Positions 1 through 64,000 of a stretch of DNA of 64,000 nucleotides are shown here, piece by piece (the stretch's first letter is position 1; each line of letters opens with the position of its first letter). The notes beneath the pieces are model-generated. The model was not told where the DNA came from, did no database searches, and saw only the letters and a list, made by a program, of their open reading frames with translations. The stretch comes from a phage. Location: NCBI GenBank assembly GCA_008273105.1, contig GCA_008273105.1_4080.1; one strand, written 5' to 3'. The position numbers were made by a program, and so were the translations under genes.

Positions 1-332
1 GCACCAATCGAAATAGTAGTATTTCTATCAGATAAATTAATATTAAAAACAGCATTGCCCGACAGTGGATTAATTAAAATATTATTAGAACTTAATACAT
101 TATATAACTTATTACTTGCACTATCATATAATGTTACCCATTCTGTTTCATGATTCTCGTTAGTAGCTTTAGCTTTTATCTTAACATTATTTTCAGAATC
201 AGTCATTCCAGTCCATCCAGATATAATAAAAGAACTGTTTTTATTAGTTCCGAATGATGCAATCACAGAATCACTAAGAGAACTATCTTCACCATCAATA
301 GATCCGAGTACTGACAATGTTAAAACCATCAT
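1..332 (-). CDS. partial CDS (3' end beyond window start); N/S/T-rich protein of unknown function
   Basis: Minus-strand frame open from a tandem ATG-ATG near 332-327 down to position 1 (MMVLTLSVLGSIDGEDSS...); not in ORF track because truncated; weak RBS, start uncertain. Confidence 0.3.
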   Translation of the reverse strand, partial: MMVLTLSVLGSIDGEDSSLSDSVIASFGTNKNSSFIISGWTGMTDSENNVKIKAKATNENHETEWVTLYDSASNKLYNVLSSNNILINPLSGNAVFNINLSDRNTTISIG

Positions 333-500
333 TTTTAATGTCTACACCAGTTGCACCTGAAAAATTATTTTGAAATTTAATAACTCCGGTAGTGTGGATA
401 TCTGTGAAAATTTGTTGTGCCATACTTAATCCTTGTGTTAATTTATATTGAGTATTTATTGAGTGTAATGGCATTTTTAGTACCATTACACTTGTATATG

Positions 501-2771
501 TTACTTATACCATTGCATTTCTCTAATATCAATGATAATTTTTGATGCTAACTTGATGTTTGGTTTTTTAGGAAGTACTGATTTCTTATATAGAACATCA
601 CGAATGTATTGTACTTTATCATCGAAATATTCTAAGACTTCTTCATACTTCCATTTACCATTACGAATATCCATCAACATTTGTGCATCTGGTCGTTTAA
701 CTTGAATAATTCCACTTTGTAATGCTTCTTCTGCACTATTCAAAAGTCGGATTGTGTGCATAGCATGTTTACAGTTTCCATGTAATGCAGTTTTACCATT
801 TCTACGAGTAACCAGTGTACCGTTCGGAACTGAAAAACAAACAGTTCTGTAGTTAGTTACTGGAATTTTTTCAAGATTTTGTTTCATGTTTATTTTTTCT
901 GATTTAGGTTTCATATTGATATGAACTTGATACATTTCAATATAACCAAAATTAGTTTCGTTTGTGTATGGTCCCCATTTCGATGTTTCATAACCGCACA
1001 GTAATGCTAGTTTTTGAACATCATCAGCTAATAATGAATTAGCAGTATAATATACATATGTGTCATCATGATTGACCAAATTACGTTTTGTACCATCACC
1101 TTGCAACAAACCTTTTAGCAGAAAATCCATTTTTCGTTTTGTTAAATCAAATGCCCAATTTGGAATTCTTTTATTATATGATCCATGCCCACAATCATTA
1201 TATAATGCTTCAGCCACTTCACGTGGAAATACAAATCTTGATTCATCATTTGATTGGTAATCTTTTCTTTCGTTAATGTATTCCTGAAATATCATTTGTC
1301 CAGATTGTTTGTATTTTGATAAAGCACAACGCATACCAGGACTGGCTTTTGATTGTGAAATGTATAATGATTTTACTTTTCCATCTCTAAAACTTATACT
1401 ACCATCTGAAAGAAACCATCCCATCAGTTGAAGATAAACTTTGATATCCATATAGTCAATTGGGCTTTTTTTATCTTTATATTCCTTTGTTATTGGAGAT
1501 AATGTATTCAAAATTTTATAAGTTTCTTTTAATTGTGCTGCTTCAACAAATTGCCATTCTGACATATCTTTTTGCTGATTACGTGCATAATTCTTAACAT
1601 ACATTCTGTGATTTGCAGTCACTAACGTATCTTGGTGATGACCAGTGAAATGGTAAAGATTTCCATTGTATAAATTATCAAAACGTTCTGTGTATTTTTG
1701 ATACTCTATTTTGTGATTTTTATCAAAAGTCGCTAATAGATCTTTATCAGTGATGTCGTCAAATAATTTCCAACCATCTTTAGTTAAGAATTCAGTATCA
1801 AAACTATAACAGTCGTATCCGTGTTGTGATTCTAAAATAGCACGTTTGGCATTACGATTTTCTTTCCATTTATGATAACTTTTCCTATTCTCACTATTTT
1901 CCTGATATTCTTTTTCGTTAAATTTGACAATTAGTTCTGGTTTAGTTTTCAACTCTTCAGTACTACGCTCTTTAGAAAAATAACGCAATGATCCATCACC
2001 GTTGATAGTGCTTTCATTCGGATTTTTAATAATCGCAAAAATGTTTTCTCCGTAATGAATTAGTTCATAACCATTATTAAAATTCAATAAATTGAAATCA
2101 CGATCAAGAATTTTTTCAGTAGTGTAGTTATGCACTAATCTTACAAAATGATATTGCTTTAATGGATTTTTCGAAACTAACTGCAATGACGTATCACGCA
2201 TATATTTTTCAAAATCAATCTTTTTAGCATTAAATGGATGTAAGTTGGATGTATCTAAACGTTCAACAAGATACTGTGGGAATGAATCATACATCCACGC
2301 AAGAACCTCATCGACAGGGTGTTCTTCTAAAATCTCATTTAATCGTTTTTCAGCAATACGCTCTTTATCCATCCAACCGTGATGATTTGTCATACGCTTA
2401 ATCTGATTATATGCATATCCAGTGTATGAAAATGCAATCTTGGAACTAAGAAGTTTTTGGTTAAATGAACGAAGATAGTCATAAATCTCAGTACTTTCTA
2501 CAATGTGTTCTGGATCGACCCATAGTGATTCCAATATATTAGGGTTGGCTTCAGTGTATAATTTTAAATACTGATTTAACTCATAGAATTTAGTATCTTC
2601 TTCATTTTTATCAGCTACTTCTTTGACCTTATAGAATGGCGTAAGAATAAATTCTTTATTAGCAAGAAAAATACCACGATAATCAGTATCACTTTCAGGT
2701 GTACTGGTTCCGTAGGCTTGTGACCCAGCCAAGTGTTTCACTATTGTTTGTTCAACATATTGGTTATTCAT
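501..2771 (-). CDS. Pol-beta-superfamily nucleotidyltransferase (RNA-repair-associated type) interrupted by an in-frame intein
   Basis: N-terminal LAGSQAYGTSTPESDTD matches the G-S-x-x-Y-G...S-D-x-D signature of minimal nucleotidyltransferases; residues 321-666 carry intein-like blocks; ATG at 2769-2771 verified by reverse-complement translation. Confidence 0.6.
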   Translation of the reverse strand: MNNQYVEQTIVKHLAGSQAYGTSTPESDTDYRGIFLANKEFILTPFYKVKEVADKNEEDTKFYELNQYLKLYTEANPNILESLWVDPEHIVESTEIYDYLRSFNQKLLSSKIAFSYTGYAYNQIKRMTNHHGWMDKERIAEKRLNEILEEHPVDEVLAWMYDSFPQYLVERLDTSNLHPFNAKKIDFEKYMRDTSLQLVSKNPLKQYHFVRLVHNYTTEKILDRDFNLLNFNNGYELIHYGENIFAIIKNPNESTINGDGSLRYFSKERSTEELKTKPELIVKFNEKEYQENSENRKSYHKWKENRNAKRAILESQHGYDCYSFDTEFLTKDGWKLFDDITDKDLLATFDKNHKIEYQKYTERFDNLYNGNLYHFTGHHQDTLVTANHRMYVKNYARNQQKDMSEWQFVEAAQLKETYKILNTLSPITKEYKDKKSPIDYMDIKVYLQLMGWFLSDGSISFRDGKVKSLYISQSKASPGMRCALSKYKQSGQMIFQEYINERKDYQSNDESRFVFPREVAEALYNDCGHGSYNKRIPNWAFDLTKRKMDFLLKGLLQGDGTKRNLVNHDDTYVYYTANSLLADDVQKLALLCGYETSKWGPYTNETNFGYIEMYQVHINMKPKSEKINMKQNLEKIPVTNYRTVCFSVPNGTLVTRRNGKTALHGNCKHAMHTIRLLNSAEEALQSGIIQVKRPDAQMLMDIRNGKWKYEEVLEYFDDKVQYIRDVLYKKSVLPKKPNIKLASKIIIDIREMQWYK
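774..1811 (-). mobile_element. intein with LAGLIDADG homing-endonuclease domain (about 346 aa), in frame within the nucleotidyltransferase CDS
   Basis: Begins with Cys (CYSFDTEFLTKDGW, block A-like), LVTANH resembles block B TxxH, two LAGLIDADG-like motifs (LMGWFLSDGSI and LLKGLLQGDGTK), ends ...ALHGN followed by Cys+1 (CKHAM); penultimate residue is Gly rather than the usual His. Confidence 0.5.
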
Positions 2772-3169
2772 AGATAAATTGTTAACTCCTTTAAGAAACC
2801 GTTATAATAACGATTAAAGTCATGTTCTAATGTTTTATAATCATCAAAACTAAAACCTAAATTGATAATTGTATCTTCTTGAAAGAAAGTTTCTTCATTC
2901 ATACATTCAATTGGTTCGTAATTAATTCCACCTTTAAAAACTTTTGTAAAAAATATTCCATCATTATTAATTTCAACATACATAAAATTATTTTCTGGGT
3001 CACGAGGGCAGACGATATTCAGTGAACTATTTCCACTCGTGTTGTACTCATAAGAAATTATATCAAAAGAATCAATACCATAACACTTAGATTTTTCTTT
3101 ATCACCAAATACTTTTCTATCTGTACTCATATTGCGTATAGTGCTGTAGATATCATCAACTGTAGTCAT
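2768..3169 (-). CDS. hypothetical protein (133 aa)
   Basis: Track ORF in same-strand dense array; start overlaps upstream stop; no recognisable motif. Confidence 0.45.
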   Translation of the reverse strand: MTTVDDIYSTIRNMSTDRKVFGDKEKSKCYGIDSFDIISYEYNTSGNSSLNIVCPRDPENNFMYVEINNDGIFFTKVFKGGINYEPIECMNEETFFQEDTIINLGFSFDDYKTLEHDFNRYYNGFLKELTIYL

Positions 3170-3171
3170 CG

Positions 3172-3681
3172 TTAACCACCATACTTTGACTTGTATGTTT
3201 CAAGTGATAAAGAAATACGATTTTGCTTTTTAATTCTTTCATCAATATCCTTTGAATTCTTCACACTTCGGTATACGTCAGCTAGTAAATTATAATCTTC
3301 TTTATTTGAGCTATGCTGTGCCCAACCTATCTCTGTTTTAATACGAACATTTGCTTTATTTGACGAGTAAAAGAAACTGAATCCATTGGACCCATCAAAA
3401 ATATCAAAAGTATCTACCCAATCACCATAAGGAAAGCTCATTGGAACTGACTCATGGTCTATTGTGATATCCGATAAATTTTTTGAACAGTACTTCGCAA
3501 AGTGATAAACGATTGGATCACATTTTGATAATTCGTATTTGTATTCAATGATAGTTTTTCTATTAGCATCATTGATAGCATATTCTTTTATCAATGGACT
3601 TTTTTTGATGATAAGAGTCCATAGAAACGATTCTAATCCTGTTTCATCAACTTTTTGTTTCTTTTTGAAAAATGAAATCAT
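3172..3681 (-). CDS. hypothetical protein, paralog family A member (169 aa)
   Basis: Shares N-terminal pattern (I/L)-x-K-S-P/Y-x-L-K ... D-x-N/D-R-K/R ... Y-x-L-S-K with the two adjacent ORFs. Confidence 0.5.
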   Translation of the reverse strand: MISFFKKKQKVDETGLESFLWTLIIKKSPLIKEYAINDANRKTIIEYKYELSKCDPIVYHFAKYCSKNLSDITIDHESVPMSFPYGDWVDTFDIFDGSNGFSFFYSSNKANVRIKTEIGWAQHSSNKEDYNLLADVYRSVKNSKDIDERIKKQNRISLSLETYKSKYGG

Positions 3682-4199
3682 TTATATAAACCCTTAATTT
3701 TCTGTCTATTATGTATATCATTTTGCTGGATTTTCAATTTAGTAAGGTTGTTTCTTACACCTTCAACACCACGCATTATTTGTAACATAATTAGTGATTC
3801 GTCATATGTTAGGACATTGCTATTATTATCGATATATACTTTCACTCCACTTTCAAGATAATCATTTTCTTTGGAGTTAAAGTTTCTAATAACAAACTTA
3901 ACGCCATTTGATGCATCACTGAAAACATATCGTTCCGCACCGTAGAATGTTTTTCCACGAAATAAACCGCCGTCTTCCCACTTCCAACGACTAGATTCAT
4001 AATCATTAACGTAATCAATGATTAAAGAAAGTAAAGGGTGTTTGCTCAATTTATATTTTGCATCTAACAGGATACGTCTATCATTATCTGTGGTGATAAT
4101 ATCCTTTAGTGAGTAGCTTTTAGATATAATTTTAAAGATAATTTCATGCCAAATTAAAGTACTGTTTTGTTTTCCAACTGATCCAAAAAACATATCCAT
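3678..4199 (-). CDS. hypothetical protein, paralog family A member (173 aa)
   Basis: IISKSYSLKDIITTDNDRRILLDAKYKLSK aligns with neighbours LCKSPSLKAEFKTDDDRKALIEMKYMLSK and IIKKSPLIKEYAINDANRKTIIEYKYELSK. Confidence 0.5.
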   Translation of the reverse strand: MDMFFGSVGKQNSTLIWHEIIFKIISKSYSLKDIITTDNDRRILLDAKYKLSKHPLLSLIIDYVNDYESSRWKWEDGGLFRGKTFYGAERYVFSDASNGVKFVIRNFNSKENDYLESGVKVYIDNNSNVLTYDESLIMLQIMRGVEGVRNNLTKLKIQQNDIHNRQKIKGLYK

Positions 4200-4205
4200 T
4201 CCTCA

Positions 4206-4772
4206 TTAGTATAAATCAGTAATGTCTTTGTATGCATTAATCTGTTTTTGTTGTAATGAAAGTTCATTGAGTTTAGTTACCATCTTATCTACACCAACAC
4301 GTGTATAGAAAATAATTAATGAATCTAAATTGCCTAGAGTAATTCTTGAACTGTAAGTTGAAAGTTTTCTTGCATAAACATAAATTTCTTCTTCACTTGG
4401 TAAACGTTTCTCAATCTGCAAGATTTCCTCACCATTCGGCTCATAATCGATTTCAAATTCAACTCCCATCACTGTGTCTTGAATGCGATCTGTATATGAA
4501 CCACCGTAAAAATACTCTCTTGGTTTGGCTCTCCAACGAGGACTAAATGGGTCAGATGCGTATTCTTTTACAAATTTGTAAAAGGACATTTTACTGAGCA
4601 TATACTTCATCTCAATTAGTGCTTTGCGGTCATCATCAGTTTTAAACTCTGCTTTGAGCGATGGACTTTTACACAGTAACTTAACTAAATTGTTGTACAT
4701 CTTTAATGTACGTTGTTCTTTCATTTCTTTGATTTTGTGACGTTTTGGTGGCGGTAATAAAGATTTGACCAT
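4206..4772 (-). CDS. hypothetical protein, paralog family A member (188 aa)
   Basis: Same conserved N-terminal block as 3172..3681 and 3678..4199; first gene after the tail-fibre terminator. Confidence 0.5.
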   Translation of the reverse strand: MVKSLLPPPKRHKIKEMKEQRTLKMYNNLVKLLCKSPSLKAEFKTDDDRKALIEMKYMLSKMSFYKFVKEYASDPFSPRWRAKPREYFYGGSYTDRIQDTVMGVEFEIDYEPNGEEILQIEKRLPSEEEIYVYARKLSTYSSRITLGNLDSLIIFYTRVGVDKMVTKLNELSLQQKQINAYKDITDLY

Positions 4773-4804
4773 AATTTCCTCCTATTTTTATTCAATTATA
4801 CACA

Positions 4805-4835
4805 TAAAAGAAAAGCCCGTCAATAGACGAGCTTT
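4805..4835 (-). terminator. rho-independent terminator after tail-fibre-like gene
   Basis: Minus-strand hairpin (agcccgtc/gacgagct, one mismatch) followed by T-run, immediately 3' of the stop at 4840. Confidence 0.45.
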
Positions 4836-4839
4836 AAAT

Positions 4840-7569
4840 TTATTTCCAACGTGTACCTGGACCTGATGGTACACCAGTACTGGCAGGTATCGCTGAACCA
4901 CGTTTCGTTGTACTTGGACGATATGTCAAAAAACGAGTTACTTTTTCTGTATCAATTGAAGTTATTCCTGAAGTTCCAGTAACTATCTTACCAATGTAAG
5001 TGCTAGTTAAAGATTCATCAATTGTTTCAGTACTAATAACATATGACGCTTTCTTAGTATTCCTGTTCATTTGTATATACAAATAGAACGTAGTATTAGC
5101 TGGATTACTTTTTACAGTACTTAAATCAACACTTTGTATAGGTAGTCTGTCGAAAATTCCACCTAAAAACACCGGAACTTCACGTGTAAAGTACACTGAG
5201 AATCCTTGTGCAACGTCTTGTGATACTACCACAATCTTTTCTTTAACGCTACCATTTCCACTAATTAAACCATCCATTTCAGCAGATGTTGTACCAAAAA
5301 CGCTGAATACAGATTTGGTTTGATAGTCAGAATCTTGAAAATTGTAATATCCAAAACCAACACCAGGAATAACACCATGTTGATATGCTGCACCAAGTTG
5401 GATGTAACTAGATGATAAAAAACGATTTGATGTTATGACACCATCTACTGTTTTAGCTATCATCATCTTAAATTGTGCATTACCTGGTTGTGAAAATTGA
5501 TGAACGGCATCAACACCAATGTAACCAAATCCTGAATATTTTGCAACAGTTAGACCAGTACAACGTTTCATATATGCTTCAGTAATAATTCCTGTAACAG
5601 AACTCAGTGTTTCATATCTAGTACTCACCAATGTAGCTGAAGTTATGTTAGTTCCAGATAATACAACATCAACTTCGGCATAGATTGCATAACCTTGGTT
5701 ATTGTTAAGATTATATGCTGAAACTACTGCGATGGATTTAGAAAAAGTATTATCAGGTACATAATATAATACAATTTGTCCAGATAGTGTACCAACAATG
5801 CCAGAGTTTCCTATATTAGCAAAAATATCTTGTTTTAATGATTCTAATACCGTTGGTTCTATTGTATATGTTTCATCAAATTCTAAAGTATCTGGATTTA
5901 ATAATCCACCACTTGTTTTATATACACCTTCAATGAATGATGTTCCATAGCATCTAACACTACCATCGGTATCAACAAGAGAAATCATAGCAGTGTATGT
6001 AAAATCATCGCCTATTTGTTTACGATTAGATTGTGGTGCAAAACCATTTAATGTAGTATTATTTTGAACTGAGTTATATTGATATGTTGGTTGTGAACCT
6101 ATTTCAGAAAAAACAGTATTATTATAATTATATGTTACATCATCATACGTACCAGAACATGCTAATAATATTTTTCTATTATCGATGAAACGTACACCTA
6201 AAAGGTTTGCACCAACAGCACTACCAAAAACTGGTAAAACGTTTGCATTTATAACGTTACTTGCGGTTCTAGTACTGGCAACCCATGAATCAAACGGTGT
6301 ACCACTAACCTTATATCGTTGTAGACCATAAAATTCAGTTGAACTCCATCTAAATTTAGATGCAAATACCAAACCATCTTTAGTTTGACATAAACCACCT
6401 GCGTTTCCTAATACACCAGCAGCAGTTGTCCCTGTGAAGTTGACCATATTAATTTCAAATGGGTTAGAAACTTGAAATCCATTATTATATGAAACAGTTG
6501 CAGGTGCACGAGCACTACCATCTAGTGACATAGATTTTGAGTTTATATTATAAACAAAACTTATTCCAGTACCATAAACTGTTGAAATATACAAAGGTGT
6601 AACCATTCGATGTGTTGGATATAAAGTTACACGTATTTTTGATAAATCAGGACTAACGTTGGCTTGAATGTTAAAGTCTGTATAGTCTGAAAATTCTACA
6701 CGTGATACTGGTGATGTAACTTCGAATAATGAATCCGAGCTAGTACCAACACTATATAATTTATCGAACACTCTTATGTTATTAGATGCAGAATAACTTG
6801 TGTTTCGAACAGTTTGACCTGATAACCCAGTAACTTTTGTTAATGATGCCATTGAGCTTGCTTTCACATCACTTAGCTCTACTGTATAAATTGAAAGTGC
6901 TAATCCTAAATTAGAAACACTTTTATCTTTACACCAAATATAAACCTTTGTCCCAACAATATGTGTATATATTGGCATATCATTACCAAAAGAAGTACTT
7001 GGCACTTTAGCATGAATATGTGATATTTCGTTAAATGTGCCATTGGTTATAGTAAAAATATAATTATCTTCAGTACTTAAACATCCAAGCATCTCATAAC
7101 CATTAGAGCCAATAAAATACTTAATATTTTCAGTACTACTCATAATTGAAGGTTTATACATTGAATTGGTTGAAATAACACTTTCTTGTGAAATCATAGT
7201 TATATTTCGGAGATCTCGTATAAATGAATAATAAAAACCTTTAGTACTACCATTGGTTCCGCTACGCAGAACAACGGCGGTTCCATCATCTTCAATAATT
7301 GTTGGCTGAACTACTTGGTCACTTGACATAGGTGTAGCACCTTCATACGATCCACTTACGTTTAATGGTAAGTAATCCATTTCTCCTACACGTGATATAG
7401 GCAACATATCTAAAATACTTTGAACTTCTGAACGCTTATATATTGGATATTGAACAATTCCAGTATTGGCATTCGGTGAGGTTCCATTAAAAGTACGCAT
7501 AGCGTACCTTTGTCCAATTGCCAAGTTCCCAAGGATCTCGGCACTTCCTATAATTCGTTTTGATGACAT
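4840..7569 (-). CDS. tail-fibre-like large structural protein (about 909 aa from adjusted start)
   Basis: N/S/T/G-rich; N-terminal LPISRVGEMDYLPLNVSGSYEG and LRSGTNGS blocks shared with the 8185..10881 protein; conserved C-terminal tail ending GTRWK; track ORF extends to 7659 but ATG at 7569 has an AAGGA RBS and avoids overlap with the upstream gene. Confidence 0.6.
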   Translation of the reverse strand: MSSKRIIGSAEILGNLAIGQRYAMRTFNGTSPNANTGIVQYPIYKRSEVQSILDMLPISRVGEMDYLPLNVSGSYEGATPMSSDQVVQPTIIEDDGTAVVLRSGTNGSTKGFYYSFIRDLRNITMISQESVISTNSMYKPSIMSSTENIKYFIGSNGYEMLGCLSTEDNYIFTITNGTFNEISHIHAKVPSTSFGNDMPIYTHIVGTKVYIWCKDKSVSNLGLALSIYTVELSDVKASSMASLTKVTGLSGQTVRNTSYSASNNIRVFDKLYSVGTSSDSLFEVTSPVSRVEFSDYTDFNIQANVSPDLSKIRVTLYPTHRMVTPLYISTVYGTGISFVYNINSKSMSLDGSARAPATVSYNNGFQVSNPFEINMVNFTGTTAAGVLGNAGGLCQTKDGLVFASKFRWSSTEFYGLQRYKVSGTPFDSWVASTRTASNVINANVLPVFGSAVGANLLGVRFIDNRKILLACSGTYDDVTYNYNNTVFSEIGSQPTYQYNSVQNNTTLNGFAPQSNRKQIGDDFTYTAMISLVDTDGSVRCYGTSFIEGVYKTSGGLLNPDTLEFDETYTIEPTVLESLKQDIFANIGNSGIVGTLSGQIVLYYVPDNTFSKSIAVVSAYNLNNNQGYAIYAEVDVVLSGTNITSATLVSTRYETLSSVTGIITEAYMKRCTGLTVAKYSGFGYIGVDAVHQFSQPGNAQFKMMIAKTVDGVITSNRFLSSSYIQLGAAYQHGVIPGVGFGYYNFQDSDYQTKSVFSVFGTTSAEMDGLISGNGSVKEKIVVVSQDVAQGFSVYFTREVPVFLGGIFDRLPIQSVDLSTVKSNPANTTFYLYIQMNRNTKKASYVISTETIDESLTSTYIGKIVTGTSGITSIDTEKVTRFLTYRPSTTKRGSAIPASTGVPSGPGTRWK

Positions 7570-7585
7570 CTTTATTTTCCTTAAT

Positions 7586-8173
7586 TTACCAACCAATTGT
7601 ACCAGTTTCTGATGGTTTTCCAGTACTGACTGGGAATGAAGAACCTTTTTGTGTAACACTAGGTCTATATGTACTAAATCTGGATACTTTATTAATGTTT
7701 ATATTTGTAATACCACTTGTACCAACGGTCAGTGTTCCAATAAACATTATAATTTCAGATTCTTGTATTTGTGTTGGTGATATTTTATAAATTGGTTCAC
7801 CGAGAACTAACGTTGCATATACGTATTGTGTTTGTGTTCCAGATGAAACAGTTGAAGCAAAAATAGAAACTGCTGGAAATTTATAAAGATAACCACCAAT
7901 AAATGATGGTATCTGTCTATTAAATGTAAGACTATAGCCTGATGAAGTAATATTTAGACTAGCGTCATCATACAATTCTCCGTATTGTGTAAGTGGTAAT
8001 CCATTGACAATAAAGTTAACTTCATCTTTGGTAATAGAGGGGAATGTACATTCCCCATTTGAATTTGTTGGGTAATAAGTCATATTATTACCTAATACAC
8101 CAAGACCAGTACTTTTACCCTGAACTGTAACTTGTTGCATTGCCTTAAGGTCTGCTCTTATTTTATATGCCAT
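7586..8173 (-). CDS. small tail-fibre-associated protein sharing the C-terminal module (195 aa)
   Basis: C-terminus SGITNININKVSRFSTYRPSVTQKGSSFPVSTGKPSETGTIGW parallels the C-termini of both flanking large proteins. Confidence 0.5.
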   Translation of the reverse strand: MAYKIRADLKAMQQVTVQGKSTGLGVLGNNMTYYPTNSNGECTFPSITKDEVNFIVNGLPLTQYGELYDDASLNITSSGYSLTFNRQIPSFIGGYLYKFPAVSIFASTVSSGTQTQYVYATLVLGEPIYKISPTQIQESEIIMFIGTLTVGTSGITNININKVSRFSTYRPSVTQKGSSFPVSTGKPSETGTIGW

Positions 8174-8184
8174 TATGTAATCCT

Positions 8185-10881
8185 TTACCAGTTTATGGTT
8201 CCTGTTTGTGATGGTAGACCGTAGCTAACTGGGAACGATGAACCTGCTGATTCAAGTGAAGCACCAAATATATCTAAACGGGAACGTTTTTGTATATTAA
8301 TTGTTTCGATTTGAATTGCATTAGTTTGAATTGTACCTATCCAAAAAATATTATATGCAGTTGTTCCTGTTTCAGAAATAACATCAGTAGTTATGTAATA
8401 GTTTGCCAATCCTTGTTCCAATTTAACATATACATAAAATGTTGTATTTGCTGGATTAGACTTAATAGTTCTCAAATCAATATTTGAAACTGGTAGTGAA
8501 AATGACTTACCTGAAAGAATAACTGGTGTTTCCTCTGTAAAATATACAATAAACCCTTGAGCAACGTCCTGGGATACTACGTTAATTGGGCTACCTTGTG
8601 CAGTCCAGTTATTATAGTCGGCAATCGTTGTTCCATATTTTTTGAATGTCATTTTATTTGAGTAATCCATTGGTTCAAAAATTCCAAAACCAATACCAGG
8701 TAATGCTGCTGGTTGACTTCCTTGTTCATAACTGGCATGAGATCCAGTAATTATAAAACTTGTAAATTGTGCAGTTGATTTAGTTACATATGCTCTAAAT
8801 TGATGAGTTGCAGTATTACCTATTGTTGGATGTGATAATGGGTCAGAACCACCAATGAAGTAGAATGAACCACCATCATATATTGTCAAACCAACAGAAG
8901 AAGATGCAATCGAACCATTCCCAGTTGGTGTAAAGTTATCACCATACGTATTCTCAAGTACTAAACGCTTAAATGTAATAGATGTAATATTACCAACTCT
9001 AGTATTGACATTAACTTCAGCAATTCTAATATAGTTTCTATAATCATTAGTAATTGTACTCAACATAACAAAAGCTGGAATGTCTGTTTGTTGTGGAACA
9101 AATAGTGTCATATCACGGTATGCTTGTGCTGATAAATTCCAATCACTTAGAACTTTGGCATATTCAGTATTTCTAAAATTGTCCAGTACTGATTGTGTAA
9201 CGCTTATAATTCCTGTGCCATTTAAGTTTTTATCATAGGATAATGATTGTGAATAACGTTGCCCAACCATAAAAATACCACCATTGGTTGTGACAGTTGA
9301 CCCAGAAATACTACTAATAAAAATTCTATTATTTGCATTATCATCAACATTAGCACGTTCAACTGTAGGTTCATAACCTTGTATTGTTCCTAAAGATAAT
9401 GATTTAAATGTAAAATTAGGAGTACTTTTATGAACTGCATATGATGGTCTAAATCCACCACTACCTGATGCACGTGAATATTGTTTAGTACTGTTATCTG
9501 GTAGTAATTCTACACCATTAATAAATGAACCAACCGCTGAACCAAAAGACGGGCGAACTATACCACCTTTGAAGTCAGTAGAAAGTACAGCACGGACATT
9601 CAGCATACTATAAACTATTTGAATAGGAAACTTAGCTTTTTGCATAAGTAATGGTTCTGCTAAGTTTGGACATGCAGTACAAAATGCTTCACCTGAATTT
9701 AAATAAAAATATGAACTATAAATGTTTCTTGCATTTGCATGGTTATACAATGGATCGTTATTTAAAACGTTACCAGTAGGAACTAATGCCGAACCAGTAT
9801 TAGTTATAACTAATGGTGCTTGATATGAACCAATATCGTTACCCGCATCTAATGTACATTGTTTAGTACTCATATTGAACACAAAACTGTAACTATGCTG
9901 TGGACGTGTATTATATGTTGCCATTGTAAACCAAGCATCCCCGTTCATTCTAAAGCGGAAATTCTGCGTTCCTGGCTGCTGTGCAACATATAAATCAATT
10001 GATGTCATGTAAATCCCAATACCACGTAGATTTTGTGGAACATACACATAAGGTTTATCAGCAATATTTGTTGATGTTACCTGATTAGTAATAACCATAT
10101 TATTTTGTGCAGAATATGTCGTGTTATAAAATGTTTTAGTAGTCCATCCAGTAATTCGAGTTGCAGTATAAGTACCATTGCTTATATTATAAACAACTTT
10201 AACAACAACTAATTGTAGTTGGTTATTTTCATTAAGTACGTTAAAAACATATATAGAACCATCTTCTGCCATCATAGCATATTCAATACCACCTTCAGGT
10301 GATATATCTGCTTGGTTAACGAAAAAACCAGTATGCAATTTATCATCTAATGTACCATTGGTAATTGATATGAACAAACCATTAGTACTGTTAGAAGTAT
10401 CAATATATCTACCGAGTAAAATATTTGGATCAGTATTATATAAACCAATCGCAACTCTATTTGAACCAAAAAACCCAGGCTTGTATTGACGACTAGTGTT
10501 AATTGTACGGCTCATGTCATCAACTGATAATGCGTTAGCCAAATATGAATAAAATAATCCCTCAACACTACCGTTTGTCCCACTACGTAAAAGTACTAGT
10601 GTACCATCGTTTTCTAATAAAATTTTATTTCTACGTTGTGACTGGTTTTCTGATGCACCATTGAAATCCCCAGAAACACCCGCAGGTAGATAGTTTTGTG
10701 AACCATAATGGGAGATTGGCATCATACTTACTATATCTAGTACTTCATCTCTGGAATAAGTATCTAATTCCAAGTTACCGTTGGAATCAAAAACTTGTTC
10801 ATTTATTCCTTGAATTGTTCTTTTACCATTAACTGTCACATTATGTGTGACATCTAAGCCACCATATATTTTCTTTGACAT
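8185..10881 (-). CDS. tail-fibre-like large structural protein (898 aa)
   Basis: N-terminal MPISHYGSQNYLPAGVSGDFNGAS and LLRSGTNGSVEGLFYSYL blocks; internal VSQDVAQGF...KSNPANTTFYVYV and C-terminal ...PSQTGTINW shared with the 4840..7569 protein; preceded by a TATAAATA motif. Confidence 0.6.
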   Translation of the reverse strand: MSKKIYGGLDVTHNVTVNGKRTIQGINEQVFDSNGNLELDTYSRDEVLDIVSMMPISHYGSQNYLPAGVSGDFNGASENQSQRRNKILLENDGTLVLLRSGTNGSVEGLFYSYLANALSVDDMSRTINTSRQYKPGFFGSNRVAIGLYNTDPNILLGRYIDTSNSTNGLFISITNGTLDDKLHTGFFVNQADISPEGGIEYAMMAEDGSIYVFNVLNENNQLQLVVVKVVYNISNGTYTATRITGWTTKTFYNTTYSAQNNMVITNQVTSTNIADKPYVYVPQNLRGIGIYMTSIDLYVAQQPGTQNFRFRMNGDAWFTMATYNTRPQHSYSFVFNMSTKQCTLDAGNDIGSYQAPLVITNTGSALVPTGNVLNNDPLYNHANARNIYSSYFYLNSGEAFCTACPNLAEPLLMQKAKFPIQIVYSMLNVRAVLSTDFKGGIVRPSFGSAVGSFINGVELLPDNSTKQYSRASGSGGFRPSYAVHKSTPNFTFKSLSLGTIQGYEPTVERANVDDNANNRIFISSISGSTVTTNGGIFMVGQRYSQSLSYDKNLNGTGIISVTQSVLDNFRNTEYAKVLSDWNLSAQAYRDMTLFVPQQTDIPAFVMLSTITNDYRNYIRIAEVNVNTRVGNITSITFKRLVLENTYGDNFTPTGNGSIASSSVGLTIYDGGSFYFIGGSDPLSHPTIGNTATHQFRAYVTKSTAQFTSFIITGSHASYEQGSQPAALPGIGFGIFEPMDYSNKMTFKKYGTTIADYNNWTAQGSPINVVSQDVAQGFIVYFTEETPVILSGKSFSLPVSNIDLRTIKSNPANTTFYVYVKLEQGLANYYITTDVISETGTTAYNIFWIGTIQTNAIQIETINIQKRSRLDIFGASLESAGSSFPVSYGLPSQTGTINW

Positions 10882-10915
10882 TATATATCCCTTATAAATT
10901 AGATATTAGTTAATG

Positions 10916-10923
10916 TATTTATA
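10916..10923 (-). promoter_or_regulatory. T4-type late promoter motif TATAAATA
   Basis: Exact TATAAATA on the minus strand about 35 nt upstream of the ATG of the 898-aa tail-fibre-like gene, just downstream of the nrdG terminator. Confidence 0.4.
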
Positions 10924-10930
10924 TACATAA

Positions 10931-10955
10931 TAAAAAAGCACCCAACGGGTGCTTA
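10931..10955 (-). terminator. rho-independent terminator after nrdG
   Basis: Minus-strand hairpin agcacccgttgggtgct followed by TTTTTT, immediately after the nrdG stop. Confidence 0.55.
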
Positions 10956-10957
10956 TG

Positions 10958-11428
10958 CTAAAAATCTTTATTTTTATATAGTATTCTTTGATTATTTGAA
11001 CCACGGAAAGGTAATTTTAAATTCTTTTCGGACTCAATAAACTTACCATCAACTAATACATCTAAGTACTGAAGTATATCTTTAGCATGATTTTTCATAA
11101 TCTCATCTAAAGTATACCCACTCCAGCACCAAATAGTTTTACTAGGATAAGTTTCTTTAACTACTTTGCATAGATTTAAAACTTCATCTATATTCTTTTT
11201 CATTAATGGATCGCCGCCTAGAAGTGACAAACCACTAACATATGGTTTTTTTAGTTCCTGTAGTATAATCTCAACTGTTTCAGTACTGAACAATTGACCA
11301 CTTCTGTAATCCCATGCTTCTTCATTGAAGCAACCATCACATCCGTGCGAACACCCACTAACAAATAAAGAGCAGCGAACGCCCTCTCCATTTACTAAAT
11401 CATCCTTGATTATCGTCTGGTAATTCAT
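10958..11428 (-). CDS. nrdG: anaerobic ribonucleotide reductase activating protein (radical SAM)
   Basis: N-terminal DLVNGEGVRCSLFVSGCSHGCDGCFN has the CxxxCxxC cluster and NrdG-typical context; 156 aa. Confidence 0.8.
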   Translation of the reverse strand: MNYQTIIKDDLVNGEGVRCSLFVSGCSHGCDGCFNEEAWDYRSGQLFSTETVEIILQELKKPYVSGLSLLGGDPLMKKNIDEVLNLCKVVKETYPSKTIWCWSGYTLDEIMKNHAKDILQYLDVLVDGKFIESEKNLKLPFRGSNNQRILYKNKDF

Positions 11429-11732
11429 CTAATATTGCACTCACTATTTCGACAAGAACATCGCCGTGACATGATTTTGGTTTACAGAAACAACCAAGGC
11501 GTTTCCCTGCGAGTTCAAGTAATTCATCAATCTTAACTTCTCCACAAGAAATACGTTCAATAATGTATTCTCTGAATTTTTCAATTGATTCTTCTCTTGT
11601 ACTAACAATGAACTCGGCTTTGGTTTGTTTATCTTTAATATGGGTAAATGGGTTTCCCCATTTAGACCCACGTCCAATATACACATCATACGGTTCTTTG
11701 TATTTGTTAACCACAATTGGCTTTAAATCCAT
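11400..11732 (-). CDS. conserved phage protein with R-G-S-x-W-G-N-P-F motif (DUF4326-like)
   Basis: YIGRGSKWGNPF motif near N-terminus; sits between nrdD and nrdG and overlaps the nrdG start by about 29 nt; family name is from memory, not searched. Confidence 0.45.
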   Translation of the reverse strand: MDLKPIVVNKYKEPYDVYIGRGSKWGNPFTHIKDKQTKAEFIVSTREESIEKFREYIIERISCGEVKIDELLELAGKRLGCFCKPKSCHGDVLVEIVSAILDELPDDNQG

Positions 11733-11740
11733 AATTTACC

Positions 11741-13546
11741 TTATTTGTGCTGAATACGCTCGCAACACTCTTGTTGCTTGCCTTTATTGAAGCCACGCGA
11801 AGAAGGATTACCCAAGTACCCAGAAACACGACGAATCACTGAGATTGTCTTCTCATTACGATTATCACATACAGGACAGTGGAAACCATGTTTATCGACA
11901 CTGAACTCACCCTGGAAGCCACATTCATAACAATGGTCAACTGGTTGGTTAATACCAAAATATGGTATCTTAGTGTACGCATAGTTAACTAATGTTTCAA
12001 GTGCTTGAATGTTGTTTGCTAAGTTTGGAGATTCAACATAACTGATGTTTCCACCGTTACTTAGGTAAGCAAACCCTTCTTCATAACTCCATTTATCAAA
12101 TGGAGAACTTTCTACCCATACTGGTTGATGGAAGGAATTTGTGATGTAATCACGTTTTAGTACTGAAGGATATTTTGCTTCAATGCAACGTGCAAATTTA
12201 TAACAAAGTGACTCTGCTGGCGTTCCATATAGACTAAAAGCTATATTACTCTCTTTTTTGAACTCATCGCATTTTACTTTCATATAATTCAGTACTGACA
12301 TACAAAACTCCTTACTGATAGAACCAGTGAGGATTTCTGAACATTCAACAAGTCCAACATAACCAATACTAATACTAGCATAACCATTGTAAAATAGCTT
12401 GTCAATGGTTTCTTCTGCACCTAAACGTGCTAATGCACCTTCCATGAACAAAATTGGATTTTGCTTTGCTTTAGTGCCTTTTAAACGCTCTACGCGGTTC
12501 ATCTGAGCACGATATGCAATATTCATATGCTCGTCTATCTTATCAAAAAACTCTCCGTCAGAAGTACTCTCAAGAGCAATTAGAGGTAAATTGATAGAAA
12601 CCACACCTAAATTGAAACGACCGTTGTATTGTTCATTTCCATTTGAATCTTCCCATTTTCCTAAGAATGAACGACAGCCCATCGGTGTTACAGCAGTACT
12701 ACTACTTCCAGTCACTTTGTGATTTAATGGTACTGAAACAAAGTCAGGGTAGATTCGTTTTGATGCACAACGCATAGCTAACTGTTTAAGGTCATAATTA
12801 CTATCGTTGGTATTCATGTTTATACCATCTTGTAAAAAGAAAATTACTTTAGGAAACACTGGAGTAATCTTATCTTTACCTAAACCATTCTCATGGACTT
12901 TTAAGTACTGTTCAGTGATTAATTTGCCAAATTTAGAAGTGTTAAGACCTAAACTAAGAGAAATAAATGCAGCTTGACCATTAGTACTAATCATTGAATT
13001 AGTTTGGTAAAGTAATGTTTGGCAGCCATCATACACTTCTTTACGTAGTTCTTCTTCAATGAATTCATCACTTAGATTATATTTCTTTTGTTTTTCTAAC
13101 AGCTTATCCCATGACTTTTGAACGTAAGGTTCTAATCCGACATCAATGTGAGCCAAAGATTGACCACCATACTGGGAACTGGCAACAGCTTGGACAATTT
13201 GTGTCAGTACTGTGCAAGCTACACTGAAACTTTTTGGTTCTTCAATTTTAGCACAACCAATAGTGAAGCCGTTTTTAAGCATATCAGGATAGTTAACCAA
13301 GCAACAATTGGTCAATGGGCTAATATAGTAATCTAAATCATGAATATGACCATATCCATCATTATGCCATTGCATTAACTCGGTGGGAATAACATCTTGT
13401 GAATAATGCTTAGATAGAATACCTGCTAGTAAATCTCTATGTGTATTGACGCATTTTGCATCTTTATTAGCGTTTTCATTAGTAAGATCAGTATTACTCT
13501 GATTTAGGAAATTTGTTACATCGGTATATAATTTATCTAATTGCAT
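11741..13546 (-). CDS. nrdD: anaerobic ribonucleoside-triphosphate reductase (glycyl-radical enzyme)
   Basis: C-terminal Zn-ribbon CYECG...CPVCDN and glycyl-radical motif RRVSGYLG; NENANKD and NCCLVNYPDMLKNGF blocks as in T4 NrdD; track ORF runs to 13609 but internal ATG at 13546 has an AGGA RBS and gives a T4-like N-terminal length. Confidence 0.9.
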   Translation of the reverse strand: MQLDKLYTDVTNFLNQSNTDLTNENANKDAKCVNTHRDLLAGILSKHYSQDVIPTELMQWHNDGYGHIHDLDYYISPLTNCCLVNYPDMLKNGFTIGCAKIEEPKSFSVACTVLTQIVQAVASSQYGGQSLAHIDVGLEPYVQKSWDKLLEKQKKYNLSDEFIEEELRKEVYDGCQTLLYQTNSMISTNGQAAFISLSLGLNTSKFGKLITEQYLKVHENGLGKDKITPVFPKVIFFLQDGINMNTNDSNYDLKQLAMRCASKRIYPDFVSVPLNHKVTGSSSTAVTPMGCRSFLGKWEDSNGNEQYNGRFNLGVVSINLPLIALESTSDGEFFDKIDEHMNIAYRAQMNRVERLKGTKAKQNPILFMEGALARLGAEETIDKLFYNGYASISIGYVGLVECSEILTGSISKEFCMSVLNYMKVKCDEFKKESNIAFSLYGTPAESLCYKFARCIEAKYPSVLKRDYITNSFHQPVWVESSPFDKWSYEEGFAYLSNGGNISYVESPNLANNIQALETLVNYAYTKIPYFGINQPVDHCYECGFQGEFSVDKHGFHCPVCDNRNEKTISVIRRVSGYLGNPSSRGFNKGKQQECCERIQHK

Positions 13547-13683
13547 TGTACATTCCTTGTATTTTGAAATCATCTGGGGGTGAAGATATTTAATATCACC
13601 AGACAACATTATAGCGTCAGAACAGGTTATTTCTCTTGACCTATATCAAGGAAAAGTCACATTGCTTTTTATTTGCACAAATA

Positions 13684-13710
13684 GAAAAAGCACCACAAGG
13701 GTGCTTTTAA
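13684..13710 (-). terminator. hairpin terminator (possibly bidirectional)
   Basis: agcaccacaagggtgct hairpin flanked by A-run and T-run upstream of nrdD. Confidence 0.4.
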
Positions 13711-13809
13711 AGTACTGCTAATATAACAACTGCCCAAATTAGCAGTAATACATTGGTTGGTGCGGAAAAAAGCATATATGCAGCAAGTGCACTGCAACCT
13801 ATGACAAGT

Positions 13810-14046
13810 TTAGCTAGTCTCATCTGGACTCCATGTAATAGTTACTGTGAACGTCCCTTCTTGAAAACCAAACTCATCTTGTGGGATTTGTTCAGCTAAT
13901 GGGTTAAATCTTGAATCGAAGGCTTCATGCACATCTCTCTGAATATCATAGAGACTTTCACCATCGTATTCTTTTTTAAAGATTTCATTCTGCATTGATA
14001 CGTAACGACCCTCGTATTCTGTCTGGATAGCCATCAAATAGTTCAA
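13810..14046 (-). CDS. hypothetical protein (78 aa or shorter)
   Basis: Track ORF; N-terminus overlaps upstream ORF so an internal start is likely. Confidence 0.4.
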   Translation of the reverse strand: MNYLMAIQTEYEGRYVSMQNEIFKKEYDGESLYDIQRDVHEAFDSRFNPLAEQIPQDEFGFQEGTFTVTITWSPDETS

Positions 14047-14395
14047 TAAGTTGGTTTAACGCATAAGAACTGAAGAATGGATTATTCTTTGCAATTTCTA
14101 TTCGTTTTTCAATATCCATTAATATAATCTCTGGTCTACTGAAATTACCTTTACGTCTATATGTTAGTAAACGCTCTTTGTGTCCGTTGAACTGAAATTC
14201 AAAATATGTTGATGATGTATAATCACTTCCATCAGGAATCGGAATTGAGAAATCAACATTGTACTTATAACCAAATGCAAAAAAATAACCACCATCTTCG
14301 AACGGTATAGTTGTATCATTTAGGTGGAAATCTATTTCATCTCCTAATATATCAAATATCTTGGTACTTAGAGACATAAAATCATCGGCTAACAT
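13985..14395 (-). CDS. hypothetical protein (136 aa)
   Basis: Track ORF in dense same-strand array. Confidence 0.5.
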   Translation of the reverse strand: MLADDFMSLSTKIFDILGDEIDFHLNDTTIPFEDGGYFFAFGYKYNVDFSIPIPDGSDYTSSTYFEFQFNGHKERLLTYRRKGNFSRPEIILMDIEKRIEIAKNNPFFSSYALNQLIELFDGYPDRIRGSLRINAE

Positions 14396-14403
14396 TTTTT
14401 ACC

Positions 14404-14622
14404 TTATTTTATAACTCGACAGTAGTACTGAATAATGTAAGGAAATAATGGATTATTCACGTATGTAGCGAAATTAGCTATTGTAACTTTTTTATAGTAC
14501 GAATTATGAATTGTTATAAGAGTGTGGGGATCTATTGATTCTCTATTAGAGAGTTCAACATAACGCCCACACTTCATATAAGCCTTACCATAATAATCGT
14601 AAATTATGTCATATTTTTCCAT
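14404..14622 (-). CDS. hypothetical protein (72 aa)
   Basis: Track ORF, tightly packed between neighbours. Confidence 0.4.
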   Translation of the reverse strand: MEKYDIIYDYYGKAYMKCGRYVELSNRESIDPHTLITIHNSYYKKVTIANFATYVNNPLFPYIIQYYCRVIK

Positions 14623-14982
14623 TTATTCTGGATCTTTGTTTTTATCAACTGTGTTGTTTTTATTCAAATCAATTTGTAAAGCCATTGCAGCTTCAGCATT
14701 TTCTTCATGTGTGCCATTGAATTTATACCCATTCTTAATGAGATTCACTGTGTAGTACTTATTGTAAAGAAATGCCCACACGACCATTGCAATTGTACCC
14801 ACAATCCAAAATGACACTGCGTTGAGGATGAAGTAAATTACAAATGCACCGATGAACGTAATAAAGTCACCACGAAACAATGCAGGGAACGGTCCAAAGA
14901 ATAATGTTGTCCATGAGAATCCAAAGAAACCATCTTTGCGTTGTCCTACATTTTCATTTTTTAAAGAAATAGTTTTAGCCAT
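14623..14982 (-). CDS. predicted membrane protein (119 aa)
   Basis: Two hydrophobic segments (FFGPFPALFRGDFITFIGAFVIYFILNAV and IVGTIAMVVWAFLY). Confidence 0.5.
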   Translation of the reverse strand: MAKTISLKNENVGQRKDGFFGFSWTTLFFGPFPALFRGDFITFIGAFVIYFILNAVSFWIVGTIAMVVWAFLYNKYYTVNLIKNGYKFNGTHEENAEAAMALQIDLNKNNTVDKNKDPE

Positions 14983-14991
14983 TTTAATCTC

Positions 14992-15216
14992 CTACTTATT
15001 ATTTGGGTTTGGTATACAGTACACATATACTAGATTACTAAAGTGTTCAGTACTGGAATATTTTGCTAACTCAGTAATGTGAAAGTTCTTGTCATAAAAC
15101 CTTCCACTATTGAATGTTGTTATTTGGCAACAATGTATAGGTCTGAAAATATAATAATAAAATATATCATTTTCAACTACAACAGTATGGTTTGTATAAC
15201 GCTCGATTTTCTTCAT
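14992..15216 (-). CDS. hypothetical protein (74 aa)
   Basis: Track ORF; start adjacent to stop of the deaminase-like gene. Confidence 0.4.
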   Translation of the reverse strand: MKKIERYTNHTVVVENDIFYYYIFRPIHCCQITTFNSGRFYDKNFHITELAKYSSTEHFSNLVYVYCIPNPNNK

Positions 15217-15581
15217 GTGTGGATAATTTCCTTAACCCCGTATTCCATAATTGCTAATGTGCAAATTTCACATGGTTTAGCAGGTACAGGAATACCATCT
15301 TTACTTATCCGTGCAATCAGTAAAGTATGAACATCAGCACGTGCAGCTAATAAGCAAGAAATTTCAGCATGGAGAAATTCACCTTGTGGACGTCCAGCAC
15401 GAATTGCAAAACCTTTCTGTACTGGATGTGTCTGTGTATAAGAATTTGTGCGTGTTGCCAGTACTCGACCTTTTTTATCCAGTGCACGAGCAATCACACG
15501 ATACCGCTTGTAGTTCCCTACTTGCTCAATGGGTGGCATCCGGCGTAATTCTTCAACAAGTTTCTCCAATTTACTATTCAT
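15213..15581 (-). CDS. small cytidine/adenosine-deaminase-fold protein (TadA/dCMP-deaminase-like zinc site)
   Basis: HAEISCLL followed by PCEICTLAI matches the H-A-E ... P-C-x-x-C zinc-binding signature of the CDA superfamily; 122 aa. Confidence 0.55.
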   Translation of the reverse strand: MNSKLEKLVEELRRMPPIEQVGNYKRYRVIARALDKKGRVLATRTNSYTQTHPVQKGFAIRAGRPQGEFLHAEISCLLAARADVHTLLIARISKDGIPVPAKPCEICTLAIMEYGVKEIIHT

Positions 15582-16204
15582 AAGTCTAAGTCTATACCCT
15601 TTTCAAGTGATTTTTCTAGAACCCAAAGTTTACATTCTTCACTCTCCAAATGTATCTTTGCCTCTTGCTGTTCTTCTATTGTACAAGACTTTATGAATGC
15701 ACGCAAGGCTTGGATTGTATTTTTTAAATTTTTTATGTCATCGATGATTTTTTCTTTGGTTTCTTCATCGATTACACATGAACTCCAACTGTGTCGTTCC
15801 TCCCAAACTGTTTTAGCGGGATTATATATTGATTGTGATGCATTGAATGAATGTATTTTATGAAATTTATCATCTGCTTCCTGTTGGGTATAATCCCCAT
15901 ATGTGTTCAGAACATTTTTGTATAATTCATCAATGGCCTCTTCATACGTATCACCACCACAATCCAATTGATAATCATGTGCTTGTACCCATTCGTCGTC
16001 TTGCTCAATATACATTGGTGAAAGAAATTCTACCCAAAATTGAGTCTTTGTATTCAATGCTTTGAAATCTTCAATTCGATTTGTCATTGGACACACATCA
16101 TGAGGTTCTATATCAATCCTAGCTGGAACCATATCTTTGTTTATGAATTTAGGATGACCCAAAATCCACCAGTACTTTTCCGATGTAGTCATAGTAATCT
16201 CCAA
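15578..16204 (-). CDS. hypothetical protein (208 aa)
   Basis: Track ORF; no recognisable motif. Confidence 0.5.
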   Translation of the reverse strand: MEITMTTSEKYWWILGHPKFINKDMVPARIDIEPHDVCPMTNRIEDFKALNTKTQFWVEFLSPMYIEQDDEWVQAHDYQLDCGGDTYEEAIDELYKNVLNTYGDYTQQEADDKFHKIHSFNASQSIYNPAKTVWEERHSWSSCVIDEETKEKIIDDIKNLKNTIQALRAFIKSCTIEEQQEAKIHLESEECKLWVLEKSLEKGIDLDL

Positions 16205-16238
16205 TTAAAAAGTACTGCACACGATGGCAGTACTGATG

Positions 16239-16598
16239 TTAAACGTAACGTTTCTTTTTATAATCATACCCTACTGCTTTGTAAAAGTCAAACAAAGAAG
16301 CATGTTCAAATGTAGGTAATAGATCATATGGGTGCTGATAGTTCGCAATACCAACAATAGCCATCATTGATTCAGCAGTTCTTACGTTCTCACTATCCCA
16401 TTCATCTAAACGCCAAAGTGAGCAAAGTACCTCTCGTTCATGTTGCTTACCCAGAAAGAATCCAGCTTCACGGTCACGAAATGCACCTACACTGACAGTA
16501 CTTTTGTACCAGTCTTTTTCACCATATAATGGCATACGGATAATATGTTTTTCTTTAGCTTCTCCAAAGCGATGAAGAAATGCTACATAATCACTCAT
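16239..16598 (-). CDS. hypothetical protein (119 aa)
   Basis: Track ORF; ATG overlaps the stop of a small upstream Zn-ribbon ORF (ATGA). Confidence 0.5.
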   Translation of the reverse strand: MSDYVAFLHRFGEAKEKHIIRMPLYGEKDWYKSTVSVGAFRDREAGFFLGKQHEREVLCSLWRLDEWDSENVRTAESMMAIVGIANYQHPYDLLPTFEHASLFDFYKAVGYDYKKKRYV

Positions 16599-16600
16599 AA

Positions 16601-16771
16601 TTTATAACCCATTACAGGTTTGGTATGATCCGGTTCGTAAGACTTTTCAGTACTGAACCCTCTGAAATTTCCACGTCCTGGATTTGGACAAGCCATCCCT
16701 TGTATTGAATGCTTACCCTTATCTTTGCCACAATTTTTACATTTGTAGCCAATTACTTCTTTCATTGTGCA
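16601..16771 (-). CDS. small Cys-rich (zinc-ribbon-like) protein, about 56 aa
   Basis: Hand-translated minus-strand ORF MKEVIGYKCKNCGKDKGKHSIQGMACPNPGRGNF...; below track size cutoff; coordinates approximate. Confidence 0.3.
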
Positions 16772-16992
16772 TCCTTCGGAACAGTATTAAGACGTTTGCG
16801 ATTCACAATCTTCCTGCACATGAGGTTAAGATCTTGCCCATGACGCATAGTATGACATGCGTATAGTGTTCCTTGATGATTTAGTTTTGTTAAACCTTGA
16901 CGGATGATTTCAGCATCCATCTCATCAACTTTAGGAGCACATCCACTCAGAAATACAATAGAAGAAATAATAAAAATATATAATAATTTCAT
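16762..16992 (-). CDS. predicted lipoprotein (76 aa)
   Basis: N-terminal MKLLYIFIISSIVFLSGCAP: signal peptide with lipobox-like LSGC. Confidence 0.5.
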   Translation of the reverse strand: MKLLYIFIISSIVFLSGCAPKVDEMDAEIIRQGLTKLNHQGTLYACHTMRHGQDLNLMCRKIVNRKRLNTVPKDAQ

Positions 16993-16995
16993 AAT

Positions 16996-17175
16996 TTAAT
17001 CACCTATACATAAGTACTCGATTGATGGTTTACCATTAACTAACACAATTCCAGTGTGAGTTAATACACAGTTGTCGGGAGCTTCTTCAAATACTGATAC
17101 GTAAATGTATGAACCATTACTAACTGAACAAGATAATACCATAAGAACTGCGATTAGTACAAGTAAAAATTTCAT
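16996..17175 (-). CDS. small secreted or membrane-anchored protein, about 59 aa
   Basis: Hand-translated ORF MKFLLVLIAVLMVLSCSVSNGSY... with hydrophobic signal-like N-terminus; below track cutoff. Confidence 0.35.
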   Translation of the reverse strand: MKFLLVLIAVLMVLSCSVSNGSYIYVSVFEEAPDNCVLTHTGIVLVNGKPSIEYLCIGD

Positions 17176-17181
17176 ATGAAC

Positions 17182-17829
17182 CTACTTTTTTGATTTATGT
17201 AATGCAATTTGTACTCGCGTAATGAACTCACGCTCTACTTCATCTGAATTAACACCATCGTATTGTGTTTTGAATAGTTCCATAGCTTTGATAGCCATTT
17301 GCACTGAAATTTCAGTAATACTTTCAGTATTGGTAGTCTCAAATACATTTCTGATGGATAGTTCACCATCATCAGCATGTTCTTGTTGAACCGTGTTGTT
17401 TTGTTCATCAATGTAACGTAAAGCTTTGTACTCTGCTTTTGTTAGATTTTCATACCAACGTGGGTGGTGGAACAAATCATGCATTGTAACTTTTGCTGCT
17501 TCCATGAGAAGTAATAGCTCTTCATTTCTGCGAATATGTTTTTCTTCACCTTTATGATTTTTGTAAGTATATGCACAACGCATAATGGCTAATCGAACTT
17601 CACCTGCTTTGGTGATAGTGTATGAATGTATTGCATTATCATAATCACTTTCCCATTTCTGACCAGCATATTCGTACCAAAGTTCATTAGTTTCCCATTT
17701 AATGAAATCAAATTCTAACAAACTGTCAATCAACTTAGCCAAATTACCACTGTACTCACGGCTAATGATATTGAAACCACCATTGTACTTTGCAAGGTAC
17801 AGAATCTTTTCTTGAGTTACATTTTTCAT
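17182..17829 (-). CDS. hypothetical protein (215 aa)
   Basis: Track ORF; no recognisable motif. Confidence 0.5.
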   Translation of the reverse strand: MKNVTQEKILYLAKYNGGFNIISREYSGNLAKLIDSLLEFDFIKWETNELWYEYAGQKWESDYDNAIHSYTITKAGEVRLAIMRCAYTYKNHKGEEKHIRRNEELLLLMEAAKVTMHDLFHHPRWYENLTKAEYKALRYIDEQNNTVQQEHADDGELSIRNVFETTNTESITEISVQMAIKAMELFKTQYDGVNSDEVEREFITRVQIALHKSKK

Positions 17830-18167
17830 TACATGTAATCCTTGATGTATTTTAGCAGTTTAGATTTCTCTTCGGTACTTAATGATTTCTTGTTCATTAA
17901 GTGTTTCATTTCTTGACGTTCAATTTCTTCACATCTTTTAGATTCAGCTTCAATTCGTGTATTATATTCTTCGTCAGTTTCTTCTCTGGTCCAAATTACA
18001 TTGTATCCATGAAAACCGCCGTAACCACTGTCTGGTGAAAGACTAATGTGACCGTTATATTCAGCACGATACTTATTAAGAGTGTCAATAAAGGTATCAA
18101 TGCCACACGGTTCAATTTCAATATAACCAATCACTACAGTAACGTCAATTTTGTTCATAAAGTTCAC
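17829..18167 (-). CDS. hypothetical protein (112 aa)
   Basis: Track ORF; start/stop overlap with neighbour. Confidence 0.5.
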   Translation of the reverse strand: MNFMNKIDVTVVIGYIEIEPCGIDTFIDTLNKYRAEYNGHISLSPDSGYGGFHGYNVIWTREETDEEYNTRIEAESKRCEEIERQEMKHLMNKKSLSTEEKSKLLKYIKDYM

Positions 18168-18185
18168 CTATAAAATTAGGGAGCA

Positions 18186-18743
18186 TTAGCTCCCTTTGTA
18201 TTGATGTTTACGTTTAGTACTGTATTTCCAGCCAGTACTATGTCTTGTTCTGATATCGTCCCAATACGATGGTAATGAACGCATCTTACGTCTTCCACGT
18301 ATATCAGGTTCCCCCTCATCCTTCAGTACTGCACAAGCCATACGACGCTCTTGTTGTGTCTTAGGACGCTTGTATCGGGAGTGGTTATGTTTGTACATAT
18401 ACGAACGCTTATGTCGCCATTCCGTATCACGAGCTTTACGTTTATGTTCCCAGTACTCATTATAGAGTATCATGTATTCACCCATAAGTAAATCAGGAGA
18501 TACAAGTAATCCTTTTTCAGTACAAAGATAATAACCCACAAACTTTTCTGGAAACATTTCGTAATAGAAACGGTTCTTCCAAAATGTTTCACGATTCTTT
18601 TTGTTGAATTCAGCTAAATCGAATTTCATCTTACTGTGGAAACGGTCTATACCGTCATGTTCCGCAATGTACTCTAACAGATTATCAATAATCTCAACTT
18701 TACCAGAATCGTGATACAACGTAAATGTTTGGTCAAAAAACAT
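18186..18743 (-). CDS. hypothetical protein with highly basic C-terminus (185 aa)
   Basis: Track ORF; C-terminal R/K-rich tail (KRPKTQQERR...RGRRKMR...KRKHQYKGS). Confidence 0.5.
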   Translation of the reverse strand: MFFDQTFTLYHDSGKVEIIDNLLEYIAEHDGIDRFHSKMKFDLAEFNKKNRETFWKNRFYYEMFPEKFVGYYLCTEKGLLVSPDLLMGEYMILYNEYWEHKRKARDTEWRHKRSYMYKHNHSRYKRPKTQQERRMACAVLKDEGEPDIRGRRKMRSLPSYWDDIRTRHSTGWKYSTKRKHQYKGS

Positions 18744-18839
18744 ATGAAATCTCCTTTAAGTTAAAATAACCTAATGGAAAGTCATTCTTCCTTTAATACA
18801 TGTTCTCATGATTTGTTCCTTTTGTCAAGATATAGATAT

Positions 18840-18866
18840 AAAAAATCCCTGCCAACAGACAGGGAC
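18840..18866 (-). terminator. rho-independent terminator
   Basis: Minus-strand hairpin ccctgtctgttggcaggg followed by ATTTTTT, downstream of the 62-aa basic protein gene. Confidence 0.5.
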
Positions 18867-18969
18867 GAAAAACTGAAATAACACATGGAGTTCTTTTTAA
18901 TTTAATAAAAAGTATTATTATTCTTATAAAAGTATTTATTAAGAACTCCACAATATGTCTTCAAATGAA

Positions 18970-19158
18970 TCAAAAACCTTTCTGAGCTACTAGTTCACGG
19001 TACTGTGCACGAGTTAGTACACCTTGTTTGCGTAGAGCTTGAAGACCGGATAGGGTTTCACTCTTACGTTGTTCGTACATACGTTGTTCTTTAGATTGAA
19101 TAACTTTCTCTTTCTTAACTTTTGCTACTGGTTCTTTTTTCTTAGGTTGTTTAGCCAT
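18970..19158 (-). CDS. small basic protein (62 aa), possibly nucleic-acid binding
   Basis: Lys-rich N-terminus MAKQPKKKEPVAKVKKEK; strong RBS AAGGAGAT upstream. Confidence 0.5.
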   Translation of the reverse strand: MAKQPKKKEPVAKVKKEKVIQSKEQRMYEQRKSETLSGLQALRKQGVLTRAQYRELVAQKGF

Positions 19159-19197
19159 TTTATATCTCCTTCTGTATTATGATAACAACATTATATC

Positions 19198-19220
19198 ATG
19201 TATGGGACATAATGTCCCAT
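19198..19220 (-). promoter_or_regulatory. perfect 11-bp inverted repeat overlapping a promoter-like -35/-10
   Basis: gtatgggacat-a-atgtcccatac palindrome; on the minus strand it is followed by TATAAT with about 17-nt spacing to GGGACA inside the palindrome. Confidence 0.4.
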
Positions 19221-19226
19221 ACAATA

Positions 19227-20666
19227 TTACATATTTTCTTCAGCAAATTCTGCAAGTGGTGAACGAACAACACCTTCTAGTTCGATGACACGACAACCTG
19301 CCCAATCTTTAAACTTCTCAGTTACATATGTCAAACCACTGTTAACAGGACTAATAAACTTACTGTCAATCTGACTCAAGTTACCCATAATTACTACTTT
19401 ACAGTTTAATCCTGCTCGTGTCAAGATTGTTTTAGCTTGTGCAGGTGTAATGTTTTGGAATTCATCAACTACTAGAATAGTGTTGGTGAATGAACGTCCA
19501 CGTACAAAGTTTAGTGCTTTAAATTGAATAACATTACGTTTCATAATCTCTTCAATACTACCTTGAGGGTTAGCATCATCTTTATGAAGAAACTCTAACG
19601 CGTCAATTGCGGCTCCACAGAATGGAATCACTTTTTCTGCTTCTGAACCTGGCAAGAAACCAATATCTTCAAACTGTGAGTCTTGAGTTTTAGAGAAGAT
19701 GATTCGGTCGTATTTACGTTTTTCCAGTACTAATTCTAATGCAGTAGCAATCGTAATTAGTGTTTTACCAGTACCAGCAGAACCTAGCAGTACTGTTAGA
19801 TGTACATCAGGATCGAGAATACTGTTGATGGCGAGTGCTTGTTGGATATTCTTTGCTTTAATATCCCATACTTTAGCACGTAAAGCTACTGATTGTCCAA
19901 TATCTTGGAATACCAAAATATCTTCTGGTGTTAGTGTTCCATCATCTTCCTCAATTGCTGATTGACCTTCGTACACAAATAATACGTCTGCATCATCATA
20001 TAGATAATCACCGATGCATAGATTTTGTGGAAGCAAATGTTCAATCAAGCTTTTAGAAATGTAATGATACAAACGACGACCAACTTGTTCGGATTGAATA
20101 TTAGTATTGGTTAAGTTGCTATATACTTCCCAAAAATTAATTTCCAAATGGTGTTGACCAATGTGAATCAAATCACTATCACCAATAACAATATCATGGC
20201 GATAATCTTGTACCTCGACACCATAACTTAGTGCTTTGATACGCATGTTGATATCACGAGTTACCAGTACTGATTCTGTTGCTAAAGCTACCAGAATGAT
20301 TTTATCATCAGGTACTGTGCTTTTGAGAAGGGTTTGAACTTTCTCTTCTGAACCTTTAGTACGAATTAGTGCTTCAGCTTCTTCGTTTGTAATAACAAAC
20401 AATTTGCTATCAGGATTCATATTGGTATGAACATCAGCAATATTAACACCAGTACTACTAATCTCATCATGTGATGCATCTGCAATAATTGCTTCAATGT
20501 TACGAATAGCAACACGAGCATCGCGTGAAACATCTACATTACGACTCTTAATTGAATCCAATTCTTCCAGTACTGTAAATGGTAGAATGATTGCAGCACC
20601 ATCAAAAGCAATAGATGCATTAGGGTCAGATAGTAGTACGTTTGTGTCAATTGTATATTTTTTCAT
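19227..20666 (-). CDS. phoH: PhoH-like ATPase with N-terminal PIN domain
   Basis: Walker A LLGSAGTGKTLITIA; PIN-like N-terminus (MKKYTIDTNVLLSDPNA...LEELD); 479 aa. Confidence 0.8.
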   Translation of the reverse strand: MKKYTIDTNVLLSDPNASIAFDGAAIILPFTVLEELDSIKSRNVDVSRDARVAIRNIEAIIADASHDEISSTGVNIADVHTNMNPDSKLFVITNEEAEALIRTKGSEEKVQTLLKSTVPDDKIILVALATESVLVTRDINMRIKALSYGVEVQDYRHDIVIGDSDLIHIGQHHLEINFWEVYSNLTNTNIQSEQVGRRLYHYISKSLIEHLLPQNLCIGDYLYDDADVLFVYEGQSAIEEDDGTLTPEDILVFQDIGQSVALRAKVWDIKAKNIQQALAINSILDPDVHLTVLLGSAGTGKTLITIATALELVLEKRKYDRIIFSKTQDSQFEDIGFLPGSEAEKVIPFCGAAIDALEFLHKDDANPQGSIEEIMKRNVIQFKALNFVRGRSFTNTILVVDEFQNITPAQAKTILTRAGLNCKVVIMGNLSQIDSKFISPVNSGLTYVTEKFKDWAGCRVIELEGVVRSPLAEFAEENM

Positions 20667-20726
20667 AAAACATCCTTGAGTTATGAGTACATCCTTGTAC
20701 TCGACTAATGTTATTGACTCGGATTA

Positions 20727-21029
20727 TTACATATTTGGTTCGTATTCAACATAGCAACGTGAACCTCGAACCTTTTCTTCCCAGCACTCCTGGTAAACAA
20801 GTTGACCAATTGAAACTGGTTCTCTTGATAGTCCATTACGTACTTCACCACTTTGGGTTTTATACATAAATGAACATTTGGACTCGCTACATTGTCCTAA
20901 ACTAACAACTTCTGCGGTATTGTAGTGAATGTTGGTACGCTTAGTGTTCTCGTGATACTGTCCGAACCAAAGAACTCCTGCACCTAACAGAACAGTACAA
21001 ATAAGACTTTTGATGTGTGTTTGAATCAT
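20727..21029 (-). CDS. small membrane-anchored Cys-containing protein (100 aa)
   Basis: N-terminal hydrophobic segment LICTVLLGAGVLWF. Confidence 0.45.
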   Translation of the reverse strand: MIQTHIKSLICTVLLGAGVLWFGQYHENTKRTNIHYNTAEVVSLGQCSESKCSFMYKTQSGEVRNGLSREPVSIGQLVYQECWEEKVRGSRCYVEYEPNM

Positions 21030-21346
21030 AATGAGTTAAATCCATTGTTTAAGTATGTTTCAATATTAATTTTACCAACAGGATTACTACTGTGAACAAA
21101 GTACTCAAACGGTTCTTTAATATTATTATCAAACATATAATCAATAAGAAACTTAGCAAAAGAATATCCAGTCTTTTCGTCTTCGCTCACATCACCCAAG
21201 TCATGGTCGAATGATACAAATGCTGGAATTCCATTTTCAATAACATATTCACATGCACTTTTAAAGTCACGACATACCACCATATCTTGGTTTGGATAAT
21301 ATAGATTTGCATCACGAATATCATCCAAAAACATTGAGTAAGACAT
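21026..21346 (-). CDS. hypothetical protein, possibly receiver-fold-like (106 aa)
   Basis: Track ORF co-located with the Sir2-like and Nudix-like genes; contains FDHDLGD and HSSNPVGK; fold assignment speculative. Confidence 0.4.
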   Translation of the reverse strand: MSYSMFLDDIRDANLYYPNQDMVVCRDFKSACEYVIENGIPAFVSFDHDLGDVSEDEKTGYSFAKFLIDYMFDNNIKEPFEYFVHSSNPVGKINIETYLNNGFNSL

Positions 21347-21355
21347 GTTAAACTC

Positions 21356-21907
21356 CTATAGATAACTAATTAGTAAGTTTTCTTTTTGAACCAGATACTC
21401 CAATTCTTGTTTTGCTGTACCGATGAAGTTCTGTGTCATAAGATTATTATATCCCGCTTCTCGATTTTGTCCCTTAGAATAACGCGAAATATGACATAAA
21501 TTTACACCAGCAACTTCTGCACTTGCATGTTTAGCATTAGTGTATCCATCTCTAATGTGTTTCAACTCGTCATAGGTTACTTCATAGCTAAAACTGTGAC
21601 TGTTTGCACCTGGGTAAATTTCAAAAGTTTTGAGTGGTCGAAGATGGGAAACAAAAATATTGTAATCCATTTCTTCTTGAACTTCACGACGCAACGCATC
21701 TTCTAGTGAGATATCAGTACTTTCTACGGTTCCACCACATCCACCAAGAAGACCATCCCATCGTAATTGCAGTAATACTAAATTTACTTCTGGTATATCA
21801 TTCAACTCATAGTTTTTGTAAGGGTTGCATTTTCTTGCAAAGAAATAACAAAATACAAAATTTGCACGTGTGCCATATTCACCAAAGGGAACTTCTTTAA
21901 CACTCAT
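21356..21907 (-). CDS. putative Nudix-family hydrolase (degenerate Nudix box)
   Basis: GGCGGTVE...RREVQEEMDY approximates the G-x5-E-x7-R-E-U-x-E-E-x-G-U box but with a longer spacer and D in place of G. Confidence 0.4.
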   Translation of the reverse strand: MSVKEVPFGEYGTRANFVFCYFFARKCNPYKNYELNDIPEVNLVLLQLRWDGLLGGCGGTVESTDISLEDALRREVQEEMDYNIFVSHLRPLKTFEIYPGANSHSFSYEVTYDELKHIRDGYTNAKHASAEVAGVNLCHISRYSKGQNREAGYNNLMTQNFIGTAKQELEYLVQKENLLISYL

Positions 21908-22662
21908 TTCATACGTTCCTTAATTATAGTCTCTAGATGCGGTATTGCTTTGGTTGCTGGCTTGATAACTTTTTCATTAAACAAAAAATCATTATCATTT
22001 TTACGAATGTTAACATTAACACTATAACATGGTAATGCTGCTGCTAATCTCGACCATACCAGTACTGTATCGCTACTACCAATTACAATAACTGTATCAT
22101 TTTCATTAAGAGATTTCAACACATTATTTCGTTCTTCGTAAATTGGTAAGCGAATACCATCAACATAACGATGATATTCTCCAATCATTACTACATTTGG
22201 TTTGGCAAAAACATCATGTTTTGGTATGTATGGTTCGTATCCGCAGTTAATAACATTATAATCATCAGAATTGATACTATAATTTTCAATAACTTCACAC
22301 AAGTTTCCATGAAGTTTAAGCTCATGACCACCAATACGAGTATAAAGATCGTCCATGTTAGAAGTCATATGAAGGAAGCAATCACCATATTGATCTTCTA
22401 ACGATTTTATAAAATAATGCATTGCATTTGGTTCGCATTGTCCCAATTTTACACGTAATGTATTATAGAAAGAATGAACAACATGATATTTTGTAGTTAA
22501 ACTAGCAATGTTACATACATCATTAATTTTAAATGTATCCCACAAACCATCATCAAATCGAAAAGGTTCCATACCACTTTCAACAGAAAGTCCTGCACCT
22601 GATATAATCAGTAATCGCTTTTTACCTTCATTGCTTATAAATTTTTCTGATATCATATTCAA
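21904..22662 (-). CDS. Sir2-family (sirtuin-like) NAD-dependent protein
   Basis: ISGAGLSVESGMEPFRFDDGLWD matches the GAGIS-x-x-SGIP-x-FR signature; TSNMDDLYTRIGG and LKLHG (candidate catalytic His) in expected order; VVMIGE and IVIGSS blocks. Confidence 0.6.
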   Translation of the reverse strand: MNMISEKFISNEGKKRLLIISGAGLSVESGMEPFRFDDGLWDTFKINDVCNIASLTTKYHVVHSFYNTLRVKLGQCEPNAMHYFIKSLEDQYGDCFLHMTSNMDDLYTRIGGHELKLHGNLCEVIENYSINSDDYNVINCGYEPYIPKHDVFAKPNVVMIGEYHRYVDGIRLPIYEERNNVLKSLNENDTVIVIGSSDTVLVWSRLAAALPCYSVNVNIRKNDNDFLFNEKVIKPATKAIPHLETIIKERMK

Positions 22663-22665
22663 TCC

Positions 22666-22860
22666 TTATAAAAAAACAATTAAATATATTGATAATAACA
22701 GAATGATTCCAATATGATAGGCATACATAAAATTATTATCTTTGTGATAACCATTGGATTTCAAGTCCCTATATAAGCATTTAGCATTGTTATAAATTAC
22801 AACAATAGAAAAAACTATAAAAAAACTCAAAACCCATTCATAAATTGTGTATGCCATCAT
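22666..22860 (-). CDS. small membrane protein (64 aa)
   Basis: Two hydrophobic helices. Confidence 0.4.
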   Translation of the reverse strand: MMAYTIYEWVLSFFIVFSIVVIYNNAKCLYRDLKSNGYHKDNNFMYAYHIGIILLLSIYLIVFL

Positions 22861-22887
22861 CTATTCTCTCTTATAATATTAGTACTT

Positions 22888-23481
22888 TTAATATTTTAAA
22901 ACATCAAACTCTTCGCTTACGCTTGTTACATTATCACTAACAATTTTAAAAATTGATTTGATACGTTCGTGTAGTGGTTTTTTAGATTCGTTCTCAACTT
23001 CAATATATGCTTGCATTGCTGCAATTGCATGATATGTCCCACTACCTACTGCGGTAATTCTTGTTTTAGGTTGTAGTACTGAAAAGTCTTCTTGAACTTC
23101 ATAGATTGTATGATTGTGGAGAATGATAAATTGTCCACCACCTACATCTTGTGATGCATCTCGTGCACCCCATTCTTCTTTAAACATTTGACGAATGATT
23201 GGAATAACTTTAAGAACCAAATATTGTGAAAATGTTTGACTAGCATCTTGTTCAGGTAAATTAAGGTTATAATTTAACAACTGACCCATACGAAATGATG
23301 TAGTATAACCCAATGCCATTACTTCTTTAGTTCTAGTTAGTCCATCATCATGTAACTTGATAAATTCTTTCTCGAATACCTTTGGCTCAGTTTGAACAGT
23401 TTTTGTAAATCCATTGCTTCCTAACTTATCCCCAGCAATAAAAGAACTTACTCCGTCAGTGTGTGCAATAATACAGGTCAT
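22888..23481 (-). CDS. HslV/proteasome-like N-terminal-Thr peptidase (about 197 aa)
   Basis: From internal ATG at 23481 the product begins MTCIIAHTDGVSSFIAGDKLGS (compare HslV TTIVSVRRNGHVVIAGDGQ); C-terminal AVGSGTYHAIAAMQA resembles HslV AIGSGGPYAQAAA; track ORF extends to 23550. Confidence 0.5.
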   Translation of the reverse strand: MTCIIAHTDGVSSFIAGDKLGSNGFTKTVQTEPKVFEKEFIKLHDDGLTRTKEVMALGYTTSFRMGQLLNYNLNLPEQDASQTFSQYLVLKVIPIIRQMFKEEWGARDASQDVGGGQFIILHNHTIYEVQEDFSVLQPKTRITAVGSGTYHAIAAMQAYIEVENESKKPLHERIKSIFKIVSDNVTSVSEEFDVLKY

Positions 23482-23738
23482 AAAATAGCTCCAATTGCAA
23501 ATAATGTTGTGTATAAGATATAAATTAGTGCTCCTAACAACATTAGGCACACCAAGTATGAAGTTGATAGTACATAATAAATTATTGCTTCGAATTTTGA
23601 ATTGAACTTCATTGTAGTTGGATCAATAAAGCCATTACGATAATCTTTGTAAATGAAAACTGTTAGAAAAATAACTGTAGCATACATTACTACAGTAGCA
23701 TAAAAAATAATAGATGTCAAGTTTTGGATGTTTGTCAT
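23478..23738 (-). CDS. small membrane protein (86 aa)
   Basis: Three hydrophobic segments; stop overlaps the HslV-like start (ATGA). Confidence 0.45.
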   Translation of the reverse strand: MTNIQNLTSIIFYATVVMYATVIFLTVFIYKDYRNGFIDPTTMKFNSKFEAIIYYVLSTSYLVCLMLLGALIYILYTTLFAIGAIL

Positions 23739-23808
23739 AGTTATATAATCTCAATATAATTAATAACAAAGGAAGTACATCATAATCATCCTGTTATTTT
23801 AATTATTT

Positions 23809-24432
23809 TTATTGTTTGACTGAACCGTAAAAAACCAGTTCTGGTTTTGTTAATATTACAACATCTTCACCACGAGAACGACTAACTCTAAATAGAACTT
23901 CTGGTGGGATTCCATTTGCTGCATATAGTGAAAAAAGGAAACCTACCTTTGTTGCCATTTCTTCGGTAAAAGTTGATAGCTGTCTTACAGACACAAATGA
24001 ATTATCACCATCAGTAACATTACTTTTAATCGAAATGTTATGAAGACCCAGTACTGAGCGATTTGTCATATATCGCTTTTCGGGAGATACACTAAAGAAT
24101 ACCACAGTACATGCTGAATTGCAATACCTAGAAACAATTAAATTTATCCCATTGTCTCTAACAAAGTTTGCCATTCGAATACCTGCATCAAAATCACCAC
24201 CAGGAGATGTAATTGTGATGGTATCATAGTGTTCTTTATCATACAACTCTATCATTCTCTTGAGTGACCCATCTGTAATATCTGATATGAAATATACATT
24301 TCGGGTTTCAGGATTATACTTTATCACATTTTTACTTTCAATACCAGCACTGGCTGGAAAATTTATTAACAATAGAAACATCGCTGCTTGTATCACTTCA
24401 AGCCATAGTCTTTTCATATAACAAGTCCTCAA
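23809..24432 (-). CDS. signal-peptide-bearing ClpP/SppA-fold protein
   Basis: N-terminal hydrophobic signal (AAMFLLLINFPASAG); ITSPGGDFDAGIRMANF resembles the ClpP/S49 SPGG block; catalytic triad not clearly identifiable. Confidence 0.4.
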   Translation of the reverse strand: MRTCYMKRLWLEVIQAAMFLLLINFPASAGIESKNVIKYNPETRNVYFISDITDGSLKRMIELYDKEHYDTITITSPGGDFDAGIRMANFVRDNGINLIVSRYCNSACTVVFFSVSPEKRYMTNRSVLGLHNISIKSNVTDGDNSFVSVRQLSTFTEEMATKVGFLFSLYAANGIPPEVLFRVSRSRGEDVVILTKPELVFYGSVKQ

Positions 24433-24543
24433 TTTTGTTTAGGAAGATATAAATAATATAGTACTTAAACACTTAAGTCAAACTTTTTCTGTACTTAACT
24501 CAAATTTTTAAAAATAAAACTTAAGGTGTACAGTTTATAACAG

Positions 24544-24572
24544 ATCATATCATACCACTGATGTTTTGTCAA
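24544..24572 (-). promoter_or_regulatory. sigma70-like promoter (TTGACA, 17 nt, TATGAT) on minus strand
   Basis: Read on the minus strand: TTGACA aaacatcagtggtatga TATGAT, about 110 nt upstream of the 23809..24432 gene. Confidence 0.45.
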
Positions 24573-24642
24573 CTAGTTCATGGTGCATCTGATGTAAAAA
24601 ACAAATATATTTCATACTTATATTTAAAAAAGGAAATAAAAT

Positions 24643-25020
24643 ATGAAAGCTATCGCAGCACAAGGTAAACTACCATTCAATATCGGCGGGTTTTGTGTAA
24701 CCGCAGCTAATATAAACGGTGAATTGAAATATAACTTGAACATCTTTAATCAACGTTCTAGTTGTGTTTACGATCTCATTGATACTGATTTTAATGTTTA
24801 TCGTTTTGTAACTATCACTAGTTATGATAAAGATAAAATTAGATTAGATGCATCTAAAACAGCATTGGAAATTGCACCAACTCTAGCCAAAAACACTTTT
24901 TGTATTAAGATTGACGATAGTGCATTTGCCGAATCATTCCAGTTTCATAAAATTAAATTGAGTACTGGTGCGATGAAATATCACCCTTGGGATTTGTATT
25001 ATTGTAACCTCCCTGGTTAA
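24643..25020 (+). CDS. hypothetical protein (125 aa); only convincing plus-strand gene in the window
   Basis: RBS AAAAGGAAAT 6-8 nt before ATG; followed at once by a bidirectional terminator; flanked by a 210-nt divergent intergenic region. Confidence 0.55.
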   Translation: MKAIAAQGKLPFNIGGFCVTAANINGELKYNLNIFNQRSSCVYDLIDTDFNVYRFVTITSYDKDKIRLDASKTALEIAPTLAKNTFCIKIDDSAFAESFQFHKIKLSTGAMKYHPWDLYYCNLPG

Positions 25021-25021
25021 C

Positions 25022-25051
25022 AAAAAAGGAGCCATACGGCTCCTTTTTTTA
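25022..25051. terminator. bidirectional rho-independent terminator
   Basis: aggagccatacggctcct hairpin flanked by A6 on one side and T7 on the other. Confidence 0.6.
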
Positions 25052-25306
25052 TTCTACAGTATTAAGCTTCTGACAAATCATATCAGCTTCTACTCGGTCT
25101 TTATAATAAATGGTAAATCCAAATCTACTTGTTACCCTTTTCTCACTACGGTGTATACAGTTTACAATATAGTACTTATTATTTTGTGCAGAAAAACGAA
25201 CTTCATAATTTCGAAAAGAAGTATTAGGTTCATCCATAGCAACTATATATAACATAAAAATGAAAAACACTGTTATTAGAAAAGCAATAATAATTATTAC
25301 TGTCAT
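25049..25306 (-). CDS. small membrane protein (85 aa)
   Basis: N-terminal hydrophobic helix MTVIIIIAFLITVFFIFMLYIVA. Confidence 0.45.
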   Translation of the reverse strand: MTVIIIIAFLITVFFIFMLYIVAMDEPNTSFRNYEVRFSAQNNKYYIVNCIHRSEKRVTSRFGFTIYYKDRVEADMICQKLNTVE

Positions 25307-25794
25307 TTATCAAGACCCTTATCATAAATGCAATTAACAATAATTCCAGCATCTTCCAGTACTTTAATAGCTTCTGGTGGTGTACGAGGATAATTTTTGA
25401 GATAAATTACACGTGAAATCCCACTACCTGCGATCAACTTAGAACAAGTATAACATGGTTGTAGTGTTGTGTAAAGAGTAGCACCTTGACGTTCAGTAGG
25501 AGAACTATAGAGTAAAGCGTTCATTTCAGCATGGATTTCATGAATATTACTCCACTCATGATGTTCATGCTTTGCTTCATCACTAACCCAGTCTTGAAAA
25601 CACCCATCATTGACTAAGTGTTGATTCACGTCACAACAATTTGGTTGTTTTGATGGAGTACCATTGTAACCAGTACTCAATACTCGGTTATTTTTAACAA
25701 TAACACAACCAACTTTTTGTGAAATACATTTACTTTCCTCAGCAACTACTTCTGCTATCTTCAACCAAGTCGTATGTTTCATTATAAGCTCCAA
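25303..25794 (-). CDS. cd: dCMP deaminase
   Basis: HAEMNALL and PCYTCSKLIAGSGI zinc-binding motifs typical of deoxycytidylate deaminase; 163 aa. Confidence 0.75.
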   Translation of the reverse strand: MELIMKHTTWLKIAEVVAEESKCISQKVGCVIVKNNRVLSTGYNGTPSKQPNCCDVNQHLVNDGCFQDWVSDEAKHEHHEWSNIHEIHAEMNALLYSSPTERQGATLYTTLQPCYTCSKLIAGSGISRVIYLKNYPRTPPEAIKVLEDAGIIVNCIYDKGLDK

Positions 25795-26263
25795 TACTTA
25801 ACAATGCGTTTTTACACAAATCATGAATTTTCATAACTCGAATATAGTTTAACACATCTGTTTCATTAATTTCAAATGGTTTATCTGCATATGTGGACCA
25901 CGTTTGATTTAATTCAATAACAAATGTAATTTTATCTGTATCCATAATATTATCACAAAATCTACGAAAATCTTGCTCTTCATCGGAAAGTCTGAAATTT
26001 AAATCATTTTTTAAACCATTAACTGTGAAGCAAATACCAGTACTGTAACCGATGCAAATATCTTCAATATCATATAATCCATAAATTAATTTAGAGATAA
26101 ACGTGCTATATTTGTTTCTATGATAATAGTTTAATATTTCTTGTTTAATATTAATTTCAATATCAGTAGTTTTTTGTAATGTAAGTTTAATTAATTCTAA
26201 TGTCTTGATTATGTTATCTAACCAGATATTAGTATCATCTATACTTAGGTGTGTGTATTTCAT
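25739..26263 (-). CDS. hypothetical protein (174 aa)
   Basis: Track ORF; overlaps the cd start so internal start possible. Confidence 0.45.
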   Translation of the reverse strand: MKYTHLSIDDTNIWLDNIIKTLELIKLTLQKTTDIEINIKQEILNYYHRNKYSTFISKLIYGLYDIEDICIGYSTGICFTVNGLKNDLNFRLSDEEQDFRRFCDNIMDTDKITFVIELNQTWSTYADKPFEINETDVLNYIRVMKIHDLCKNALLSIGAYNETYDLVEDSRSSC

Positions 26264-26789
26264 TATGTCCCTCTAGATTCCAATCATCAACGAGTTTAGA
26301 ACAAACTTCCATATGATTATAGTACTTTTCATCCAATACATACGGTTTATTATGATATTGTCGTACATCAGTGAATATATCATAATTTCTATATATGAAT
26401 GACATATTTTTATGCATTAATTCTATAGTTTTCCAAATTTTCTCAATATCATATAGAATTGTTTCTAATGACAAACCTGTTAACTTGGAAATTCTTTCAA
26501 CTTTAAACCCTGATAACATCATAGTACTGTTGTGTTTAGTTAAGTAACTATATCCAATAGAACTATGTATTAACTCAATACTATCAGTGTATGTGATTGT
26601 TTTTAGAAATGATTTTATATTTCTATTAAACCAATACCACTTTTTGTTTTTATTATAACAACTATACCATTTCTTCAATATATCAATTGCTTCAGAATTA
26701 ATTTTTAAAGCAAATTCATCAATTAAAAACATATGATGGTAAAAAATATCACTTTGTTCTTCAGTTAAATTATATTGCTGCATATTCAC
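26235..26789 (-). CDS. hypothetical protein (184 aa)
   Basis: Track ORF. Confidence 0.5.
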   Translation of the reverse strand: MNMQQYNLTEEQSDIFYHHMFLIDEFALKINSEAIDILKKWYSCYNKNKKWYWFNRNIKSFLKTITYTDSIELIHSSIGYSYLTKHNSTMMLSGFKVERISKLTGLSLETILYDIEKIWKTIELMHKNMSFIYRNYDIFTDVRQYHNKPYVLDEKYYNHMEVCSKLVDDWNLEGHNEIHTPKYR

Positions 26790-26909
26790 CTACCCTAGTA
26801 ACAATGATTCCTTGGGTATTTAGCTCATATAGATCAAAATATGATCAATGGAAAATTGATATACAGCAATAAAAATAGGAATCCCATGATAGGATTCCTT
26901 TTCACAATA

Positions 26910-27356
26910 TTATTTTTGATATGGGGTGTACTGATATTTTTCACAATCAGCGACAGTTAGAACACCTTCATCATAACCATATTGAAGTACAAGGTCAAAT
27001 GCTTTATCAACCATAGCAACAACATCTTTATAACGAACAATCTTATGAGATTGATTCTCAACTGCTTTCATAATCCCCATTAGCAACCAGCGACCTTCAT
27101 CGGTGTGTAATTTAGCAAAGCGTGGACGCTTTGTCGCTGCCATAATATCAGTCCATTCAGCTTTAAAAATGTGTGGACGTTTTGGAATATCATATAGTGT
27201 AGTAGGGAAAGTTACATTATTTTTCTTCATTGCTTCTGCTTGTGCTGCACGATAGCCCTGACGATATAATGGATGCTGCATTTTTAGCTGTTCAGCACTT
27301 AGAACTACTTTTGCTTTGTATGCGTCATAACCATCTTTATATTGTGCATTGGACAT
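26910..27356 (-). CDS. hypothetical protein (148 aa)
   Basis: Track ORF. Confidence 0.5.
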   Translation of the reverse strand: MSNAQYKDGYDAYKAKVVLSAEQLKMQHPLYRQGYRAAQAEAMKKNNVTFPTTLYDIPKRPHIFKAEWTDIMAATKRPRFAKLHTDEGRWLLMGIMKAVENQSHKIVRYKDVVAMVDKAFDLVLQYGYDEGVLTVADCEKYQYTPYQK

Positions 27357-27357
27357 A

Positions 27358-27675
27358 TTATTCTTTTACCTCATCAGTTTGAATGTATTTTTTGTCAGAG
27401 AATGTACCGTGTTCTTTACGCACAGCTTCTGCATGTTGAACCGCATCAACTGGATTAATGTTCTTTTTAATTAGTACTTCCTTCATTAATTCAAGTACAA
27501 TTGCAAAACCATTCAGCACACGCTCAGATTCATCTACATTTTTTAATTCAAGTGCTACTGCACTAATTTGATCGAACGCAACATTAATAAAATCGGAATC
27601 TTCTAATACATTTGCTACTTCCGTATTATTACGTACTAGTACTTTCATATAATCTCCACAAAGATGATGCCCCAT
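27358..27675 (-). CDS. hypothetical protein (105 aa)
   Basis: Track ORF. Confidence 0.5.
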   Translation of the reverse strand: MGHHLCGDYMKVLVRNNTEVANVLEDSDFINVAFDQISAVALELKNVDESERVLNGFAIVLELMKEVLIKKNINPVDAVQHAEAVRKEHGTFSDKKYIQTDEVKE

Positions 27676-27696
27676 ATTGAGGCATCACAATCTATC

Positions 27697-28392
27697 TTAC
27701 ACCCACTCTTCTACACCGCCGCGACGCTTAACTAAGTACTTACCTTCTTCGTTACGTGGTCCAAGAATAATACCATCAATGAAACCATGTTCACCATATT
27801 CAAGTGCTTCTTCTGCATTTAACCACAAATCGCGGTCAGCATCTTTTAGTAATTGTTCATGTGATACACCTACAGCTTCTGCAATTTCTTTGGTCAACAA
27901 TGTATTCAGTGCATCAGAATGTTGTAGGGAAATCTTCTGGTCTGTAATTAGACCTTGTGTACCAGAACTTACTTGGTGACACATGAAGTATGAGCGTTTA
28001 CCACCTAAACGGAAACCTTTAGTCCCAATAACAGATTGTGTATAGCAACCCATTGATGCTGCATAACCCATAACTACAGTGCGAATTGGGGAAATACAAG
28101 ACTTAGCAACATCTGCAATACCCAAACCTGCGTGTACTGAACCACCCGGTGAACTAATGTAGAATGTAATAGGGGAATCACCTTGTGAGTCTAACCATAC
28201 CAATTGTTGTTTGATGATATGTGCCATTTGATCATTGAAATCAGTATCAAGGAAAATGATACGGTCTTGCATCATACGAGATGCTAGATCATATGTACGT
28301 TCTGAACCATTAACTTTCTCAACTACGTAAGGAATAGAAATGTTACGTACTTCGCCATTAGCATAACCACCAAACATGAATTGTTCAACCAT
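27697..28392 (-). CDS. clpP: ATP-dependent Clp protease proteolytic subunit homolog (ClpP)
   Basis: ISSPGGSVHAGLGIADV...VVMGYAASMGCY...FMCHQVSSG...DADRDLWL aligns block-for-block with ClpP including the Ser, His and Asp triad positions. Confidence 0.8.
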   Translation of the reverse strand: MVEQFMFGGYANGEVRNISIPYVVEKVNGSERTYDLASRMMQDRIIFLDTDFNDQMAHIIKQQLVWLDSQGDSPITFYISSPGGSVHAGLGIADVAKSCISPIRTVVMGYAASMGCYTQSVIGTKGFRLGGKRSYFMCHQVSSGTQGLITDQKISLQHSDALNTLLTKEIAEAVGVSHEQLLKDADRDLWLNAEEALEYGEHGFIDGIILGPRNEEGKYLVKRRGGVEEWV

Positions 28393-28456
28393 TGTTAATT
28401 TCCTCTATTATTTCGTTGTAGTGAGTATTATATCACTAAGATTTAAAATGTCCAAA

Positions 28457-28897
28457 CTATTTTACTGGAATATTTGAAAAGAAATCAGTCATCCAATACG
28501 CCGTTTCTTTGTTGAATAATACTGGATCAAACTTAAGTAACTCAACATGACTTGTATCATACACGCTTGTATCGGTAATGTCAAACAAAGTTTTAGTACT
28601 GAATAGTGGATTACTCACTAGAAAGTAGTAATCAGCAGTAGTGCTAATGTCATCATAAAACACACCGTCATACCATCCATCATCATATACATAAACAGAA
28701 TCGTCATGAAGATAGTAAACTTCTATATGTAAACTCAAGTTCTTCATGGTTTCAATCATTTTTGCCGTATGAGGATTTAACTTATTGACATTTTCAAACA
28801 CATAAGAGTGTTTTTTATTCATATCAACAAATGAAAATATTCGTACTGAACGTATATTCATATTACTCCAAATAAACAAGTGAATTAATGAAATCAT
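28457..28897 (-). CDS. hypothetical protein (146 aa)
   Basis: Track ORF. Confidence 0.5.
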   Translation of the reverse strand: MISLIHLFIWSNMNIRSVRIFSFVDMNKKHSYVFENVNKLNPHTAKMIETMKNLSLHIEVYYLHDDSVYVYDDGWYDGVFYDDISTTADYYFLVSNPLFSTKTLFDITDTSVYDTSHVELLKFDPVLFNKETAYWMTDFFSNIPVK

Positions 28898-29246
28898 ATT
28901 TCAATTTATCATCAACATAATTCAAATCAACTTTAATCATCGGAGCATGGGAACGTATAGACAGTGTTTCCATAAAGTACTGATTAAGTTTGTATGTATG
29001 GAAAAGATGAATATCTCGTTTCAATACCACCATTACTTCCCCGAACAGATCACAGAGTTCAACTTCAGTGTTAGTTGGGTCAAACCCATAACGATTCTTT
29101 AATGTACGTGGTTCTTTATTTCGATAATAATGCACAGCTTTATTACTATTCACTAACAAGTGATGATATGCATTACTATAAACTGAGCAAATAACTCGGC
29201 TTGGATAATTGGTATATTCTGGTAGTTCAAAATAAATTAATGACAC
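28863..29246 (-). CDS. hypothetical protein (127 aa)
   Basis: Track ORF; overlaps neighbour. Confidence 0.45.
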   Translation of the reverse strand: MSLIYFELPEYTNYPSRVICSVYSNAYHHLLVNSNKAVHYYRNKEPRTLKNRYGFDPTNTEVELCDLFGEVMVVLKRDIHLFHTYKLNQYFMETLSIRSHAPMIKVDLNYVDDKLKYDFINSLVYLE

Positions 29247-29258
29247 AATATCCTCTCA

Positions 29259-30050
29259 TTAAATTTCAAATACAAATTTAGGATTGTAATCAAAATTCTC
29301 ACAAGCTCCACTGTATGATTCATAGCCTCGTGGATTACAAATGATACGTGTCTTACCAATGTGGTAGTCAAAACTACTATGAACATGACCATGAATCCAA
29401 ACATCAGCACCCAAATCTTCAATGTACTGATCCATATCGGAACAGTAACAACCATTCAGTGAATCATTTTTATATTTTGGTGAAACACTTTGATAACTTG
29501 GTGCGTGATGGGTAACCACGATTACCTTGAAATCATTATCATGCATAAAGCGAACTGTGTCAATAGAATTTTTGATAAATTGTTTATCTTTGTGATGCAT
29601 AAACTCAGTATCATCTGGTGTCAGTTTCTTACGCCAAGGCTCTGATGTTGTTCCATGACGGATATGTTTGTAATCGTTCATCTTCAGACGAGCATCAAAC
29701 TTCGTCAAAGAATTACCTTTATCGAAGTCTGTCCACAGAGTACTACCAACAAGCAGTACTCCATCCAGCCATACAAATTTGTTTTGCAAAAAGATGAAAT
29801 TAGGAATCTCATCTTGCATATCGGACAGTACTTTATGCGTTTTGTGGATATTGGAACCATAATATTCATGATTGCCAGGAACCAGTACTACATTCTTAAA
29901 CTGCTTACATAGTGATTCTATACCAGTACGGTAACGACTGCGTTTAACTTCATCGAAGTCCCCAGCAATAATCAGTACTGTATCACTGTAATCACCACTA
30001 TGGAGGTAATCAGTACCACCGTGTACGTCAGACGTTACAACAAATTTCAT
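29259..30050 (-). CDS. calcineurin-like metallophosphoesterase
   Basis: DVHGG, IIAGDFDE, VPGNHEY, VVTHHAP, WIHGHVH metal-binding motifs in canonical order. Confidence 0.7.
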   Translation of the reverse strand: MKFVVTSDVHGGTDYLHSGDYSDTVLIIAGDFDEVKRSRYRTGIESLCKQFKNVVLVPGNHEYYGSNIHKTHKVLSDMQDEIPNFIFLQNKFVWLDGVLLVGSTLWTDFDKGNSLTKFDARLKMNDYKHIRHGTTSEPWRKKLTPDDTEFMHHKDKQFIKNSIDTVRFMHDNDFKVIVVTHHAPSYQSVSPKYKNDSLNGCYCSDMDQYIEDLGADVWIHGHVHSSFDYHIGKTRIICNPRGYESYSGACENFDYNPKFVFEI

Positions 30051-30069
30051 AATTACCTCCTATAAGTGT

Positions 30070-31488
30070 TTAGCCAAGTGATTCAATGATACTGTTTGAG
30101 AACACCTCAACAGCACTATCACGAATTTCTAAAATACGAGTATAGTCGTCACAAGTGTTTTTGTCAAATCTAAATTCAATAAACACTGGTAAGAACAGTG
30201 ATGGCTCACCAGTACGCTTGTCGAATACAATGTCATTACACTCAACTGTAACCACTTTACCAATAAGTTCTTGCATTCTTTCCCAAATGGTTTTAAATGT
30301 CCATTCAGCATCTTTCTCTTTGATACCAGTACCCACATTAACTTTCAATGAACCACAAGCACTTTCCAGTTGTAAAGAACCTAGGCTTCCTTTACGTTTA
30401 CCTTCACCTTCATTGAAACCAACAATACGCAAGTCTAGTTGCATTTTCAATTTCATTTTCAACTGCTTCGGAGAAGTGTGAGATTTCCAGATACCATCTT
30501 CACATTTCAGTACTGAACCCTCTTCACCTTCGTTCATTAGTTCACTATTGTACTCAAATGCTTCTTTGATGTTTAGAACTTTACGGAATCCAACCATACG
30601 AACAAAATCACTATTGAGTTCGTTAATTGCATCTACTAAGATCTCGCGACGTTCTTTACGTTTTACATCCCATACACCTTCACAAAATGCATCATATGGA
30701 ACAACATCCCATAGAACGAATACAGTACGCATTGCTTCATTCTGACTGATGCTATCTTTACCAGCTTTCTGAATTATACCGTTGCCAGTAGTGCGTGGGA
30801 GAATGGTTTCCCCATCATTGTCCAGTACTACACCTTCCCCCATAAAGACCACACCACTACTAAAACGTTCATCTTTACTTTGGATGATGTGAGCAAGACC
30901 TGCCATCTCACCATCACGACAACCCAGGAAGTCGTATAGTTTACCATTACGGGATGTAGAAGTTAATGAACCATTAATAACAACGTGGTTCAAGTACTGA
31001 CCATCCATTTTCACTTCTGATATAGCGTAACCATAATCTTTGAAGTTGATGTTCTTTGCAGTCTTTTTGTCAATCAAAGAACAACGCATATATGGTTCGT
31101 CTTTAATAAAGCCTTTACCAAATACATCATTGCAGTTCTTTTCTTGAATACCACAATCAAGGTTTTTAGTAAGCATTTTACGGAGAACTTCCTGATCATC
31201 TTCAGATACAGAACCCAGTACTGAAGCAATGAAATCACGCCCCGCATTTCCTGTCACATCACGCTTGTAAATGCATTCTAGCTTATCAATTGCTTCATCT
31301 AACGTCATATGTTGATATACGTCATCAGCGGCAGGGAGCTTCTTATAGCCACTAACGATAGAAGGGTCTAGAGTATATTTCAGTACTTTTTGTAAAGTTA
31401 CATTATCTTTATTTTGTTCAAGAATAGCTTTTTTGCCTAGTGTACTGCTAGTATTTTTAATGCTTTCAAGAATTGCTAAAATGCTCAT
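30070..31488 (-). CDS. ATP-dependent DNA ligase (T4 gp30-like)
   Basis: 472 aa; N-terminus MSILAILESIKNTSSTLGKKAILEQNKDN closely parallels T4 DNA ligase; adenylation motif I EVKMDGQ (KxDG). Confidence 0.85.
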   Translation of the reverse strand: MSILAILESIKNTSSTLGKKAILEQNKDNVTLQKVLKYTLDPSIVSGYKKLPAADDVYQHMTLDEAIDKLECIYKRDVTGNAGRDFIASVLGSVSEDDQEVLRKMLTKNLDCGIQEKNCNDVFGKGFIKDEPYMRCSLIDKKTAKNINFKDYGYAISEVKMDGQYLNHVVINGSLTSTSRNGKLYDFLGCRDGEMAGLAHIIQSKDERFSSGVVFMGEGVVLDNDGETILPRTTGNGIIQKAGKDSISQNEAMRTVFVLWDVVPYDAFCEGVWDVKRKERREILVDAINELNSDFVRMVGFRKVLNIKEAFEYNSELMNEGEEGSVLKCEDGIWKSHTSPKQLKMKLKMQLDLRIVGFNEGEGKRKGSLGSLQLESACGSLKVNVGTGIKEKDAEWTFKTIWERMQELIGKVVTVECNDIVFDKRTGEPSLFLPVFIEFRFDKNTCDDYTRILEIRDSAVEVFSNSIIESLG

Positions 31489-31499
31489 TGTATATTCCT

Positions 31500-32702
31500 T
31501 TATAGATAATACTTTCCAATATAAAGTGGATTACTAATTGATAGTTGAACGTGACACGGCTTATCTTGGTAGTAACGAGAACTTGATGTTTTGCGTTCAT
31601 TTGGTGGGAAGAATGGGGAACGATAGCCATTCCATGTACTAAATGATGAGTGTTCATTAATATCAACATCCATTACCATAATCCCATTATCATCAATTTG
31701 AACTGGATATGCACTAAAGCGTTCAAATTTATCATTATAATGGATATTATAATCTCCACTACGCCCATAATAACTACGCGTTGTATTATTACTTACACCA
31801 AAAAATACGCGATATGTTTGTTCATTATCTTTAGTCATAAATGGTACGTTCTCGTTGAAACGTCCATTATTCATAAGATCATCAACATTTATTTCTTCAT
31901 ATTTAATTTTTAGGTCTTTTGCTTTAAATGATTTATTGTGTACCAGTACTGGAATGTTAGATTCACCTAATGGGTTATGTCTGTTTGTTCTATAGCTTTG
32001 CCAAAATTCATTAGCAAGTTTAATTTCTTCATCTGCCGTAGTCTTCTTATTCAAGAGTGCACGAGGTTCAAGATTGTAATTATCCAAACGTTGATTCAAT
32101 GCATAAGTTCCACGAGTACTGTTAAAAAGTAAATGATAAACTGAACTTTTGTCGGGATATGCAAATTCTTTAGTTTTCTTTATACAAATTGCATGTACTT
32201 TACCGCAGTAATAGTAATCTTCTTTAAGATAAGTGAAACCATCACCAACTTTAAGACCTGCTACAGTTTCTTTTTGTTGTTCTTTTTTATTTTCTTTTTC
32301 AACTAACTTAGCAAACGTTTTTGTTTTACCATTAATTAATTCTAAGTTATTGTTGAAAAACATTGGGTCTACAAAAACACCTTTGATTATATCGTTATTG
32401 ATAATTAAATCATTCATGTTTTTTGCACTAATCATAAATTCAAATCCTTCTGGGTGACGGATCGTGAAATATGTTTCTCGTGCATGAGTTGTTAATTTAT
32501 CAACTACACAAAATCCCGTAGTTGGAACGTTGTCAATATATAACGATGGAAGATTGTTCTTCTTTGCCCAGTACTCTGCTCTCTCTTTCTTTGTTTCAAA
32601 CGCTTTTGTATGTGATTTTGTTGCATCGATAATAAAACCATCAACTTGGTTGTGGTTTACATAGGAACGTGCAACAAATAACTTCTCTGGAAAATCCATC
32701 AA
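31500..32702 (-). CDS. hypothetical protein (400 aa)
   Basis: Track ORF immediately upstream of the ligase; no motif recognised. Confidence 0.5.
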   Translation of the reverse strand: MMDFPEKLFVARSYVNHNQVDGFIIDATKSHTKAFETKKERAEYWAKKNNLPSLYIDNVPTTGFCVVDKLTTHARETYFTIRHPEGFEFMISAKNMNDLIINNDIIKGVFVDPMFFNNNLELINGKTKTFAKLVEKENKKEQQKETVAGLKVGDGFTYLKEDYYYCGKVHAICIKKTKEFAYPDKSSVYHLLFNSTRGTYALNQRLDNYNLEPRALLNKKTTADEEIKLANEFWQSYRTNRHNPLGESNIPVLVHNKSFKAKDLKIKYEEINVDDLMNNGRFNENVPFMTKDNEQTYRVFFGVSNNTTRSYYGRSGDYNIHYNDKFERFSAYPVQIDDNGIMVMDVDINEHSSFSTWNGYRSPFFPPNERKTSSSRYYQDKPCHVQLSISNPLYIGKYYL

Positions 32703-33118
32703 ATTGTCCTCATTGTGCTGATTGCTTTTAATGTGTCAAACAATGCACCATATTTTACTTGCATTAGTTGATCACCAGCAGGAAGATTCATACGCATAAC
32801 AGCCATGTCTTCAATCATTTCAGACGTACACAGTACTGCTACACAGGTAATAGCATCATTCAATCCAGCTTCATTGAATTTGGCAAACGGAACTTTTCCC
32901 TGTTTGCTAAGGTTGTTATAATAAGAATTTAACTTATCATGTCCACCAGCATTTAGTACTACAATAGTTTCGTGTTCATAGTACCATTCATCAATAATAG
33001 TACTGAAAGCAGTACCTTCATATTCTTTAATTAGTTTAACACCAGCATGGAATGCTTGAATACCAGCTTGGACACCTTGGCAGTACATATTAGTTAAACA
33101 ATACAATTTCATTTCCAT
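32699..33118 (-). CDS. hypothetical protein (139 aa)
   Basis: Track ORF. Confidence 0.5.
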   Translation of the reverse strand: MEMKLYCLTNMYCQGVQAGIQAFHAGVKLIKEYEGTAFSTIIDEWYYEHETIVVLNAGGHDKLNSYYNNLSKQGKVPFAKFNEAGLNDAITCVAVLCTSEMIEDMAVMRMNLPAGDQLMQVKYGALFDTLKAISTMRTI

Positions 33119-33336
33119 ACCTCTTGTTTTTCTACGTAGCCTTTCCCATCACAGTGTGGACAAGCATAAAAGCTGCGGTAATCTTCTGACGGTACTTGTT
33201 GTGTTCCATTACATGTAGGACATACTTTACGTGCACCCGAAATAATACGTTCATGGTGTTCAGCTTGTTTAGCTGAATCAAAAATACGACCATCTTCAGT
33301 TTGGTATTTTTCTACCATAACTTGAATTACTTTCAT
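33109..33336 (-). CDS. zinc-ribbon protein (75 aa)
   Basis: CPTCNG ... CPHCDG paired CxxC motifs. Confidence 0.5.
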   Translation of the reverse strand: MKVIQVMVEKYQTEDGRIFDSAKQAEHHERIISGARKVCPTCNGTQQVPSEDYRSFYACPHCDGKGYVEKQEVWK

Positions 33337-33346
33337 TTCTATTTCC

Positions 33347-33616
33347 TTATAAAAATGTTAAATCTTCAGTACTTAATTGTGATAATTTACCATCATATTC
33401 AATTTCAACATATACATTTTGGTCATAAACAGCAACTACACGTTTAATAACTCCAATCTTCACGACATTCTTTTTGTAGTTGAACTCAACTGAACAACCA
33501 ATAAGTTTATTTGATAGAATCTCACGTATTTGATTAGCATGGTCTTTTAGGATAGAATTAATAGATTTTTTCATAATATATCTATCATTCAAATATTTTT
33601 TAACTACATCATGCAT
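33347..33616 (-). CDS. hypothetical small protein (89 aa)
   Basis: Track ORF; resembles other about 90-aa ORFs in the window. Confidence 0.45.
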   Translation of the reverse strand: MHDVVKKYLNDRYIMKKSINSILKDHANQIREILSNKLIGCSVEFNYKKNVVKIGVIKRVVAVYDQNVYVEIEYDGKLSQLSTEDLTFL

Positions 33617-33621
33617 AATTA

Positions 33622-34380
33622 TTACCTTTTGAAACGATTGAATGAGTACTCATCTTTTTCTTTACGTAAGTATCTCATTCCACCACTTTGTGGAGTAGCG
33701 AGAGTTAAGTCACCCGTCAAGAACTGACTATCAATCCAAATGCGATTACCGTAAATTAGTGGATCTGTAACTGCTGTATGTCCACTAAAGACACAATGCA
33801 CTCCATCTAACTTAGGTGCATAATATGTATTATTAGTTCTACAATAATCGAATGTTTTTCTATCCCACAAGCACTTATCAATTATATCAGCACTAAGTGA
33901 TTTTGTCCCATTAACAAATCGTTCCCATGTTGTATATTCCAACGGAACTCCAGCATGAACTAACCCAATCTTCAATCCTCGGTGATTGATTTGGATAATC
34001 ATAGGGAGATCCTTTAAGTACTGACGAAAGAATTGAATGCCTGTTCCTCCAACTTCATCAAGGAATTTATCACCACCATTACTTATCCAACAATGATACC
34101 AATCTCGAAGTGTTTCCGAATCAACGCACATCATCTCATGATTACCCGCAATCATGTAACGATTTTCTCCGAACAAAAATTCAAAAAGGAGCTTTGAATT
34201 TTGTTCTCCACGGTCGATAATATCACCTACACTGAAAACATAATCATTGTGTGTAATACCAAATTCTTTCACTGTAGCATCCCATAGTTTACCATTACCA
34301 TGCAAATCACCTACAATGTATAAATCTTTATCATCAGGTACGGTTACTTCTAAGAAGTGTTTCATTATTACTCCAACCAT
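33622..34380 (-). CDS. PPP-family Ser/Thr protein phosphatase-like metallophosphatase
   Basis: GDLHGN, GDIIDRG, AGNHE motifs in order (lambda phosphatase / ApaH-like). Confidence 0.7.
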   Translation of the reverse strand: MVGVIMKHFLEVTVPDDKDLYIVGDLHGNGKLWDATVKEFGITHNDYVFSVGDIIDRGEQNSKLLFEFLFGENRYMIAGNHEMMCVDSETLRDWYHCWISNGGDKFLDEVGGTGIQFFRQYLKDLPMIIQINHRGLKIGLVHAGVPLEYTTWERFVNGTKSLSADIIDKCLWDRKTFDYCRTNNTYYAPKLDGVHCVFSGHTAVTDPLIYGNRIWIDSQFLTGDLTLATPQSGGMRYLRKEKDEYSFNRFKR

Positions 34381-34619
34381 ATAATATTAGTGTGTTTAGT
34401 AACTTGTGTTCCAGCAAAAGAACCATCTTTAAGATAAGTATTAATTTTAAAACGCCATTCACCACCACTAATATACATATCAGTAATAATATACTTTCCA
34501 TACCCTCTGGAGTTTATTAATCGTACTTCTTGACCAATATATTTTGGCTTCAGATCATTTATAAAATCATCAGCCAAAGACATAAGATATCGCAGATGTG
34601 ATAAGTCAGTGTTGAACAT
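34368..34619 (-). CDS. hypothetical small protein (83 aa)
   Basis: Track ORF. Confidence 0.45.
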   Translation of the reverse strand: MFNTDLSHLRYLMSLADDFINDLKPKYIGQEVRLINSRGYGKYIITDMYISGGEWRFKINTYLKDGSFAGTQVTKHTNIIWLE

Positions 34620-34834
34620 TATTTCTTTCTCTTATATTTGTTAATAATATCTTGGGTAAGTGAAATAAAAATATATACTAATGTTACAGGCCAAATAATA
34701 GCCATCAGTGCTGCTGTTTGGAGATTCATGATAATCATGATTTCATCTTTAAAACAACCCCAATTGAGTACTAGAAAGTTGGTTATAAATGTAACAAATG
34801 CTACAAATCCATATATTGCAAAAAATGTTATCAT
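34619..34834 (-). CDS. small membrane protein (71 aa)
   Basis: Two hydrophobic helices. Confidence 0.45.
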   Translation of the reverse strand: MITFFAIYGFVAFVTFITNFLVLNWGCFKDEIMIIMNLQTAALMAIIWPVTLVYIFISLTQDIINKYKRKK

Positions 34835-34836
34835 AA

Positions 34837-35166
34837 TTATTCCTCATCATCCACTAAAACAAGATAATCCAAACTCAACTCGGTATCTATGTAACAATCA
34901 CAATTCAAGTACTCAATTTCAGCACCTATAGTTCTCCCATTCTTAAATATCTCAATGATTTTCATTCTAGTATTGGGATTAATGTGTTCAATGTCGTATT
35001 CGTATTCAGGGTCAATATACTCACTTGTCATACGTTTGATGTATTGTTCCGAATATCGTACAGTTTTACCTATAAGATCATTACTCAACGTCTGATAAAA
35101 ATCATCTTGAATTTTGAATAATGACCTATAAAAAATATTATGTTGAATTAGTGGTTTCATTGACAT
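34837..35166 (-). CDS. hypothetical protein (109 aa)
   Basis: Track ORF. Confidence 0.5.
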   Translation of the reverse strand: MSMKPLIQHNIFYRSLFKIQDDFYQTLSNDLIGKTVRYSEQYIKRMTSEYIDPEYEYDIEHINPNTRMKIIEIFKNGRTIGAEIEYLNCDCYIDTELSLDYLVLVDDEE

Positions 35167-35807
35167 TAATCACAACTTCCAGACGATGAACTTGAATCAG
35201 AACTAGAGCTATCATAGGAACAAGAATCAGAGGAAGAACTGCTGTGACGGCTATAATCACTGTAATCATCATTGTTGTAGATTGGTGATGTTACGATTGC
35301 TGCTGCGGTCGCTGCCGTTGCAATTTGTGCAGTATGGTCATGAACATCTAGTTTTGGTTCATCCTTAGATTTACCTTTGTTCTTACCTTTAGTGTAACGA
35401 GCTTTCTTTGCAGTTTTAGTATTTTTCTGTACTTTAGGAGCTTTTGGTTTCACATCTTCAACTACTGGAACTACATTCACTACAACTTTAGGATCAGTTT
35501 CTTCAAGTGTATTATACACTTTAACTTGCATTTGAACTTCAACTTCTTTAACTTCTTCTTTAACTTCTTCTTTAACTTCTGGAATAACTGTTTCTGGTGC
35601 TGGAGTGATTTTATCAAGTTCTTTAGTAATAAAGAAGCTTGTATTTTTCTCACCTAGCATAACAAGAAGACCAATAGCAATCACTGGACTTAGTACTGTA
35701 CCAAGTACTACATAACCTATAACACTTCTGTTATAGTTATATGCAAGCATACCAGAAATAATAATACCGATTACATATGCACTGCTAAGAATGATTGGGG
35801 TTAACAT
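35166..35807 (-). CDS. membrane protein with EEVK repeats, Lys-rich segment and Ser-rich C-terminus
   Basis: Two N-terminal TM helices; EVKEEVKEEVKEVEV repeat; KAPKVQKNTKTAKKARYTKGKNKGKSK; C-terminal SSSSSDSCSYDSSSSDSSSSSGSCD. Confidence 0.5.
   Translation of the reverse strand: MLTPIILSSAYVIGIIISGMLAYNYNRSVIGYVVLGTVLSPVIAIGLLVMLGEKNTSFFITKELDKITPAPETVIPEVKEEVKEEVKEVEVQMQVKVYNTLEETDPKVVVNVVPVVEDVKPKAPKVQKNTKTAKKARYTKGKNKGKSKDEPKLDVHDHTAQIATAATAAAIVTSPIYNNDDYSDYSRHSSSSSDSCSYDSSSSDSSSSSGSCD
35540..35585. repeat. short in-frame tandem repeat (aacttcttcttt units)
   Basis: aacttctttaacttcttctttaacttcttctttaacttc inside the 35166..35807 CDS, encoding the EEVK repeat. Confidence 0.5.
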
Positions 35808-36111
35808 ATTCTACTCCTTTGTATATAAATTTATCAATTTCTTCGATGTATAAAGACGTCCCTGAACGTTCATTTAGAACTAACCAAGCACCAAAACCAC
35901 ATCGAATCTCGGATATATGAAACTCTTCTACACTATAATTCGTATACGCATTAAATGGACATATTTCATCAGATATACTTACCACATAGTTATTACTAAT
36001 TGAATCTAACACCTGGGTATTGTATAAATTATTAGTACTGAAAATGTGCATTAACGAACTAGAAAGCATCTCGGATGTCTTTTCTAAAATTGTTAAAAAC
36101 GAACCATTCAC
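35785..36111 (-). CDS. hypothetical protein (108 aa)
   Basis: Track ORF. Confidence 0.45.
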   Translation of the reverse strand: MNGSFLTILEKTSEMLSSSLMHIFSTNNLYNTQVLDSISNNYVVSISDEICPFNAYTNYSVEEFHISEIRCGFGAWLVLNERSGTSLYIEEIDKFIYKGVEYVNPNHS

Positions 36112-36168
36112 TTCAACTTCTCCACATTGGTGATGTAATCAAATTATATCACCGAATTCTGATACGTC

Positions 36169-36474
36169 TCATGATATTCGCATTTCATCTATATATAATG
36201 AACATGATTCAGAATTATCGTCTAAACTTAAACCTAAATCGACCATTAAACCACAATGCGTTCCCCAGAATTTTTTTATGTATAGTTTTTTGCTACTATT
36301 ACCTAAATCATAAACATATTCATTTTTAAACATACTTTTTAATTCTTCACATATACATTTTACTATCTTCATTAATTGATTATGATATTCGTATGGTATC
36401 CCATCAAGTTCGTTAATTATTAATGCAAAACCATTATCATAGTACTTTAGCTTATTGAATGTTTGTATATCCAT
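36169..36474 (-). CDS. hypothetical protein (101 aa)
   Basis: Track ORF. Confidence 0.45.
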   Translation of the reverse strand: MDIQTFNKLKYYDNGFALIINELDGIPYEYHNQLMKIVKCICEELKSMFKNEYVYDLGNSSKKLYIKKFWGTHCGLMVDLGLSLDDNSESCSLYIDEMRIS

Positions 36475-36771
36475 TTAATATATAATCTCACTAGCTTCTA
36501 TTGTGTAGACACCATCATCAGTCATTAATCTTACTGCAACTTTAATATTACTAGACATTCGTGTAACTATCAATCCAATAATTATACCATTCTTTAAAGT
36601 ACCATTATGGTATCTAACTTTTACTTCAGTTTTATTATCAATTAAGTATCTTCTAATTATGTGTATTTCATTTCTGAATAATTCTAAAAAAGCTTCACTA
36701 TTTTCTTTATCTGACCCGTCTGAACACCAGTACAATAAATTTACTTGTTCAAATAATTTTTTTATATTCAT
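36475..36771 (-). CDS. hypothetical protein (98 aa)
   Basis: Track ORF. Confidence 0.45.
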   Translation of the reverse strand: MNIKKLFEQVNLLYWCSDGSDKENSEAFLELFRNEIHIIRRYLIDNKTEVKVRYHNGTLKNGIIIGLIVTRMSSNIKVAVRLMTDDGVYTIEASEIIY

Positions 36772-37127
36772 AAAAATCTCACAGATTTAATATTACTGGT
36801 TACATGATTTACCCAAGTGTTATCGAACTTGTAAACAATTGTATTAAGTGATTTATGAAAATTAACCTCGCACACTAATGCCTTGGAACCATTGATTGTA
36901 CAGACCGTGGATGGTAAGTTGTTTGCTAATATCTCTTTTTCATCTAAACAAAGTGAACTAATACAATCATAATAGAGAGGTTCAAGAACTTTTTCAGTAC
37001 TGAGAAATTCAAAAGAAAGATCATCTATTAGTTTTATGTAATCGAATAAATTATGATAATATTCATTCATTGTAGATCCTTTTAAATTTAGCATTATTAG
37101 AATATGTATATGAATGACCAAAATCAT
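36768..37127 (-). CDS. hypothetical protein (119 aa)
   Basis: Track ORF. Confidence 0.45.
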   Translation of the reverse strand: MILVIHIHILIMLNLKGSTMNEYYHNLFDYIKLIDDLSFEFLSTEKVLEPLYYDCISSLCLDEKEILANNLPSTVCTINGSKALVCEVNFHKSLNTIVYKFDNTWVNHVTSNIKSVRFL

Positions 37128-37314
37128 TTACACCATGTACATTTAGTACACCGTCACTGAAATAAATTCGATCAATAGTGAGTTCACGTTTATAATCCCA
37201 ATCATCATACCAGCACAGAACACGAATGCCTTTGTACTTTGTAGTTAAATCATTTTCTAATATAGTCAAGTAATCAATATGACTTTTGAATATCTCTAAG
37301 TCCTGCTCAAACAT
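37063..37314 (-). CDS. hypothetical small protein (83 aa)
   Basis: Track ORF; loosely resembles the 34368 and 37314 ORFs (D/E-L...KY-x-G pattern). Confidence 0.45.
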   Translation of the reverse strand: MFEQDLEIFKSHIDYLTILENDLTTKYKGIRVLCWYDDWDYKRELTIDRIYFSDGVLNVHGVNDFGHSYTYSNNAKFKRIYNE

Positions 37315-37574
37315 TATTGTTCCTCGTATAATTCTATATCATCAACTCCAACTTGGCGAATTGCAGTACTTCTGATGAATGTATTTTTTTCAAACAAACA
37401 TACTGTTAAACGTATTTCACACTTCAATGCACTGTAATAAATCATATCAATAACACCATATGTTTCATACATTTCTACGTATACATTTCGACCTAAGTAC
37501 TTTTCTTCTAAATCAGTAATTAGACTATTGATAAGATTACCTATCTGTGTTATATCTGTGTGAAATTTATCCAT
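37314..37574 (-). CDS. hypothetical small protein (86 aa)
   Basis: Track ORF. Confidence 0.45.
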   Translation of the reverse strand: MDKFHTDITQIGNLINSLITDLEEKYLGRNVYVEMYETYGVIDMIYYSALKCEIRLTVCLFEKNTFIRSTAIRQVGVDDIELYEEQ

Positions 37575-37750
37575 TATAATAAACCTCTCACATAAAACAT
37601 TGATGAAAATAGATAATCATCAGTACTTGTGTTTAGATGTTTAGAAAAGCTATATTTTTTATGTTTTTTTTCGTATAAAGACAATCTATAGAACATTTCT
37701 ATATTTTCTAAGTATTCTTTTTGTAATAACATCTGTGTTTTTACATTCAT
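37574..37750 (-). CDS. hypothetical small protein (about 58 aa from internal start)
   Basis: Track ORF 37574..37819 overlaps the pnk 3' end; internal ATG with AAGGA RBS at about 37750 is more plausible. Confidence 0.35.
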   Translation of the reverse strand: MNVKTQMLLQKEYLENIEMFYRLSLYEKKHKKYSFSKHLNTSTDDYLFSSMFYVRGLL

Positions 37751-37799
37751 TATAATATTCCTTAAAAGAAAAAGGGACCAACATATGATCCCTTTTGTA

Positions 37800-38732
37800 T
37801 TAGAAATTTCCTTCTGCAACTTGAAAAACTTTCAAGCCAAGTAGCTTACGCCACATGAATACGACTTGTGTTCGGTCATCATATACCTTTTTAACATCGT
37901 AATGATCAACCACATTTTTCATGTACAGGTCGAATTTTACAACATCATCAGGACGTTTATCATCGATATCTCGCATAAACAATGCATCGTAAGGAACACC
38001 CCAATTCTTAAGCCACTGTTCGGTATCCGCACGACACCCTTCAGTACGCCCACTCATGACGATAATCTTGCGTTTATGAAAAACTGCTTCAGCGATAATA
38101 GACAAAATAACTTCTTCATCAGGTGTATCCTGAAGAACAGTACTTTCATCGTAAGGATTACGACCCCATTTATGAGCAAGAGTTCCATCGATATCAACGA
38201 TGATAGCAGCTTCGCGTGAATTACCATAGTAACCAATGTGCATGGCCTTACTATAATAGTACGTATCTGCCATAGTGTCAATGATATTATCTTGTACTGA
38301 ACGCTCACGCATGAGGTTACGTTTCTTACAAAGTTTTACGAACTCTTTAATCTTAAAGAAAACATGAACATCTGCACCACGATCTTCATTCGGTACAAAA
38401 TCTTCGTAGAAGTTCTTTTCTTTGTAGTCGTATTCATTATCTTTAGCCCAACGTTTCCATTCATCACGGAAATGTTGTTTAAGGTTCGTATCGGACACAA
38501 TGATGTTCCAACCATTCTCTGCTGCTGAATTTGCTGCACTGAACTGCATTTTAGTTACGTACTGCTCATTAGCGTCGTTGAATTTGTATGCATCATGTGA
38601 CCCTGCCATTGATTCTCGAATGTCATCACGGTTAATGTTGATAGTCTTCGATTTGGCATTTTTAATTTCTTGAACTGCCCATGTGGTTTTACCACAACCA
38701 GGCAACCCAACTGTTAGTGTAATAGTTGGCAT
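37800..38732 (-). CDS. pseT: polynucleotide 5'-kinase/3'-phosphatase (T4 PseT-like)
   Basis: Walker A LTVGLPGCGKTTWA, NINRDD block and HAD-type phosphatase motif IVDIDGTLA, matching T4 Pnk organisation; 310 aa. Confidence 0.85.
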   Translation of the reverse strand: MPTITLTVGLPGCGKTTWAVQEIKNAKSKTININRDDIRESMAGSHDAYKFNDANEQYVTKMQFSAANSAAENGWNIIVSDTNLKQHFRDEWKRWAKDNEYDYKEKNFYEDFVPNEDRGADVHVFFKIKEFVKLCKKRNLMRERSVQDNIIDTMADTYYYSKAMHIGYYGNSREAAIIVDIDGTLAHKWGRNPYDESTVLQDTPDEEVILSIIAEAVFHKRKIIVMSGRTEGCRADTEQWLKNWGVPYDALFMRDIDDKRPDDVVKFDLYMKNVVDHYDVKKVYDDRTQVVFMWRKLLGLKVFQVAEGNF

Positions 38733-38744
38733 TATTACTCCTTG

Positions 38745-39059
38745 TTACTCAATGAATTCTACATCTTCGAGTTTGTGCCATCCTCTTGAAAGGTTTCTTG
38801 TTCCGTTATTGTATTCAGTGTATACAAAGCATTCACCATTTACTAAATTACCAATAGCAGTACGCGATACTTTAACATCAAGAATTATAGTACTGAACCA
38901 TTCTCTGATTGTATGATCCCAGCATTTAACTTTACATCCAATCAATGTTTTCTTAAAATCGAAAACGTAATCTTCGACCATTGATTCGACAGATTCTATT
39001 AGTTCCTTTTCAATGTACTTTAACTTTTCGATCCTCTCAAATGCAAGTTCTTTATTCAT
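38745..39059 (-). CDS. hypothetical protein (104 aa)
   Basis: Track ORF. Confidence 0.45.
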   Translation of the reverse strand: MNKELAFERIEKLKYIEKELIESVESMVEDYVFDFKKTLIGCKVKCWDHTIREWFSTIILDVKVSRTAIGNLVNGECFVYTEYNNGTRNLSRGWHKLEDVEFIE

Positions 39060-39065
39060 ATGTCC

Positions 39066-39320
39066 TCAATTATCTAGAACATCCACTATCAAACAAGCTT
39101 CAATAACGAAACAATCATCTAATTCAAAGAGTAATTGATAGTCATCAGAAAACTTCACTTTAGTAATGTAAGCACTTTCAATTCCACCACTATGATAAGA
39201 ACTATATAAAATACATTTACCTGTATATTCCTTACGGATACGACTAAATTCTTCATATAAATGAGTAATAAACGTATCCGCAGTTTTGTTGTAGTATTTT
39301 AGGTCACTTACTGTGCTCAT
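39066..39320 (-). CDS. hypothetical protein (84 aa)
   Basis: Track ORF. Confidence 0.45.
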   Translation of the reverse strand: MSTVSDLKYYNKTADTFITHLYEEFSRIRKEYTGKCILYSSYHSGGIESAYITKVKFSDDYQLLFELDDCFVIEACLIVDVLDN

Positions 39321-39534
39321 TAACTTTTCCTACTCCAAATCGTTTGGAGATTTTCACAAGTACAGATTCATCACAACGAATACTAGCTGTATCATTGGAT
39401 GAACTGTACTTTAATGGGGTCCACTGTAATTGAGATTCTTCTAGGAACTTGATACATCTGAAGTAATCTTTCAGAGAAAGAAATTTAACTACTGACATAT
39501 CCTGAACAATACTATGCTGAACTTCAACTTTCAT
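39304..39534 (-). CDS. hypothetical protein (76 aa)
   Basis: Track ORF. Confidence 0.4.
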   Translation of the reverse strand: MKVEVQHSIVQDMSVVKFLSLKDYFRCIKFLEESQLQWTPLKYSSSNDTASIRCDESVLVKISKRFGVGKVNEHSK

Positions 39535-39543
39535 ATGAACTCC

Positions 39544-39801
39544 TTATAGTGGATCAAATTTATTTTCACGTTTCGATGTATAGCGAGTTACATCATGTAT
39601 TCTCGGCTTAACACCTTTTGGTTTCCTTTTCTTCTTGTATTCAGTACTACTACATCCGAAGGTATTCTCGATTCGTTTCTTACTTATCTTCACACCTTTC
39701 ATTGAGCGTTTGTGCTGTAATTCATCGATTTCTTCTTGTATTTTCCTGAACTCAGTCGGAGAAAGGGAACCGTCATTTTTATACTTAGGTTTAGCCATCA
39801 C
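39544..39801 (-). CDS. small basic protein (85 aa)
   Basis: K/R-rich (KKRKPKGVKPR). Confidence 0.45.
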   Translation of the reverse strand: MMAKPKYKNDGSLSPTEFRKIQEEIDELQHKRSMKGVKISKKRIENTFGCSSTEYKKKRKPKGVKPRIHDVTRYTSKRENKFDPL

Positions 39802-39828
39802 TTCTCCTTGTGCTTAGGCTAGATAGTA

Positions 39829-40971
39829 CTAAAAATCCTTTAGTACAATTTTCATGTATTTTATAAGAGTCTCTTTGTAATCAACTTTCTTATTGTTATA
39901 CATTGCAAAGGCCAAGCCCTGACGATTCAGTTCATTAGTTAAACACTCCTGAACCTTCATTGCGAATTCCTTTCGCTCCAAGTGCTTGTGTTCCTTGACG
40001 AAGCTTTCTACTTCATCTTGTAATGCATTATAGCACGAAAATACCAATTGTTCCATTCTTAATATCTTTTGCATAGCATATTCATCAGTACTGAACAATT
40101 GTTTTAAATCATCACTTGAACCATTTAATACGGCTTCATATAAATGAGAATCAATAATAATACTATCTTTTGTAAGATGTAATGAACTGTACCAGTCAGT
40201 CTTTATTTTACACATTGTCCCATTATTTAGGATGCACACAAAACCCTCAATATCAAGCATTTTATGAACTTCCTCCACGCTTTCACGGAAGGTATTTCGT
40301 ACCGGAAAAGTGTGATGAATATCTTTTCCGGTCATATTAGTACTGTACTGTGCAAGACATGGAAACTTATCACGTAGTGCTTTACCACATAGCAACTCAC
40401 CACTCACACGATGTCGAACGTTCAGTACAAACAGTTGTTCTACCTGATATGGTAATACAATTCGGTACTCTGGGCTTGTATACTCCATATTAACTGTGTA
40501 ACCTAAACGTTCCGCTTCGTCGATGTACTGATACAAATTCTGGTTCTCGTTAATAAGTCGAGTACTGTTAATCGCATGGTCAGAATACAATGCAGTATGT
40601 GATTTACAACGAATCTCACCATCATTATCACGATAAGTACTGATAATCGAACCATCCAACTTAGGCATCACGACCGCAATGTCATCGCATGTGGTGTTAG
40701 CAGGGAACATTGTAGCAGGATTCTCGTAAGCATTGAAGAACTTTTTCATTGTACGTGCTGCACAACGTATCATGTCACCTTCTTCATCAATTTCCCACAT
40801 AGAGCCACGGGTTTCCAACGCATTTGGTTGCATGAAATCAGTGTATGATGCTAGGCGATAACTGAATACACGATACGTGCCACCAGCAGGACTTTTATGA
40901 TCCACATAAAAGAATGCATCGTTTGTATTACATAAGTGCATTAAATCTTCATATATTTGTAAAAGGGTCAT
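39829..40971 (-). CDS. rnlA: RNA ligase 1 (T4 gp63/Rnl1-like)
   Basis: GGTYRVFSYRLASYTDFMQPNALETRG and MPKLDGSIISTY (KxDG motif I) closely parallel T4 Rnl1; 380 aa. Confidence 0.85.
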   Translation of the reverse strand: MTLLQIYEDLMHLCNTNDAFFYVDHKSPAGGTYRVFSYRLASYTDFMQPNALETRGSMWEIDEEGDMIRCAARTMKKFFNAYENPATMFPANTTCDDIAVVMPKLDGSIISTYRDNDGEIRCKSHTALYSDHAINSTRLINENQNLYQYIDEAERLGYTVNMEYTSPEYRIVLPYQVEQLFVLNVRHRVSGELLCGKALRDKFPCLAQYSTNMTGKDIHHTFPVRNTFRESVEEVHKMLDIEGFVCILNNGTMCKIKTDWYSSLHLTKDSIIIDSHLYEAVLNGSSDDLKQLFSTDEYAMQKILRMEQLVFSCYNALQDEVESFVKEHKHLERKEFAMKVQECLTNELNRQGLAFAMYNNKKVDYKETLIKYMKIVLKDF

Positions 40972-41276
40972 TTTATTACCTCTATATCTACATCAGTTCC
41001 ATAATATGATATTAATCCATCATCCGATTCACACTGAATAGACAACTCAGATTCATAGTATGTTACTTTATTCACTGTTAGTACTTGTTCTTCAATTACT
41101 CCAGAAAAATAATTCATCTCACGTACACGAACTTTAGTTCCTTTAGGTAGTTCATCTGATATTTTTCGAACAAGTTCAAAAGCAGCCTGTTCAAGTGTGT
41201 ATAGTAATTGTAATCTATCTTGGATATTCATATTATTTCCACCAACTGGTATCACGACCATTAGAAAAAGATTCAT
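40968..41276 (-). CDS. hypothetical protein (102 aa)
   Basis: Track ORF. Confidence 0.45.
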   Translation of the reverse strand: MNLFLMVVIPVGGNNMNIQDRLQLLYTLEQAAFELVRKISDELPKGTKVRVREMNYFSGVIEEQVLTVNKVTYYESELSIQCESDDGLISYYGTDVDIEVIK

Positions 41277-41922
41277 TGTACTGATGCCTAAAATTAGTTT
41301 TTGGATTATTGTTCATAGTACTAATGAAATTAAATTTAACATTTTCTTGGATATATCTAATAACACTATCTTTAAATTTAATAGTACTGAAATCTAAATC
41401 CAAATGTTCATACAATACAGGATGGCAAAACTCATGTGTACGCAATGATGGCATGGTATCCTTAATGTATTGTATAGTATTAATCATTGCATTGTACTCA
41501 GGCATAGCACGCATCATCATTAGCTGAAAGTGTTCTTCCTCTGACATTGACTCATCCAAATCAATAACGACTTCATCATTTTTAGAGTCATAAACTTTAA
41601 TGGTACTCTTGGTTGGATCAAGCATAGCCCACTCTGGATACAGGCATGTTTTCCAAAAAGGATTATTGCACTGAAACATACTAATGAGATTTTGTTCTTT
41701 ATCAAAAATAGCAAATCCAAGATCCGAACTTGGTTGTACTTCACATACACAAATATCGTAAGACGAGTCTTCAGTACTGAGTGAACCAACTACATTTGAT
41801 ATATGTGAATATGGAGTTTCTCTTGACTCCAACTGAAATGTACTTTCAATTCGATTGATTTGTGGATGTAATGTAATTACACCCCTTAGTACATATAAAA
41901 TTCTATCTAAATCTTTAATCAA
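41233..41922 (-). CDS. hypothetical protein, FQ-motif family member (229 aa)
   Basis: Contains EEEHFQLMMM in the family-typical position. Confidence 0.5.
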   Translation of the reverse strand: MIKDLDRILYVLRGVITLHPQINRIESTFQLESRETPYSHISNVVGSLSTEDSSYDICVCEVQPSSDLGFAIFDKEQNLISMFQCNNPFWKTCLYPEWAMLDPTKSTIKVYDSKNDEVVIDLDESMSEEEHFQLMMMRAMPEYNAMINTIQYIKDTMPSLRTHEFCHPVLYEHLDLDFSTIKFKDSVIRYIQENVKFNFISTMNNNPKTNFRHQYNESFSNGRDTSWWK

Positions 41923-42497
41923 AATTCTATCCCCGTATCGGTTAATTTCGTTCCGTCCATGTACTTGACGGTTATTTCAAGGCGACTCTCAGTACTCAAT
42001 TTTTGAAGATCATTGTAGTACAATTTAAATTCTTCAAAGAACTCAAGTGGTGGAATATCGTATAAAGTACTAATCTGGAAGTGCTCAGGTAATCCAAATT
42101 CCAATATATCAATCTTAGGCATAAGACCATCGGCTGCTGCACCTTCTGGAGTACTGCTGTCTGCTACATAAAACATAGAATTACCATGACGCTGGATAAC
42201 GAATATGCAATCATCTTCACTTACATAAATCATATTTCCAAGGTATGGATCGTTATCACACCAATTATCATGGACGAGTTGTTCAACTTGAAGTAAATCT
42301 TTTATAATTCCCTGACCACTATCGTCAACTAGAATATGTAAACCAGAACAATCTTTGCTCAACCAGCGGTATCTTGCATCACATCCTGATTCCATAAATG
42401 GATATTTTGAAAAATCCATATCAGTACCATTATAAAACCAATCGTACCACTCGTTACGCATAGTAATCAGCTTAGTACTTAATTCTAATACATTCAT
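41919..42497 (-). CDS. hypothetical protein, FQ-motif family member (192 aa)
   Basis: Contains PEHFQISTLYDIPPLEFF. Confidence 0.5.
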   Translation of the reverse strand: MNVLELSTKLITMRNEWYDWFYNGTDMDFSKYPFMESGCDARYRWLSKDCSGLHILVDDSGQGIIKDLLQVEQLVHDNWCDNDPYLGNMIYVSEDDCIFVIQRHGNSMFYVADSSTPEGAAADGLMPKIDILEFGLPEHFQISTLYDIPPLEFFEEFKLYYNDLQKLSTESRLEITVKYMDGTKLTDTGIEF

Positions 42498-42504
42498 TTT
42501 AGTT

Positions 42505-42807
42505 TTATCCTCTTAATTTAATAGTACTGGCTGGATATTCTACAAAAGTATTATCTGGTAATCCTATACAGTAATAAGGTAAATACCCCATCTTTATATT
42601 AATACCAATTAAAATTCCTGTTTTATATGAAGTATTAATTCCATAGTAATCGTCTATATCAACAGCAAGTCCATATAATGATATGTTACAATCCTTGATG
42701 TATCGGTCAAACATTTTATACATTGATGGATATAAAGTTCCATTGGATTGTCTCACCAAATCAGCCAACATTTTGATAGTACTGTTAATTAAATCTATAC
42801 TGAACAT
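42505..42807 (-). CDS. hypothetical protein (100 aa)
   Basis: Track ORF. Confidence 0.45.
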   Translation of the reverse strand: MFSIDLINSTIKMLADLVRQSNGTLYPSMYKMFDRYIKDCNISLYGLAVDIDDYYGINTSYKTGILIGINIKMGYLPYYCIGLPDNTFVEYPASTIKLRG

Positions 42808-42851
42808 CTTTGTACCTGCGAAAAAAGACCAGCAAACGCTGGCCTAAGAAT

Positions 42852-43133
42852 TTAAATTATTTCATAAAGACAATATACACCATCAACGCCAGCATCAGGA
42901 AAATCAACATAGAAATTGACACTAACAGTGTCGTAATCTATATCAGTGATTCGTCCGGTTTTACCTACACTTTTTACAAATATATCAGACCCAAGATACA
43001 CAAACTCGAACTCGTCAGCATACTCTTTTATGATATCTGCGAACCAACAACCACACCTAGGTTCTGTGTTAATAATTTCAAGATATAATGTAATATATTG
43101 TTCGTATGTCCATGTGTGTAGATAAAAATCCAT
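42852..43133 (-). CDS. hypothetical protein (93 aa)
   Basis: Track ORF. Confidence 0.45.
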   Translation of the reverse strand: MDFYLHTWTYEQYITLYLEIINTEPRCGCWFADIIKEYADEFEFVYLGSDIFVKSVGKTGRITDIDYDTVSVNFYVDFPDAGVDGVYCLYEII

Positions 43134-43143
43134 AGAAGTTTCC

Positions 43144-43881
43144 TTAGAAATATATCATACCCATCAATTCAGAATCGGCGGGGCGAGTATAACCTTGCTT
43201 CTTAACTTTAAAATAGAATGATTCATGCTCTTCTAAATTATAACGTTTTTTCAAGCAACGAGTGTATGTCTGACAATTTGGGTGAACCCATTCATAAATG
43301 TGAATGCCATTTTCGTCATAACCATTTATACTACAACGATTTCCTTCATGCTTCATGAAGTTTTTACTTTTTTCAGTAAATTCTTTCACTGTAGTTGTAT
43401 ATGGAGATTTGTATTCAAAAGGAACTTCAGTCATACGAAAATAATAGTATTCTTCGTCTTCATCATATCCCAAGAGCACTGTGTTAGTTTCACGTACATT
43501 GTAATGATTCTTACTTTTTAATTCATTTTCGTATATATCTTTCAGTACTTCTGCAAAAACTTCCTCGCTTGATGCATTAGGATTAGATACACCTGATACT
43601 CGGCGTTCAATAATAAAATCAGTGAATTTGCGGTCTTCGGCAATATCTTCGTTCATATAAAGACTAACAAACTTATCCTTATATGTCTTTACACTATATT
43701 GCTTACTTTGTACTTCACTATAAACATCTGCTAACATATTCTCCTGACCACACTGCACACCACTTACAGAATAAGCACATGCATGTTCAGCCATTACTGA
43801 TGTTAACATTTGGAAATTTGCCATGTTTAATTCATTCGCCATCTCTGTAGCGAAACGGATACGGTCAAGCATTTCACACAC
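43144..43881 (-). CDS. hypothetical protein (245 aa)
   Basis: Track ORF; no motif recognised. Confidence 0.5.
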   Translation of the reverse strand: MCEMLDRIRFATEMANELNMANFQMLTSVMAEHACAYSVSGVQCGQENMLADVYSEVQSKQYSVKTYKDKFVSLYMNEDIAEDRKFTDFIIERRVSGVSNPNASSEEVFAEVLKDIYENELKSKNHYNVRETNTVLLGYDEDEEYYYFRMTEVPFEYKSPYTTTVKEFTEKSKNFMKHEGNRCSINGYDENGIHIYEWVHPNCQTYTRCLKKRYNLEEHESFYFKVKKQGYTRPADSELMGMIYF

Positions 43882-43930
43882 TCCTTGTGTTAATTATTGT
43901 TCCTTACCCATTATTATATCATGAATTAAA

Positions 43931-44227
43931 CTATTGTCCCTGTTTATAGCAATAAAGATTCTCTAATTTAAAATCTACTAGATCACATTCAGAACGTACT
44001 CGATTCTTGTTCCAGAATAAAATACGAATCCTTTCATAATCACGATAAACACTAATAATGCTTCTGTGCTTGGATTTGTAGTACTCCTGTACTATCCCCA
44101 GATACACAGTCCTCAATAAAGACTTAGTTGGATAGGGCATATTCTGTGCTGACGTGATATTGTAAATCATCTTCATTGTTTCAGCAATAAGTACTTCATT
44201 TGTTCTCATTGTAATCCTTACATACAC
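43931..44227 (-). CDS. hypothetical protein (98 aa)
   Basis: Track ORF. Confidence 0.45.
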   Translation of the reverse strand: MYVRITMRTNEVLIAETMKMIYNITSAQNMPYPTKSLLRTVYLGIVQEYYKSKHRSIISVYRDYERIRILFWNKNRVRSECDLVDFKLENLYCYKQGQ

Positions 44228-44368
44228 TATGCAAAGTAAACCCTAAACCAACACCGACAAATGGAAATAGTAAATTGATATACCAAGTATTAATTGATGA
44301 AAGGAAACAAATCCCACATACTGTCAGTACTGCCAATGAAAAAAGACTCCAGATAAAAAATACTGTTC

Positions 44369-44659
44369 TCATAAAAATATTACCTCATCAAATGAAAAGT
44401 TTAAGTACGTTGTTGAATCTTGGTCTAAACTATGAATAGTAATATGACCATTGAAATAAAAAGAAACATCAACTATTTGAAGTTTTGGGTATTTTCTAGT
44501 ACTGAAATATCTACCCACTAACACAGCATATATATAATCCCTGTACTCTTGAGTAATGAATTCATACATATTATGATTTGCACTGCACTTTTCATCATAA
44601 GTATTAGTATATTCTTTCATCAGTAGAGTATATGTTTTTTGTATTAATATGATATTCAT
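44369..44659 (-). CDS. hypothetical protein (96 aa)
   Basis: Track ORF. Confidence 0.45.
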   Translation of the reverse strand: MNIILIQKTYTLLMKEYTNTYDEKCSANHNMYEFITQEYRDYIYAVLVGRYFSTRKYPKLQIVDVSFYFNGHITIHSLDQDSTTYLNFSFDEVIFL

Positions 44660-44919
44660 AAATCACCTAATACCTCAAAAATTACTGATATTGGGTATAA
44701 TGGGTTACCAGTTGAAGTAATACATACAATTAGTACGTTTTTTCCTGGTCCCACATCCGTTATAGTGAAATTAATATTATTAATATTCAGTGATTTACCA
44801 ATATAATGCTCTTTCAATAATTCAACAAAATAATCCAGTACTGGATTATCTGCACTATATGATAACTCAGTACTTGATATCATTTTATATGTATGAACTA
44901 TTAGTTCAGCTTTAGTCAT
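44656..44919 (-). CDS. hypothetical protein (about 87 aa from internal start)
   Basis: Track ORF 44656..45042; internal ATG at about 44919 overlaps the stop of the Zn-ribbon ORF (ATGACTAA). Confidence 0.4.
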   Translation of the reverse strand: MTKAELIVHTYKMISSTELSYSADNPVLDYFVELLKEHYIGKSLNINNINFTITDVGPGKNVLIVCITSTGNPLYPISVIFEVLGDL

Positions 44920-45112
44920 GGACACGCTCACAATTAAGGCAATAAATGCACTCAATGTCAGGTCGCCATGATTTATCAAAATCTTTATGTTGTTCTTCGG
45001 TGTATTCCGCATCATCATTAATAGGGAAGAAATCACCAGCACCAGTCGCCCAGTCTGAATCTAAACGGAAACGAGCTAATTGAGTACTGTTACAATATGG
45101 ACATTTATTCAA
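44912..45112 (-). CDS. zinc-ribbon protein (66 aa)
   Basis: CPYCNS ... CIYCLNC paired CxxC motifs. Confidence 0.5.
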   Translation of the reverse strand: MNKCPYCNSTQLARFRLDSDWATGAGDFFPINDDAEYTEEQHKDFDKSWRPDIECIYCLNCERVHD

Positions 45113-45389
45113 AATTTATTCCTTCTAACTGATATACGTTTAATGAAAATGACCCACTATTATTATCGCATCTGAAACACAGTGTTAAAGAACCATTAAA
45201 ACTAACTACATCCGTACAGATACATTTTTCACCATTGGATATGATAGATTTTCCTATATATAAATCTCTTACTATAGTACGGTAATGTTGCCATAAAAAA
45301 TAATACACACTTTCATAGTACTCATCTTTTACATATGATAAGTATAAGAATTTATAAAATACTTGTATTTCCTTTAAGTTGTTTTTCAT
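45105..45389 (-). CDS. small protein, paralog family B (94 aa)
   Basis: N-terminal EIQVFYKFLYLSY shared with neighbouring ORFs. Confidence 0.5.
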   Translation of the reverse strand: MKNNLKEIQVFYKFLYLSYVKDEYYESVYYFLWQHYRTIVRDLYIGKSIISNGEKCICTDVVSFNGSLTLCFRCDNNSGSFSLNVYQLEGINFE

Positions 45390-45663
45390 TCTCCAACTCC
45401 AGTAAATTTACACCAATCCAATCAACATCACTATCAGTACTTAATTCCAATCGTAGCTTACCGCTATGACTAACAATATCGCGAAATTTGTATATTTTAT
45501 TATCACGAACTATACACAAATCATGGTAATATTCATGTAATTCATCCAAAAACTTTATCCATACCGAACGATATATTTCACTGTAGAGATATTCTCCAGC
45601 ATCAACCGTAGCGTATTGGATATACAAAAATTTGTATGTGAATTGTATATCATTTAATAACAT
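45352..45663 (-). CDS. small protein, paralog family B (103 aa)
   Basis: N-terminal LNDIQFTYKFLYIQY. Confidence 0.5.
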   Translation of the reverse strand: MLLNDIQFTYKFLYIQYATVDAGEYLYSEIYRSVWIKFLDELHEYYHDLCIVRDNKIYKFRDIVSHSGKLRLELSTDSDVDWIGVNLLELENEKQLKGNTSIL

Positions 45664-45673
45664 ATGTAACCTC

Positions 45674-45985
45674 TTATAAATTCACCAACTTCACAACTTT
45701 AATCTCGATAAATCCCCTATCGGTTATTTCCTGAAATTGAACATGGATTATACCATTATATGATTGCACACCATAGAAATCGAATTTATCATTTCCATCG
45801 ATAAAAGTACTGTAATTCTTTTTTATATATTCACCTACTGAATCTAAGTACTCAATATATAAATCAATAAATGGTTGTTCTTTGGATCGGTTATGTGAAC
45901 CTATGTTGTTACTAACAAGGTATACATCATACAAATCATATAGGATCTTATAAGTGAATTGTATATCATTTAAATTTAATCCCAA
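45674..45985 (-). CDS. small protein, paralog family B (103 aa)
   Basis: N-terminal LNDIQFTYKILYDLY. Confidence 0.5.
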   Translation of the reverse strand: MGLNLNDIQFTYKILYDLYDVYLVSNNIGSHNRSKEQPFIDLYIEYLDSVGEYIKKNYSTFIDGNDKFDFYGVQSYNGIIHVQFQEITDRGFIEIKVVKLVNL

Positions 45986-46242
45986 GGGAATATCTCCAAC
46001 GGAATACTGGTAAATCCAAAATCAGTGTAGTACTGAACCTCAACTTTACCATCACGTCTAATGATTATATCAGAAAATTCTGCATGGTCATCACCAATAA
46101 TAACAGTACTGAATTTTTTTTTAATCTTACCACGAATCGTATGAATCATTTCAGTGCATGTGTCTTCTAGACTAGGGCTATCATTGTCGTGTGCTAAATC
46201 TTGAATAATCTTGTATGTTAGTAGGAAATCTTTATAATTCAT
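45976..46242 (-). CDS. small protein, paralog family B (88 aa)
   Basis: N-terminal YKDFLLTYKIIQDL. Confidence 0.5.
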   Translation of the reverse strand: MNYKDFLLTYKIIQDLAHDNDSPSLEDTCTEMIHTIRGKIKKKFSTVIIGDDHAEFSDIIIRRDGKVEVQYYTDFGFTSIPLEIFPWD

Positions 46243-46514
46243 ATGTCCACCAAATCTATACTATATCTTTCATTAGTATTACTATCTATAAATGATAGTA
46301 CTAATTTACCACCAAAACTATTAACTTGTTCTATCTTCTGTTTTTTACCACGAATGATTATCTCACTATTAACAAAATATTCACGTATCATTATTAAGTG
46401 ATTAATCCAGATAGTATGAGTGAATGTGTTTTCTCGTATTGTATTGAGATATCTTCCATTGTGATGTAAATCAAACAAAACACTGTATGTATATTGTAGA
46501 ACTTTATAATTCAT
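46239..46514 (-). CDS. small protein, paralog family B (91 aa)
   Basis: N-terminal YKVLQYTYSVLFDL. Confidence 0.5.
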   Translation of the reverse strand: MNYKVLQYTYSVLFDLHHNGRYLNTIRENTFTHTIWINHLIMIREYFVNSEIIIRGKKQKIEQVNSFGGKLVLSFIDSNTNERYSIDLVDI

Positions 46515-46524
46515 ATATCCCCTT

Positions 46525-46555
46525 ACAAAAATAGCCCGAACTTATGTCGGGCTAT
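46525..46555 (-). terminator. rho-independent terminator
   Basis: Minus-strand hairpin tagcccgacataagttcgggcta followed by TTTTTG. Confidence 0.5.
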
Positions 46556-46560
46556 GTACA

Positions 46561-47247
46561 TTATTCATCGTCGTCATCGTCATCTAGATCGATATAGATA
46601 CTATCATCACCATCATCAAAGTACTCCACAATAACTCCTGGAATATTAAGAGCAGTAAACATTGCATCATATTTCTCATCAGATGGAATCAAAACAAATT
46701 CATCAATGTTTTGAACTTCTGGCATTTTATCTTCGGGGATACCCATATCAACAAGTGACTGAATAATCTTTTCTTTGAATTCTAAAAACTTCTCTTCAGA
46801 TTCAAAATCCATAATAAGCTGTGCAACATATCCTTCATCGTTACCGAATGAAATTGACATTTGTGCATCAGTACCGACATAGCACCAAACACGTTTACCT
46901 GTGTGCTGCTCAATAAAGTTTTGAATCTGTAACACAATGTCATGGCGAGAACTGTTAGCAATGTTGTTAAGATTTTCTACACCAGCATTAATTCCAGTAC
47001 TGTCATTTGTTTCTTCAAATTCACCATAATCACCCAATACATACTGTACACCTTCATGATGTAATGCATATGCATAGTCAAGGTCAGCGAGTGAATCGCA
47101 CTTTCCACGGATCGGACGTAGGGAAAGACCTAAGCGAAGATAACGGAAGTATGTATTAGTATTTGTATTTGTCAACGTAATGCTCCTTAACAATATAAAA
47201 GTAGTTGCTGTTATTGTCAAAAAAGATAACCATCCCTTTATAGACAT
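46561..47247 (-). CDS. acidic protein with poly-Asp C-terminus (start uncertain)
   Basis: C-terminus EYFDDGDDSIYIDLDDDDDDE; 5' part overlaps ORF 47156..47455 so the true start is probably internal. Confidence 0.45.
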   Translation of the reverse strand: MSIKGWLSFLTITATTFILLRSITLTNTNTNTYFRYLRLGLSLRPIRGKCDSLADLDYAYALHHEGVQYVLGDYGEFEETNDSTGINAGVENLNNIANSSRHDIVLQIQNFIEQHTGKRVWCYVGTDAQMSISFGNDEGYVAQLIMDFESEEKFLEFKEKIIQSLVDMGIPEDKMPEVQNIDEFVLIPSDEKYDAMFTALNIPGVIVEYFDDGDDSIYIDLDDDDDDE

Positions 47248-47455
47248 TTACACCAATTTTGATTTCACATATGTTATTTGATTTACTCGCTTCAGTCAAT
47301 AACATTTTGTGCTCTTTACTGAAAGTGTGGAACAGTGGTTTGACATGCCACATTTCGATACCATCCAGTACTGAAAATTTTTCACTAAATTTAATCATTG
47401 ATTCTTGTAAAAAATATCCTGTAAGATTTATTTCATCACACATGCAAGTTTCCAA
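47156..47455 (-). CDS. hypothetical protein (99 aa)
   Basis: Track ORF. Confidence 0.4.
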   Translation of the reverse strand: METCMCDEINLTGYFLQESMIKFSEKFSVLDGIEMWHVKPLFHTFSKEHKMLLTEASKSNNICEIKIGVNVYKGMVIFFDNNSNYFYIVKEHYVDKYKY

Positions 47456-47729
47456 GAAAATTAATCACATCTGCATGTGATAATGTATCATTACCTTCTA
47501 GTACATTAATGATAAACGGCACTTGGCGATATAGTTCAGCCAGGAATTGTACCTCATCAGATGTGTAAGAATATCCCATAGGAACAACCTGTGCAGTCCA
47601 GTTTCCTAGAGTTTTGTTAGCAATAATTGCAACTACAGTATTACCTTTGTATTCAACATGGATGGAACGAAATCCTGATTGCTCATTTTGATCCCAAAGT
47701 ACTGGATTGGTTTTGAACAGTACTGACAT
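47436..47729 (-). CDS. hypothetical protein (97 aa)
   Basis: Track ORF. Confidence 0.45.
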   Translation of the reverse strand: MSVLFKTNPVLWDQNEQSGFRSIHVEYKGNTVVAIIANKTLGNWTAQVVPMGYSYTSDEVQFLAELYRQVPFIINVLEGNDTLSHADVINFLGNLHV

Positions 47730-47731
47730 AA

Positions 47732-48265
47732 TTATTTCCTCATGTATTTTATAACGTCTTCAAATAATTGTATTTTTAAGTCCTCGTCATTTCCAGGTAA
47801 AAACTCACGAAAACTATCAAAATCTTCATTTTTTGCGAAGTTACGCATTTGTGTTGAGCTATATTGACTTACATTACGGTCAATACCTGCCTGAATTGCT
47901 TTTATACTACAAAAATTATACAACTTACCATTGTACATGTCAAGAGTTTTTTGAAAAGAATCAATACGGTCAGAACCACAAATGAAAAGAACATCTAAGT
48001 ACTTTCCATCCAGTTCTCTCATTATATCAAATAGATTGTCTTCTGTGTAGATGTTCTCTTGCACTGAAGGATAGAATCCCTCTGTATAATACATTTTTAG
48101 TTCAGGTGGGAGTGGGTTTTTTATATTGTCAGTACTGGTGCTTAGATATATTTTTAAATCAGCATTGTACTGTTCTTGTAATGTTTTGGCCTTTTCAAAA
48201 ACTAAACCATGTCCACGATGTACAGGATTAATACGACCAAACGTTAATACACATGTTTCTTTCAT
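47732..48265 (-). CDS. NMN-adenylyltransferase-like nucleotidyltransferase (HxGH family)
   Basis: TFGRINPVHRGH resembles the GRFQPFHKGH active-site motif of NadM-type NMN adenylyltransferases; 177 aa. Confidence 0.55.
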   Translation of the reverse strand: MKETCVLTFGRINPVHRGHGLVFEKAKTLQEQYNADLKIYLSTSTDNIKNPLPPELKMYYTEGFYPSVQENIYTEDNLFDIMRELDGKYLDVLFICGSDRIDSFQKTLDMYNGKLYNFCSIKAIQAGIDRNVSQYSSTQMRNFAKNEDFDSFREFLPGNDEDLKIQLFEDVIKYMRK

Positions 48266-48783
48266 AGATTCTTCATCACCAATCCGAGAGATTTAAGATA
48301 ATTAATTTTAGCAGTAGTGAGGTACTTATCAAGGACTATAAGACACGAAGGAAATGGTGCTGAATCTGTTTTCTTATCAGGTTCTTCTGGAATACCAAAA
48401 CGTAATCTACCTTTGATAAAACAAATACAATCACATATTTTGGCTGCATATTCCTGAAATGCTATTGTATCAGTCCTGGATGGTACTAGAATCAGTACTG
48501 TAGCACCTTTATTATACGCATCTACTGCCTTGGCTAACCAAGTTTTTAAATCACTATATGGGGGATTTAACCAAACAATATTTTTTCCCCAGTCTTGTTC
48601 AAGAGAATTATCATCAGGTGTAAAATAGTTATCACACAATGCAGTCTCATCAACACAAGCAGCATCAAGTGTAAATCCCCATAACTCATCCAAATCTTCA
48701 AAGAAATCTTTGGGAGTTGTCCAGTTGTCCTTTCCAGTACTGAAATGTACTGAATGTTTTTTCGAAGCATCCTTCTTCGACAT
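48262..48783 (-). CDS. phage Dam-type DNA N6-adenine methyltransferase
   Basis: FSTGKDNWTTPKDFFEDL, FTLDAAC and VWLNPPYS (NPPY catalytic motif); about 173 aa. Confidence 0.75.
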   Translation of the reverse strand: MSKKDASKKHSVHFSTGKDNWTTPKDFFEDLDELWGFTLDAACVDETALCDNYFTPDDNSLEQDWGKNIVWLNPPYSDLKTWLAKAVDAYNKGATVLILVPSRTDTIAFQEYAAKICDCICFIKGRLRFGIPEEPDKKTDSAPFPSCLIVLDKYLTTAKINYLKSLGLVMKNL

Positions 48784-48799
48784 TATATAATTCCTTTTG

Positions 48800-49420
48800 T
48801 TAGAGACAGTTGTGTACTATCTTATCAAAAGTACTACTGTCAATGTTATATTCATATAAAAATTTAAAATGTGAACCGTAACGCATCATCAGATTAAACT
48901 CTTCTTCAGTATTGAACTTGTAATCATGAATAGTCTCAGGGGTACATTTTAAACCCAAGAATTCTATAATTTCAGATGTTACATCATATCCTGAATTGAA
49001 GTATTTAACCCAAACACATTTTCCTTGTGGGTTGTATTTTCTATATTCTCCTTCTAGTTCTCCTTTAATAATATGAGCCTTAACACTTATTGAATTATTA
49101 CTATATCTTTCTTCAAAATAATTACCATACTGGGCTTTTGATATTGTTGGTTTTTGAGTAGGAAGTAATTTAACTGAAGTCACTTCAATTCCATTTTGTA
49201 ATTCCTTTATATAAGAAATGCATCCTTTTTCTTTAATAACCACATATCCAGTAAAGATATCTTCGTCTTGTGATTGATTAATGCAATCATCAAAATTCAA
49301 AGTTTTATAAGTAACAGTTTTTTCTTTTCTAATAAATGCCATCATTATTCCTATGGAAACATCAATGAATATACGTGACGTTGATTGCATCAACATCAGT
49401 AGAATTATCATGCTACGCAT
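48800..49420 (-). CDS. hypothetical protein (206 aa or shorter)
   Basis: Track ORF; first about 25 residues probably read through non-coding sequence (internal MMAFIRKEK start likely). Confidence 0.45.
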   Translation of the reverse strand: MRSMIILLMLMQSTSRIFIDVSIGIMMAFIRKEKTVTYKTLNFDDCINQSQDEDIFTGYVVIKEKGCISYIKELQNGIEVTSVKLLPTQKPTISKAQYGNYFEERYSNNSISVKAHIIKGELEGEYRKYNPQGKCVWVKYFNSGYDVTSEIIEFLGLKCTPETIHDYKFNTEEEFNLMMRYGSHFKFLYEYNIDSSTFDKIVHNCL

Positions 49421-49439
49421 GTCTAATTCTACAAGTACT

Positions 49440-49955
49440 ATTTTCTTTTAATTAATATTGACGGGGTTTGCTTGAGCATATTTCATCCCCCCCGCAGGGG
49501 AAAGAACAAAAAAAATTTGACGCTGGTGGCCTTCACATAGTTCATATCACGAATTCTCTTACGAGACGAAAGCGGGTTGCTCTGTTTCTCTCTATCGCGG
49601 TTCTTGTAGCAACGGTCGTCGGTCTTAAACATCCCGACACATAATACAAATACCATATGACCAGTACTTGTATTTGATTTCACAAAATTTGGACGCAACT
49701 ATATTGTATAATTCCGACCGCATATTTCTTATGAAATCTCCCTTAGATAATTGGTAAGGTGCGATCCTTATATGTCTATCGAGGAACTCTCTTTATCCTA
49801 TTGGAGTTCTTTATACAGCCGCATTGCCGTGAGTGGTTCAAACTATGCCATCATCTAACGGGTTTCATCTGCTGTTCGTACTGAAAGGACTACTCATCTA
49901 CCCTCTACATTTTCGAGTGGATTAGGCTTTTAATCATTTCCTTATGGGAACCTTT
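49440..49955. other. ORF-free, GC-enriched intergenic island (candidate structured RNA or regulatory region)
   Basis: About 520 nt with no credible ORF on either strand; about 42 percent GC by hand count versus a visibly AT-richer surrounding genome; several GC-rich stem-capable segments. Confidence 0.35.
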
Positions 49956-49962
49956 CAGGATT

Positions 49963-49997
49963 AAAAAAAGGTGACTAACATATTATGTTGTCACCTT
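49963..49997 (-). terminator. rho-independent terminator
   Basis: Minus-strand hairpin ggtgacaacataatatgttagtcacc followed by TTTTTTT, just after the stop of the 50026..50880 gene. Confidence 0.55.
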
Positions 49998-50025
49998 ATA
50001 TTATATCATTAACTTATCATTTGTC

Positions 50026-50880
50026 TCAGTTATATTCGGTTTTTTCTGTGAAATTTGTTAGTATATCAACACTAAAACTTCGAATAACCTCAATCTTGCT
50101 TGGCATGAAACGGTGTTTATTTTTAATATACAACTCATCATCTTCAATAAAAGATGTAAAAATGAATGCCATATCTTCACGTGGAATTTGTAAAATATCA
50201 CACATTTCATTTGCCGATGCTACTGGTGAATCATTATAGTACTGAGAGTATGCACTAGATTGGCGACCGATTATAATAGAATTTCTGATTAGAAAATTAC
50301 TACAGTACTGAAAATCTTTGTAGTACTTTTCAATAATGTACGGCATAAGTGCTTCTTTCACGTCTTCATAACCATTAGTACTATCAATTGCTATACAGTA
50401 ATCTTCACGTTCTTTTTTCTCATGATGGTAATCATAAACATACTCAAAGAATGAATTTTTATTTAATGAATCATTTAAACCAACTGACCCACTATAGTAT
50501 GATTTTCTATCATTCATTCGATCATCTGGGCATGATGCATACATAGAAGTGTCATGTGATGATGTACCAATATAAATTTTCTTAGTAATATGATTATACG
50601 CTATGTAATCATAATCTTGAACTCCAGTCAGCATTAACTGGAACATTAAATCATCAGGAACATCAATTAACGGGTACTCAAACTTCGAATATCTACTGCG
50701 GCAGAAGTTCTTTTCAAATGCTCGGTATGCGATAAAATCTTTTAGATTTTTACAAGATTCATGTTCATGAGCACTACTGCTACGTACATTGACATTAGTC
50801 GATGTGCAATATCCATCCGAATCTTCGGTGAAGTTACCAGCATAATCCTTATTGTAGTCAACGATTAGATAAAGTTTCAT
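50026..50880 (-). CDS. hypothetical protein with FQ-motif (about 284 aa)
   Basis: Track ORF begins at a TTG inside the upstream terminator; ATG at about 50880 (MKLYLIVDY) with GGAG RBS is more plausible; contains DDLMFQLMLTG. Confidence 0.5.
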   Translation of the reverse strand: MKLYLIVDYNKDYAGNFTEDSDGYCTSTNVNVRSSSAHEHESCKNLKDFIAYRAFEKNFCRSRYSKFEYPLIDVPDDLMFQLMLTGVQDYDYIAYNHITKKIYIGTSSHDTSMYASCPDDRMNDRKSYYSGSVGLNDSLNKNSFFEYVYDYHHEKKEREDYCIAIDSTNGYEDVKEALMPYIIEKYYKDFQYCSNFLIRNSIIIGRQSSAYSQYYNDSPVASANEMCDILQIPREDMAFIFTSFIEDDELYIKNKHRFMPSKIEVIRSFSVDILTNFTEKTEYN

Positions 50881-50891
50881 ACATCTCCAGA

Positions 50892-50923
50892 CAAAAAAAG
50901 GACGAGATAACAAATCCCGTCCT
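50892..50923 (-). terminator. rho-independent terminator
   Basis: Minus-strand hairpin ggacgggatttgttatctcgtcc followed by TTTTTTTG. Confidence 0.5.
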
Positions 50924-50931
50924 TTGGTTTA

Positions 50932-51237
50932 TTAGTGACTTGCCCAGCAGTAAACAGGACGTAGATTTTCCATTGGATTTACTTCAGGCTTCAGTACTGT
51001 TACACGTACTTCATATGGAGTTCCATCTGCGTGATGGAATGTTTCATAATGAATACTTTCAATAAATGTTTCGTATTCTTCTTGTGAACGTGAACGTACT
51101 GATGATGAATATTTCTTTTTAGAATCTGCTTTAAGTGTAACACTAACTAGTTCTGATTCCTCACCTTCTTCAAGTTTGTTGAAATCGAACTCTGGTACAC
51201 CTTCAAACATATCAAATTTCATTCCATTGTCTTCCAT
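50932..51237 (-). CDS. hypothetical protein (101 aa)
   Basis: Track ORF. Confidence 0.5.
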   Translation of the reverse strand: MEDNGMKFDMFEGVPEFDFNKLEEGEESELVSVTLKADSKKKYSSSVRSRSQEEYETFIESIHYETFHHADGTPYEVRVTVLKPEVNPMENLRPVYCWASH

Positions 51238-51286
51238 TTTTAAATTCCTTTTATATAATGTTAATTAGATATTTTTAATAAGCAGA

Positions 51287-51673
51287 TTAGATTGTGTCAT
51301 ACTGTAGTGTTCCGTGACGGAATTTTTCAAGTCGTGCTAGAACTTCTTTTCGTTCAACAATTTCTGGAACATCTTCTTGTAGTTGATCACAAACTTCAAC
51401 AATGAAGTCCCAATCACTCTCACAACTTTGTCGTACCGCCTCAATTGTTTTCCAATCAGTACTGATATCACCATCAGCATTTTGATATACAGGCCAAACT
51501 TTTCCATAATCAGCAATGGATTTGTCATTTAGAATACGAATGGCATTGAAAATCTGACCAGTACTGAAGTGTTTTGTATTCTTCATATCTTCTAAACAGC
51601 ATAGCTTTGGTTCACCTTTTACTTCAATGAGTAAAACACCACCAATTGCTTTTAGGATTGAACTTGTATTCAT
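51287..51673 (-). CDS. hypothetical protein (128 aa)
   Basis: Track ORF. Confidence 0.5.
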   Translation of the reverse strand: MNTSSILKAIGGVLLIEVKGEPKLCCLEDMKNTKHFSTGQIFNAIRILNDKSIADYGKVWPVYQNADGDISTDWKTIEAVRQSCESDWDFIVEVCDQLQEDVPEIVERKEVLARLEKFRHGTLQYDTI

Positions 51674-51744
51674 CTATATCTCCGTTATCAAAAAAAGATG
51701 TGAACATTATATCACAAGAATCTAATATGTTCACATTATTTTCA

Positions 51745-52038
51745 TTAGATTTTAATAATATTGTACCAGTTATCAAAATCCTCAATTGCTAGAATGAACA
51801 TATTTTCATCATTGAAATCTAAAATATGTTCATTGTATAGGTAACTAATGTACTTGTTTTTGCATAGTCTAGCATTCATTAGTAACATTTCTACTGCACG
51901 TTCATAAGAACAAGGAACAAGGTATAACTTAGTACCATCTTGGTGAATAATTTCCTCAGCACCATGTGGTATAAAACGTTCTGCTGTATGTGGAATATAC
52001 GGCTTAGTTTTAAAAATAATTTTGAATTTAGTATCCAT
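51745..52038 (-). CDS. hypothetical protein (97 aa)
   Basis: Track ORF. Confidence 0.45.
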   Translation of the reverse strand: MDTKFKIIFKTKPYIPHTAERFIPHGAEEIIHQDGTKLYLVPCSYERAVEMLLMNARLCKNKYISYLYNEHILDFNDENMFILAIEDFDNWYNIIKI

Positions 52039-52054
52039 ACCAAATCCTCCAGAT

Positions 52055-52903
52055 TTATAATGTTTCTTTTATGTTATGTAACATAGTATTAACTATGTTC
52101 ATCTTCCCGCCTAACTTGAAGTAATATTCCAATTTATTAATAATATTACTTTTTAATATCTCAAATATTTGATATTCATTTGTTTCGAAACTAAGTTCGA
52201 ATTGGAAAGTATATAAATTGTTGAATAGATGTACCAACGATGCATCAGGTGATTCCATTGTAAATGTGTAGTTGGCACGATAACCAGTACTAATCACCAC
52301 TTCCGATGATTCACCTTTCATGGATATGTCAATATTATACATCATTGGGCGACCAGTTGCAATATCTTTCATTCGGAAGAATGCAGTACTACGATACACA
52401 ACACCATCTTCTGTAACCTTTTCTTGTATAGTGATATTTGAAACTTCACTCTCTTTGAATTTGGATTCGAATGAATGAATACGATTTGATTTTTCATCAT
52501 CCGTATACATAGTGCATGTATATTTTCCAAAATCATCACTAGATGTATATGATTTATCGCTGGCGGTTTTATAAAACGAAACCCCATTGATGTGTTCTTC
52601 TTTGTACATCATTGTGTCATTGGATTTGTAGTATGAACAATTAGGTGTTGAAAGAGATTCAAAATTGTTCACATCATGACAGTAAGAAATAGAAGAATCG
52701 CTATACAGTACTACATCACGAATTGCAACTTCTTTTGAAGTACCTTTTTTGACAGAAATTTGAAAGTCATTGCATGGGAAGATTCTATATCCATCGTATG
52801 TATCTGATGTACTGATACCAAATGGTGTTGGGGAATTCAGAAATTCGTTGATATGTTCAAGTACTGAATACTTTTTGAAATTACGAAAATCTGTTGTATC
52901 CAT
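52055..52903 (-). CDS. hypothetical protein (282 aa)
   Basis: Track ORF. Confidence 0.5.
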   Translation of the reverse strand: MDTTDFRNFKKYSVLEHINEFLNSPTPFGISTSDTYDGYRIFPCNDFQISVKKGTSKEVAIRDVVLYSDSSISYCHDVNNFESLSTPNCSYYKSNDTMMYKEEHINGVSFYKTASDKSYTSSDDFGKYTCTMYTDDEKSNRIHSFESKFKESEVSNITIQEKVTEDGVVYRSTAFFRMKDIATGRPMMYNIDISMKGESSEVVISTGYRANYTFTMESPDASLVHLFNNLYTFQFELSFETNEYQIFEILKSNIINKLEYYFKLGGKMNIVNTMLHNIKETL

Positions 52904-52936
52904 AGTAATACAATCTCCTAAATTTCGGACAAAAAA

Positions 52937-53069
52937 TTAGTCGAGAATAAATCTCGACTTGTGTTTTACTTTACCATTCTTCATTGCTTTTTTACGGTCC
53001 ACATGTGTCTGAGGCTTGTTAAACTCATTCATGTGTTTCTGTACGAAATTGTTTACTTTCTTAGCCATA
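52937..53069 (-). CDS. small basic protein (about 43 aa) with terminator hairpin in its 3' end
   Basis: Hand-translated MAKKVNNFVQKHMNEFNKPQTHVDRKKAMKNGKVKHKSRFILD; hairpin agtcgagatttattctcgact plus T-run overlaps the last codons. Confidence 0.3.
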
Positions 53070-53070
53070 C

Positions 53071-53544
53071 TTACTCCAAACTGGGATCTTTAACTGTTAG
53101 ACTTTCTATGTCACTCGCATAAAGAACTACATTGGATTGATTTTCAGACACTTTAAAGTCGTGATAACTGTCTTTGACGATAAAATTATCTAATATAAAC
53201 CCTTTACTACAGCACATCATAATTTTATCATCTTTGATTGTGTAGGTGTTTTTCTTTTTACGTACTTCAGATTGTGGCGTAATACTATCGTTATTACGAA
53301 TAACACAATCAATATATTGTTCATTTGTACTCATAGGCATACCCATGATAAACGAGTTTTCAGTACTGATTGTTAGTATAAAAACGTTAGTATTTGGGTT
53401 GTGAAAAAAATCATGCATTGTCTTGCTACACAAAAATAGACATTGAATAATGTCCTTCACATTAAACATTATATCATGAACTTTGAATGCGTCCAACTCT
53501 AAAATGTCATCAATTTTCCCATTTTCAACAGTTTTAATCTCCAT
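53071..53544 (-). CDS. hypothetical protein (157 aa)
   Basis: Track ORF. Confidence 0.5.
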   Translation of the reverse strand: MEIKTVENGKIDDILELDAFKVHDIMFNVKDIIQCLFLCSKTMHDFFHNPNTNVFILTISTENSFIMGMPMSTNEQYIDCVIRNNDSITPQSEVRKKKNTYTIKDDKIMMCCSKGFILDNFIVKDSYHDFKVSENQSNVVLYASDIESLTVKDPSLE

Positions 53545-53586
53545 GATCTATCCTTGATCTTCTAATGCACTCCATGTGCGTTTTTA

Positions 53587-54084
53587 TTAAGTCACTGCAT
53601 TATACTTCTCTATAGCATTAGTAATATTTAATATAGCTTCAGGAACCATTTCTTTATTGTATTCACGTTTTAAATTTTCCATTTTCTTAATAATTTCCAA
53701 GAAAAATGGCAAAATACATGAAGTATCTGTAAAATTACATGAGTACAAAGTACTCATTTGAAATAATTCACCTGAATCAATATTAAGAGATTTGTATTCC
53801 TTAACAATGTTTTCGTTTGTATTGAAAATATGAAATACTGTTCCCATGTGATGAAGATATACACCATTCTCATTTTGAATATGGCATGGTGTGATTACAA
53901 TAGCAGTGTTGTCAATATTATTTACTATTGATAAACGTAGACTATGTAAACCTAAAATAACAGTACAATCACTTGAACTGCTTTGAATTTGGTCAGCAGT
54001 TTGTGTAACACTTGTAATATTTTCCCCATCAAGACAACTCTTGATTTTATCAAATGAATTTTTCATTGATTTAGTTAGATACAT
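53587..54084 (-). CDS. FQ-motif family protein (165 aa)
   Basis: Contains GELFQMSTLY. Confidence 0.5.
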   Translation of the reverse strand: MYLTKSMKNSFDKIKSCLDGENITSVTQTADQIQSSSSDCTVILGLHSLRLSIVNNIDNTAIVITPCHIQNENGVYLHHMGTVFHIFNTNENIVKEYKSLNIDSGELFQMSTLYSCNFTDTSCILPFFLEIIKKMENLKREYNKEMVPEAILNITNAIEKYNAVT

Positions 54085-54488
54085 TTATGAACACCTTCGA
54101 AATATTTGATTAATGATTTTATCATATCGCTACTAATGCCATGTAAGTCAACACCTAAACACTCGTATTGAAAAAAATCAATATCCTCCAGTGTGTTTAG
54201 ATCAATTTCCACCTTATCATGACCCAACGAATTCATAATAACGTTTTTATCATTAATTGTCAAGAAAGTTTTTTTATCTGAACCTAAAAAGATTTTTACA
54301 TGTTTTTTTGGCATTACATCATAAGATAAAGATTGTGAACCATAAATGTATATGCCTTCCATTGAACCAATATCTATAAAATATAGACGAATCCCTTTGT
54401 GGTATTTTGACTCCTTAGTGATCGCCTCTATTAGTTCATCTGTGGTTGTTAACCTTGTTTCTTTCTTCTCTAAATTGCTCAAATGCAT
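54075..54488 (-). CDS. hypothetical protein, possible diverged FQ-motif member (137 aa)
   Basis: Contains DFFQYECLG. Confidence 0.45.
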   Translation of the reverse strand: MHLSNLEKKETRLTTTDELIEAITKESKYHKGIRLYFIDIGSMEGIYIYGSQSLSYDVMPKKHVKIFLGSDKKTFLTINDKNVIMNSLGHDKVEIDLNTLEDIDFFQYECLGVDLHGISSDMIKSLIKYFEGVHKCI

Positions 54489-54909
54489 AAAATAATACCT
54501 TGATCATTTGTAATGTTTCCGACATTACATCAGCAGAAAATTGAACATCAGTGTATTTTACCATAGTACTTTGAGTAAAGAAAGTAGCTTCAATATCTTC
54601 AAGGTCAAATGGCTCATCAAATAAATTAGTACTGAACATATCAGTTTTTTTCTTATAAGTCAACATAAACTTAGCACTGTATCTCAATACAATTTCATCT
54701 TTACTTACTAAAATTCGTGCAATGTTCTGTCTACCCAGTGTTGTAATGTTAACATTAAACGTATTCTTTCGTGCCTCAACAATATCAACGAAATAACCAT
54801 CACCTTGGTAAACGTTATGACGAACTTCTAATCCTTGTTGAACTGTATTGAACAGTGCGTCCTGGATAAAATAATTTGCAGTATCGATGTTTCCTAAAAT
54901 ATCTAACAT
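54436..54909 (-). CDS. hypothetical protein (157 aa)
   Basis: Track ORF. Confidence 0.45.
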   Translation of the reverse strand: MLDILGNIDTANYFIQDALFNTVQQGLEVRHNVYQGDGYFVDIVEARKNTFNVNITTLGRQNIARILVSKDEIVLRYSAKFMLTYKKKTDMFSTNLFDEPFDLEDIEATFFTQSTMVKYTDVQFSADVMSETLQMIKVLFYAFEQFREERNKVNNHR

Positions 54910-55439
54910 AACTTCTCCTTTATAGCTGTCATATTTAGAAGAAATTCAGTAAGCAATTCCTCCGTAACATGCTCTGTATACCAGAATATCACAATATCTT
55001 TTGAAAGTCGTGTATTCATAAAAATATCTACTAACTCTTTGTAGAACTCTAGTGTTTCGAGATTTGTGAGAATTAACGAGTACTGAAAGAGTAATTCTTC
55101 CGTTAGATTAAATTCTGGATAAAGTAAATCATTGAACTCATGTGATGCAGTTTGAACTTTAATTTCTTTGAAGTTATTGGTTATACAACCGGAATAAATA
55201 TTTCGGTGCAACTCTCTGTACAACGCAGCATAATCTATGAATTTTGCTTTAGGGTTAAAATCAAGAACACTTTCACCTTTATATGACAATCGGTGGAACG
55301 CCGAGAACATAGTCACTTCCCACGGTTGCTTAATATCTAGCTCAGTAATATCAATATTATTGGACAGAAGAACCGTAAAAATCTCACCAATCTTTAATAG
55401 TAACTTAGTACGTGCCAGTGCTACCATCGGGTCAGTCAT
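54903..55439 (-). CDS. FQ-motif family protein (178 aa)
   Basis: Contains TEELLFQYSLIL. Confidence 0.5.
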   Translation of the reverse strand: MTDPMVALARTKLLLKIGEIFTVLLSNNIDITELDIKQPWEVTMFSAFHRLSYKGESVLDFNPKAKFIDYAALYRELHRNIYSGCITNNFKEIKVQTASHEFNDLLYPEFNLTEELLFQYSLILTNLETLEFYKELVDIFMNTRLSKDIVIFWYTEHVTEELLTEFLLNMTAIKEKLC

Positions 55440-55852
55440 TATACACCTTCATATTCATCAAGAAAATCTTCGATAATCATTTCAGCTTCATCCATATGCA
55501 TAGCATCAACTTCAATGATGCGAACTTTAGATGCATCCCAAATCATAAAGCTAGGAACATTGTCTGGCTCGTAATCATTTTTGTACTGAACAGCATCATA
55601 ACCTTGAGCAGTGCAATTCTCAATAAGTGAACGCCACTCATCATCACTGCCTAAATCTTCACACAGAAGCACGTTATCAACATCAACTTCTAAGGTATGC
55701 AAGTATACTGTACATGCGTCTACTACGTTCAGTGGGCTTCTCAGCTTGCGTAATGCAGCTTCCAAAGCACTGTGTTTACCTCCCATATGAAGACCACCAT
55801 ACGGGATATAAAAGTTATCAATTTTTACAGTACTCGCATGATACAGTTTCAT
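55439..55852 (-). CDS. hypothetical protein (137 aa)
   Basis: Track ORF; distinct from array neighbours (MKLYHASTVKIDNFYIPYGGLHMGGKHS). Confidence 0.5.
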   Translation of the reverse strand: MKLYHASTVKIDNFYIPYGGLHMGGKHSALEAALRKLRSPLNVVDACTVYLHTLEVDVDNVLLCEDLGSDDEWRSLIENCTAQGYDAVQYKNDYEPDNVPSFMIWDASKVRIIEVDAMHMDEAEMIIEDFLDEYEGV

Positions 55853-55861
55853 ATTTCATTC

Positions 55862-56446
55862 CTATTTCAGTACTTTAGTCAATGCTTTCACAGCGGTTTC
55901 GAGTTGAGCATAGTCGTTAATTGTAAGGTAATGAATACCATGTGCCTTCATTTCAGCATCTATTTTACTATATAAATCAAACATGTCAAGGATATGATTG
56001 TATGCATATGAAGTATTTGAAACACACAATTCTTGGAACAAACGTTCTTCCAAGTCATTCACAACTTCTCCATGAATATCAAGTACTACACCATCTTTGT
56101 AAGTGTAGTACTCTTCACTCCACTCTTCAGAAAGTCGGAACAGTAACGGATTCCCGCCGAACACTTCCATGTCATAGGAATTTATCTCACTAAGTAGTGT
56201 TTCACCTGGTTCTGGTGTGAAGTCAAAATATGCGAGTGTTGTACCATCATAGTCCTTGAGTGATATACCAGTATGATTTAAGGTTACTTCACCATAATTA
56301 TTATTCTTGAACTTGATTTTGATATTAATCTCAATGTATTTTATTGTCTCATCATCACTGAAATTGTAATCAACTTTATACTTTTTCCAAAGAAGTTTGA
56401 TATCTTTGAAGTACTTTAATTTACTTTCAATTTCTTTAAAGTCCAT
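55862..56446 (-). CDS. FQ-motif family protein (194 aa)
   Basis: Contains LEERLFQELCVS. Confidence 0.5.
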   Translation of the reverse strand: MDFKEIESKLKYFKDIKLLWKKYKVDYNFSDDETIKYIEINIKIKFKNNNYGEVTLNHTGISLKDYDGTTLAYFDFTPEPGETLLSEINSYDMEVFGGNPLLFRLSEEWSEEYYTYKDGVVLDIHGEVVNDLEERLFQELCVSNTSYAYNHILDMFDLYSKIDAEMKAHGIHYLTINDYAQLETAVKALTKVLK

Positions 56447-57038
56447 CTGGAACCACCATTTCTTGAATGTGCTTACATTTTATATTTGCCATATTGGTAT
56501 GTAATATAATGCTGTGTTTACGCAATGATTTTACTTTGTAGCACTCATTGAGTACTGAAATAATTCCCCATAACTCTTCTACACTAATAGTGATAGGTTC
56601 ACTTGTACTCAGTTGCATCAGTGCTGCTTGAACATCATCTTTGTTATTAATAGTGAACTGGATTCCTCTTTTGAGAATTTTAGTTTTTGGATTGTACTCA
56701 GCTAATACATCACCTTCTGGATAACCCTCATGAAGTAATAATGTTGTTTCAAAATCACCGCAGTTGAAGTTAATTTCATCATAATCAGGTACACAAATGT
56801 TCCCTTCCCCGTACTCATTAGGTTCAGATTCTAGTGTTAAAATACGCTGAGTTTCATTGCTCAGGATGATAGAATCATTCCAGTACTGGGTAGTGAATGC
56901 TCTACGTTTCTTTTGAAAGCACATACTCGACATTGACCCATACTTCTTGTATATGGACTTCTTGAACTCAATAGCAGCAGGAGCCACCTTGATAACTTCA
57001 CGAATTAAGTCAATAGCTTCTTGATAACTTTTTCTCAT
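56436..57038 (-). CDS. hypothetical protein (200 aa)
   Basis: Track ORF in array. Confidence 0.45.
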   Translation of the reverse strand: MRKSYQEAIDLIREVIKVAPAAIEFKKSIYKKYGSMSSMCFQKKRRAFTTQYWNDSIILSNETQRILTLESEPNEYGEGNICVPDYDEINFNCGDFETTLLLHEGYPEGDVLAEYNPKTKILKRGIQFTINNKDDVQAALMQLSTSEPITISVEELWGIISVLNECYKVKSLRKHSIILHTNMANIKCKHIQEMVVPDGL

Positions 57039-57586
57039 TTATCGTATCCATATAAAATATGATCTAGTGTACTTTGTACTTCTTCATGAAAGAATGAAGG
57101 GTAAACTTGTATCAATTTATCTTTAAGTTCAAGGGAATGGCATAGTTCTAATGTTTTGTAACAATCCTCGTACTGTGCCAGATCATGTAATGTACTTAAC
57201 TGAAAATGTTGTTCTTCGGAGTACAATAAATCATAAACCATATTATCGGATAAAAGATTAGATTTGATTGAAGGATCAAGTACTGTCTGGTGGTGACCAA
57301 CCCAAAAGATAGCTTTTGAGTTAATGTTATTACAACCCCATCCTTTCCCCATCTTTTGGTGAATAGCAAATACACAGGAATCATACAAATTAATGCTCAG
57401 ACGTTCTTCGTCTGCATGGATAGTTACACCATCAATAGATAGTGTATATTTGAAATCCATAGCCCCCTCACTTCGTGCACGAGAACTAAAGACCAGATAT
57501 CGATGAATTATGGTATTGATTTTATCTGTCCATCCATCAACACATTTGGATGCACATAATGTAAAAAGATCATGATTGTAGTTCAT
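57035..57586 (-). CDS. FQ-motif family protein (183 aa)
   Basis: Contains SEEQHFQLSTLHDLAQYE. Confidence 0.5.
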   Translation of the reverse strand: MNYNHDLFTLCASKCVDGWTDKINTIIHRYLVFSSRARSEGAMDFKYTLSIDGVTIHADEERLSINLYDSCVFAIHQKMGKGWGCNNINSKAIFWVGHHQTVLDPSIKSNLLSDNMVYDLLYSEEQHFQLSTLHDLAQYEDCYKTLELCHSLELKDKLIQVYPSFFHEEVQSTLDHILYGYDK

Positions 57587-57647
57587 AAAATTCTCCTTTA
57601 GGACAATGTATCATACAAAAATACCAGAGTCAACCCCTGGTACGAAT

Positions 57648-58229
57648 TTAATCCATCATAAGTGGGATAATTGCCCATATCTTTTTCATAATCATATCTT
57701 CAGTAAAAACAAATGTTTTAGGAGCAGTATATGATATTGACACACCAAATGGAAGTTTGATTGCATCATCAATTATATTATGAATATCAAACCATGTTTT
57801 AACATAATCATACGGTGGAAGTTCATGAATTGTACTTAACTGAAAGTAATTCTCTTCACCAAAATCACTATATTCAATTTCACAAATTTTAGTGAATTGA
57901 TGATTCCATTTAGATATAATACTATTTTTATTATTGTACATAGTAGTTCTATGCATAAAACCATTTTTGCTAGTATGATTTGATATTACGTTTTCTTCAA
58001 TGTCAGTATCTATTTTAAAATTCATATCAAAGTTGTAGTACGGACTCGAAGATTCTTTGAATTTTAAATGTAAATTACGATTGTTATTAATTTCAATTTC
58101 AATACAAAACACATCTGAATCAAAACGATTAAACTTGTAATCGTTATCTTCCGGTAGATTCTGTATTTTTTTCATAATACTAAGCATAGGGTGTACTACA
58201 CTTTTAATAAAATCATTTGTTATTTTCAT
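57648..58229 (-). CDS. FQ-motif family protein (193 aa)
   Basis: Contains GEENYFQLSTIHELPPYD. Confidence 0.5.
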   Translation of the reverse strand: MKITNDFIKSVVHPMLSIMKKIQNLPEDNDYKFNRFDSDVFCIEIEINNNRNLHLKFKESSSPYYNFDMNFKIDTDIEENVISNHTSKNGFMHRTTMYNNKNSIISKWNHQFTKICEIEYSDFGEENYFQLSTIHELPPYDYVKTWFDIHNIIDDAIKLPFGVSISYTAPKTFVFTEDMIMKKIWAIIPLMMD

Positions 58230-58722
58230 AGTATTCCTTTAGAACTTTATATGATTCAACAATACTATCTTGTGTATAATTTGAACTATATACAACAGCA
58301 CTTGTTTTAGTTGACCATAGATATGACATAAAGGTTATAACACTACTACATGGACTTAATGTATTGTTTTGAAATTCAATTTCTTCAATGTTATCAGTAC
58401 TGGTATAGATGAATTGGAAAGTATCCATTGATTTATTGGACAGCGATACTATAGTAGAATCCGTACCAGGACTATACATGAATGTCTCATTGCTAATAGT
58501 ACTATCATTAGTATATGATGGTTTAGGAATATAAATCAAACGCATGATATCACGCTCCAGACCTGACTTATTACTTTCCACCAAAGAAATCATATCTATA
58601 TTTGTTATATGTTCAACACTGACATGGAACTTTTTGTTTAGAATTACATCTTTTGGAGAATTTTTATATGAAGACAAAATCTCATACATCTCAACCAATT
58701 CGCGTGCATTTAATAAACTCAT
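58213..58722 (-). CDS. hypothetical protein (169 aa)
   Basis: Track ORF in array. Confidence 0.45.
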   Translation of the reverse strand: MSLLNARELVEMYEILSSYKNSPKDVILNKKFHVSVEHITNIDMISLVESNKSGLERDIMRLIYIPKPSYTNDSTISNETFMYSPGTDSTIVSLSNKSMDTFQFIYTSTDNIEEIEFQNNTLSPCSSVITFMSYLWSTKTSAVVYSSNYTQDSIVESYKVLKEYYENNK

Positions 58723-59147
58723 GTTTTGTCTCTTAATGAAAGAATATCCTTAGTATAAACTGAAACAGAAATATGATTATATTTCATCATTAATTTATAC
58801 ACATAAGAAGCTAGTACTAAATCGTAAATTAATTTAGTATTATATAGTACTTGGTATTGTAACGCAAGTGAATCAATATCATCTTTACTTTCAATATCCA
58901 GAAATGTACCAAAAATTGTAGTACCGTAGAGATGAAAAGTGGAATTAATGCAATCAATGCATTCATTGTCCAACAGAGTAGATGATGATGCCCTCGGTGA
59001 ATCCCAAATAGTCACTGCGTGTATGCCCTCAACGAACAAATCTATCCATATTTTGTGTCGTTGTCTTTTTTTTGTTTTATAATTTTCTGGATTTGAAAGT
59101 GTAGTTTCAATTATATCCCATATGTACAAACAATCATCTCTTGTCAT
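58719..59147 (-). CDS. hypothetical protein (142 aa)
   Basis: Track ORF in array. Confidence 0.45.
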   Translation of the reverse strand: MTRDDCLYIWDIIETTLSNPENYKTKKRQRHKIWIDLFVEGIHAVTIWDSPRASSSTLLDNECIDCINSTFHLYGTTIFGTFLDIESKDDIDSLALQYQVLYNTKLIYDLVLASYVYKLMMKYNHISVSVYTKDILSLRDKT

Positions 59148-59725
59148 TATAGCACCTTATCCATTGCTGCATTTAATGCTGTTAAACGATCTACATTCAA
59201 ATTATTGAAGATGTATGTTCCTAACATGTGGAAATCGAACTGGTACTTTTTGTATTCATGATAAATTAAACTACAAAAAATAACAGTACTAAGAACCTCT
59301 TCAGGTATAACAGTGCTCATCTGGAACAGTTCTTCTTTAACTGTACTTGATTCTGGATTGATAGATTTTAACACATACTCTTCATCACCGAATAGTACTT
59401 TAATATTATATAAAACACCAATAGTACTAATATGGAATGGGTGGTGTGAAAAACTTCCATCATCCTTAATTTGTATATCGGTTATAATCTCACACTCTTC
59501 ATTACTTTTATTTTTATTTTTTACAATACAAATATTTCTAGCCCCAGAAATAGTAAGAATACCGTGATCGTAATATTCATTGGACCAACATTTAGATGAA
59601 ATTGCTACATCACGGATGAGGTATTGTTTTTCAATTTCTTTTGCACTACTAACAATTGATAACATTTTTGTACTGATATCATATAATAACTGATGGCGTT
59701 CTGTCATATAACTATAAGCGTTCAT
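59147..59725 (-). CDS. FQ-motif family protein (192 aa)
   Basis: Contains VKEELFQMSTVIPEE. Confidence 0.5.
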   Translation of the reverse strand: MNAYSYMTERHQLLYDISTKMLSIVSSAKEIEKQYLIRDVAISSKCWSNEYYDHGILTISGARNICIVKNKNKSNEECEIITDIQIKDDGSFSHHPFHISTIGVLYNIKVLFGDEEYVLKSINPESSTVKEELFQMSTVIPEEVLSTVIFCSLIYHEYKKYQFDFHMLGTYIFNNLNVDRLTALNAAMDKVL

Positions 59726-60296
59726 ATTTTTCCTTAACCGATTCTATATTTTGAAGTAGTGTATTCAGAACATCAGTCTTGTAATTGATAAAATCATTGT
59801 ACATAACTAGTTCACCACAATCAAGAACTTTTGCAGTATCGTAACAAAGCATTAAGTACTCGAATTCTTTGTAATTGTCCAACAATGATTTCTGGAAAAT
59901 GAATGCATCTCGAATATCTTCACTTTGGTCTAATTCTGGTGGAACATCCAACCCAATAAAACCATCATCTTCACTGAAATCAGATTCTACAATTTTATTC
60001 ATTTTTTCATGTAATGCATTCGCAAATACCATATTAGAAGAAATAGAACCAATACGTTCACGATTTCTGGATGTGCGAATGTACATAGTAATCGTATCCC
60101 ATGAACTTTTAATTTTTTTAGAAAATTCATAAGTTTTATATACATCCAACTGAACTGAACCAAAACGATGTTTGGATTTGTTTTCAATTTTCAGTCGATA
60201 ATCACCAAATTCAACAATTTCTGTAATGTCATGAATCTCTGAAAGTTCTGCAATGTCATGCATGAGTCTCAAAATTTTAGTTCTGATATGGTTCAT
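59712..60296 (-). CDS. FQ-motif family protein (194 aa)
   Basis: Contains RDAFIFQKSLLDNY. Confidence 0.5.
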   Translation of the reverse strand: MNHIRTKILRLMHDIAELSEIHDITEIVEFGDYRLKIENKSKHRFGSVQLDVYKTYEFSKKIKSSWDTITMYIRTSRNRERIGSISSNMVFANALHEKMNKIVESDFSEDDGFIGLDVPPELDQSEDIRDAFIFQKSLLDNYKEFEYLMLCYDTAKVLDCGELVMYNDFINYKTDVLNTLLQNIESVKEKYERL

Positions 60297-60859
60297 TGTG
60301 CATCCTCGAATTTAACAGGTACATGTTCATTAATGAAATTCTTAAGAGCCTGTACTAAATCCTCTAATTCTTTTGTACTGTATTTTAAAATAGTTTTAAA
60401 GTGAATCAAATCTTTTCTTTCCATGATCTTTGGAATTTTATATGCTAACTCTAAACAGCGTACAGTACTGGTATCATACAAAAGGTTTGCGTTGAACATT
60501 AGCACATTGTATTCATCAGATGAAATTTTATAATTATATGTATCAATCACTTCATGTGTGTATAAATTCTTATACACAATTTTATTCTCACTGAAGTTTG
60601 AGCAAACACACAGATAATCGTTGTAAAATGAAGAACGATAATCTTGTTTACGTTGTACATCTGCTATGATTTGTAATACTGTATATTTTTCTTCAGAATC
60701 CAACTCAATGTTAGCATAACTGCTCGCAGTTTCAGATACAAGGATATTGATGTTATATTTCTCATTAACTTTAATGTACTGGCGTGAACCAGTATCAGGA
60801 ATGAACTTAAAACAATGCTTCAGAAGTAAGGTAACTTCTTTAATTAATTCAGTACTCAT
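60293..60859 (-). CDS. hypothetical protein (188 aa)
   Basis: Track ORF; AGGAG RBS; first gene after the promoter at about 60887-60915. Confidence 0.5.
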   Translation of the reverse strand: MSTELIKEVTLLLKHCFKFIPDTGSRQYIKVNEKYNINILVSETASSYANIELDSEEKYTVLQIIADVQRKQDYRSSFYNDYLCVCSNFSENKIVYKNLYTHEVIDTYNYKISSDEYNVLMFNANLLYDTSTVRCLELAYKIPKIMERKDLIHFKTILKYSTKELEDLVQALKNFINEHVPVKFEDAQ

Positions 60860-60886
60860 ATCTTCTCCTGTACTCTATTAAAAGCG

Positions 60887-60915
60887 ATTATAACACATCT
60901 GAATGCTACTGTAAA
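60887..60915 (-). promoter_or_regulatory. sigma70-like promoter (TTTACA, 17 nt, TATAAT)
   Basis: Read on the minus strand: TTTACA gtagcattcagatgtgt TATAAT, directly downstream of a terminator and about 30 nt upstream of the 60859 ATG. Confidence 0.45.
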
Positions 60916-60924
60916 GACGTAAAC

Positions 60925-60948
60925 ACAAAAAGACCCAATACGGGTCTT
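60925..60948 (-). terminator. rho-independent terminator
   Basis: Minus-strand hairpin agacccgtattgggtct followed by TTTTTG, immediately after the stop at 60948. Confidence 0.5.
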
Positions 60949-61514
60949 TATTTTGGTAAAACACTGTCAATGTACGCTAGAGCTTCATCTCTGAGGTATG
61001 TTCCATCTATCGTTAGGTAATAGTTCATGGGAATATCACTCCCAACCTTCTCATAAATTTTCATACATGATATCACATCTTCATCACAAATGGTACTTAA
61101 TTGAAAAAGTACTTCATCAGTTAAAGGTACGATATCATGTTTAGATATAGGATTGGTATTTTCATTTAAAACAATATCAAACAAGTTGGGAGTATTCTTT
61201 GACGAAATGTAACGATGTTTACTACGAATTACCATTCTCGATAGTGAAATACTGGAACTCCATCTTGGGTCCACATCTTCGTATGATAATGAAACTAACA
61301 TTTCATAATAATCTTGGAATTTCATTGATGCATAATATGTTTTTTCCTCACCGTACATTCCAAATGATTTGAATTCAATGTCACCTATATTGTGTGTATC
61401 ACTGGCACTATTCACGAAATTTAACAGACTGTTGATTAGTCTAATTAGAATATCATCTTTATCCATTCTTAAATAACTCCAAGTGCATGTCGTATAAATC
61501 TCTGAAGTCTTCAT
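60948..61514 (-). CDS. FQ-motif family protein (188 aa or slightly shorter)
   Basis: Contains TDEVLFQLSTICDED; N-terminus overlaps upstream ORF so internal start possible. Confidence 0.5.
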   Translation of the reverse strand: MKTSEIYTTCTWSYLRMDKDDILIRLINSLLNFVNSASDTHNIGDIEFKSFGMYGEEKTYYASMKFQDYYEMLVSLSYEDVDPRWSSSISLSRMVIRSKHRYISSKNTPNLFDIVLNENTNPISKHDIVPLTDEVLFQLSTICDEDVISCMKIYEKVGSDIPMNYYLTIDGTYLRDEALAYIDSVLPK

Positions 61515-62022
61515 AGAAATCTTTTTCTACCAGAATATCCTTTAAACTAGGAAACTCTTCCATAATTTCTTCTATATCCGATTCTATGAAAAACCCTGAT
61601 GGTTTATCGTAGTTTTGTAACAGATAACTGAAAGTAATAATGTAAAGAAGTTCATTAGGATTGTGAATTAAACTTAGCTGGAACATAGCTGATTCTAAAT
61701 CGGATTCAGTACTAAGATCAACCCAACGTGAATTTCTATAATCAATTCGTACTTGACTTGTATTTGGATTCCATGTGAAGCAATGTGTACCAATATGACC
61801 TATACAACCAACCCTTGTACTGTCTCCGGTATCAACACTGATATCAACAAATAGTTCAACACAGATATCGGATGATGTTACACGACCTTTTTTCAGAAAT
61901 AAATCATTATCCTTACGAAATTGTTTGGATGAAAGAGTGTCAATGATGCACATCAATGTTTTTGCAAATGCAACACAATGACGAAATTCAAGCCTATGAA
62001 ATTGGTAATCATTGATATTCAT
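61459..62022 (-). CDS. FQ-motif family protein (187 aa)
   Basis: Contains LESAMFQLSLIHNPNE. Confidence 0.5.
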   Translation of the reverse strand: MNINDYQFHRLEFRHCVAFAKTLMCIIDTLSSKQFRKDNDLFLKKGRVTSSDICVELFVDISVDTGDSTRVGCIGHIGTHCFTWNPNTSQVRIDYRNSRWVDLSTESDLESAMFQLSLIHNPNELLYIITFSYLLQNYDKPSGFFIESDIEEIMEEFPSLKDILVEKDFYEDFRDLYDMHLELFKNG

Positions 62023-62561
62023 AATTCAACCCCCAATATTTTATCAGCAATTGATATAACCTTATCATTGAATACATTACCAATCTCAATCCTTATATAC
62101 ATAGCAGGTGGAATCTTTCCTTGTAGTGAATAATATGTTTGTATACCTAAGTACTCATTATCTGATAATGAAAATTTGATTCTCTCCATATCAATGTCTG
62201 TTACTGGTAAATCAATCATTTCATAATGGTAGTCAACGTTTTCAGTGTATATTTTATCGAAGTAATTTGAATAATCACTACTAATATAGATGCTATCATC
62301 ACGAATAATCACTTTATAATCAGAAGGTTCAAATTTATCTTTAGAAGAAAAGAATGCATCATCTATCTTCTCTTCTCTTATACCGAATAACATTTTACCA
62401 TCATATTTTACATCAAGAATACTACCTAGTATATTAATGGTACAATGCTCATCAATATTATGACGTAAAGAACGAGTCTTGTATTTTGGGTTAATGAAAA
62501 TTTTCATTAATTTTATACAAATGTCAGTAATGTATTTTACATTCTCATTTTCTATGTACAT
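62019..62561 (-). CDS. hypothetical protein, possible diverged family member (180 aa)
   Basis: Track ORF in array. Confidence 0.45.
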   Translation of the reverse strand: MYIENENVKYITDICIKLMKIFINPKYKTRSLRHNIDEHCTINILGSILDVKYDGKMLFGIREEKIDDAFFSSKDKFEPSDYKVIIRDDSIYISSDYSNYFDKIYTENVDYHYEMIDLPVTDIDMERIKFSLSDNEYLGIQTYYSLQGKIPPAMYIRIEIGNVFNDKVISIADKILGVEL

Positions 62562-63048
62562 TAAAAGCCCTCTTTAATTCTTTTACATTTTTAATGAATA
62601 CTTTCATTGCAGAAATCTCAAAAGATAATGTATTAAATTTGCAGTACTTTTTAAAGTACGACATTATGAATAACATTTTGAGTTCTTTTTCTGTATAAAT
62701 TAAACTGTTTTGAAAGTAACTTTCTTCGGAAATGTCCGTAAGAAAAGAATAAAATGTATTTTGCTTGTGCACAATTTTAATACTATCAGACCAAGATTTG
62801 TATGAAACGTAATCAGTACGTGCAAAATCATATAGTGAATTAGATGTATCTGTGTATGTTTCCGAGAACACAATCTTATATATCTTATCGTGAATTCGAG
62901 AACATATGTACCTATGGTCATCTGTCTCACTGATTGCAATGTATCTATGGAGTAAATCTTTATGAGCATTGATGAACTCAAACACTTCTAAACACTCCTT
63001 AGCGAACTTCATAGTTTCTCTGTACTTTCGGTTCATTAGTCTCTCCAA
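62545..63048 (-). CDS. FQ-motif family protein (167 aa)
   Basis: Contains SEESYFQNSLIYTE. Confidence 0.5.
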   Translation of the reverse strand: MERLMNRKYRETMKFAKECLEVFEFINAHKDLLHRYIAISETDDHRYICSRIHDKIYKIVFSETYTDTSNSLYDFARTDYVSYKSWSDSIKIVHKQNTFYSFLTDISEESYFQNSLIYTEKELKMLFIMSYFKKYCKFNTLSFEISAMKVFIKNVKELKRAFNVHRK

Positions 63049-63449
63049 ACTTTACCAGGGAAGTGTTTTTCGTAGTACTCATCATCACTTAACATATAAT
63101 CAGGAGTTTCTACTTCTATGGTTTTGAAGATTGTTTCTGGAATGTGTGTGACTTTATTGGGTTGTACTTTATGTTCGCGTAAAACCTTCTGTATCGCTCC
63201 TAGACGTTGTAAATCGATACATGTAGGAAGAACTAAGCTGTACTGGAATAACTCATCAGGGGTCATTATAGACACATCCTTAGCTTGTTTGATTTTATTG
63301 TTGGCATCAATGAATATATCAAATCCATGTACAGCATTATAGCTTACATAGGTTGTTTTATTTTTGTCAATAGGAGCACTTAAACGATATCCATATACCC
63401 CGTGTTGATCAACAAGACAGCGTTGCATAATTTTAATCATTTCTAACAT
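63036..63449 (-). CDS. FQ-motif family protein (137 aa)
   Basis: Contains TPDELFQYSLVLPT. Confidence 0.5.
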   Translation of the reverse strand: MLEMIKIMQRCLVDQHGVYGYRLSAPIDKNKTTYVSYNAVHGFDIFIDANNKIKQAKDVSIMTPDELFQYSLVLPTCIDLQRLGAIQKVLREHKVQPNKVTHIPETIFKTIEVETPDYMLSDDEYYEKHFPGKVWRD

Positions 63450-63795
63450 AATTTACCTCATATGTATTGTAACACCACGGTTTAACAATATCTATTTGTA
63501 TATCATTTGCTTCATGAAAATGTTTAAGTACCTTTTGGTATTCCATTATTTCGTACACATCTTCAGTACTTATAGTGTTCTCCTGAAACAATTCCTCTTC
63601 TGATAAAGTACTATAATCAGGGATTTTTATTTCTGAATATATATCATTTATCTTTCCATTATTTTGATAAATCTGAATATAAAATTGATTGTACTCTGGA
63701 ATATAGGTTACATAATGGTTGTAGTTGATTACATATCTTGAAACAAAGTATTCAGAACCATCAGTCATGTACTGAATTGTTTTCTTATTTTGCAT
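63433..63795 (-). CDS. FQ-motif family protein (120 aa)
   Basis: Contains SEEELFQENTISTED. Confidence 0.5.
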   Translation of the reverse strand: MQNKKTIQYMTDGSEYFVSRYVINYNHYVTYIPEYNQFYIQIYQNNGKINDIYSEIKIPDYSTLSEEELFQENTISTEDVYEIMEYQKVLKHFHEANDIQIDIVKPWCYNTYEVNYVRND

Positions 63796-64000
63796 TCAAA
63801 TAATCCACGCATTTATAGTAGACTGCTAAATCTAAAAAGAATCGTTGATTGTATTTGTAATGATTAAGTAGTGCACCATAAAATAACATAGCATTAAGTA
63901 CTTTTGTATCATTAATCAATGATTTCTGAAAGTACATTTCCTCTGACATGAATACTAAATCATTATATGGAACTTGTACTGCTTCTCTAAATGTATCAAT
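63785..64000 (-). CDS. partial CDS (5' end beyond window end), FQ-motif family
   Basis: Hand-translated open minus-strand frame ...VFMSEEMYFQKSLINDTKVL...VDYLNAK ending with TAA at about 63785. Confidence 0.4.
   Translation of the reverse strand: MDTFREAVQVPYNDLVFMSEEMYFQKSLINDTKVLNAMLFYGALLNHYKYNQRFFLDLAVYYKCVDYLNAK

What the first reader, a model, noticed from the sequence alone, without database searches (positions are those of the whole stretch)
774..1811. Probable LAGLIDADG intein inside a Pol-beta-type nucleotidyltransferase gene
The 756-aa ORF has a roughly 320-aa N-terminal region with the minimal-nucleotidyltransferase signature (GSQAYGTSTPESDTD) and a roughly 90-aa C-terminal region, separated by about 346 aa that begin with Cys (CYSFDTEF...), contain two LAGLIDADG-like dodecapeptides (LMGWFLSDGSI, LLKGLLQGDGTK) and end in Asn followed by Cys (ALHGN then CKHAM). 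That is the architecture of a self-splicing intein with a homing endonuclease. The penultimate residue is Gly rather than His, which is unusual and could affect splicing. Inteins in this host protein family would be an uncommon insertion site.
Basis: partly seen in the sequence, partly recalled or inferred. Interest (0 to 1): 0.6.

Follow-up and report, generated by a model that had tools for sequence, protein, structure and literature searches.

The report
Mobile intein in a jumbo-phage nucleotidyltransferase
The 346-codon insert is very likely a real self-splicing intein with a homing endonuclease, recently gained by one lineage of large E. coli phages at a site already known to carry inteins in mycobacteriophages, so it is a clean but ordinary example of a known kind.

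Summary
Observation confirmed exactly. The ORF at 501-2771 (-) encodes 756 aa, and aa 321-666 (window 774-1811) are a precise 1038-nt in-frame insertion.

- **Insertion:** The window comes from an Asteriusvirus, the 121Q/PBECO4 group of E. coli jumbo phages. At least 22 close relatives lack exactly this segment. Phage E9.1 encodes a 410-aa protein 100% identical to N-extein plus C-extein, joined GYD|CKHAM.
- **Fold:** An AlphaFold model of the insert (pLDDT 94.8) matches endonuclease-bearing inteins (TliVMA, PI-SceI).
- **Catalytic residues:** Cys1, block B T-x-x-H, terminal Asn, Cys+1 and both LAGLIDADG acidic residues are present.
- **Mobility:** Phage TH47 has the only other copy in the phage collection, at the same site. 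That copy is far closer to the window's intein (dS 0.56) than the host genes are to each other (dS >2). It is under purifying selection (omega 0.09).
- **Host site is known:** The mycobacteriophage cluster C1 "NT" intein (Kelley 2016) is a 34%-identical homologue at the same site. So are inteins in Pectobacterium phage DU_PP_I, Lak megaphages and about 20 metagenomic proteins.
- **Penultimate Gly is a clade trait (48/49):** A distantly related mycobacteriophage intein with this Gly splices fully. The AceL NrdHF structure explains it through a block B Arg, which this intein also has.

Verdict: new member of a known kind. Splicing and homing are inferred, not tested.

The parts
501..2771 (-). 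Precursor ORF of 756 aa: RlaP-family nucleotidyltransferase interrupted by the intein. The stop codon is at 501-503.
   Evidence: ORF list. Pfam RlaP, E 4e-15. phrog_388 nucleotidyltransferase, E 9e-78. The exact protein is encoded on 16 public contigs.
1812..2771 (-). N-extein, aa 1-320. It ends ...RNAKRAILESQHGYD and contains the Pol-beta signature GSQAYGTSTPESDTD at window 2682-2726.
   Evidence: 100% identical to aa 1-320 of the intein-free E9.1 protein. Asp-1 is invariant in 121 homologues.
774..1811 (-). Intein, 346 aa (protein aa 321-666): a HINT splicing domain split by a LAGLIDADG homing endonuclease domain.
   Evidence: Exactly this 1038-nt segment is absent from 22 or more close relatives. 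AF2 pLDDT is 94.8 and Foldseek matches TliVMA and PI-SceI inteins. There are 46 homologous inteins.
1773..1811 (-). Block A: Cys1-YSFDTEFLTKDG, the N-terminal splice nucleophile.
   Evidence: Cys1 is present in 45/45 aligned inteins. T6, T10 and G13 are invariant.
1602..1622 (-). Block B: V64-T65-A-N-H68-R69-M70. Thr is B:7, His B:10, Arg B:11 and Met B:12.
   Evidence: His is present in 48/48 and Thr/Ser in 46/48. Arg/Lys at B:11 is present in 23 of 26 NTase-hosted inteins. This stretch aligns with vSpNHRM of the AceL NrdHF intein 6zgq.
897..1484 (-). LAGLIDADG homing endonuclease domain, approximately intein residues 110-305. Motif 1 LMGWFLSDGSI is at 1395-1427 (Asp136). Motif 2 LLKGLLQGDGTK is at 1086-1121 (Asp239).
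   Evidence: Pfam LAGLIDADG_3. The acidic residue of motif 1 is D/E in 49/49 and that of motif 2 is D in 49/50. The model matches I-DmoI and I-SceI. omega is 0.127 against TH47.
792..848 (-). Block F and the following loop: R-T-V-C325-F-S-V-P-N-G-T-L-V-T-R336-R-N-G-K. Cys325 occupies position F:4.
   Evidence: Cys is present in 43/49 overall and 26/26 NTase-hosted inteins. R336 is present in 48/49. The C-terminal profile aligns vvCFtV with IYDLTV of the Mja KlbA intein 2jmz.
771..791 (-). Block G and the C-terminal splice junction: T-A-L-H344-G345-N346 | Cys+1.
   Evidence: Asn is present in 48/49, penultimate Gly in 48/49, and Cys/Ser/Thr at +1 in 49/49.
501..773 (-). C-extein, aa 667-756, starting CKHAMHTIRLL. 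This is the start of a long conserved helix.
   Evidence: 100% identical to E9.1 aa 321-410. K, H, A, M, H, R, L and L are each kept in at least 112 of 121 homologues. In the AF2 model of the spliced enzyme the helix spans residues 321-340.

Best explanation
Window 774-1811 (-) encodes a canonical class 1 intein carrying an in-frame LAGLIDADG homing endonuclease. It sits between Asp320 and Cys321 (numbering of the spliced enzyme) of a jumbo-phage RlaP-family Pol-beta nucleotidyltransferase, inside that family's most conserved motif, RNxxRxxLExxxGYD|[T/C]KHAMHxxRLL.

**Inferred splicing mechanism**
1. The 756-aa precursor is translated.
2. Cys1 makes an N-S acyl shift at the Asp-1/Cys1 bond, helped by Thr65 and His68 of block B.
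3. Cys+1 takes over the N-extein by transesterification.
4. Asn346 cyclises to release the intein.
5. An S-N shift leaves the 410-aa enzyme, identical to that of intein-free sister phages.

The usual penultimate His is replaced by Gly throughout this intein clade. By analogy with the solved AceL NrdHF intein, the block B Arg69 is inferred to polarise the C-terminal scissile bond instead.

**Inferred homing mechanism**
During co-infection the endonuclease domain cuts the intein-free allele (...CACGGATACGAT|TGTAAACATGCT...). Repair then copies the intein into it.

**Shown versus inferred**
- Shown: the precise insertion, the fold, residue conservation, purifying selection, and the discordance between intein and extein divergence.
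- Inferred: splicing chemistry, endonuclease activity and homing.
For: **Precise insertion**
- At least 22 Asteriusvirus genomes at 97-99.8% identity align in two pieces and lack 13% of the 8-kb query.
- The E9.1 protein equals N-extein plus C-extein at 410/410 residues.
- Six intein-free alleles read ...TACGAT|TGTAAA... across the site.

**Fold**
- AF2 gives pLDDT 94.8 and pTM 0.92.
- Foldseek matches TliVMA intein 7qsu (E 2e-15), PI-SceI 1vde (5e-12), PhoVMA and PI-TkoII. I-DmoI, I-SceI and Hint domains follow.

**Catalytic positions across 45-50 homologous inteins**

| Position | Conservation |
|---|---|
| Cys1 | 45/45 |
| B:10 His | 48/48 |
| G:7 Asn | 48/49 |
| +1 Cys/Ser/Thr | 49/49 |
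| Both LAGLIDADG acidic residues | retained |

**Selection against the TH47 copy**
- omega is 0.09 overall. By domain it is 0.044 (HINT-N), 0.127 (endonuclease) and 0.042 (HINT-C).
- Binomial p values run from 1e-5 to 3e-29.

**Mobility**
- The intein is 88.4% identical at nucleotide level to TH47's copy, with dS 0.56. The flanking exteins are 78.6% and 70.6% identical, with dS >2 (Fisher p 8e-10).
- The window's extein differs from the intein-free E9.1 allele by only 3 synonymous bases in 1233.
- The intein is the only large indel across about 58 kb of otherwise colinear genome.

**Same site in distant phages**
Mycobacteriophage Ava3 gp3 reads HGWD|CYLGDTEFLT...AMHGN|T. DU_PP_I and Lak-B9 carry it at the same site, as do P0002-P0022 and P0140.

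**Precedent for Gly at G:6**
- The RDF intein splices fully, and its G316H mutant is slower (PMC5050341).
- In AceL NrdHF, G145H is inactive and Arg69 contacts the C-scissile carbonyl (PMC7891396).

**Not an assembly artefact**
The exact precursor is encoded on 16 contigs from at least 5 sequencing runs.
Against: - No experiment here shows splicing or DNA cleavage.
- The intein lacks both histidines that usually assist Asn cyclisation, at G:6 and in the second half of block F. The compensating role of Arg69 is by analogy only. B:11 is Arg or Lys in 34 of 48 clade members, not all.
- Standard intein-splicing HMMs in Pfam and NCBIfam do not detect it.
- The closest solved relative of the N-terminal splicing half, AceL NrdHF, is a class 3 intein. 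The F:4 position is Cys in all 26 NTase-hosted members, so a contribution of Cys325 to catalysis cannot be excluded.
- Only one comparison pair (window against TH47) underlies the dN/dS figures.
Confidence: 0.87

Rival explanations
1. The intein splices by a class 3-like or relay route. Cys325 (block F:4) would be the obligate branch-point nucleophile, or a necessary thioester relay between Cys1 and Cys+1, as in the atypical 'MCT' class 3 AceL NrdHF intein. The Cys1/Cys325/Cys+1 triad could also make splicing redox-sensitive.
For: - The best and only significant PDB sequence match of the splicing domain is the class 3 AceL NrdHF intein 6zgq (E 0.003, improving to 6e-4 with a mini-intein query). 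The shared motif is NHRM, with His68, Arg69 and Met70 at identical numbering. Foldseek gives rmsd 2.5-3.0 A at 25-26% identity.
- Like AceL, this intein has Met at B:12, Cys at F:4, Gly at G:6 and no block F His (PMC7891396).
- Cys F:4 is invariant in 26/26 NTase-hosted inteins that are only 31-50% identical overall.
Against: - Cys1 is invariant in 45/45 members. Class 3 inteins are defined by lacking an N-terminal nucleophile, and AceL begins with Ala.
- B:12 is not Trp and G:5 is His or Gln, not Thr.
- In the wider clade F:4 is Asp (3), Ser (2) or Gly (1). An obligate thiol nucleophile could not be replaced this way.
- Cys is the second most common F:4 residue among inteins in general (PMC4031507).
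- The C-terminal half shows no detectable sequence match to AceL.
Confidence: 0.08
2. The insert is a decaying, splicing-incompetent or endonuclease-dead intein. The nucleotidyltransferase would then be knocked out in this phage lineage, tolerated because the gene is accessory.
For: - The penultimate His is absent.
- No standard intein-splicing HMM hit was found.
- RlaP is an accessory RNA-repair gene rather than a core replication gene (PMC7824862).
- One clade member (P0014) has a damaged second LAGLIDADG motif, so decay does occur in this family.
Against: - The ORF is intact.
- Selection is strongly purifying on all three parts of the intein (omega 0.04 to 0.13).
- Every catalytic position matches the clade consensus.
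- The extein has no non-synonymous change against intein-free E9.1.
- An identical protein occurs in at least 5 independent runs.
- The intein is younger than the divergence of the host genes, implying recent homing.
- Penultimate Gly is compatible with efficient splicing in two tested inteins (PMC5050341, PMC7891396).
Confidence: 0.04
3. The central 346 aa are a native accessory domain of this enzyme lineage, not a mobile insertion.
For: None was found. The only point in favour is that the precursor ORF is continuous.
Against: - 119 of the 120 best extein homologues lack the segment, and the one exception (P0140) carries a homologous intein at the same junction.
- Sister phages at 99.8% nucleotide identity lack it precisely.
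- Homologous segments sit in unrelated proteins, including ThyX, an RNA polymerase subunit, PolA, methyltransferase, phosphoesterase and terminase.
Confidence: 0.01

Closest known systems
Mycobacteriophage cluster C1 'NT' (nucleotidyltransferase gp3) intein, e.g. Ava3, Alice, Gizmo and Pleione (Kelley et al. 2016, mBio, PMC5050341)
   Same: - Same host enzyme family (RlaP/IPR018775).
- Homologous insertion point: ...HG[YW]D | C-Y-x-x-DTEFLT ... HGN | [C/T]K.
- Full-length homologous LAGLIDADG intein: 33.6% identity over all 346 aa, E 1e-47.
- Same HGN ending with penultimate Gly, and same VCF block F.
   Different: - Only about 34% identical.
- The host phage is an E. coli jumbo myovirus (Asteriusvirus, about 30% GC) rather than an actinobacteriophage (about 65% GC).
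- The +1 residue is Cys instead of Thr.
- The host enzyme carries about 170 extra residues between the NTase core and the insertion motif.
- In Asteriusvirus the intein is rare: the window lineage plus TH47, against dozens of intein-free genomes.
Escherichia virus TH47 (MT446416, unannotated) nucleotidyltransferase intein
   Same: Same genus, same gene, same site and same length (346 aa). It is 89.6% identical at protein level and 88.4% at nucleotide level, with the same GAC codon before the intein.
   Different: It sits in a diverged host allele (exteins 78.6% and 70.6% nucleotide identity, dS >2), whereas the inteins differ by dS 0.56. The record carries no annotation and I found no publication describing it.
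AceL NrdHF class 3 split intein (PDB 6zgq; Hoffmann et al. 2020, PMC7891396)
   Same: - It is the only solved structure with significant sequence similarity to the splicing domain.
- It shares His68-Arg69-Met70 in block B, Cys at F:4, Gly at G:6 and Asn at G:7, and also lacks the block F His.
- It gives a structural rationale for the penultimate Gly: His there clashes with Arg69, and Arg69 contacts the C-scissile carbonyl.
   Different: - AceL starts with Ala, so it has no N-terminal nucleophile and is experimentally class 3.
- It has Thr at G:5.
- It is naturally split, with a free-standing GIY-YIG gene, and sits in NrdHF.
- Similarity is detectable only in the N-terminal half.
Mycobacteriophage RDF (Bethlehem gp51 / Switzer gp53 metallophosphoesterase) intein (PMC5050341)
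   Same: It is a class 1 LAGLIDADG intein with Cys1 and a penultimate Gly, and was shown experimentally to splice to completion. The Switzer gp53 copy is a full-length but distant tblastn hit to the window intein (21.8% identity).
   Different: The host protein and insertion site are different, and the sequence similarity is very distant.
Archetypal endonuclease-bearing inteins: PI-SceI (Sce VMA1), TliVMA/PhoVMA and PI-TkoII
   Same: They share the overall architecture of a HINT domain interrupted by a two-motif LAGLIDADG endonuclease. They are the best Foldseek matches (E 2e-15 to 4e-10, TM 0.55-0.62).
   Different: Sequence identity is only 10-12%. They have the canonical penultimate His and mostly Asp at F:4. 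PI-SceI has an extra DNA-recognition region.

Membership tests
Intein (HINT-domain protein-splicing element), class 1 | Precise in-frame insertion relative to intein-free homologues of the host protein | tested here: met
   The E9.1 orthologue equals N-extein plus C-extein at 410/410 residues, with one 346-column gap. At least 22 genomes lack the 1038 nt. 119 of 120 extein homologues are uninterrupted.
Intein (HINT-domain protein-splicing element), class 1 | N-terminal Cys or Ser nucleophile (A:1) | tested here: met
   Cys321 of the precursor is intein Cys1. It is invariant in 45/45 aligned relatives.
Intein (HINT-domain protein-splicing element), class 1 | Block B Thr-x-x-His | tested here: met
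   T65-A-N-H68 is present. His is kept in 48/48 and Thr/Ser in 46/48.
Intein (HINT-domain protein-splicing element), class 1 | C-terminal Asn (G:7) followed by Cys/Ser/Thr (+1) | tested here: met
   N346 | C667. Asn is kept in 48/49 and the +1 residue is Cys, Ser or Thr in 49/49.
Intein (HINT-domain protein-splicing element), class 1 | Penultimate His (G:6). This is common but not obligatory. | tested here: not met
   The residue is Gly345, and Gly is present in 48/49 clade members. Inteins with Gly here are known to splice (PMC5050341, PMC7891396), so this feature does not exclude membership.
Intein (HINT-domain protein-splicing element), class 1 | HINT fold of the splicing domain | tested here: met
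   The AF2 model has pLDDT 94.8. Foldseek matches intein, Hedgehog and BIL Hint domains as well as whole endonuclease-bearing inteins.
Intein (HINT-domain protein-splicing element), class 1 | Demonstrated protein splicing, with ligated exteins and free intein | not testable with these tools
   This needs expression followed by Western blot or mass spectrometry.
LAGLIDADG homing endonuclease (two-motif, monomeric) | Two LAGLIDADG motifs, each with the catalytic acidic residue before the final Gly | tested here: met
   Motif 1 is LMGWFLS-D136-G and motif 2 is LKGLLQG-D239-G. The acidic residue is D/E in 49/49 and D in 49/50. Pfam LAGLIDADG_3 scores E 4.5e-6.
LAGLIDADG homing endonuclease (two-motif, monomeric) | Alpha-beta-beta-alpha-beta-beta-alpha pseudo-dimeric fold | tested here: met
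   The model's secondary structure shows two repeats of helix plus beta-hairpins. Foldseek matches I-DmoI and I-SceI at E 2.5e-5 to 1e-4.
LAGLIDADG homing endonuclease (two-motif, monomeric) | Site-specific cleavage of the intein-free allele, and homing | not testable with these tools
   The support is indirect only. Intein dS is 0.56 against extein dS >2 between the window and TH47. Distribution among near-identical genomes is sporadic.
Class 3 intein | Absence of an N-terminal Cys/Ser nucleophile | tested here: not met
   Cys1 is present and invariant.
Class 3 intein | WCT triplet: Trp at B:12, Cys at F:4 and Thr at G:5 | tested here: not met
   B:12 is Met, F:4 is Cys325 and G:5 is His344, so only the Cys matches. 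The atypical class 3 AceL NrdHF intein has M-C-T.
Class 3 intein | Block F branched thioester intermediate | not testable with these tools
   This needs mutant analysis (C1A, C325A, C+1A) and thiol-lability assays.
RlaP (PF10127) Pol-beta nucleotidyltransferase (host protein) | Pfam model above the gathering score, with the GS...D.D Pol-beta motif | tested here: met
   PF10127 scores 56.5 bits on the precursor and 60.3 bits on the intein-free E9.1 orthologue, against a cut-off of 23. G16, S17, D28 and D30 are invariant. Only weak structural matches were found, to kanamycin NTase, HalB and MNT NTases.

The most novel reading that the evidence does not exclude
This Cys1-bearing intein clade may be the sister or ancestral stock of the atypical 'MCT' class 3 AceL NrdHF intein. 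The clade signature is Met at B:12, Cys at F:4, Gly at G:6 and an RRNGK loop.

Under this reading its invariant block F Cys325 is catalytically required, either as a thioester relay or as a redox switch with Cys1 and Cys+1. If so, class 3 chemistry arose more than once. Maturation of the phage RNA-repair nucleotidyltransferase would then be conditional on the redox state of the infected cell.
Probability: 0.1. Interest if true: 0.6.

Novelty: new member of a known kind. Interest (0 to 1): 0.35.

Why it matters
**A convenient experimental system.** The phage infects E. coli. Sister phages differ by 3 synonymous bases in the host gene and carry the empty site. The endonuclease target can be read directly from them. 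Inteins in coliphages with such a matched pair of filled and empty alleles are uncommon. This would allow direct measurement of homing, co-conversion and splicing kinetics in a tractable host.

**One intein allele across very distant hosts.** The same site in RlaP nucleotidyltransferases is occupied in phages of Actinobacteria, Enterobacteria and Bacteroidetes, and in contigs binned to archaea and candidate phyla. This supports the view that phages shuttle inteins.

**An annotation gap.** Standard intein-splicing HMMs miss this clade. Records therefore call the gene simply 'nucleotidyltransferase', 'HNH endonuclease' or 'hypothetical protein'.

None of this changes what is known about inteins in principle.

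Tried and rejected
**Searches that found little or nothing**
- Pfam and NCBIfam scans for intein-splicing or Hint models on the precursor and on the insert. Only LAGLIDADG_3 hit, plus weak hits to intein-containing GyrA, DnaB and PolII families.
- PDB sequence search with the spliced enzyme: no hit. Foldseek of its AF2 model gave only weak Pol-beta NTase matches, E 0.014 or worse. The structural role of the GYD|CKHAMH motif therefore stays unknown.
- PDB search with a profile of the C-terminal splicing blocks, hoping to align AceL NrdHF. It hit Mja KlbA block F instead. That fixed the Cys at position F:4 but did not link the C-terminal half to AceL.
- blastn of the intein DNA against the phage collection found only TH47.
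- Full-text literature search for 'intein' plus 'Asteriusvirus' found no description of this intein. The jumbo-phage review mentions RlaP and inteins separately. The Certrevirus paper lists other inteins, not the nucleotidyltransferase one.
- Tori & Perler 2011, on class 3 inteins that have N-terminal nucleophiles, is not held in the library.
- There are no tRNAs in the window.

**A co-conversion tract was looked for**
Only the single base next to the insertion differs: GAT in 6/6 empty alleles and GAC in both filled alleles. The next differences from E9.1 lie 132 and 138 nt away.

**Readings rejected**
- Native domain.
- Assembly artefact.
- Intron: the ORF is continuous.
- BIL or Hedgehog-type domain: the insert has a terminal Asn and a +1 nucleophile.


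Full report
**1. Checking the observation**

The ORF at window 501-2771 on the minus strand encodes 756 aa.

| Feature | Protein position | Window |
|---|---|---|
| GSQAYGTSTPESDTD | aa 16-30 | 2682-2726 |
| CYSFDTEF... starts | aa 321 | 1811 |
| LMGWFLSDGSI | aa 449-459 | 1395-1427 |
| LLKGLLQGDGTK | aa 551-562 | 1086-1121 |
| ALHGN ends | aa 666 | 774 |
| CKHAM starts | aa 667 | 773 |

The proposed intein is exactly 346 aa, or 1038 nt. Pfam places an RlaP nucleotidyltransferase domain (PF10127, 'RNA repair pathway DNA polymerase beta family') at aa 12-131 (E 4e-15). It places a LAGLIDADG_3 domain at aa 551-610. GC content is flat, about 0.29-0.36, across the region, so composition does not mark the insert.

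**2. What genome this is, and the decisive comparison**

Megablast of window 1-8000 against the phage collection hits 36 records of Escherichia and Salmonella jumbo phages of the Asteriusvirus group, including 121Q, PBECO4, E9.1, SP27 and G17. Twenty-two of these records cover at least 80% of the query. The best 18 listed each align at 97-99.8% identity in two pieces covering 87% of the query. The missing 13% is the insert.

In phage E9.1 the orthologous gene is annotated 'nucleotidyltransferase' and is 1233 nt, or 410 aa. Its product is identical at 410 of 410 positions to aa 1-320 plus 667-756 of the window protein, with one clean 346-column gap. The uninterrupted junction reads ...SQHGYD|CKHAMH.... 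Six intein-free alleles all read ...GGATACGAT|TGTAAACAT... at the DNA level.

The rest of the window (8001-58000) is colinear in a single piece with the same relatives at 97.7-98.3% identity. The intein is therefore the only large indel seen. The exact 756-aa precursor is encoded on 16 contigs assembled from at least five independent public sequencing runs. It is not an assembly artefact.

**3. Is the insert an intein?**

*Fold.* An AlphaFold2 model of the 346 aa, built on an alignment of 31 homologues, is confident (mean pLDDT 94.8, pTM 0.92). It shows beta-rich ends surrounding two helix-plus-hairpin repeats.

Foldseek against the PDB gives these matches:
- TliVMA intein, E 2e-15
- PI-SceI, E 5e-12
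- PhoVMA and PI-TkoII
- the free-standing LAGLIDADG enzymes I-DmoI and I-SceI
- Hint domains: Hedgehog, AceL NrdHF, BIL, Prp8 and DnaE inteins

*Homologues.* A search of 5.8 billion proteins with the insert returns 46 homologues.
- About 20, at 35-52% identity over the full length, sit in RlaP-type proteins at the same junction: G[YF]D|CY..DTEFLT ... RRNGK..[HQ]GN|[CST]KHAMHLVRLL.
- More distant ones, at 23-31% identity, sit in ThyX, an RNA polymerase subunit, PolA, a methyltransferase and other proteins.

*Catalytic positions across 45-50 aligned members.*

| Position | Residue and conservation |
|---|---|
| A:1 | Cys 45/45 |
| B:7 | Thr/Ser 46/48 |
| B:10 | His 48/48 |
| G:7 | Asn 48/49 |
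| +1 | Cys/Ser/Thr 49/49 |
| LAGLIDADG motif 1 acidic residue | D/E 49/49 |
| LAGLIDADG motif 2 acidic residue | D 49/50 |

The window intein matches the consensus at every one of these positions.

**4. The insertion site**

I aligned the intein-free E9.1 protein with its 120 best homologues, 121 sequences in all. The junction lies in the most conserved stretch of the enzyme:
- R306, N307, R310, E314, D320 and K322 are invariant or nearly so.
- H323, A324, M325, H326, R329, L330 and L331 are each kept in at least 112 of 121 sequences.
- The residue after the junction is Thr (64), Cys (45) or Ser (4), so a +1 nucleophile is native to the family.

An AF2 model of the spliced enzyme (pLDDT 91.9) puts the junction at the N-terminal cap of a long helix spanning residues 321-340. 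No solved structure is close. The best Foldseek matches are kanamycin nucleotidyltransferase, Hailong HalB and MNT antitoxins, at E 0.014 or worse. This supports 'Pol-beta-type nucleotidyltransferase' and nothing more specific.

Published comparative work predicts that RlaP enzymes restore nucleotides at damaged RNA ends alongside RNA ligases (PMC7824862). The window does encode a T4-type polynucleotide kinase/phosphatase (37800-38732) and an Rnl1-type RNA ligase (39829-40971).

**5. Evidence that it is, or recently was, mobile**

Only one other record in the phage collection has similar intein DNA. That is the unannotated phage TH47, at the same site of its orthologue.

Comparison of the window with TH47:

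| Segment | Nucleotide identity | dS |
|---|---|---|
| Intein | 88.4% | 0.56 |
| N-extein | 78.6% | 2.1 (near saturation) |
| C-extein | 70.6% | saturated, not calculable |

- The proportion of synonymous sites that differ is significantly lower in the intein than in the N-extein (Fisher p 8e-10).
- The intein is therefore younger than the split between the two host alleles. This is what horizontal homing predicts.
- Conversely, the window's extein differs from the empty E9.1 allele by only three synonymous bases in 1233.

Selection on the intein is purifying in all parts. omega is 0.044 for the N-terminal HINT part, 0.127 for the endonuclease and 0.042 for the C-terminal HINT part. Binomial p values run from 1e-5 to 3e-29.

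The only trace of flank conversion is the base next to the insert. The Asp-1 codon is GAT in all six empty alleles and GAC in both filled alleles.

**6. The penultimate Gly**

It is a clade character: Gly occupies G:6 in 48 of 49 members, and the one exception is Ser.

Two experimental precedents exist.
- The mycobacteriophage RDF intein has a penultimate Gly and splices to completion. Its G316H mutant accumulates precursor (PMC5050341). An RDF-type intein (Switzer gp53) is a distant full-length hit to the window intein, at 21.8% identity.
- In the AceL NrdHF intein, G145H abolishes splicing because His would clash with Arg69 (block B:11). Arg69 sits 2.5 A from the C-scissile carbonyl, and R69A slows splicing (PMC7891396).

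AceL NrdHF is the only PDB entry with significant sequence similarity to the window's splicing domain (E 0.003, improving to 6e-4). The aligned motif ...NHRM... puts His68, Arg69 and Met70 at identical positions in both. Arg or Lys occupies B:11 in 23 of 26 NTase-hosted members.

The most likely reading is that Arg69 substitutes for the missing His. This is an inference by analogy.

**7. Which mechanistic class?**

By signature the intein is class 1: Cys1 is invariant, and block B is T-x-x-H.

One feature deserves mention. The residue aligned with the usual block F:4 Asp is Cys325. A profile of the C-terminal blocks aligns vvCFtV with IYDLTV of the Mja KlbA intein. This Cys is invariant in all 26 NTase-hosted members and present in 43 of 49 overall. 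Together with Met at B:12 and Gly at G:6, this resembles the M-C-T signature of the class 3 AceL intein.

Four points argue against a class 3 route:
- Cys1 never varies.
- G:5 is His or Gln, not Thr.
- F:4 is Asp, Ser or Gly in six clade members.
- Cys is the second most common F:4 residue in inteins generally (PMC4031507).

I give class 1 about 0.87 and a class 3-like or relay role for Cys325 about 0.08.

**8. Comparison with what is known**

Inteins in this enzyme family are not new.
- Kelley et al. 2016 list 23 'NT' inteins in cluster C1 mycobacteriophages. Their Table S2 gives Ava3 gp3 at 1049-2053. Those are exactly the coordinates of my tblastn hit: 33.6% identity, full length, E 1e-47.
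- The junctions correspond: HGWD|CYLGDTEFLT...AMHGN|TKTGYHALRL.
- The 2025 actinobacteriophage survey again lists nucleotidyltransferase (IPR018775) as a known host.
- I also found the same allele in Pectobacterium phage DU_PP_I and Prevotella megaphage Lak-B9, in P0140, and in metagenomic proteins attributed to Promethearchaeota, Nanoarchaeota and Glassbacteria bins.

I found no publication describing it in Asteriusvirus.

**9. Verdict**

The main interpretation, a LAGLIDADG intein in a Pol-beta nucleotidyltransferase, is well supported. The suggestions that the site is unusual and that the Gly may be a defect are not.

This is a new member of a known kind. It is a recently mobile, apparently fully functional class 1 intein of the 'RlaP/NT' allele, now in an E. 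coli jumbo phage.

Its practical value is as a tractable system for homing and splicing studies with matched filled and empty alleles. It is also a reminder that standard intein HMMs miss this clade.

Splicing, endonuclease activity and homing remain untested.

Noticed in passing
window 37800-38732 (-) and 39829-40971 (-): The window encodes a T4-type polynucleotide kinase/phosphatase (PF25109, E 1.8e-43, plus AAA_33) and an Rnl1-type RNA ligase (PF09511 and PF20819). These are the RNA-repair partners with which RlaP nucleotidyltransferases are predicted to act. They lie about 35 kb from the intein-bearing gene (PMC7824862).
   Followed up: partly
window 1-8000 versus 8001-58000: The first 8 kb is 99.8% identical to phage E9.1 outside the intein. 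The next 50 kb is only about 98% identical, and the best-matching relative changes (E9.1, then CRJP21 and 121Q). This suggests a recombination mosaic around the intein-bearing segment.
   Followed up: no
window 1812-1814 (Asp-1 codon): The codon just upstream of the intein is GAC in both intein-bearing alleles (window and TH47) and GAT in all six intein-free alleles examined. This could be a one-base co-conversion mark or a change in the endonuclease target.
   Followed up: partly
window 774-1811; also L003 and other mycobacteriophage records: Curated intein-splicing HMMs in Pfam and NCBIfam do not detect this intein clade. Only the LAGLIDADG_3 model does. Public records annotate intein-bearing orthologues variously as 'nucleotidyltransferase', 'HNH endonuclease' or 'hypothetical protein'.
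   Followed up: partly
window 3172-4772 (-): Three adjacent small ORFs (169, 173 and 188 aa) are paralogues of each other (phrog_7868 and phrog_18641 cross-hits). Their function is unknown. They lie just upstream of the nucleotidyltransferase gene.
   Followed up: no
window 53000-63050 (-): A long run of back-to-back ORFs of about 160-200 aa occupies this stretch. Megablast reports three places per record for the 33001-58000 query, which hints at a tandem paralogue array.
   Followed up: no
window 19227-20666 (-), 11741-13609 (-), 30070-31488 (-): Other identifiable genes are a PIN-PhoH fusion protein, the anaerobic ribonucleotide reductase NrdD and an ATP-dependent DNA ligase. None is interrupted, although PhoH, RNR and ligase-type genes host related inteins in other phages.
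   Followed up: no
P0012, P0025, P0008 (metagenomic homologues): Homologous inteins at the same RlaP site occur on contigs binned as Promethearchaeota (557 kb contig), Nanoarchaeota and Candidatus Glassbacteria. This is an unusually wide apparent host range for one intein allele. Whether those contigs are cellular or viral was not checked.
   Followed up: no

Follow-up and report, generated by a model that had tools for sequence, protein, structure and literature searches.

The 122-aa deaminase-fold protein gp490 of Escherichia phage 121Q belongs to a virus-restricted clade of strongly basic phage mini-deaminases

The DNA analyzed here (64,000 nt, hereafter the window) belongs to Escherichia phage 121Q, a jumbo Asteriusvirus. 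One open reading frame on its minus strand corresponds to gp490 (YP_009102077.1), whose existing annotation is 'dCMP deaminase', and the paper on phage CBB has already recorded 'two CMP/dCMP deaminases' in a Rak2-like phage (PMC5259590). The gp490 gene and the presence of two deaminases were previously known and are not presented as a discovery. The features of the locus, including a second deaminase gene, are collected in Table 1.

Table 1. Features of gp490, its flanking genes and the canonical paralog in the 121Q window
Feature	Position	Strand	Remarks
Mini-deaminase CDS, 121Q gp490	15213..15581	-	122 aa, pI 9.7
H71-A72-E73 (LHAEISCLL)	15363..15371	-	His zinc ligand and catalytic Glu, helix 2 N-terminus
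P103-C104-E-I-C107 (KPCEICTLAI)	15261..15275	-	two zinc-ligand Cys, helix 3 N-terminus
N46...(K50)-T51-H52-P53-x-Q55	15417..15446	-	family-specific signature, strand 2 end into extra helix
R91	15309..15311	-	end of strand 3; candidate phosphate/polyanion contact
Canonical ComEB/dCMP-deaminase-type paralog	25303..25782	-	159 aa from ATG; pI about 6.15 (163-aa form)
gp489 (upstream gene)	15578..16192	-	PHROG_16370, unknown function; stop overlaps deaminase start by 4 nt (ATGA)
gp491 (downstream gene)	14992..15216	-	74 aa, no family match; start overlaps deaminase stop by 4 nt
Terminator-like hairpin	16211..16234	-	just upstream of gp489; prediction

Seven terminator-like sites were found against 1.8 expected, and the hairpin upstream of gp489, together with hairpins at 13686-13796, is predicted to bracket a putative seven-gene unit containing the deaminase. 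The promoter scan was uninformative, since its matches were fewer than the shuffle expectation. The local context of gp490 was likewise uninformative, because the genes from gp484 to gp495 contained no Pfam families and matched only PHROGs of unknown function. NrdD/NrdG are encoded 2-4 kb from gp490, and no tRNA genes were found in the window.

When all six frames of the 64-kb window were scanned for [HC]xE-x15-60-[PS]CxxC, only two open reading frames matched (15213..15581 and 25303..25794), so the motif in gp490 is no chance match. PF00383 scored gp490 at 29.4 bits (gathering cut-off 25) and was matched by all 43 of the 43 diverse family members searched, with a best E of 8.3e-16. The confident AlphaFold model of gp490 has a three-layer alpha/beta/alpha deaminase fold in which both motifs sit at helix N-termini. 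Its predicted layout is alpha1 (3-14), beta1 (28-34), beta2 (40-45), a family-specific helix (53-61), alpha2 (72-80), beta3 (86-92), alpha3 (105-114) and beta4 (118-121), followed by the C-terminal end. The signature, the Pfam match and the model together bear out the proposal of an earlier note on this DNA that a second, much smaller deaminase-fold gene is present, and they identify its product as a zinc deaminase.

Conservation across the family follows the same residues. The His and Glu of HAE are invariant, while A72 is replaced by Ser in phiKZ gp260 and 4L372D gp072, and the zinc-ligand cysteines of PCxxC are invariant in the family alignments. N46 is conserved in 99% of members, H52 in 92%, P53 in 91% and Q55 in 89%; position 50 is K or R in 91% (Q in 121Q), and R91, which is missing from canonical dCMP deaminases, is conserved at 98-99%. 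The resulting family motif is N-x3-K-T-H-P-x-Q…HAE…R…PCxxC. Conserved basic positions (50, 61, 67, 91, 94 and 102) are located on the beta1-beta2 hairpin and on the loops that surround the active site. From its residues and modeled fold, gp490 is predicted to be a catalytically competent, zinc-dependent hydrolytic deaminase.

The clade to which gp490 belongs is large, virus-restricted and uncharacterized, and its members are here named 'phage mini-deaminases' (about 100-140 aa). It comprises more than 1,000 clusters at 50% identity, phiKZ gp260 among them, and its members are stand-alone phage proteins of 96-166 aa; no domain fusions and no nucleic-acid-binding domains were found anywhere in the family. 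Carriers include T4-like, T5-like, rV5-like, phiKZ-like and Rak2-like phages as well as cyanophages. The genomic company of the mini-deaminase varies: some phages also encode a canonical dCMP deaminase, in places right beside it, others a dCTP deaminase, and others neither enzyme. It is the sole CDA-fold gene in two complete genomes that encode thymidylate synthase, those of Aeromonas phage 4L372D and phiKZ; phiKZ also carries a dUTPase-fold dCTP deaminase. The median pI was 9.71 among 314 members (98% above 8.5), against 6.3 in 120 canonical dCMP-deaminase homologs, and the other proteins of the window had a median pI of 5.5. This corresponds to a net charge of about +9 per ~110 residues, the basic character being conserved in 98% of the 314 members. 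No experimental or biochemical work on the clade was found in the literature on the 121Q deaminase, phiKZ gp260/PHIKZ260, phage counter-defense cytidine deaminases or base-editor deaminase mining.

The identity of the gene at 25303..25794 as a canonical ComEB/dCMP-deaminase-like gene, also put forward in the earlier note as dCMP deaminase, is supported by its match to TIGR02571 (ComEB; 74 bits, E 1.2e-20). Translation of this gene probably begins with the ATG at 25782, which gives the 159 aa of a 99%-identical homolog (P0315). The gp490 gene lies ~10 kb away, and homology between the two products is limited to the shared superfamily core. The dCMP-deaminase/ComE clade is defined by a helix-4 between strands 4 and 5, which makes strand 5 parallel (Iyer et al. 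2011, PMC3239186). In gp490 the chain stops after strand 4 and the region beyond is simply absent; in an extended relative (P0209), a turn of five residues joins strand 4 (123-127) to strand 5 (133-137), and no helix intervenes. Strand 5 is wholly missing in gp490 and in about two thirds of members. The modeled topology of the clade is probably of the cytidine-deaminase type, with a beta4-beta5 hairpin in the longer members and no helix-4. Canonical enzymes (145-190 aa) possess helix-4, a parallel strand 5 and C-terminal elements, are acidic to neutral and are encoded by cells and phages alike, whereas the mini-deaminases lack these elements and are found only in viruses; both kinds coexist, sometimes as neighbors. 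Whatever those elements contribute to the phosphate, allosteric and oligomer sites of dCMP deaminases would be missing from a mini-deaminase too.

Sequence profiles nevertheless placed the family nearest to the dCMP deaminases. In a profile search of solved proteins, the dCMP deaminases of S-TIM5, S. mutans and T4 were matched at E 2.4e-6 to 1.1e-5, and TadA-like proteins at about 1e-3; a direct PDB sequence search with gp490 gave no significant match. PHROG_174 ('dCMP deaminase') was matched at E 6.6e-13, and the weak NCBIfam affinities were mostly to dCTP/dCMP deaminase models (33 and 14 of the 43 members). TIGR02571 itself (cut-off 219 bits) did not match gp490 and matched 14 of the 43 members weakly (best E 1.1e-6). 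Like T4 Cd and S-TIM5 dCD, the mini family shows HAE...PCxxC followed by a 'G-[IV]-K-x-[IV]-x-Y' strand 4, and both groups are phage-encoded in DNA/nucleotide-metabolism neighborhoods.

The earlier note had held that gp490 is no ordinary dCMP deaminase and is closer to TadA or editing-type enzymes. The first part stands, given that gp490 has neither helix-4 nor a parallel strand 5, falls short of every curated equivalog cut-off and is strongly basic. The second part does not, as the profile is nearest dCMP deaminases and the fold comparison placed the complete five-stranded relative closest to the homotetrameric cytidine deaminase and to blasticidin-S deaminase. TadA and the mini family share the core deaminase fold and the HAE/PCxxC motifs, but TadA belongs to the helix-4 division, carries two further helices at its C-terminus and reads EPCxMC (Iyer et al. 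2011, PMC3239186), whereas gp490 has no helix-4, no strand 5 and none of the C-terminal tRNA-binding helices, and reads KPCEIC.

A TadA-like enzyme deaminating A34 of phage-encoded tRNAs might have been expected from the automated JGI name 'tRNA(Arg) A34 adenosine deaminase TadA' on many members, and from the tRNAs that carrier phages usually encode. The TadA model NF008113 (cut-off 150 bits), however, was matched by 8 of the 43 members, never near the cut-off (best E 3.8e-5). The tRNAs of phiKZ are Thr-UGU, Asn-GUU (two), Asp-GUC, Met-CAU, Pro-UGG and Leu-UAA, and 4L372D encodes Thr-UGU only; no A34 or Arg-ACG tRNA is present among them. Because both phages carry the family without an A34 tRNA, a TadA role is disfavored. 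This explanation was rejected on the anticodon inventories and is largely refuted.

Resemblance to the cytidine and blasticidin-S deaminases extends beyond the fold to small size (about 130 aa), the apparent beta4-turn-beta5 hairpin without helix-4 in longer members, and a short additional stretch that follows strand 3 and precedes PCxxC. The mini family differs from them in having HAE and not CAE, in lacking PCxxCRQ and in being strongly basic and not acidic, and gp490 additionally lacks strand 5. HAE is a minority form among CDAs, whose helix 3 carries the motif PCxxCR (PMC3239186); in gp490 (PCEICTL) no Arg follows CxxC. An enzyme of free nucleosides, bases or small molecules was weighed, acting in cytidine/deoxycytidine salvage or inactivating either an antibiotic-like nucleoside or an immune signal that contains cytosine or adenine. 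The weak matches of 18 of the 43 members to TIGR01354, and anti-defense genes such as Acb1 near some loci, are consistent with it, yet gp490 scored 13.8 bits against the TIGR01354 cut-off of 113.65 and the CDA synapomorphies are missing. Moreover, the strong positive charge together with invariant R91 and K50 suggests a phosphorylated or polyanionic ligand and not a neutral nucleoside, and this explanation is considered rather improbable.

Related viral loci were sought by a degenerate DNA signature scan. Across 103 such loci no conserved partner gene was found; the commonest neighbor occurred in 11 of them, and the metabolic association is accordingly loose. Recurrent neighbors were glutaredoxin (9 loci), ThyX (8), a canonical dCMP deaminase (8) and RNR beta (7). 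A same-strand canonical dCMP deaminase was adjacent or nearly so in L104 (4-nt overlap), L136 (79 nt), L126 (172 nt) and L087 (502 nt). This recurrent arrangement, once with overlapping stop and start, would suit a non-catalytic, deaminase-like subunit that modulates the adjacent canonical enzyme by analogy with ADAT3, and strand 4 of the truncated fold has an exposed edge with which another subunit might pair. Such a role is very unlikely, however, given that no catalytic or zinc-binding residue varies among hundreds of diverged sequences and that phiKZ and 4L372D have no canonical partner.

A virion protein was also considered and set aside on two non-exhaustive checks: the phAPEC6 paper mentions a deaminase only in its genome description and not in the virion proteome, and gp260 is not flagged as structural in the phiKZ record. 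The earlier note's idea of a modified nucleotide pool met no consistent association with known hypermodification genes, and it draws no support from the carrier range, since the carriers are as diverse as T4-like phages and cyanophages.

The earlier note had also raised a nucleic-acid substrate, and this idea has some real support in the conserved positive charge. Such an enzyme would bind RNA or ssDNA through the conserved basic surface and deaminate cytosine (or adenine) within the bound strand. Its targets could lie in the tRNA, mRNA or rRNA of host or phage, or in exposed host DNA, and it would serve early host takeover or anti-defense. The extreme, family-wide basicity and the basic positions framing the active site point this way. 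The probable hairpin-division topology is common to the DYW, MafB19, SCP1.201 and SsdA nucleic-acid deaminases (PMC3239186). MafB19-type enzymes are marked by synapomorphies that comprise an N closing strand 2, HxE, a basic residue ahead of CxxC and a G opening strand 4 (PMC3239186), and gp490 fits them broadly with N46, HAE, K102 directly before PC, and G115 (73% conserved in the family). PF14437 (MafB19-deam) was the second-best Pfam match in 35 of the 43 members; gp490 scored 14.6 bits against its cut-off of 27, and the model is non-discriminating because it also matches canonical dCMP-deaminase homologs. Unlike MafB19-like toxins, the mini-deaminases are stand-alone phage proteins without a secretion/delivery domain or an immunity gene, and, at 96-166 aa without fusions or a conserved neighbor, they do not have the character of secreted toxins.

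Further points in favor of polynucleotide editing come from gene content and timing. The mini gene is kept next to a canonical dCMP deaminase, which argues that the two are not redundant. Some loci lie among early accessory genes: an ADP-ribosyltransferase and Acb1 adjoin the gene in L010, a CCA-adding enzyme is near it in L007, and Rnl1/Rnl2/PNKP are near it on the P0049 contig. Early in infection, PHIKZ260 is transcribed from a primary TSS of its own (PMC8244752). On the other hand, no nucleic-acid-binding domain or fusion accompanies the family, phiKZ and 4L372D have no A34 tRNA, and a DNA deaminase would also harm the phage's own DNA, which in most carriers is unmodified and unprotected. 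Action on RNA or ssDNA is regarded as possible, but tentatively so. The bolder form of this reading, in which mini-deaminases are the smallest known natural polynucleotide editors, with a ~100-aa core of four strands and three helices that uses the cationic surface to deaminate cytosine early in infection, in RNA or ssDNA of host or phage, for host takeover or counter-defense, is doubtful.

A cytosine-nucleotide substrate is favored over RNA or ssDNA. On this reading, to which a probability of roughly 0.4 is given, the mini-deaminase would be an unregulated cytosine-nucleotide deaminase acting on dCMP, or on a di- or triphosphate or ribo form. Cytosine would be deaminated in a phosphate-rich substrate early in infection, the phosphates being bound by the conserved basic residues around the pocket. 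The enzyme would work alongside, and would not replace, the regulated dCMP deaminase (121Q) or dCTP deaminase (phiKZ), and would add C-to-U flux toward thymidylate synthase in AT-rich phages of higher-GC hosts. The catalytic residues and fold, with dCMP deaminases as the nearest sequence relatives, are consistent with this, as are the pyrimidine-metabolism neighbors (NrdD/NrdG in 121Q and those recurring in the viral loci) and the presence of the gene as the only one of its fold in two phages that each have a thymidylate synthase. The carriers are AT-rich, with a GC content of 32.9% in the 121Q window, 35.1% in 4L372D, 36.8% in phiKZ and a median of 40.9% over 120 viral loci, values that stand without a matched background. 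Against the nucleotide reading, an enzyme that simply acted on dCMP or on dCTP would duplicate one already present in Rak2-like phages or in phiKZ, respectively; the helix-4, strand 5 and C-terminal elements of dCMP deaminases are missing; a net charge of this size is unusual for a nucleotide-pool enzyme; and the neighbor association is weak.

Thousands of phage genes labeled 'dCMP deaminase', 'TadA' or 'hypothetical' appear to form one virus-specific clade, and they include those of model phages such as phiKZ (gp260) and 121Q/Rak2. With its own topology, charge and motifs, and its occurrence beside genuine dCMP/dCTP deaminases, the clade looks to be wrongly annotated on a large scale. The question of its function is readily testable in phiKZ. 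If the mini-deaminases act on RNA or DNA, this would be a new strategy among phages, and they would rank as the smallest editing deaminases in nature, relevant to base-editor engineering, for which their small size would make them attractive scaffolds. If they act on nucleotides, they would constitute an unrecognized, probably unregulated branch of pyrimidine metabolism in AT-rich phages.

The window shares 99.6% identity with the 348-kb genome of Escherichia phage 121Q, a jumbo myovirus (genus Asteriusvirus), and one of its ORFs corresponds to 121Q gp490 (YP_009102077.1), with the motifs LHAEISCLL (H71-A72-E73) and KPCEICTLAI (C104, C107). This ORF scored narrowly above threshold against Pfam PF00383 (29.4 bits; threshold 25) and matched PHROG_174 ('dCMP deaminase') at E 6.6e-13. 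When the whole 64-kb window was scanned in six frames, the [HC]xE…PCxxC signature was found in two ORFs only, gp490 and a paralog whose product is a canonical ComEB/dCMP-deaminase-type protein. Given these matches and the separate canonical gene, the earlier note was correct in proposing a second deaminase gene besides that of dCMP deaminase. Neither the gene nor its generic annotation is new: the existing GenBank/RefSeq label of 121Q gp490 is 'dCMP deaminase', and two deaminases in Rak2-like phages are on record (PMC5259590). The canonical ORF as listed begins with TTG; because a 99%-identical database homolog has 159 aa, translation more probably begins at the ATG at 25782, which would yield that length. 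UniRef names its protein 'tRNA-specific adenosine deaminase', and the product of the same name given for phage Sharanji (PMC11895373) may correspond to the canonical dCMP deaminase gene, not to a true TadA.

An exhaustive profile search for the mini-deaminase family of gp490 recovered 4,403 representatives of 50%-identity clusters at E ≤ 1e-3 and 1,039 at E ≤ 1e-10; all 150 representatives listed were 96-166 aa long. Residues N46, K/R50, T/S51, H52, P53, Q55 and A59 in the first half, and H71-A72-E73, R91, G96, P103-C104, C107 and a terminal [YH]-[TS] in the second, are conserved family-wide. H-S-E replaces H-A-E in helix 2 of phiKZ gp260 (PHIKZ260) and of gp072 of Aeromonas phage 4L372D, and gp260 ends in '…EVIVSIGK', not '[YH]T'. 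The shortest forms (∼101-103 aa) begin right at β1 and stop at β4, and no domain fusions were found among the members. By tblastn, the family was present in 196 phage records, including Rak2-like/Asteriusvirus jumbo phages, jumbo phages of Erwinia, Yersinia and Xanthomonas, phiKZ-like phages, Aeromonas phages, cyanophages and Salicola SCTP-2. The matches listed from a 5.8-billion-protein collection included no Mb-scale contigs and carried automated names only ('TadA' or 'deoxycytidylate deaminase'). A degenerate DNA signature (N-x3-KTHPxQ-x14-LHAE) had matches on only 12 contigs, short MAG ones, in species-representative bacterial and archaeal genomes (596 Gb), and on at least 120 contigs in a far smaller viral collection. 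The clade is virus-specific, and selection has kept its active site and scaffold in phages of very different kinds; no experimental characterisation of it was found in the literature.

The AlphaFold2 model of gp490, built with a 30-sequence alignment, was confident (pLDDT 91.2). [quoted passage not shown] The zinc-deaminase active site of gp490 is intact, and the minimal, cationic scaffold that bears it would belong to the hairpin division. A role as a non-catalytic partner is very improbable. Structure comparison of the complete five-stranded relative gave 11.2-11.7 (103-109; 15-21%) for homotetrameric cytidine deaminases and blasticidin-S deaminase, 11.0 (96; 30%) for S. mutans dCMP deaminase, 10.9 (98; 26%) for TadA, and 7.5 (110; 11%), 6.9 (84; 21%) and 5.5 (95; 8%) for the toxins SsdA, DddB and DddA, respectively.

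Coordinates of the genes, predicted elements and neighbourhoods discussed (L-numbers are loci or contigs of phages carrying family members)
Feature	Record	Position	Strand	Remark
gp490 ORF	window	15581 to 15213	minus	122 aa
Canonical paralog, ORF as listed	window	25303..25794	minus	
Terminator-like hairpins	window	13686..13796; 16211..16234	minus	
Terminator-like hairpin	window	18178..18195		
N-terminal half, predicted	gp490	α1 3-14; β1 28-34; β2 40-45; extra helix 53-61		residues
Remainder, predicted	gp490	α2 72-80; β3 86-92; α3 105-114; β4 118-121		residues; α2 with HAE, α3 with PCxxC
PHIKZ260	L005	5998..6357		
4L372D gp072	L011	31060..31431		
Mini-deaminase and canonical 145-aa dCMP deaminase	L104 (IMG/VR)	2719..3461	same	4-nt overlap
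Same pair	L136 (IMG/VR)	1583..2507	same	79 nt
Same pair	L126 (IMG/VR)	2194..3112	same	172 nt
Same pair	L087 (IMG/VR)	3010..4261	same	502 nt
Acb1 neighbourhood	L010	6414..9713		T4-like metagenomic contig
PHIKZ214, PHIKZ217	L018	220-222 kb		phiKZ
Repeated small-gene blocks	L011, L013	1-20 kb; 135-138.7 kb		4L372D

No mini-deaminase member tested reached a curated equivalog threshold. Weak matches were obtained to the models of anti-phage dCTP deaminase (33/43), tetrameric cytidine deaminase (18/43), ComEB (14/43) and TadA (8/43), and generic PF00383 matched 43/43. The closest solved sequences in a profile search were dCMP deaminases (E 2e-6 to 1e-5), with TadA-like ones at ∼1e-3. Membership of the dCMP-deaminase/ComE clade fails on topology and the curated models; that of CDA/BSD fails on PCxxCR and the curated models, although the topology modelled for the tailed form matches. 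Sequence features are suggestive of the MafB19 clade, but the members lack a toxin context, and the Pfam MafB19-like model (35/43) is non-discriminating. The suggestion that gp490 is closer to TadA than to dCMP deaminase was not borne out. TadA-like editing of phage tRNAs is contradicted by a fold without the TadA C-terminal elements, by KPCEIC as against EPCxMC in TadA, and by the absence of tRNA genes from the window and of an A34 tRNA from phiKZ (Thr-UGU, Asn, Asn, Asp, Met, Pro, Leu) and 4L372D (Thr-UGU only); this reading is hardly credible.

What sets the clade apart most clearly is its conserved basic charge. The median pI was 9.71 in 314 members (IQR 9.51-9.86; >8.5 in 98%; median net charge +9), compared with 6.29 in 120 canonical dCMP deaminase homologs (>8.5 in 1%) and 5.50 in the 108 non-overlapping ORFs of the window (≥9.7 in 3%). 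Individual values were 9.71 for gp490, 9.63 for phiKZ gp260, 9.57 for 4L372D gp072 and 6.15 for the canonical 121Q enzyme. The basic positions that are conserved map to the β1-β2 hairpin (26, 36, 37, 39) and to loops framing the active site (50, 61, 67, 91, 94, 102). Such a charge suggests that the ligand is polyanionic, carrying several phosphates or being a polynucleotide. The reaction would be the hydrolytic deamination of cytosine in a phosphate-rich substrate, adenine or guanine being less likely bases; a free nucleoside or other small molecule, including a signal, is an unlikely substrate.

In 121Q, gp490 is translationally coupled on both sides to genes without assigned function, and NrdD/NrdG lie 2-4 kb away. 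It falls inside a putative unit flanked by predicted terminator-like hairpins, which are enriched in the window (7 observed, 1.8 expected in shuffles) and sit between genes of the minus-strand array; this placement suggests short transcription units. The minus strand holds 107 of the 108 non-overlapping ORFs (≥60 aa), and most of the encoded proteins are acidic (median pI 5.5). Window positions 13000..18000 matched phages G17, Sharanji, PBECO4, slurp01 and UB as two pieces over ∼6.4 kb, a stretch in which these relatives have an annotated WGR-domain protein; this suggests a ∼1.4 kb insertion/deletion polymorphism near the deaminase cluster, the insertion being absent from 121Q and the window. 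The carriers are AT-rich (GC 32.9% in the window, 35.1% in 4L372D, 36.8% in phiKZ); the median GC of 120 viral loci, 40.9%, stands without a matched background.

The mini-deaminase and the canonical enzyme occur together in 121Q, and whole-genome scans found the mini-deaminase to be the sole CDA-fold gene of 4L372D, which also encodes thymidylate synthase, dUTPase and RNRs, and of phiKZ, which also has DHFR, thymidylate synthase, RNR and a dUTPase-fold dCTP deaminase. Among 103 viral loci there was no dominant neighbour family (maximum 11); PD-(D/E)XK nuclease, DUF6267, 2OG-Fe(II) oxygenase, RNase H, glutaredoxin (9), ThyX (8), canonical dCMP deaminase (8) and RNR β (7) recurred. Because the canonical gene adjoins or nearly adjoins on the same strand in four loci, with at most two small genes between, the two enzymes are linked and not redundant. 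On the basis of sequence affinity, these neighbourhoods and the sole CDA-fold enzyme in some thymidylate-synthase phages, we favour, with a probability of about 0.4, a cytosine-nucleotide deaminase that would supplement the regulated dCMP/dCTP deaminases and feed thymidylate synthesis.

Two 'putative dCTP deaminase' ORFs of phiKZ, PHIKZ214 and PHIKZ217, one of only 53 aa, may stem from a dUTPase-fold gene that has been split or fragmented. In 4L372D, small-gene blocks repeat with identical annotations in opposite orientation (for example gp007/gp040 and gp013/gp034) and recur once more at the right end of the record; the assembly thus contains long repeats, both inverted and terminal.

Genes related to RNA or to anti-defence (CCA-adding enzyme, Rnl1/Rnl2/PNKP, Acb1, ADP-ribosyltransferase) are found close to some members, and an early-infection map shows a separate primary transcription start site for PHIKZ260 (PMC8244752). 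Such early accessory-gene contexts, together with the basic charge, the topology and the non-redundancy with the canonical enzyme, are the grounds for proposing an enzyme that edits polynucleotides (RNA or ssDNA), an alternative somewhat less probable than nucleotide metabolism. In one T4-like metagenomic contig, genes for a 665-aa ADP-ribosyltransferase, a PD-(D/E)XK protein and an Acb1 (anti-CBASS) homolog stand immediately upstream of the mini-deaminase, which looks like an anti-defence or host-takeover neighbourhood.

What is new appears to be the joint recognition of four traits: a large clade confined to viruses, a cytidine-deaminase-type topology often cut to four strands, a signature motif of its own, and an extreme conserved positive charge with coexistence alongside genuine dCMP or dCTP deaminases. 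A higher significance would be credible if the substrate is a nucleic acid.

Follow-up and report, generated by a model that had tools for sequence, protein, structure and literature searches.

A translationally coupled sirtuin, NUDT16-like Nudix and cREC cassette in an Escherichia coli jumbo phage, with a predicted role in NAD-dependent RNA repair

Organization of the cassette

The DNA analysed here, a window of 64 kb, originates from a giant phage with E. coli as host, an Asteriusvirus jumbo phage of the 121Q/PBECO4 group with 99.7% identity to Escherichia phage G17. On its minus strand, positions 21026-22662 harbour three translationally coupled genes that encode a Sir2-family protein, a NUDT16-like Nudix hydrolase and a protein of the cREC family. 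The initial annotation had drawn three open reading frames at this place, and their coordinates, strand and quoted motifs are all confirmed. The gene for the zinc-less, CobB-like sirtuin was given as 21904-22662; translation more likely starts at an ATG at 22656, which has the ribosome-binding site AAGGA upstream and yields 250 aa (21904..22656), than at the TTG at 22662, which would lengthen the protein by 2 aa. Its stop codon overlaps the start codon of the Nudix gene (21356..21907; 183 aa) in the sequence ATGA. The Nudix gene is followed, after a 9-nt gap containing a ribosome-binding site, by the cREC gene (21026..21346; 106 aa), and a second ATGA overlap connects cREC to the gene for a 100-aa Cys-containing membrane protein (20727..21029; phrog_14661). 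The latter directly follows cREC in all 15 of the 15 Rak2-like jumbo loci. Next on the same strand lies a gene for a putative PhoH2-like RNA helicase/RNase with PIN and PhoH domains (19227..20666; PF13638 PIN_4, PF02562 PhoH), which scored 152 bits with the NCBIfam model 'RNA 5'-3' helicase PhoH2', under the cut-off, and which still accompanies the trio where Sir2 identity falls to 45%.

These consecutive co-directional genes span 19227-22656, and no terminator-like site was found within 18866-23674. A promoter-like scan returned 38 sites where 31.9 ± 6.6 were expected, which is not above chance, and we therefore claim no promoter. The cassette is under purifying selection, with dN/dS values of 0.035-0.13 (Sir2, 0.035; Nudix, 0.13; 100-aa membrane protein, 0.13).

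The same window also carries, on the minus strand, genes for a T4-type polynucleotide kinase-phosphatase (Pnkp; 37800..38732; PF13671 AAA_33, PF25109 HAD_PNKP at E=1.8e-43) and a T4 Rnl1-type RNA ligase (39829..40971; PF09511 RNA_lig_T4_1, PF20819 T4_Rnl1_C), which are possible cooperating RNA-repair genes. Both are located 16-19 kb from the cassette, and this lack of adjacency in the present phage counts against an RNA-repair function of the cassette. The window further gave a weak PTH2 match, NrdD and dCMP deaminase genes occur in the cassette's region, and no tRNA gene was found in the 64 kb.

A gene at 47732-48265 (177 aa), located 26 kb from the cassette and adjoining a Dam methylase gene, had been considered NMN-adenylyltransferase-like. 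Its HxGH motif is present, but no NMNAT threshold was reached (TIGR00482, 19.8 bits at a cut-off of 112), CTP_transf_like PF01467 scored 17.3 bits at a cut-off of 21, and no sequence relative was found in the PDB. PHROGs labels the product 'cytidyltransferase'; judged by sequence, it is a generic HxGH nucleotidyltransferase only, and we rejected the NMNAT assignment as unsupported.

The sirtuin, Nudix and cREC proteins

As all three proteins of the trio match their families above the curated Pfam cut-offs, the assignments are far beyond chance. For the sirtuin, the profile search that had been named beforehand as a check on the 252-aa product placed it in the SIR2 family (PF02146, E=3.7e-20, 73.1 bits at a cut-off of 24; phrog_2162, E=2e-77). 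Seven residues, G22, G24, S26, N102, D104, H118 and G119, are invariant in 27/27 Sir2 sequences. The motif GAGLSVESG holds the first three of these and LKLHG the last two, so that the candidate catalytic histidine proposed in LKLHG is the family-invariant H118. The AF2 model (pLDDT 91.7) had E. coli CobB as its best Foldseek match (TM 0.77/0.85, 28% identity), class I/III sirtuins made up 50/50 of the PDB matches among those listed, and CobB and Sirt5 were the best matches in both sequence and fold.

The phage protein thus shares with the CobB and Sirt5 deacylases the fold (TM 0.77-0.85), the NAD-binding motifs and the catalytic histidine. It differs from them by its low identity (28%), by an absent four-cysteine zinc ribbon, by a beta-hairpin insert after the FGE loop in the jumbo lineage, and by scores of 85-93 bits against the CobB NCBIfam equivalogs, which have cut-offs of 243-320. 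The zinc-ribbon segment contains 0-2 Cys, compared to 4-5 in CobB-like outgroups, and the zinc-site cysteines are gone in all three phage lineages with this sirtuin clade. Lost cysteines and hairpin insert together suggest that the peptide cleft may be altered. A set of clade-specific residues (C50, N51, Y59, H63, N67, R70, D105, R109, E123, G141, Y142 and others) is common to the three lineages and different in the CobB-like outgroups. The closest structure, CobB, is a true protein deacylase and the histidine catalysing deacylation is kept, an observation that speaks against a role in RNA repair. None of the PADLOC defence models, including ThsA, DSR and SIR2-HerA, matched the sirtuin at E≤0.01; cREC had no PADLOC match either, and we rejected the reading of this gene as a defence-system sirtuin.

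The second protein has the proposed Nudix fold (PF22327 Nudt16-like, E=8e-19, 68.6 bits at a cut-off of 27; PF00293 NUDIX, E=4.9e-7; phrog_9999, E=1e-90), and its PDB sequence matches were NUDT16 and X29 (E about 3e-12). Its Nudix box had been described as degenerate and oddly spaced. However, it aligns residue-for-residue with those of human NUDT16 and Xenopus X29 (GG.V[ED]..D.SLE[DE].L.RE..EE), and since this is the standard box of the NUDT16 family, the argument for a diverged substrate fails. RExxEE is kept in all phage homologues. Like the U8 snoRNA-decapping NUDT16/X29 family, the phage enzyme has the extended Nudix box and a full-length domain; it differs in being phage-encoded, in its fusion or coupling to cREC, and in the glycine after RExxEE of NUDT16 and X29, which none of the aligned phage proteins has. 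We assign it to a predicted RNA-directed NUDT16 type rather than to the ADP-ribose pyrophosphatase type. The Nudt16-like family is rare, with 237 cluster representatives in 1.84 billion. In sister genera, the Nudt16-like and cREC domains form a single fused protein of about 301 aa. Elsewhere in the Nudt16-like family, the fusion partners are Ham1/ITPase and HD_4 domains; these fit free nucleotides (IDP/ITP) as substrates rather than RNA and count against an RNA-repair function.

The 106-aa protein, for which a receiver fold had been guessed, belongs to cREC, the "cyclic-phosphate processing receiver" (PF20274, 80.5 bits at a cut-off of 27), a receiver fold with conserved aspartates at the receiver active-site positions. 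Strand 1 is followed by the acidic pair, which is kept, strand 3 by a DxD consisting of D47, at the position of the receiver phospho-acceptor Asp, and D49, and strand 4 by an H-S pair. Comparison with a CheY profile gave nothing (hhalign probability 0.12), so the relationship to receivers is visible by fold only, and a sequence search of the PDB returned chance matches only. In contrast to the REC domains of response regulators, cREC has only four strands, no strand 5 and no conserved Lys, carries an additional D at +2 (DxD) and conserved His residues, and has no sequence-level similarity to CheY. Iyer et al. 2021 (PMC7824862), who defined the family, report that it never occurs with histidine kinases; no histidine kinase was among the recurrent cREC neighbour clusters scanned with Pfam. 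Its activity as a cyclic-phosphate phosphoesterase is a prediction, and the pertinent passage of PMC9503650 calls cREC uncharacterised.

Gene neighbourhoods and candidate functions

We surveyed 155 cREC loci (80 viral and 75 bacterial), with the viral survey begun from cREC and without prior assumptions. Recurrent neighbours include RNA ligases, Metallophos, Sir2, Nudix and NAMPT, so that cREC does occur with genes of RNA repair or of NAD/ADP-ribose metabolism; in the viral survey, Metallophos was a recurrent neighbour at 15 loci, RNA_lig_T4_1 at 10 and an Rnl2-like RNA ligase at 9. The same sirtuin clade appears in three phage lineages, each time beside a different set of RNA end-healing genes. 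In jumbo phages, Sir2 neighbours Nudt16-like, cREC and PIN-PhoH genes, with or without a 2H/Acb1-like gene. In rV5-like phages, co-directional genes encode an Rnl1-type RNA ligase, cREC, a P-loop kinase and Sir2, accompanied by Metallophos and MazG-like genes. In T5-like phages the partner of Sir2 is HAD_SAK_2, a phosphatase named 'Swiss Army Knife RNA repair', and NrdD is located directly upstream of Sir2. Two bacterial contigs carry adjacent Sir2-then-cREC pairs, and on a third a cREC fusion is encoded close to Sir2.

In sister genera, the cassette is located directly downstream of NMNAT-Nudix and NAMPT genes and also occurs with an Acb1-like 2H phosphodiesterase gene. The present locus is without the NAMPT/NMNAT-Nudix pair that sister genera have just upstream; NAMPT, NMNAT-Nudix and Acb1 were found neither at the locus nor anywhere in the 64-kb window. 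The Acb1-like gene was present in 13 sister loci and absent from 121Q-type loci, and no 121Q-type record was among the best 60 NAMPT matches listed. Bacterial contexts were too varied to inform this comparison, and in none of the 80 viral and 75 bacterial loci was KptA/Tpt1 found beside cREC; a direct replacement of KptA by Sir2 was accordingly not observed.

Tentatively, and with a rough probability of 0.4, we read the cassette as a NAD-consuming module for the processing of RNA ends or RNA-attached ADP-ribose, with which the phage would repair or clean RNA cut by host nucleases. RNA would be the substrate, and the zinc-less sirtuin would act as a transferase rather than as a deacylase. It would bind NAD+, expel nicotinamide and move ADP-ribose onto an RNA phosphate, either the 2'-phosphate left by an opened 2',3'-cyclic end or a terminal phosphate. 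The Nudix enzyme would then cleave the ADP-ribose pyrophosphate bond with release of AMP, and cREC would resolve the leftover cyclic or mono-phosphate. Supplying or removing RNA substrates may be the task of the PIN-PhoH2 helicase/RNase, and the phage's own Pnkp and Rnl1 could contribute the kinase and sealing steps. The loss of cysteines from the zinc ribbon, which contributes to the peptide cleft in deacylases, the jumbo hairpin insert and the CobB scores below equivalog level argue for this reading. It is also favoured by the linkage of the sirtuin clade to end-healing genes in three lineages, the recurrent neighbours of cREC, the Nudix-cREC fusion, the bacterial Sir2-cREC pairs, the translational coupling and purifying selection, the presence of Pnkp, Rnl1 and the weak PTH2 match in the window, and the independent publication of the same interpretation. 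The two-step chemistry of Tpt1 is established (PMC11417386), and in our own reading it mirrors that of a sirtuin, with attack of an oxygen nucleophile on C1'' followed by the ribose 2''-OH. NUDT16, in turn, is an RNA-directed Nudix that was shown to strip RNA ends of the ADP-ribose signal left by TRPT1/KptA (PMC6582358). On the other side, the phage encodes a complete T4-type Pnkp and so has no evident need of another way to heal RNA. The metal-dependent PIN nucleases are not known to make cyclic phosphate ends, which also argues against RNA repair. The gene linkages might moreover stem from a common early-gene or nucleotide-metabolism region, given the nearby NrdD and dCMP deaminase genes. 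Rather doubtful, in our view, is the wider proposal that the zinc-less clade of T5-, rV5- and Rak2-like phages is an RNA-directed ADP-ribosyl/2'-phosphotransferase which reached Tpt1 chemistry independently and is no deacylase, that cREC is a stand-alone DxD aspartyl-phosphate phosphoesterase instead of a signalling switch, and that both form a NAD-dependent RNA repair route with the NUDT16-type Nudix.

It seems improbable that the sirtuin deacylates host or phage lysines as CobB does, with the Nudix hydrolysing O-acyl-ADP-ribose or ADP-ribose and cREC dephosphorylating the sugar phosphate: this would not explain why genes for RNA ligase, polynucleotide-type kinase, HAD_SAK_2 and cREC recur beside the sirtuin gene, and the NUDT16 type of the Nudix does not fit, although some Nudix enzymes hydrolyse O-acetyl-ADP-ribose. 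The best matches, CobB and Sirt5, are class III deacylases, GAGxS, N102/D104 and catalytic H118 are invariant, and GenBank records label the gene 'NAD-dependent protein deacylase', all in keeping with deacylation; the zinc cysteines lost in three lineages, the jumbo hairpin with its possibly different peptide cleft and the scores far under the CobB equivalog cut-offs are not. The nucleotide-pool explanation, with the Nudix cleaning IDP/dIDP-type nucleotides or the set degrading NAD to AMP and ribose phosphates for phage synthesis and cREC as a nucleotidase, would account for the Ham1/ITPase and HD_4 fusions and for a region rich in nucleotide metabolism (NrdD and dCMP deaminases here, NrdD upstream of Sir2 in T5-like phages). 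We consider it very unlikely, as a sirtuin that is conserved and catalytically intact would have no coherent part in it, and as it explains neither the RNA ligase, kinase and HAD_SAK_2 links nor the specific Nudix-cREC fusion.

The initial annotation was right in its NAD/ADP-ribose theme and had suggested a counter-defence against NAD depletion. The sister-genera cassettes beside NAMPT, NMNAT-Nudix and Acb1 lend some support to this, but the trio makes no NAD and its sirtuin consumes it, which would work against the phage under NAD-depleting immunity. The related idea of an ADP-ribose module came closer. Gene context in the three lineages points to RNA-end processing and repair. In a refined form of the counter-defence idea, Nudix and cREC would destroy second messengers based on ADP-ribose, such as the cyclic ADP-ribose isomers of Thoeris and related molecules, or the ADP-ribose adducts left by host defence transferases, and the sirtuin would produce or modify such molecules. 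The neighbourhood in sister genera indeed resembles an anti-defence one, NMNAT-Nudix and NAMPT being, as PMC13464706 summarises, the two enzymes of the NARP2 route of NAD reconstitution, and the section on cREC in Iyer et al. 2021 (PMC7824862) raises cyclic ADP-ribose degradation as a possible cREC/Nudix role. We nevertheless judge this unlikely: the trio persists without those neighbours here, the neighbouring genes in rV5-like and T5-like phages form sets for RNA repair and not for signal degradation, and the phage counter-defence literature that we found, on NARP pathways, is without these families. Repairing RNA ends also amounts to counter-defence, in this case against host toxins that cleave RNA, which Iyer et al. 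2022 (PMC9503650) had proposed before.

Comparison with known systems

The cassette is real and has already been described by computation, with predicted functions. Iyer, Burroughs, Anantharaman and Aravind described sirtuin-centred predicted phage RNA-repair systems (PMC9503650), and the relevant sections of Iyer et al. 2022 (3.7.3) and 2021 (PMC7824862, 3.4.8) predict NAD-dependent RNA repair by a Tpt1/KptA-like sirtuin. Our analysis reproduces this prediction and is not new as a genome-scan finding: GenBank already annotates the genes, Pfam includes cREC as a family and the neighbourhood type is published. The term 'Nudt16' appears nowhere in the main text of PMC9503650. Searching the literature for experimental work with phage sirtuins or cREC, we found two computational papers only. 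If the mechanism is true, two well-studied folds would gain new activities, the sirtuin on RNA phosphates and the receiver domain as a catalytic phosphoesterase, and a NAD-dependent branch would be added to the phage RNA repair that counters RNA-cleaving host defences. As T5- and rV5-type coliphages share the sirtuin clade and E. coli as host, the question is directly testable at the bench.

The locus corresponds to configuration 1 of Iyer et al., the Serratia phage BF type, in belonging to the Rak2-like jumbo phage group, in the linkage of the sirtuin to Nudix, cREC and a PIN protein, and in the Nudix-cREC fusion of its relatives. The Asteriusvirus version differs by lacking the linked 2H (Acb1-like) phosphoesterase gene and the NAMPT/NMNAT-Nudix pair of most sister genera. 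With the Tpt1/KptA pathway of fungal and plant tRNA splicing, which employs a cyclic phosphodiesterase and Macro, the cassette is connected through the action of NUDT16 on TRPT1-made RNA adducts. The folds are unrelated, with the sirtuin Rossmann fold in place of Tpt1/ART, a receiver in place of 2H and Nudix in place of Macro, and the phage activities are predicted ones. Finally, both genes of the T4 Pnkp-Rnl1 tRNA repair system are present in this phage. That system uses no NAD and involves neither sirtuin nor Nudix. The position of cREC in rV5-like phages, between an Rnl1-type ligase and a separate kinase, is that of the HAD phosphatase domain in T4 Pnkp.

The cassette and its gene organization

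The region matches Escherichia phage vB_EcoM_G17 at 99.7% identity and 121Q, PBECO4 and some twenty further records at about 98-99.7%; these relatives are jumbo phages with genomes of about 350 kb. Its GC content is about 33%, and the minus strand carries essentially every gene. The three open reading frames between 21026 and 22662 contain the motifs quoted for them in the initial annotation, and the families proposed there were borne out by Pfam matches over curated cut-offs, with which PHROGs concurred. These are a Sir2 protein (21904-22656, minus strand; SIR2, E = 3.7e-20), a Nudix protein (21356-21907, minus strand; Nudt16-like, 8e-19, and NUDIX, 4.9e-7) and, for the suspected receiver fold, cREC, a cyclic-phosphate processing receiver domain and predicted phosphoesterase (21026-21346, minus strand; cREC_REC, 1.5e-22). 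The cassette is a real and coherent feature, and in GenBank its Sir2 and Nudix genes already carry the names 'Sir2-like / NAD-dependent deacylase' and 'nudix hydrolase', respectively.

The probable start of the sirtuin is ATG 22656; preceded by an AAGGA ribosome-binding site, it yields the 250 aa found in databases. Sir2 and Nudix share an ATGA overlap; Nudix and cREC are separated by 9 nt, with a ribosome-binding site spanning the stop codon. A second ATGA overlap couples cREC to the gene of a 100-aa membrane protein (20727-21029, minus strand) that contains four cysteines and a hydrophobic stretch at its N-terminus. This protein directly follows cREC in 15 of 15 Rak2-like jumbo loci examined and may be a fourth cassette member. 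Another 60 nt beyond lies the gene of a 479-aa PIN-PhoH protein (19227-20666, minus strand), which partially matches the PhoH2 RNA helicase model. No terminator-like sites were found on the cassette strand from 23674 to 18866; a terminator-like hairpin is located nearby at 23696-23674. Just upstream, on the same minus strand, are genes for an HslV-like peptidase (phrog_1040; 22888-23550) and a Clp/NfeD-like protease (phrog_26024; 23809-24432). Comparison with TH47, classified as an Asteriusvirus (79% nucleotide identity), indicated purifying selection on Sir2, Nudix, cREC, the 100-aa protein and PhoH2 (dN/dS of 0.035, 0.13, 0.10, 0.13 and 0.067, respectively, to be read qualitatively because dS is near saturation).

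Features of the three protein families

The sirtuin belongs to a distinct clade. Its relatives form about 42 clusters of 43-100% identity on jumbo-phage-sized contigs, followed by a gap to CobB-like proteins. GAGxS, N102, D104 and H118-G119 are invariant, but the zinc-cysteine quartet of the CobB-like outgroups is absent. Scanning viral contigs yielded 199 relatives and revealed two further lineages, one in T5-like and one in rV5-like genomes. None of the three lineages has the cysteine tetrad, and all share residues unlike those of the outgroup (C50, N51, I52, Y59, H63, N67, R70, D105, R109, E123, G141, Y142, K154, N156, Y175 and N218); the jumbo lineage has an extra beta-hairpin after the FGE loop. 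The sirtuin scores below the curated CobB equivalog cut-offs, and no PADLOC defence model matched it. Phage T5 (locus L118, 6998-9478) encodes a zinc-less sirtuin of the same clade just downstream of NrdD, followed by two small ORFs, a HAD_SAK_2 phosphatase and two DUF7415 genes. T5 is a convenient model for testing this clade.

The Nudix box had been described as degenerate and atypically spaced; instead, it aligns with the extended box of human NUDT16 and Xenopus X29, and RExxEE is retained in 100% of phage homologues. Judged by its sequence, the protein is a NUDT16 family member. The Nudt16-like family is rare (237 representatives in 1.84 billion), and fusions of other such domains to Ham1/ITPase or HD_4 (proteins P0248, P0287, P0312) suggest that part of it may act on free nucleotides.

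cREC is a broad family (at least 169 clusters, more than 515 viral loci) with the invariant motifs LDDxR, FDHDL and HSxNPxG, which follow strands 1, 3 and 4 of the predicted structure. In receivers, these positions are occupied by the acidic pair, the phospho-acceptor Asp and Thr/Ser, but receiver strand five and its Lys are absent from cREC, and no sequence-level similarity to CheY was detectable. D47-x-D49, with its Asp at +2, would resemble the DxD nucleophile/acid pair of HAD phosphatases.

Gene neighbourhoods and possible function

Neighbours were clustered from both sides, around 80 viral cREC loci and 80 Sir2 loci. Near cREC we found a calcineurin-like phosphoesterase, usually adjacent (15/80), a T4 Rnl1-type RNA ligase (10/80), an Rnl2-like RNA ligase with OB domain, NAMPT and PIN-PhoH (9/80 each), and Sir2 (7/80). 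The Sir2 loci fell into three arrangements. In Rak2-like jumbo phages, Sir2 is followed by Nudt16-like, cREC, the 100-aa protein and PIN-PhoH, and in most genera it is preceded by NMNAT-Nudix, NAMPT and an Acb1-like 2H phosphodiesterase; many of these phages encode Nudix and cREC as a single fused protein (about 301 aa). The rV5-like order runs from Metallophos through Rnl1-type RNA ligase, cREC, P-loop kinase and Sir2 to DNA ligase and a MazG-like protein, and the T5-like one comprises NrdD, Sir2 and HAD_SAK_2. Bacterial contigs also hold Sir2-then-cREC pairs. The common denominator is therefore the sirtuin clade together with an aspartate-type phosphoesterase (cREC or HAD), often joined by an RNA ligase and a kinase.

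In sister genera (BF, GAP32, CBB, fHe-Yen9-04 and others), NMNAT-Nudix, NAMPT and Acb1-like 2H lie directly upstream of the sirtuin, as seen in the 8867-9576 region of locus L002, at 3911-4357 of L004 and at 13 loci among L085-L099. The 2H gene is missing from 121Q-type and RaK2 loci. The 121Q-type locus represents a pared-down jumbo arrangement: none of the three genes was found there or in the rest of the window.

A T4-type Pnkp (37800-38732), an Rnl1 RNA ligase (39829-40971) and a weak match to PTH2 peptidyl-tRNA hydrolase (32699-33118), all on the minus strand, are located 10-19 kb upstream of the cassette; with these genes within 20 kb, tRNA/RNA repair emerges as a theme of the region. 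Interspersed genes encode two calcineurin-like phosphoesterases (29259-30050 and 33622-34380) and an ATP-dependent DNA ligase (30070-31488). When TRPT1/KptA has modified an RNA end, NUDT16 removes the ADP-ribose (PMC6582358). We tentatively propose, with a probability of about 0.4, that the cassette consumes NAD and processes RNA ends or RNA-linked ADP-ribose.

Breakdown of immune signals or adducts derived from ADP-ribose, favoured by the NAMPT, NMNAT and Acb1 neighbours in sister genera, appears unlikely, and we regard a protein deacylase of the CobB type whose by-product is then cleared as similarly improbable. Nucleotide housekeeping is favoured by the fusion of other Nudt16-like proteins to Ham1 and HD_4, but we consider it more doubtful still. 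The counter-defence role envisaged in the initial annotation survives in its general direction, because RNA repair is counter-defence too; its link to NAD depletion does not. Nor did any NMNAT model match the supposed NMN-adenylyltransferase, a 177-aa HxGH nucleotidyltransferase (47732-48265, minus strand) that matches phage 'cytidyltransferase' PHROGs, aligning to part of a 678-position profile, and adjoins a Dam-type methylase (48262-48783). In a 228-aa protein (46561-47247, minus strand), a TNTNTNT run lies close to the N-terminus and the last eight residues are all acidic (DDDDDDDE); no family match was obtained.

Relation to described systems

cREC was first defined by Iyer et al. 2021 (PMC7824862). 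The same three sirtuin configurations were described by Iyer et al. 2022 (PMC9503650), where cREC is called experimentally uncharacterised; our literature search found no later experimental work, and the NARP1-3 papers concern other genes. As it is already annotated and has been described as a predicted system, the cassette is known, and its remaining interest is the biochemistry of the predicted enzymes. The present analysis independently reproduced the contexts of Iyer et al. and brought out NUDT16 family membership (the term NUDT16 does not occur in the text of the 2022 paper), the clade-wide loss of the zinc site, the cREC DxD, and the translational coupling and purifying selection of the cassette genes.
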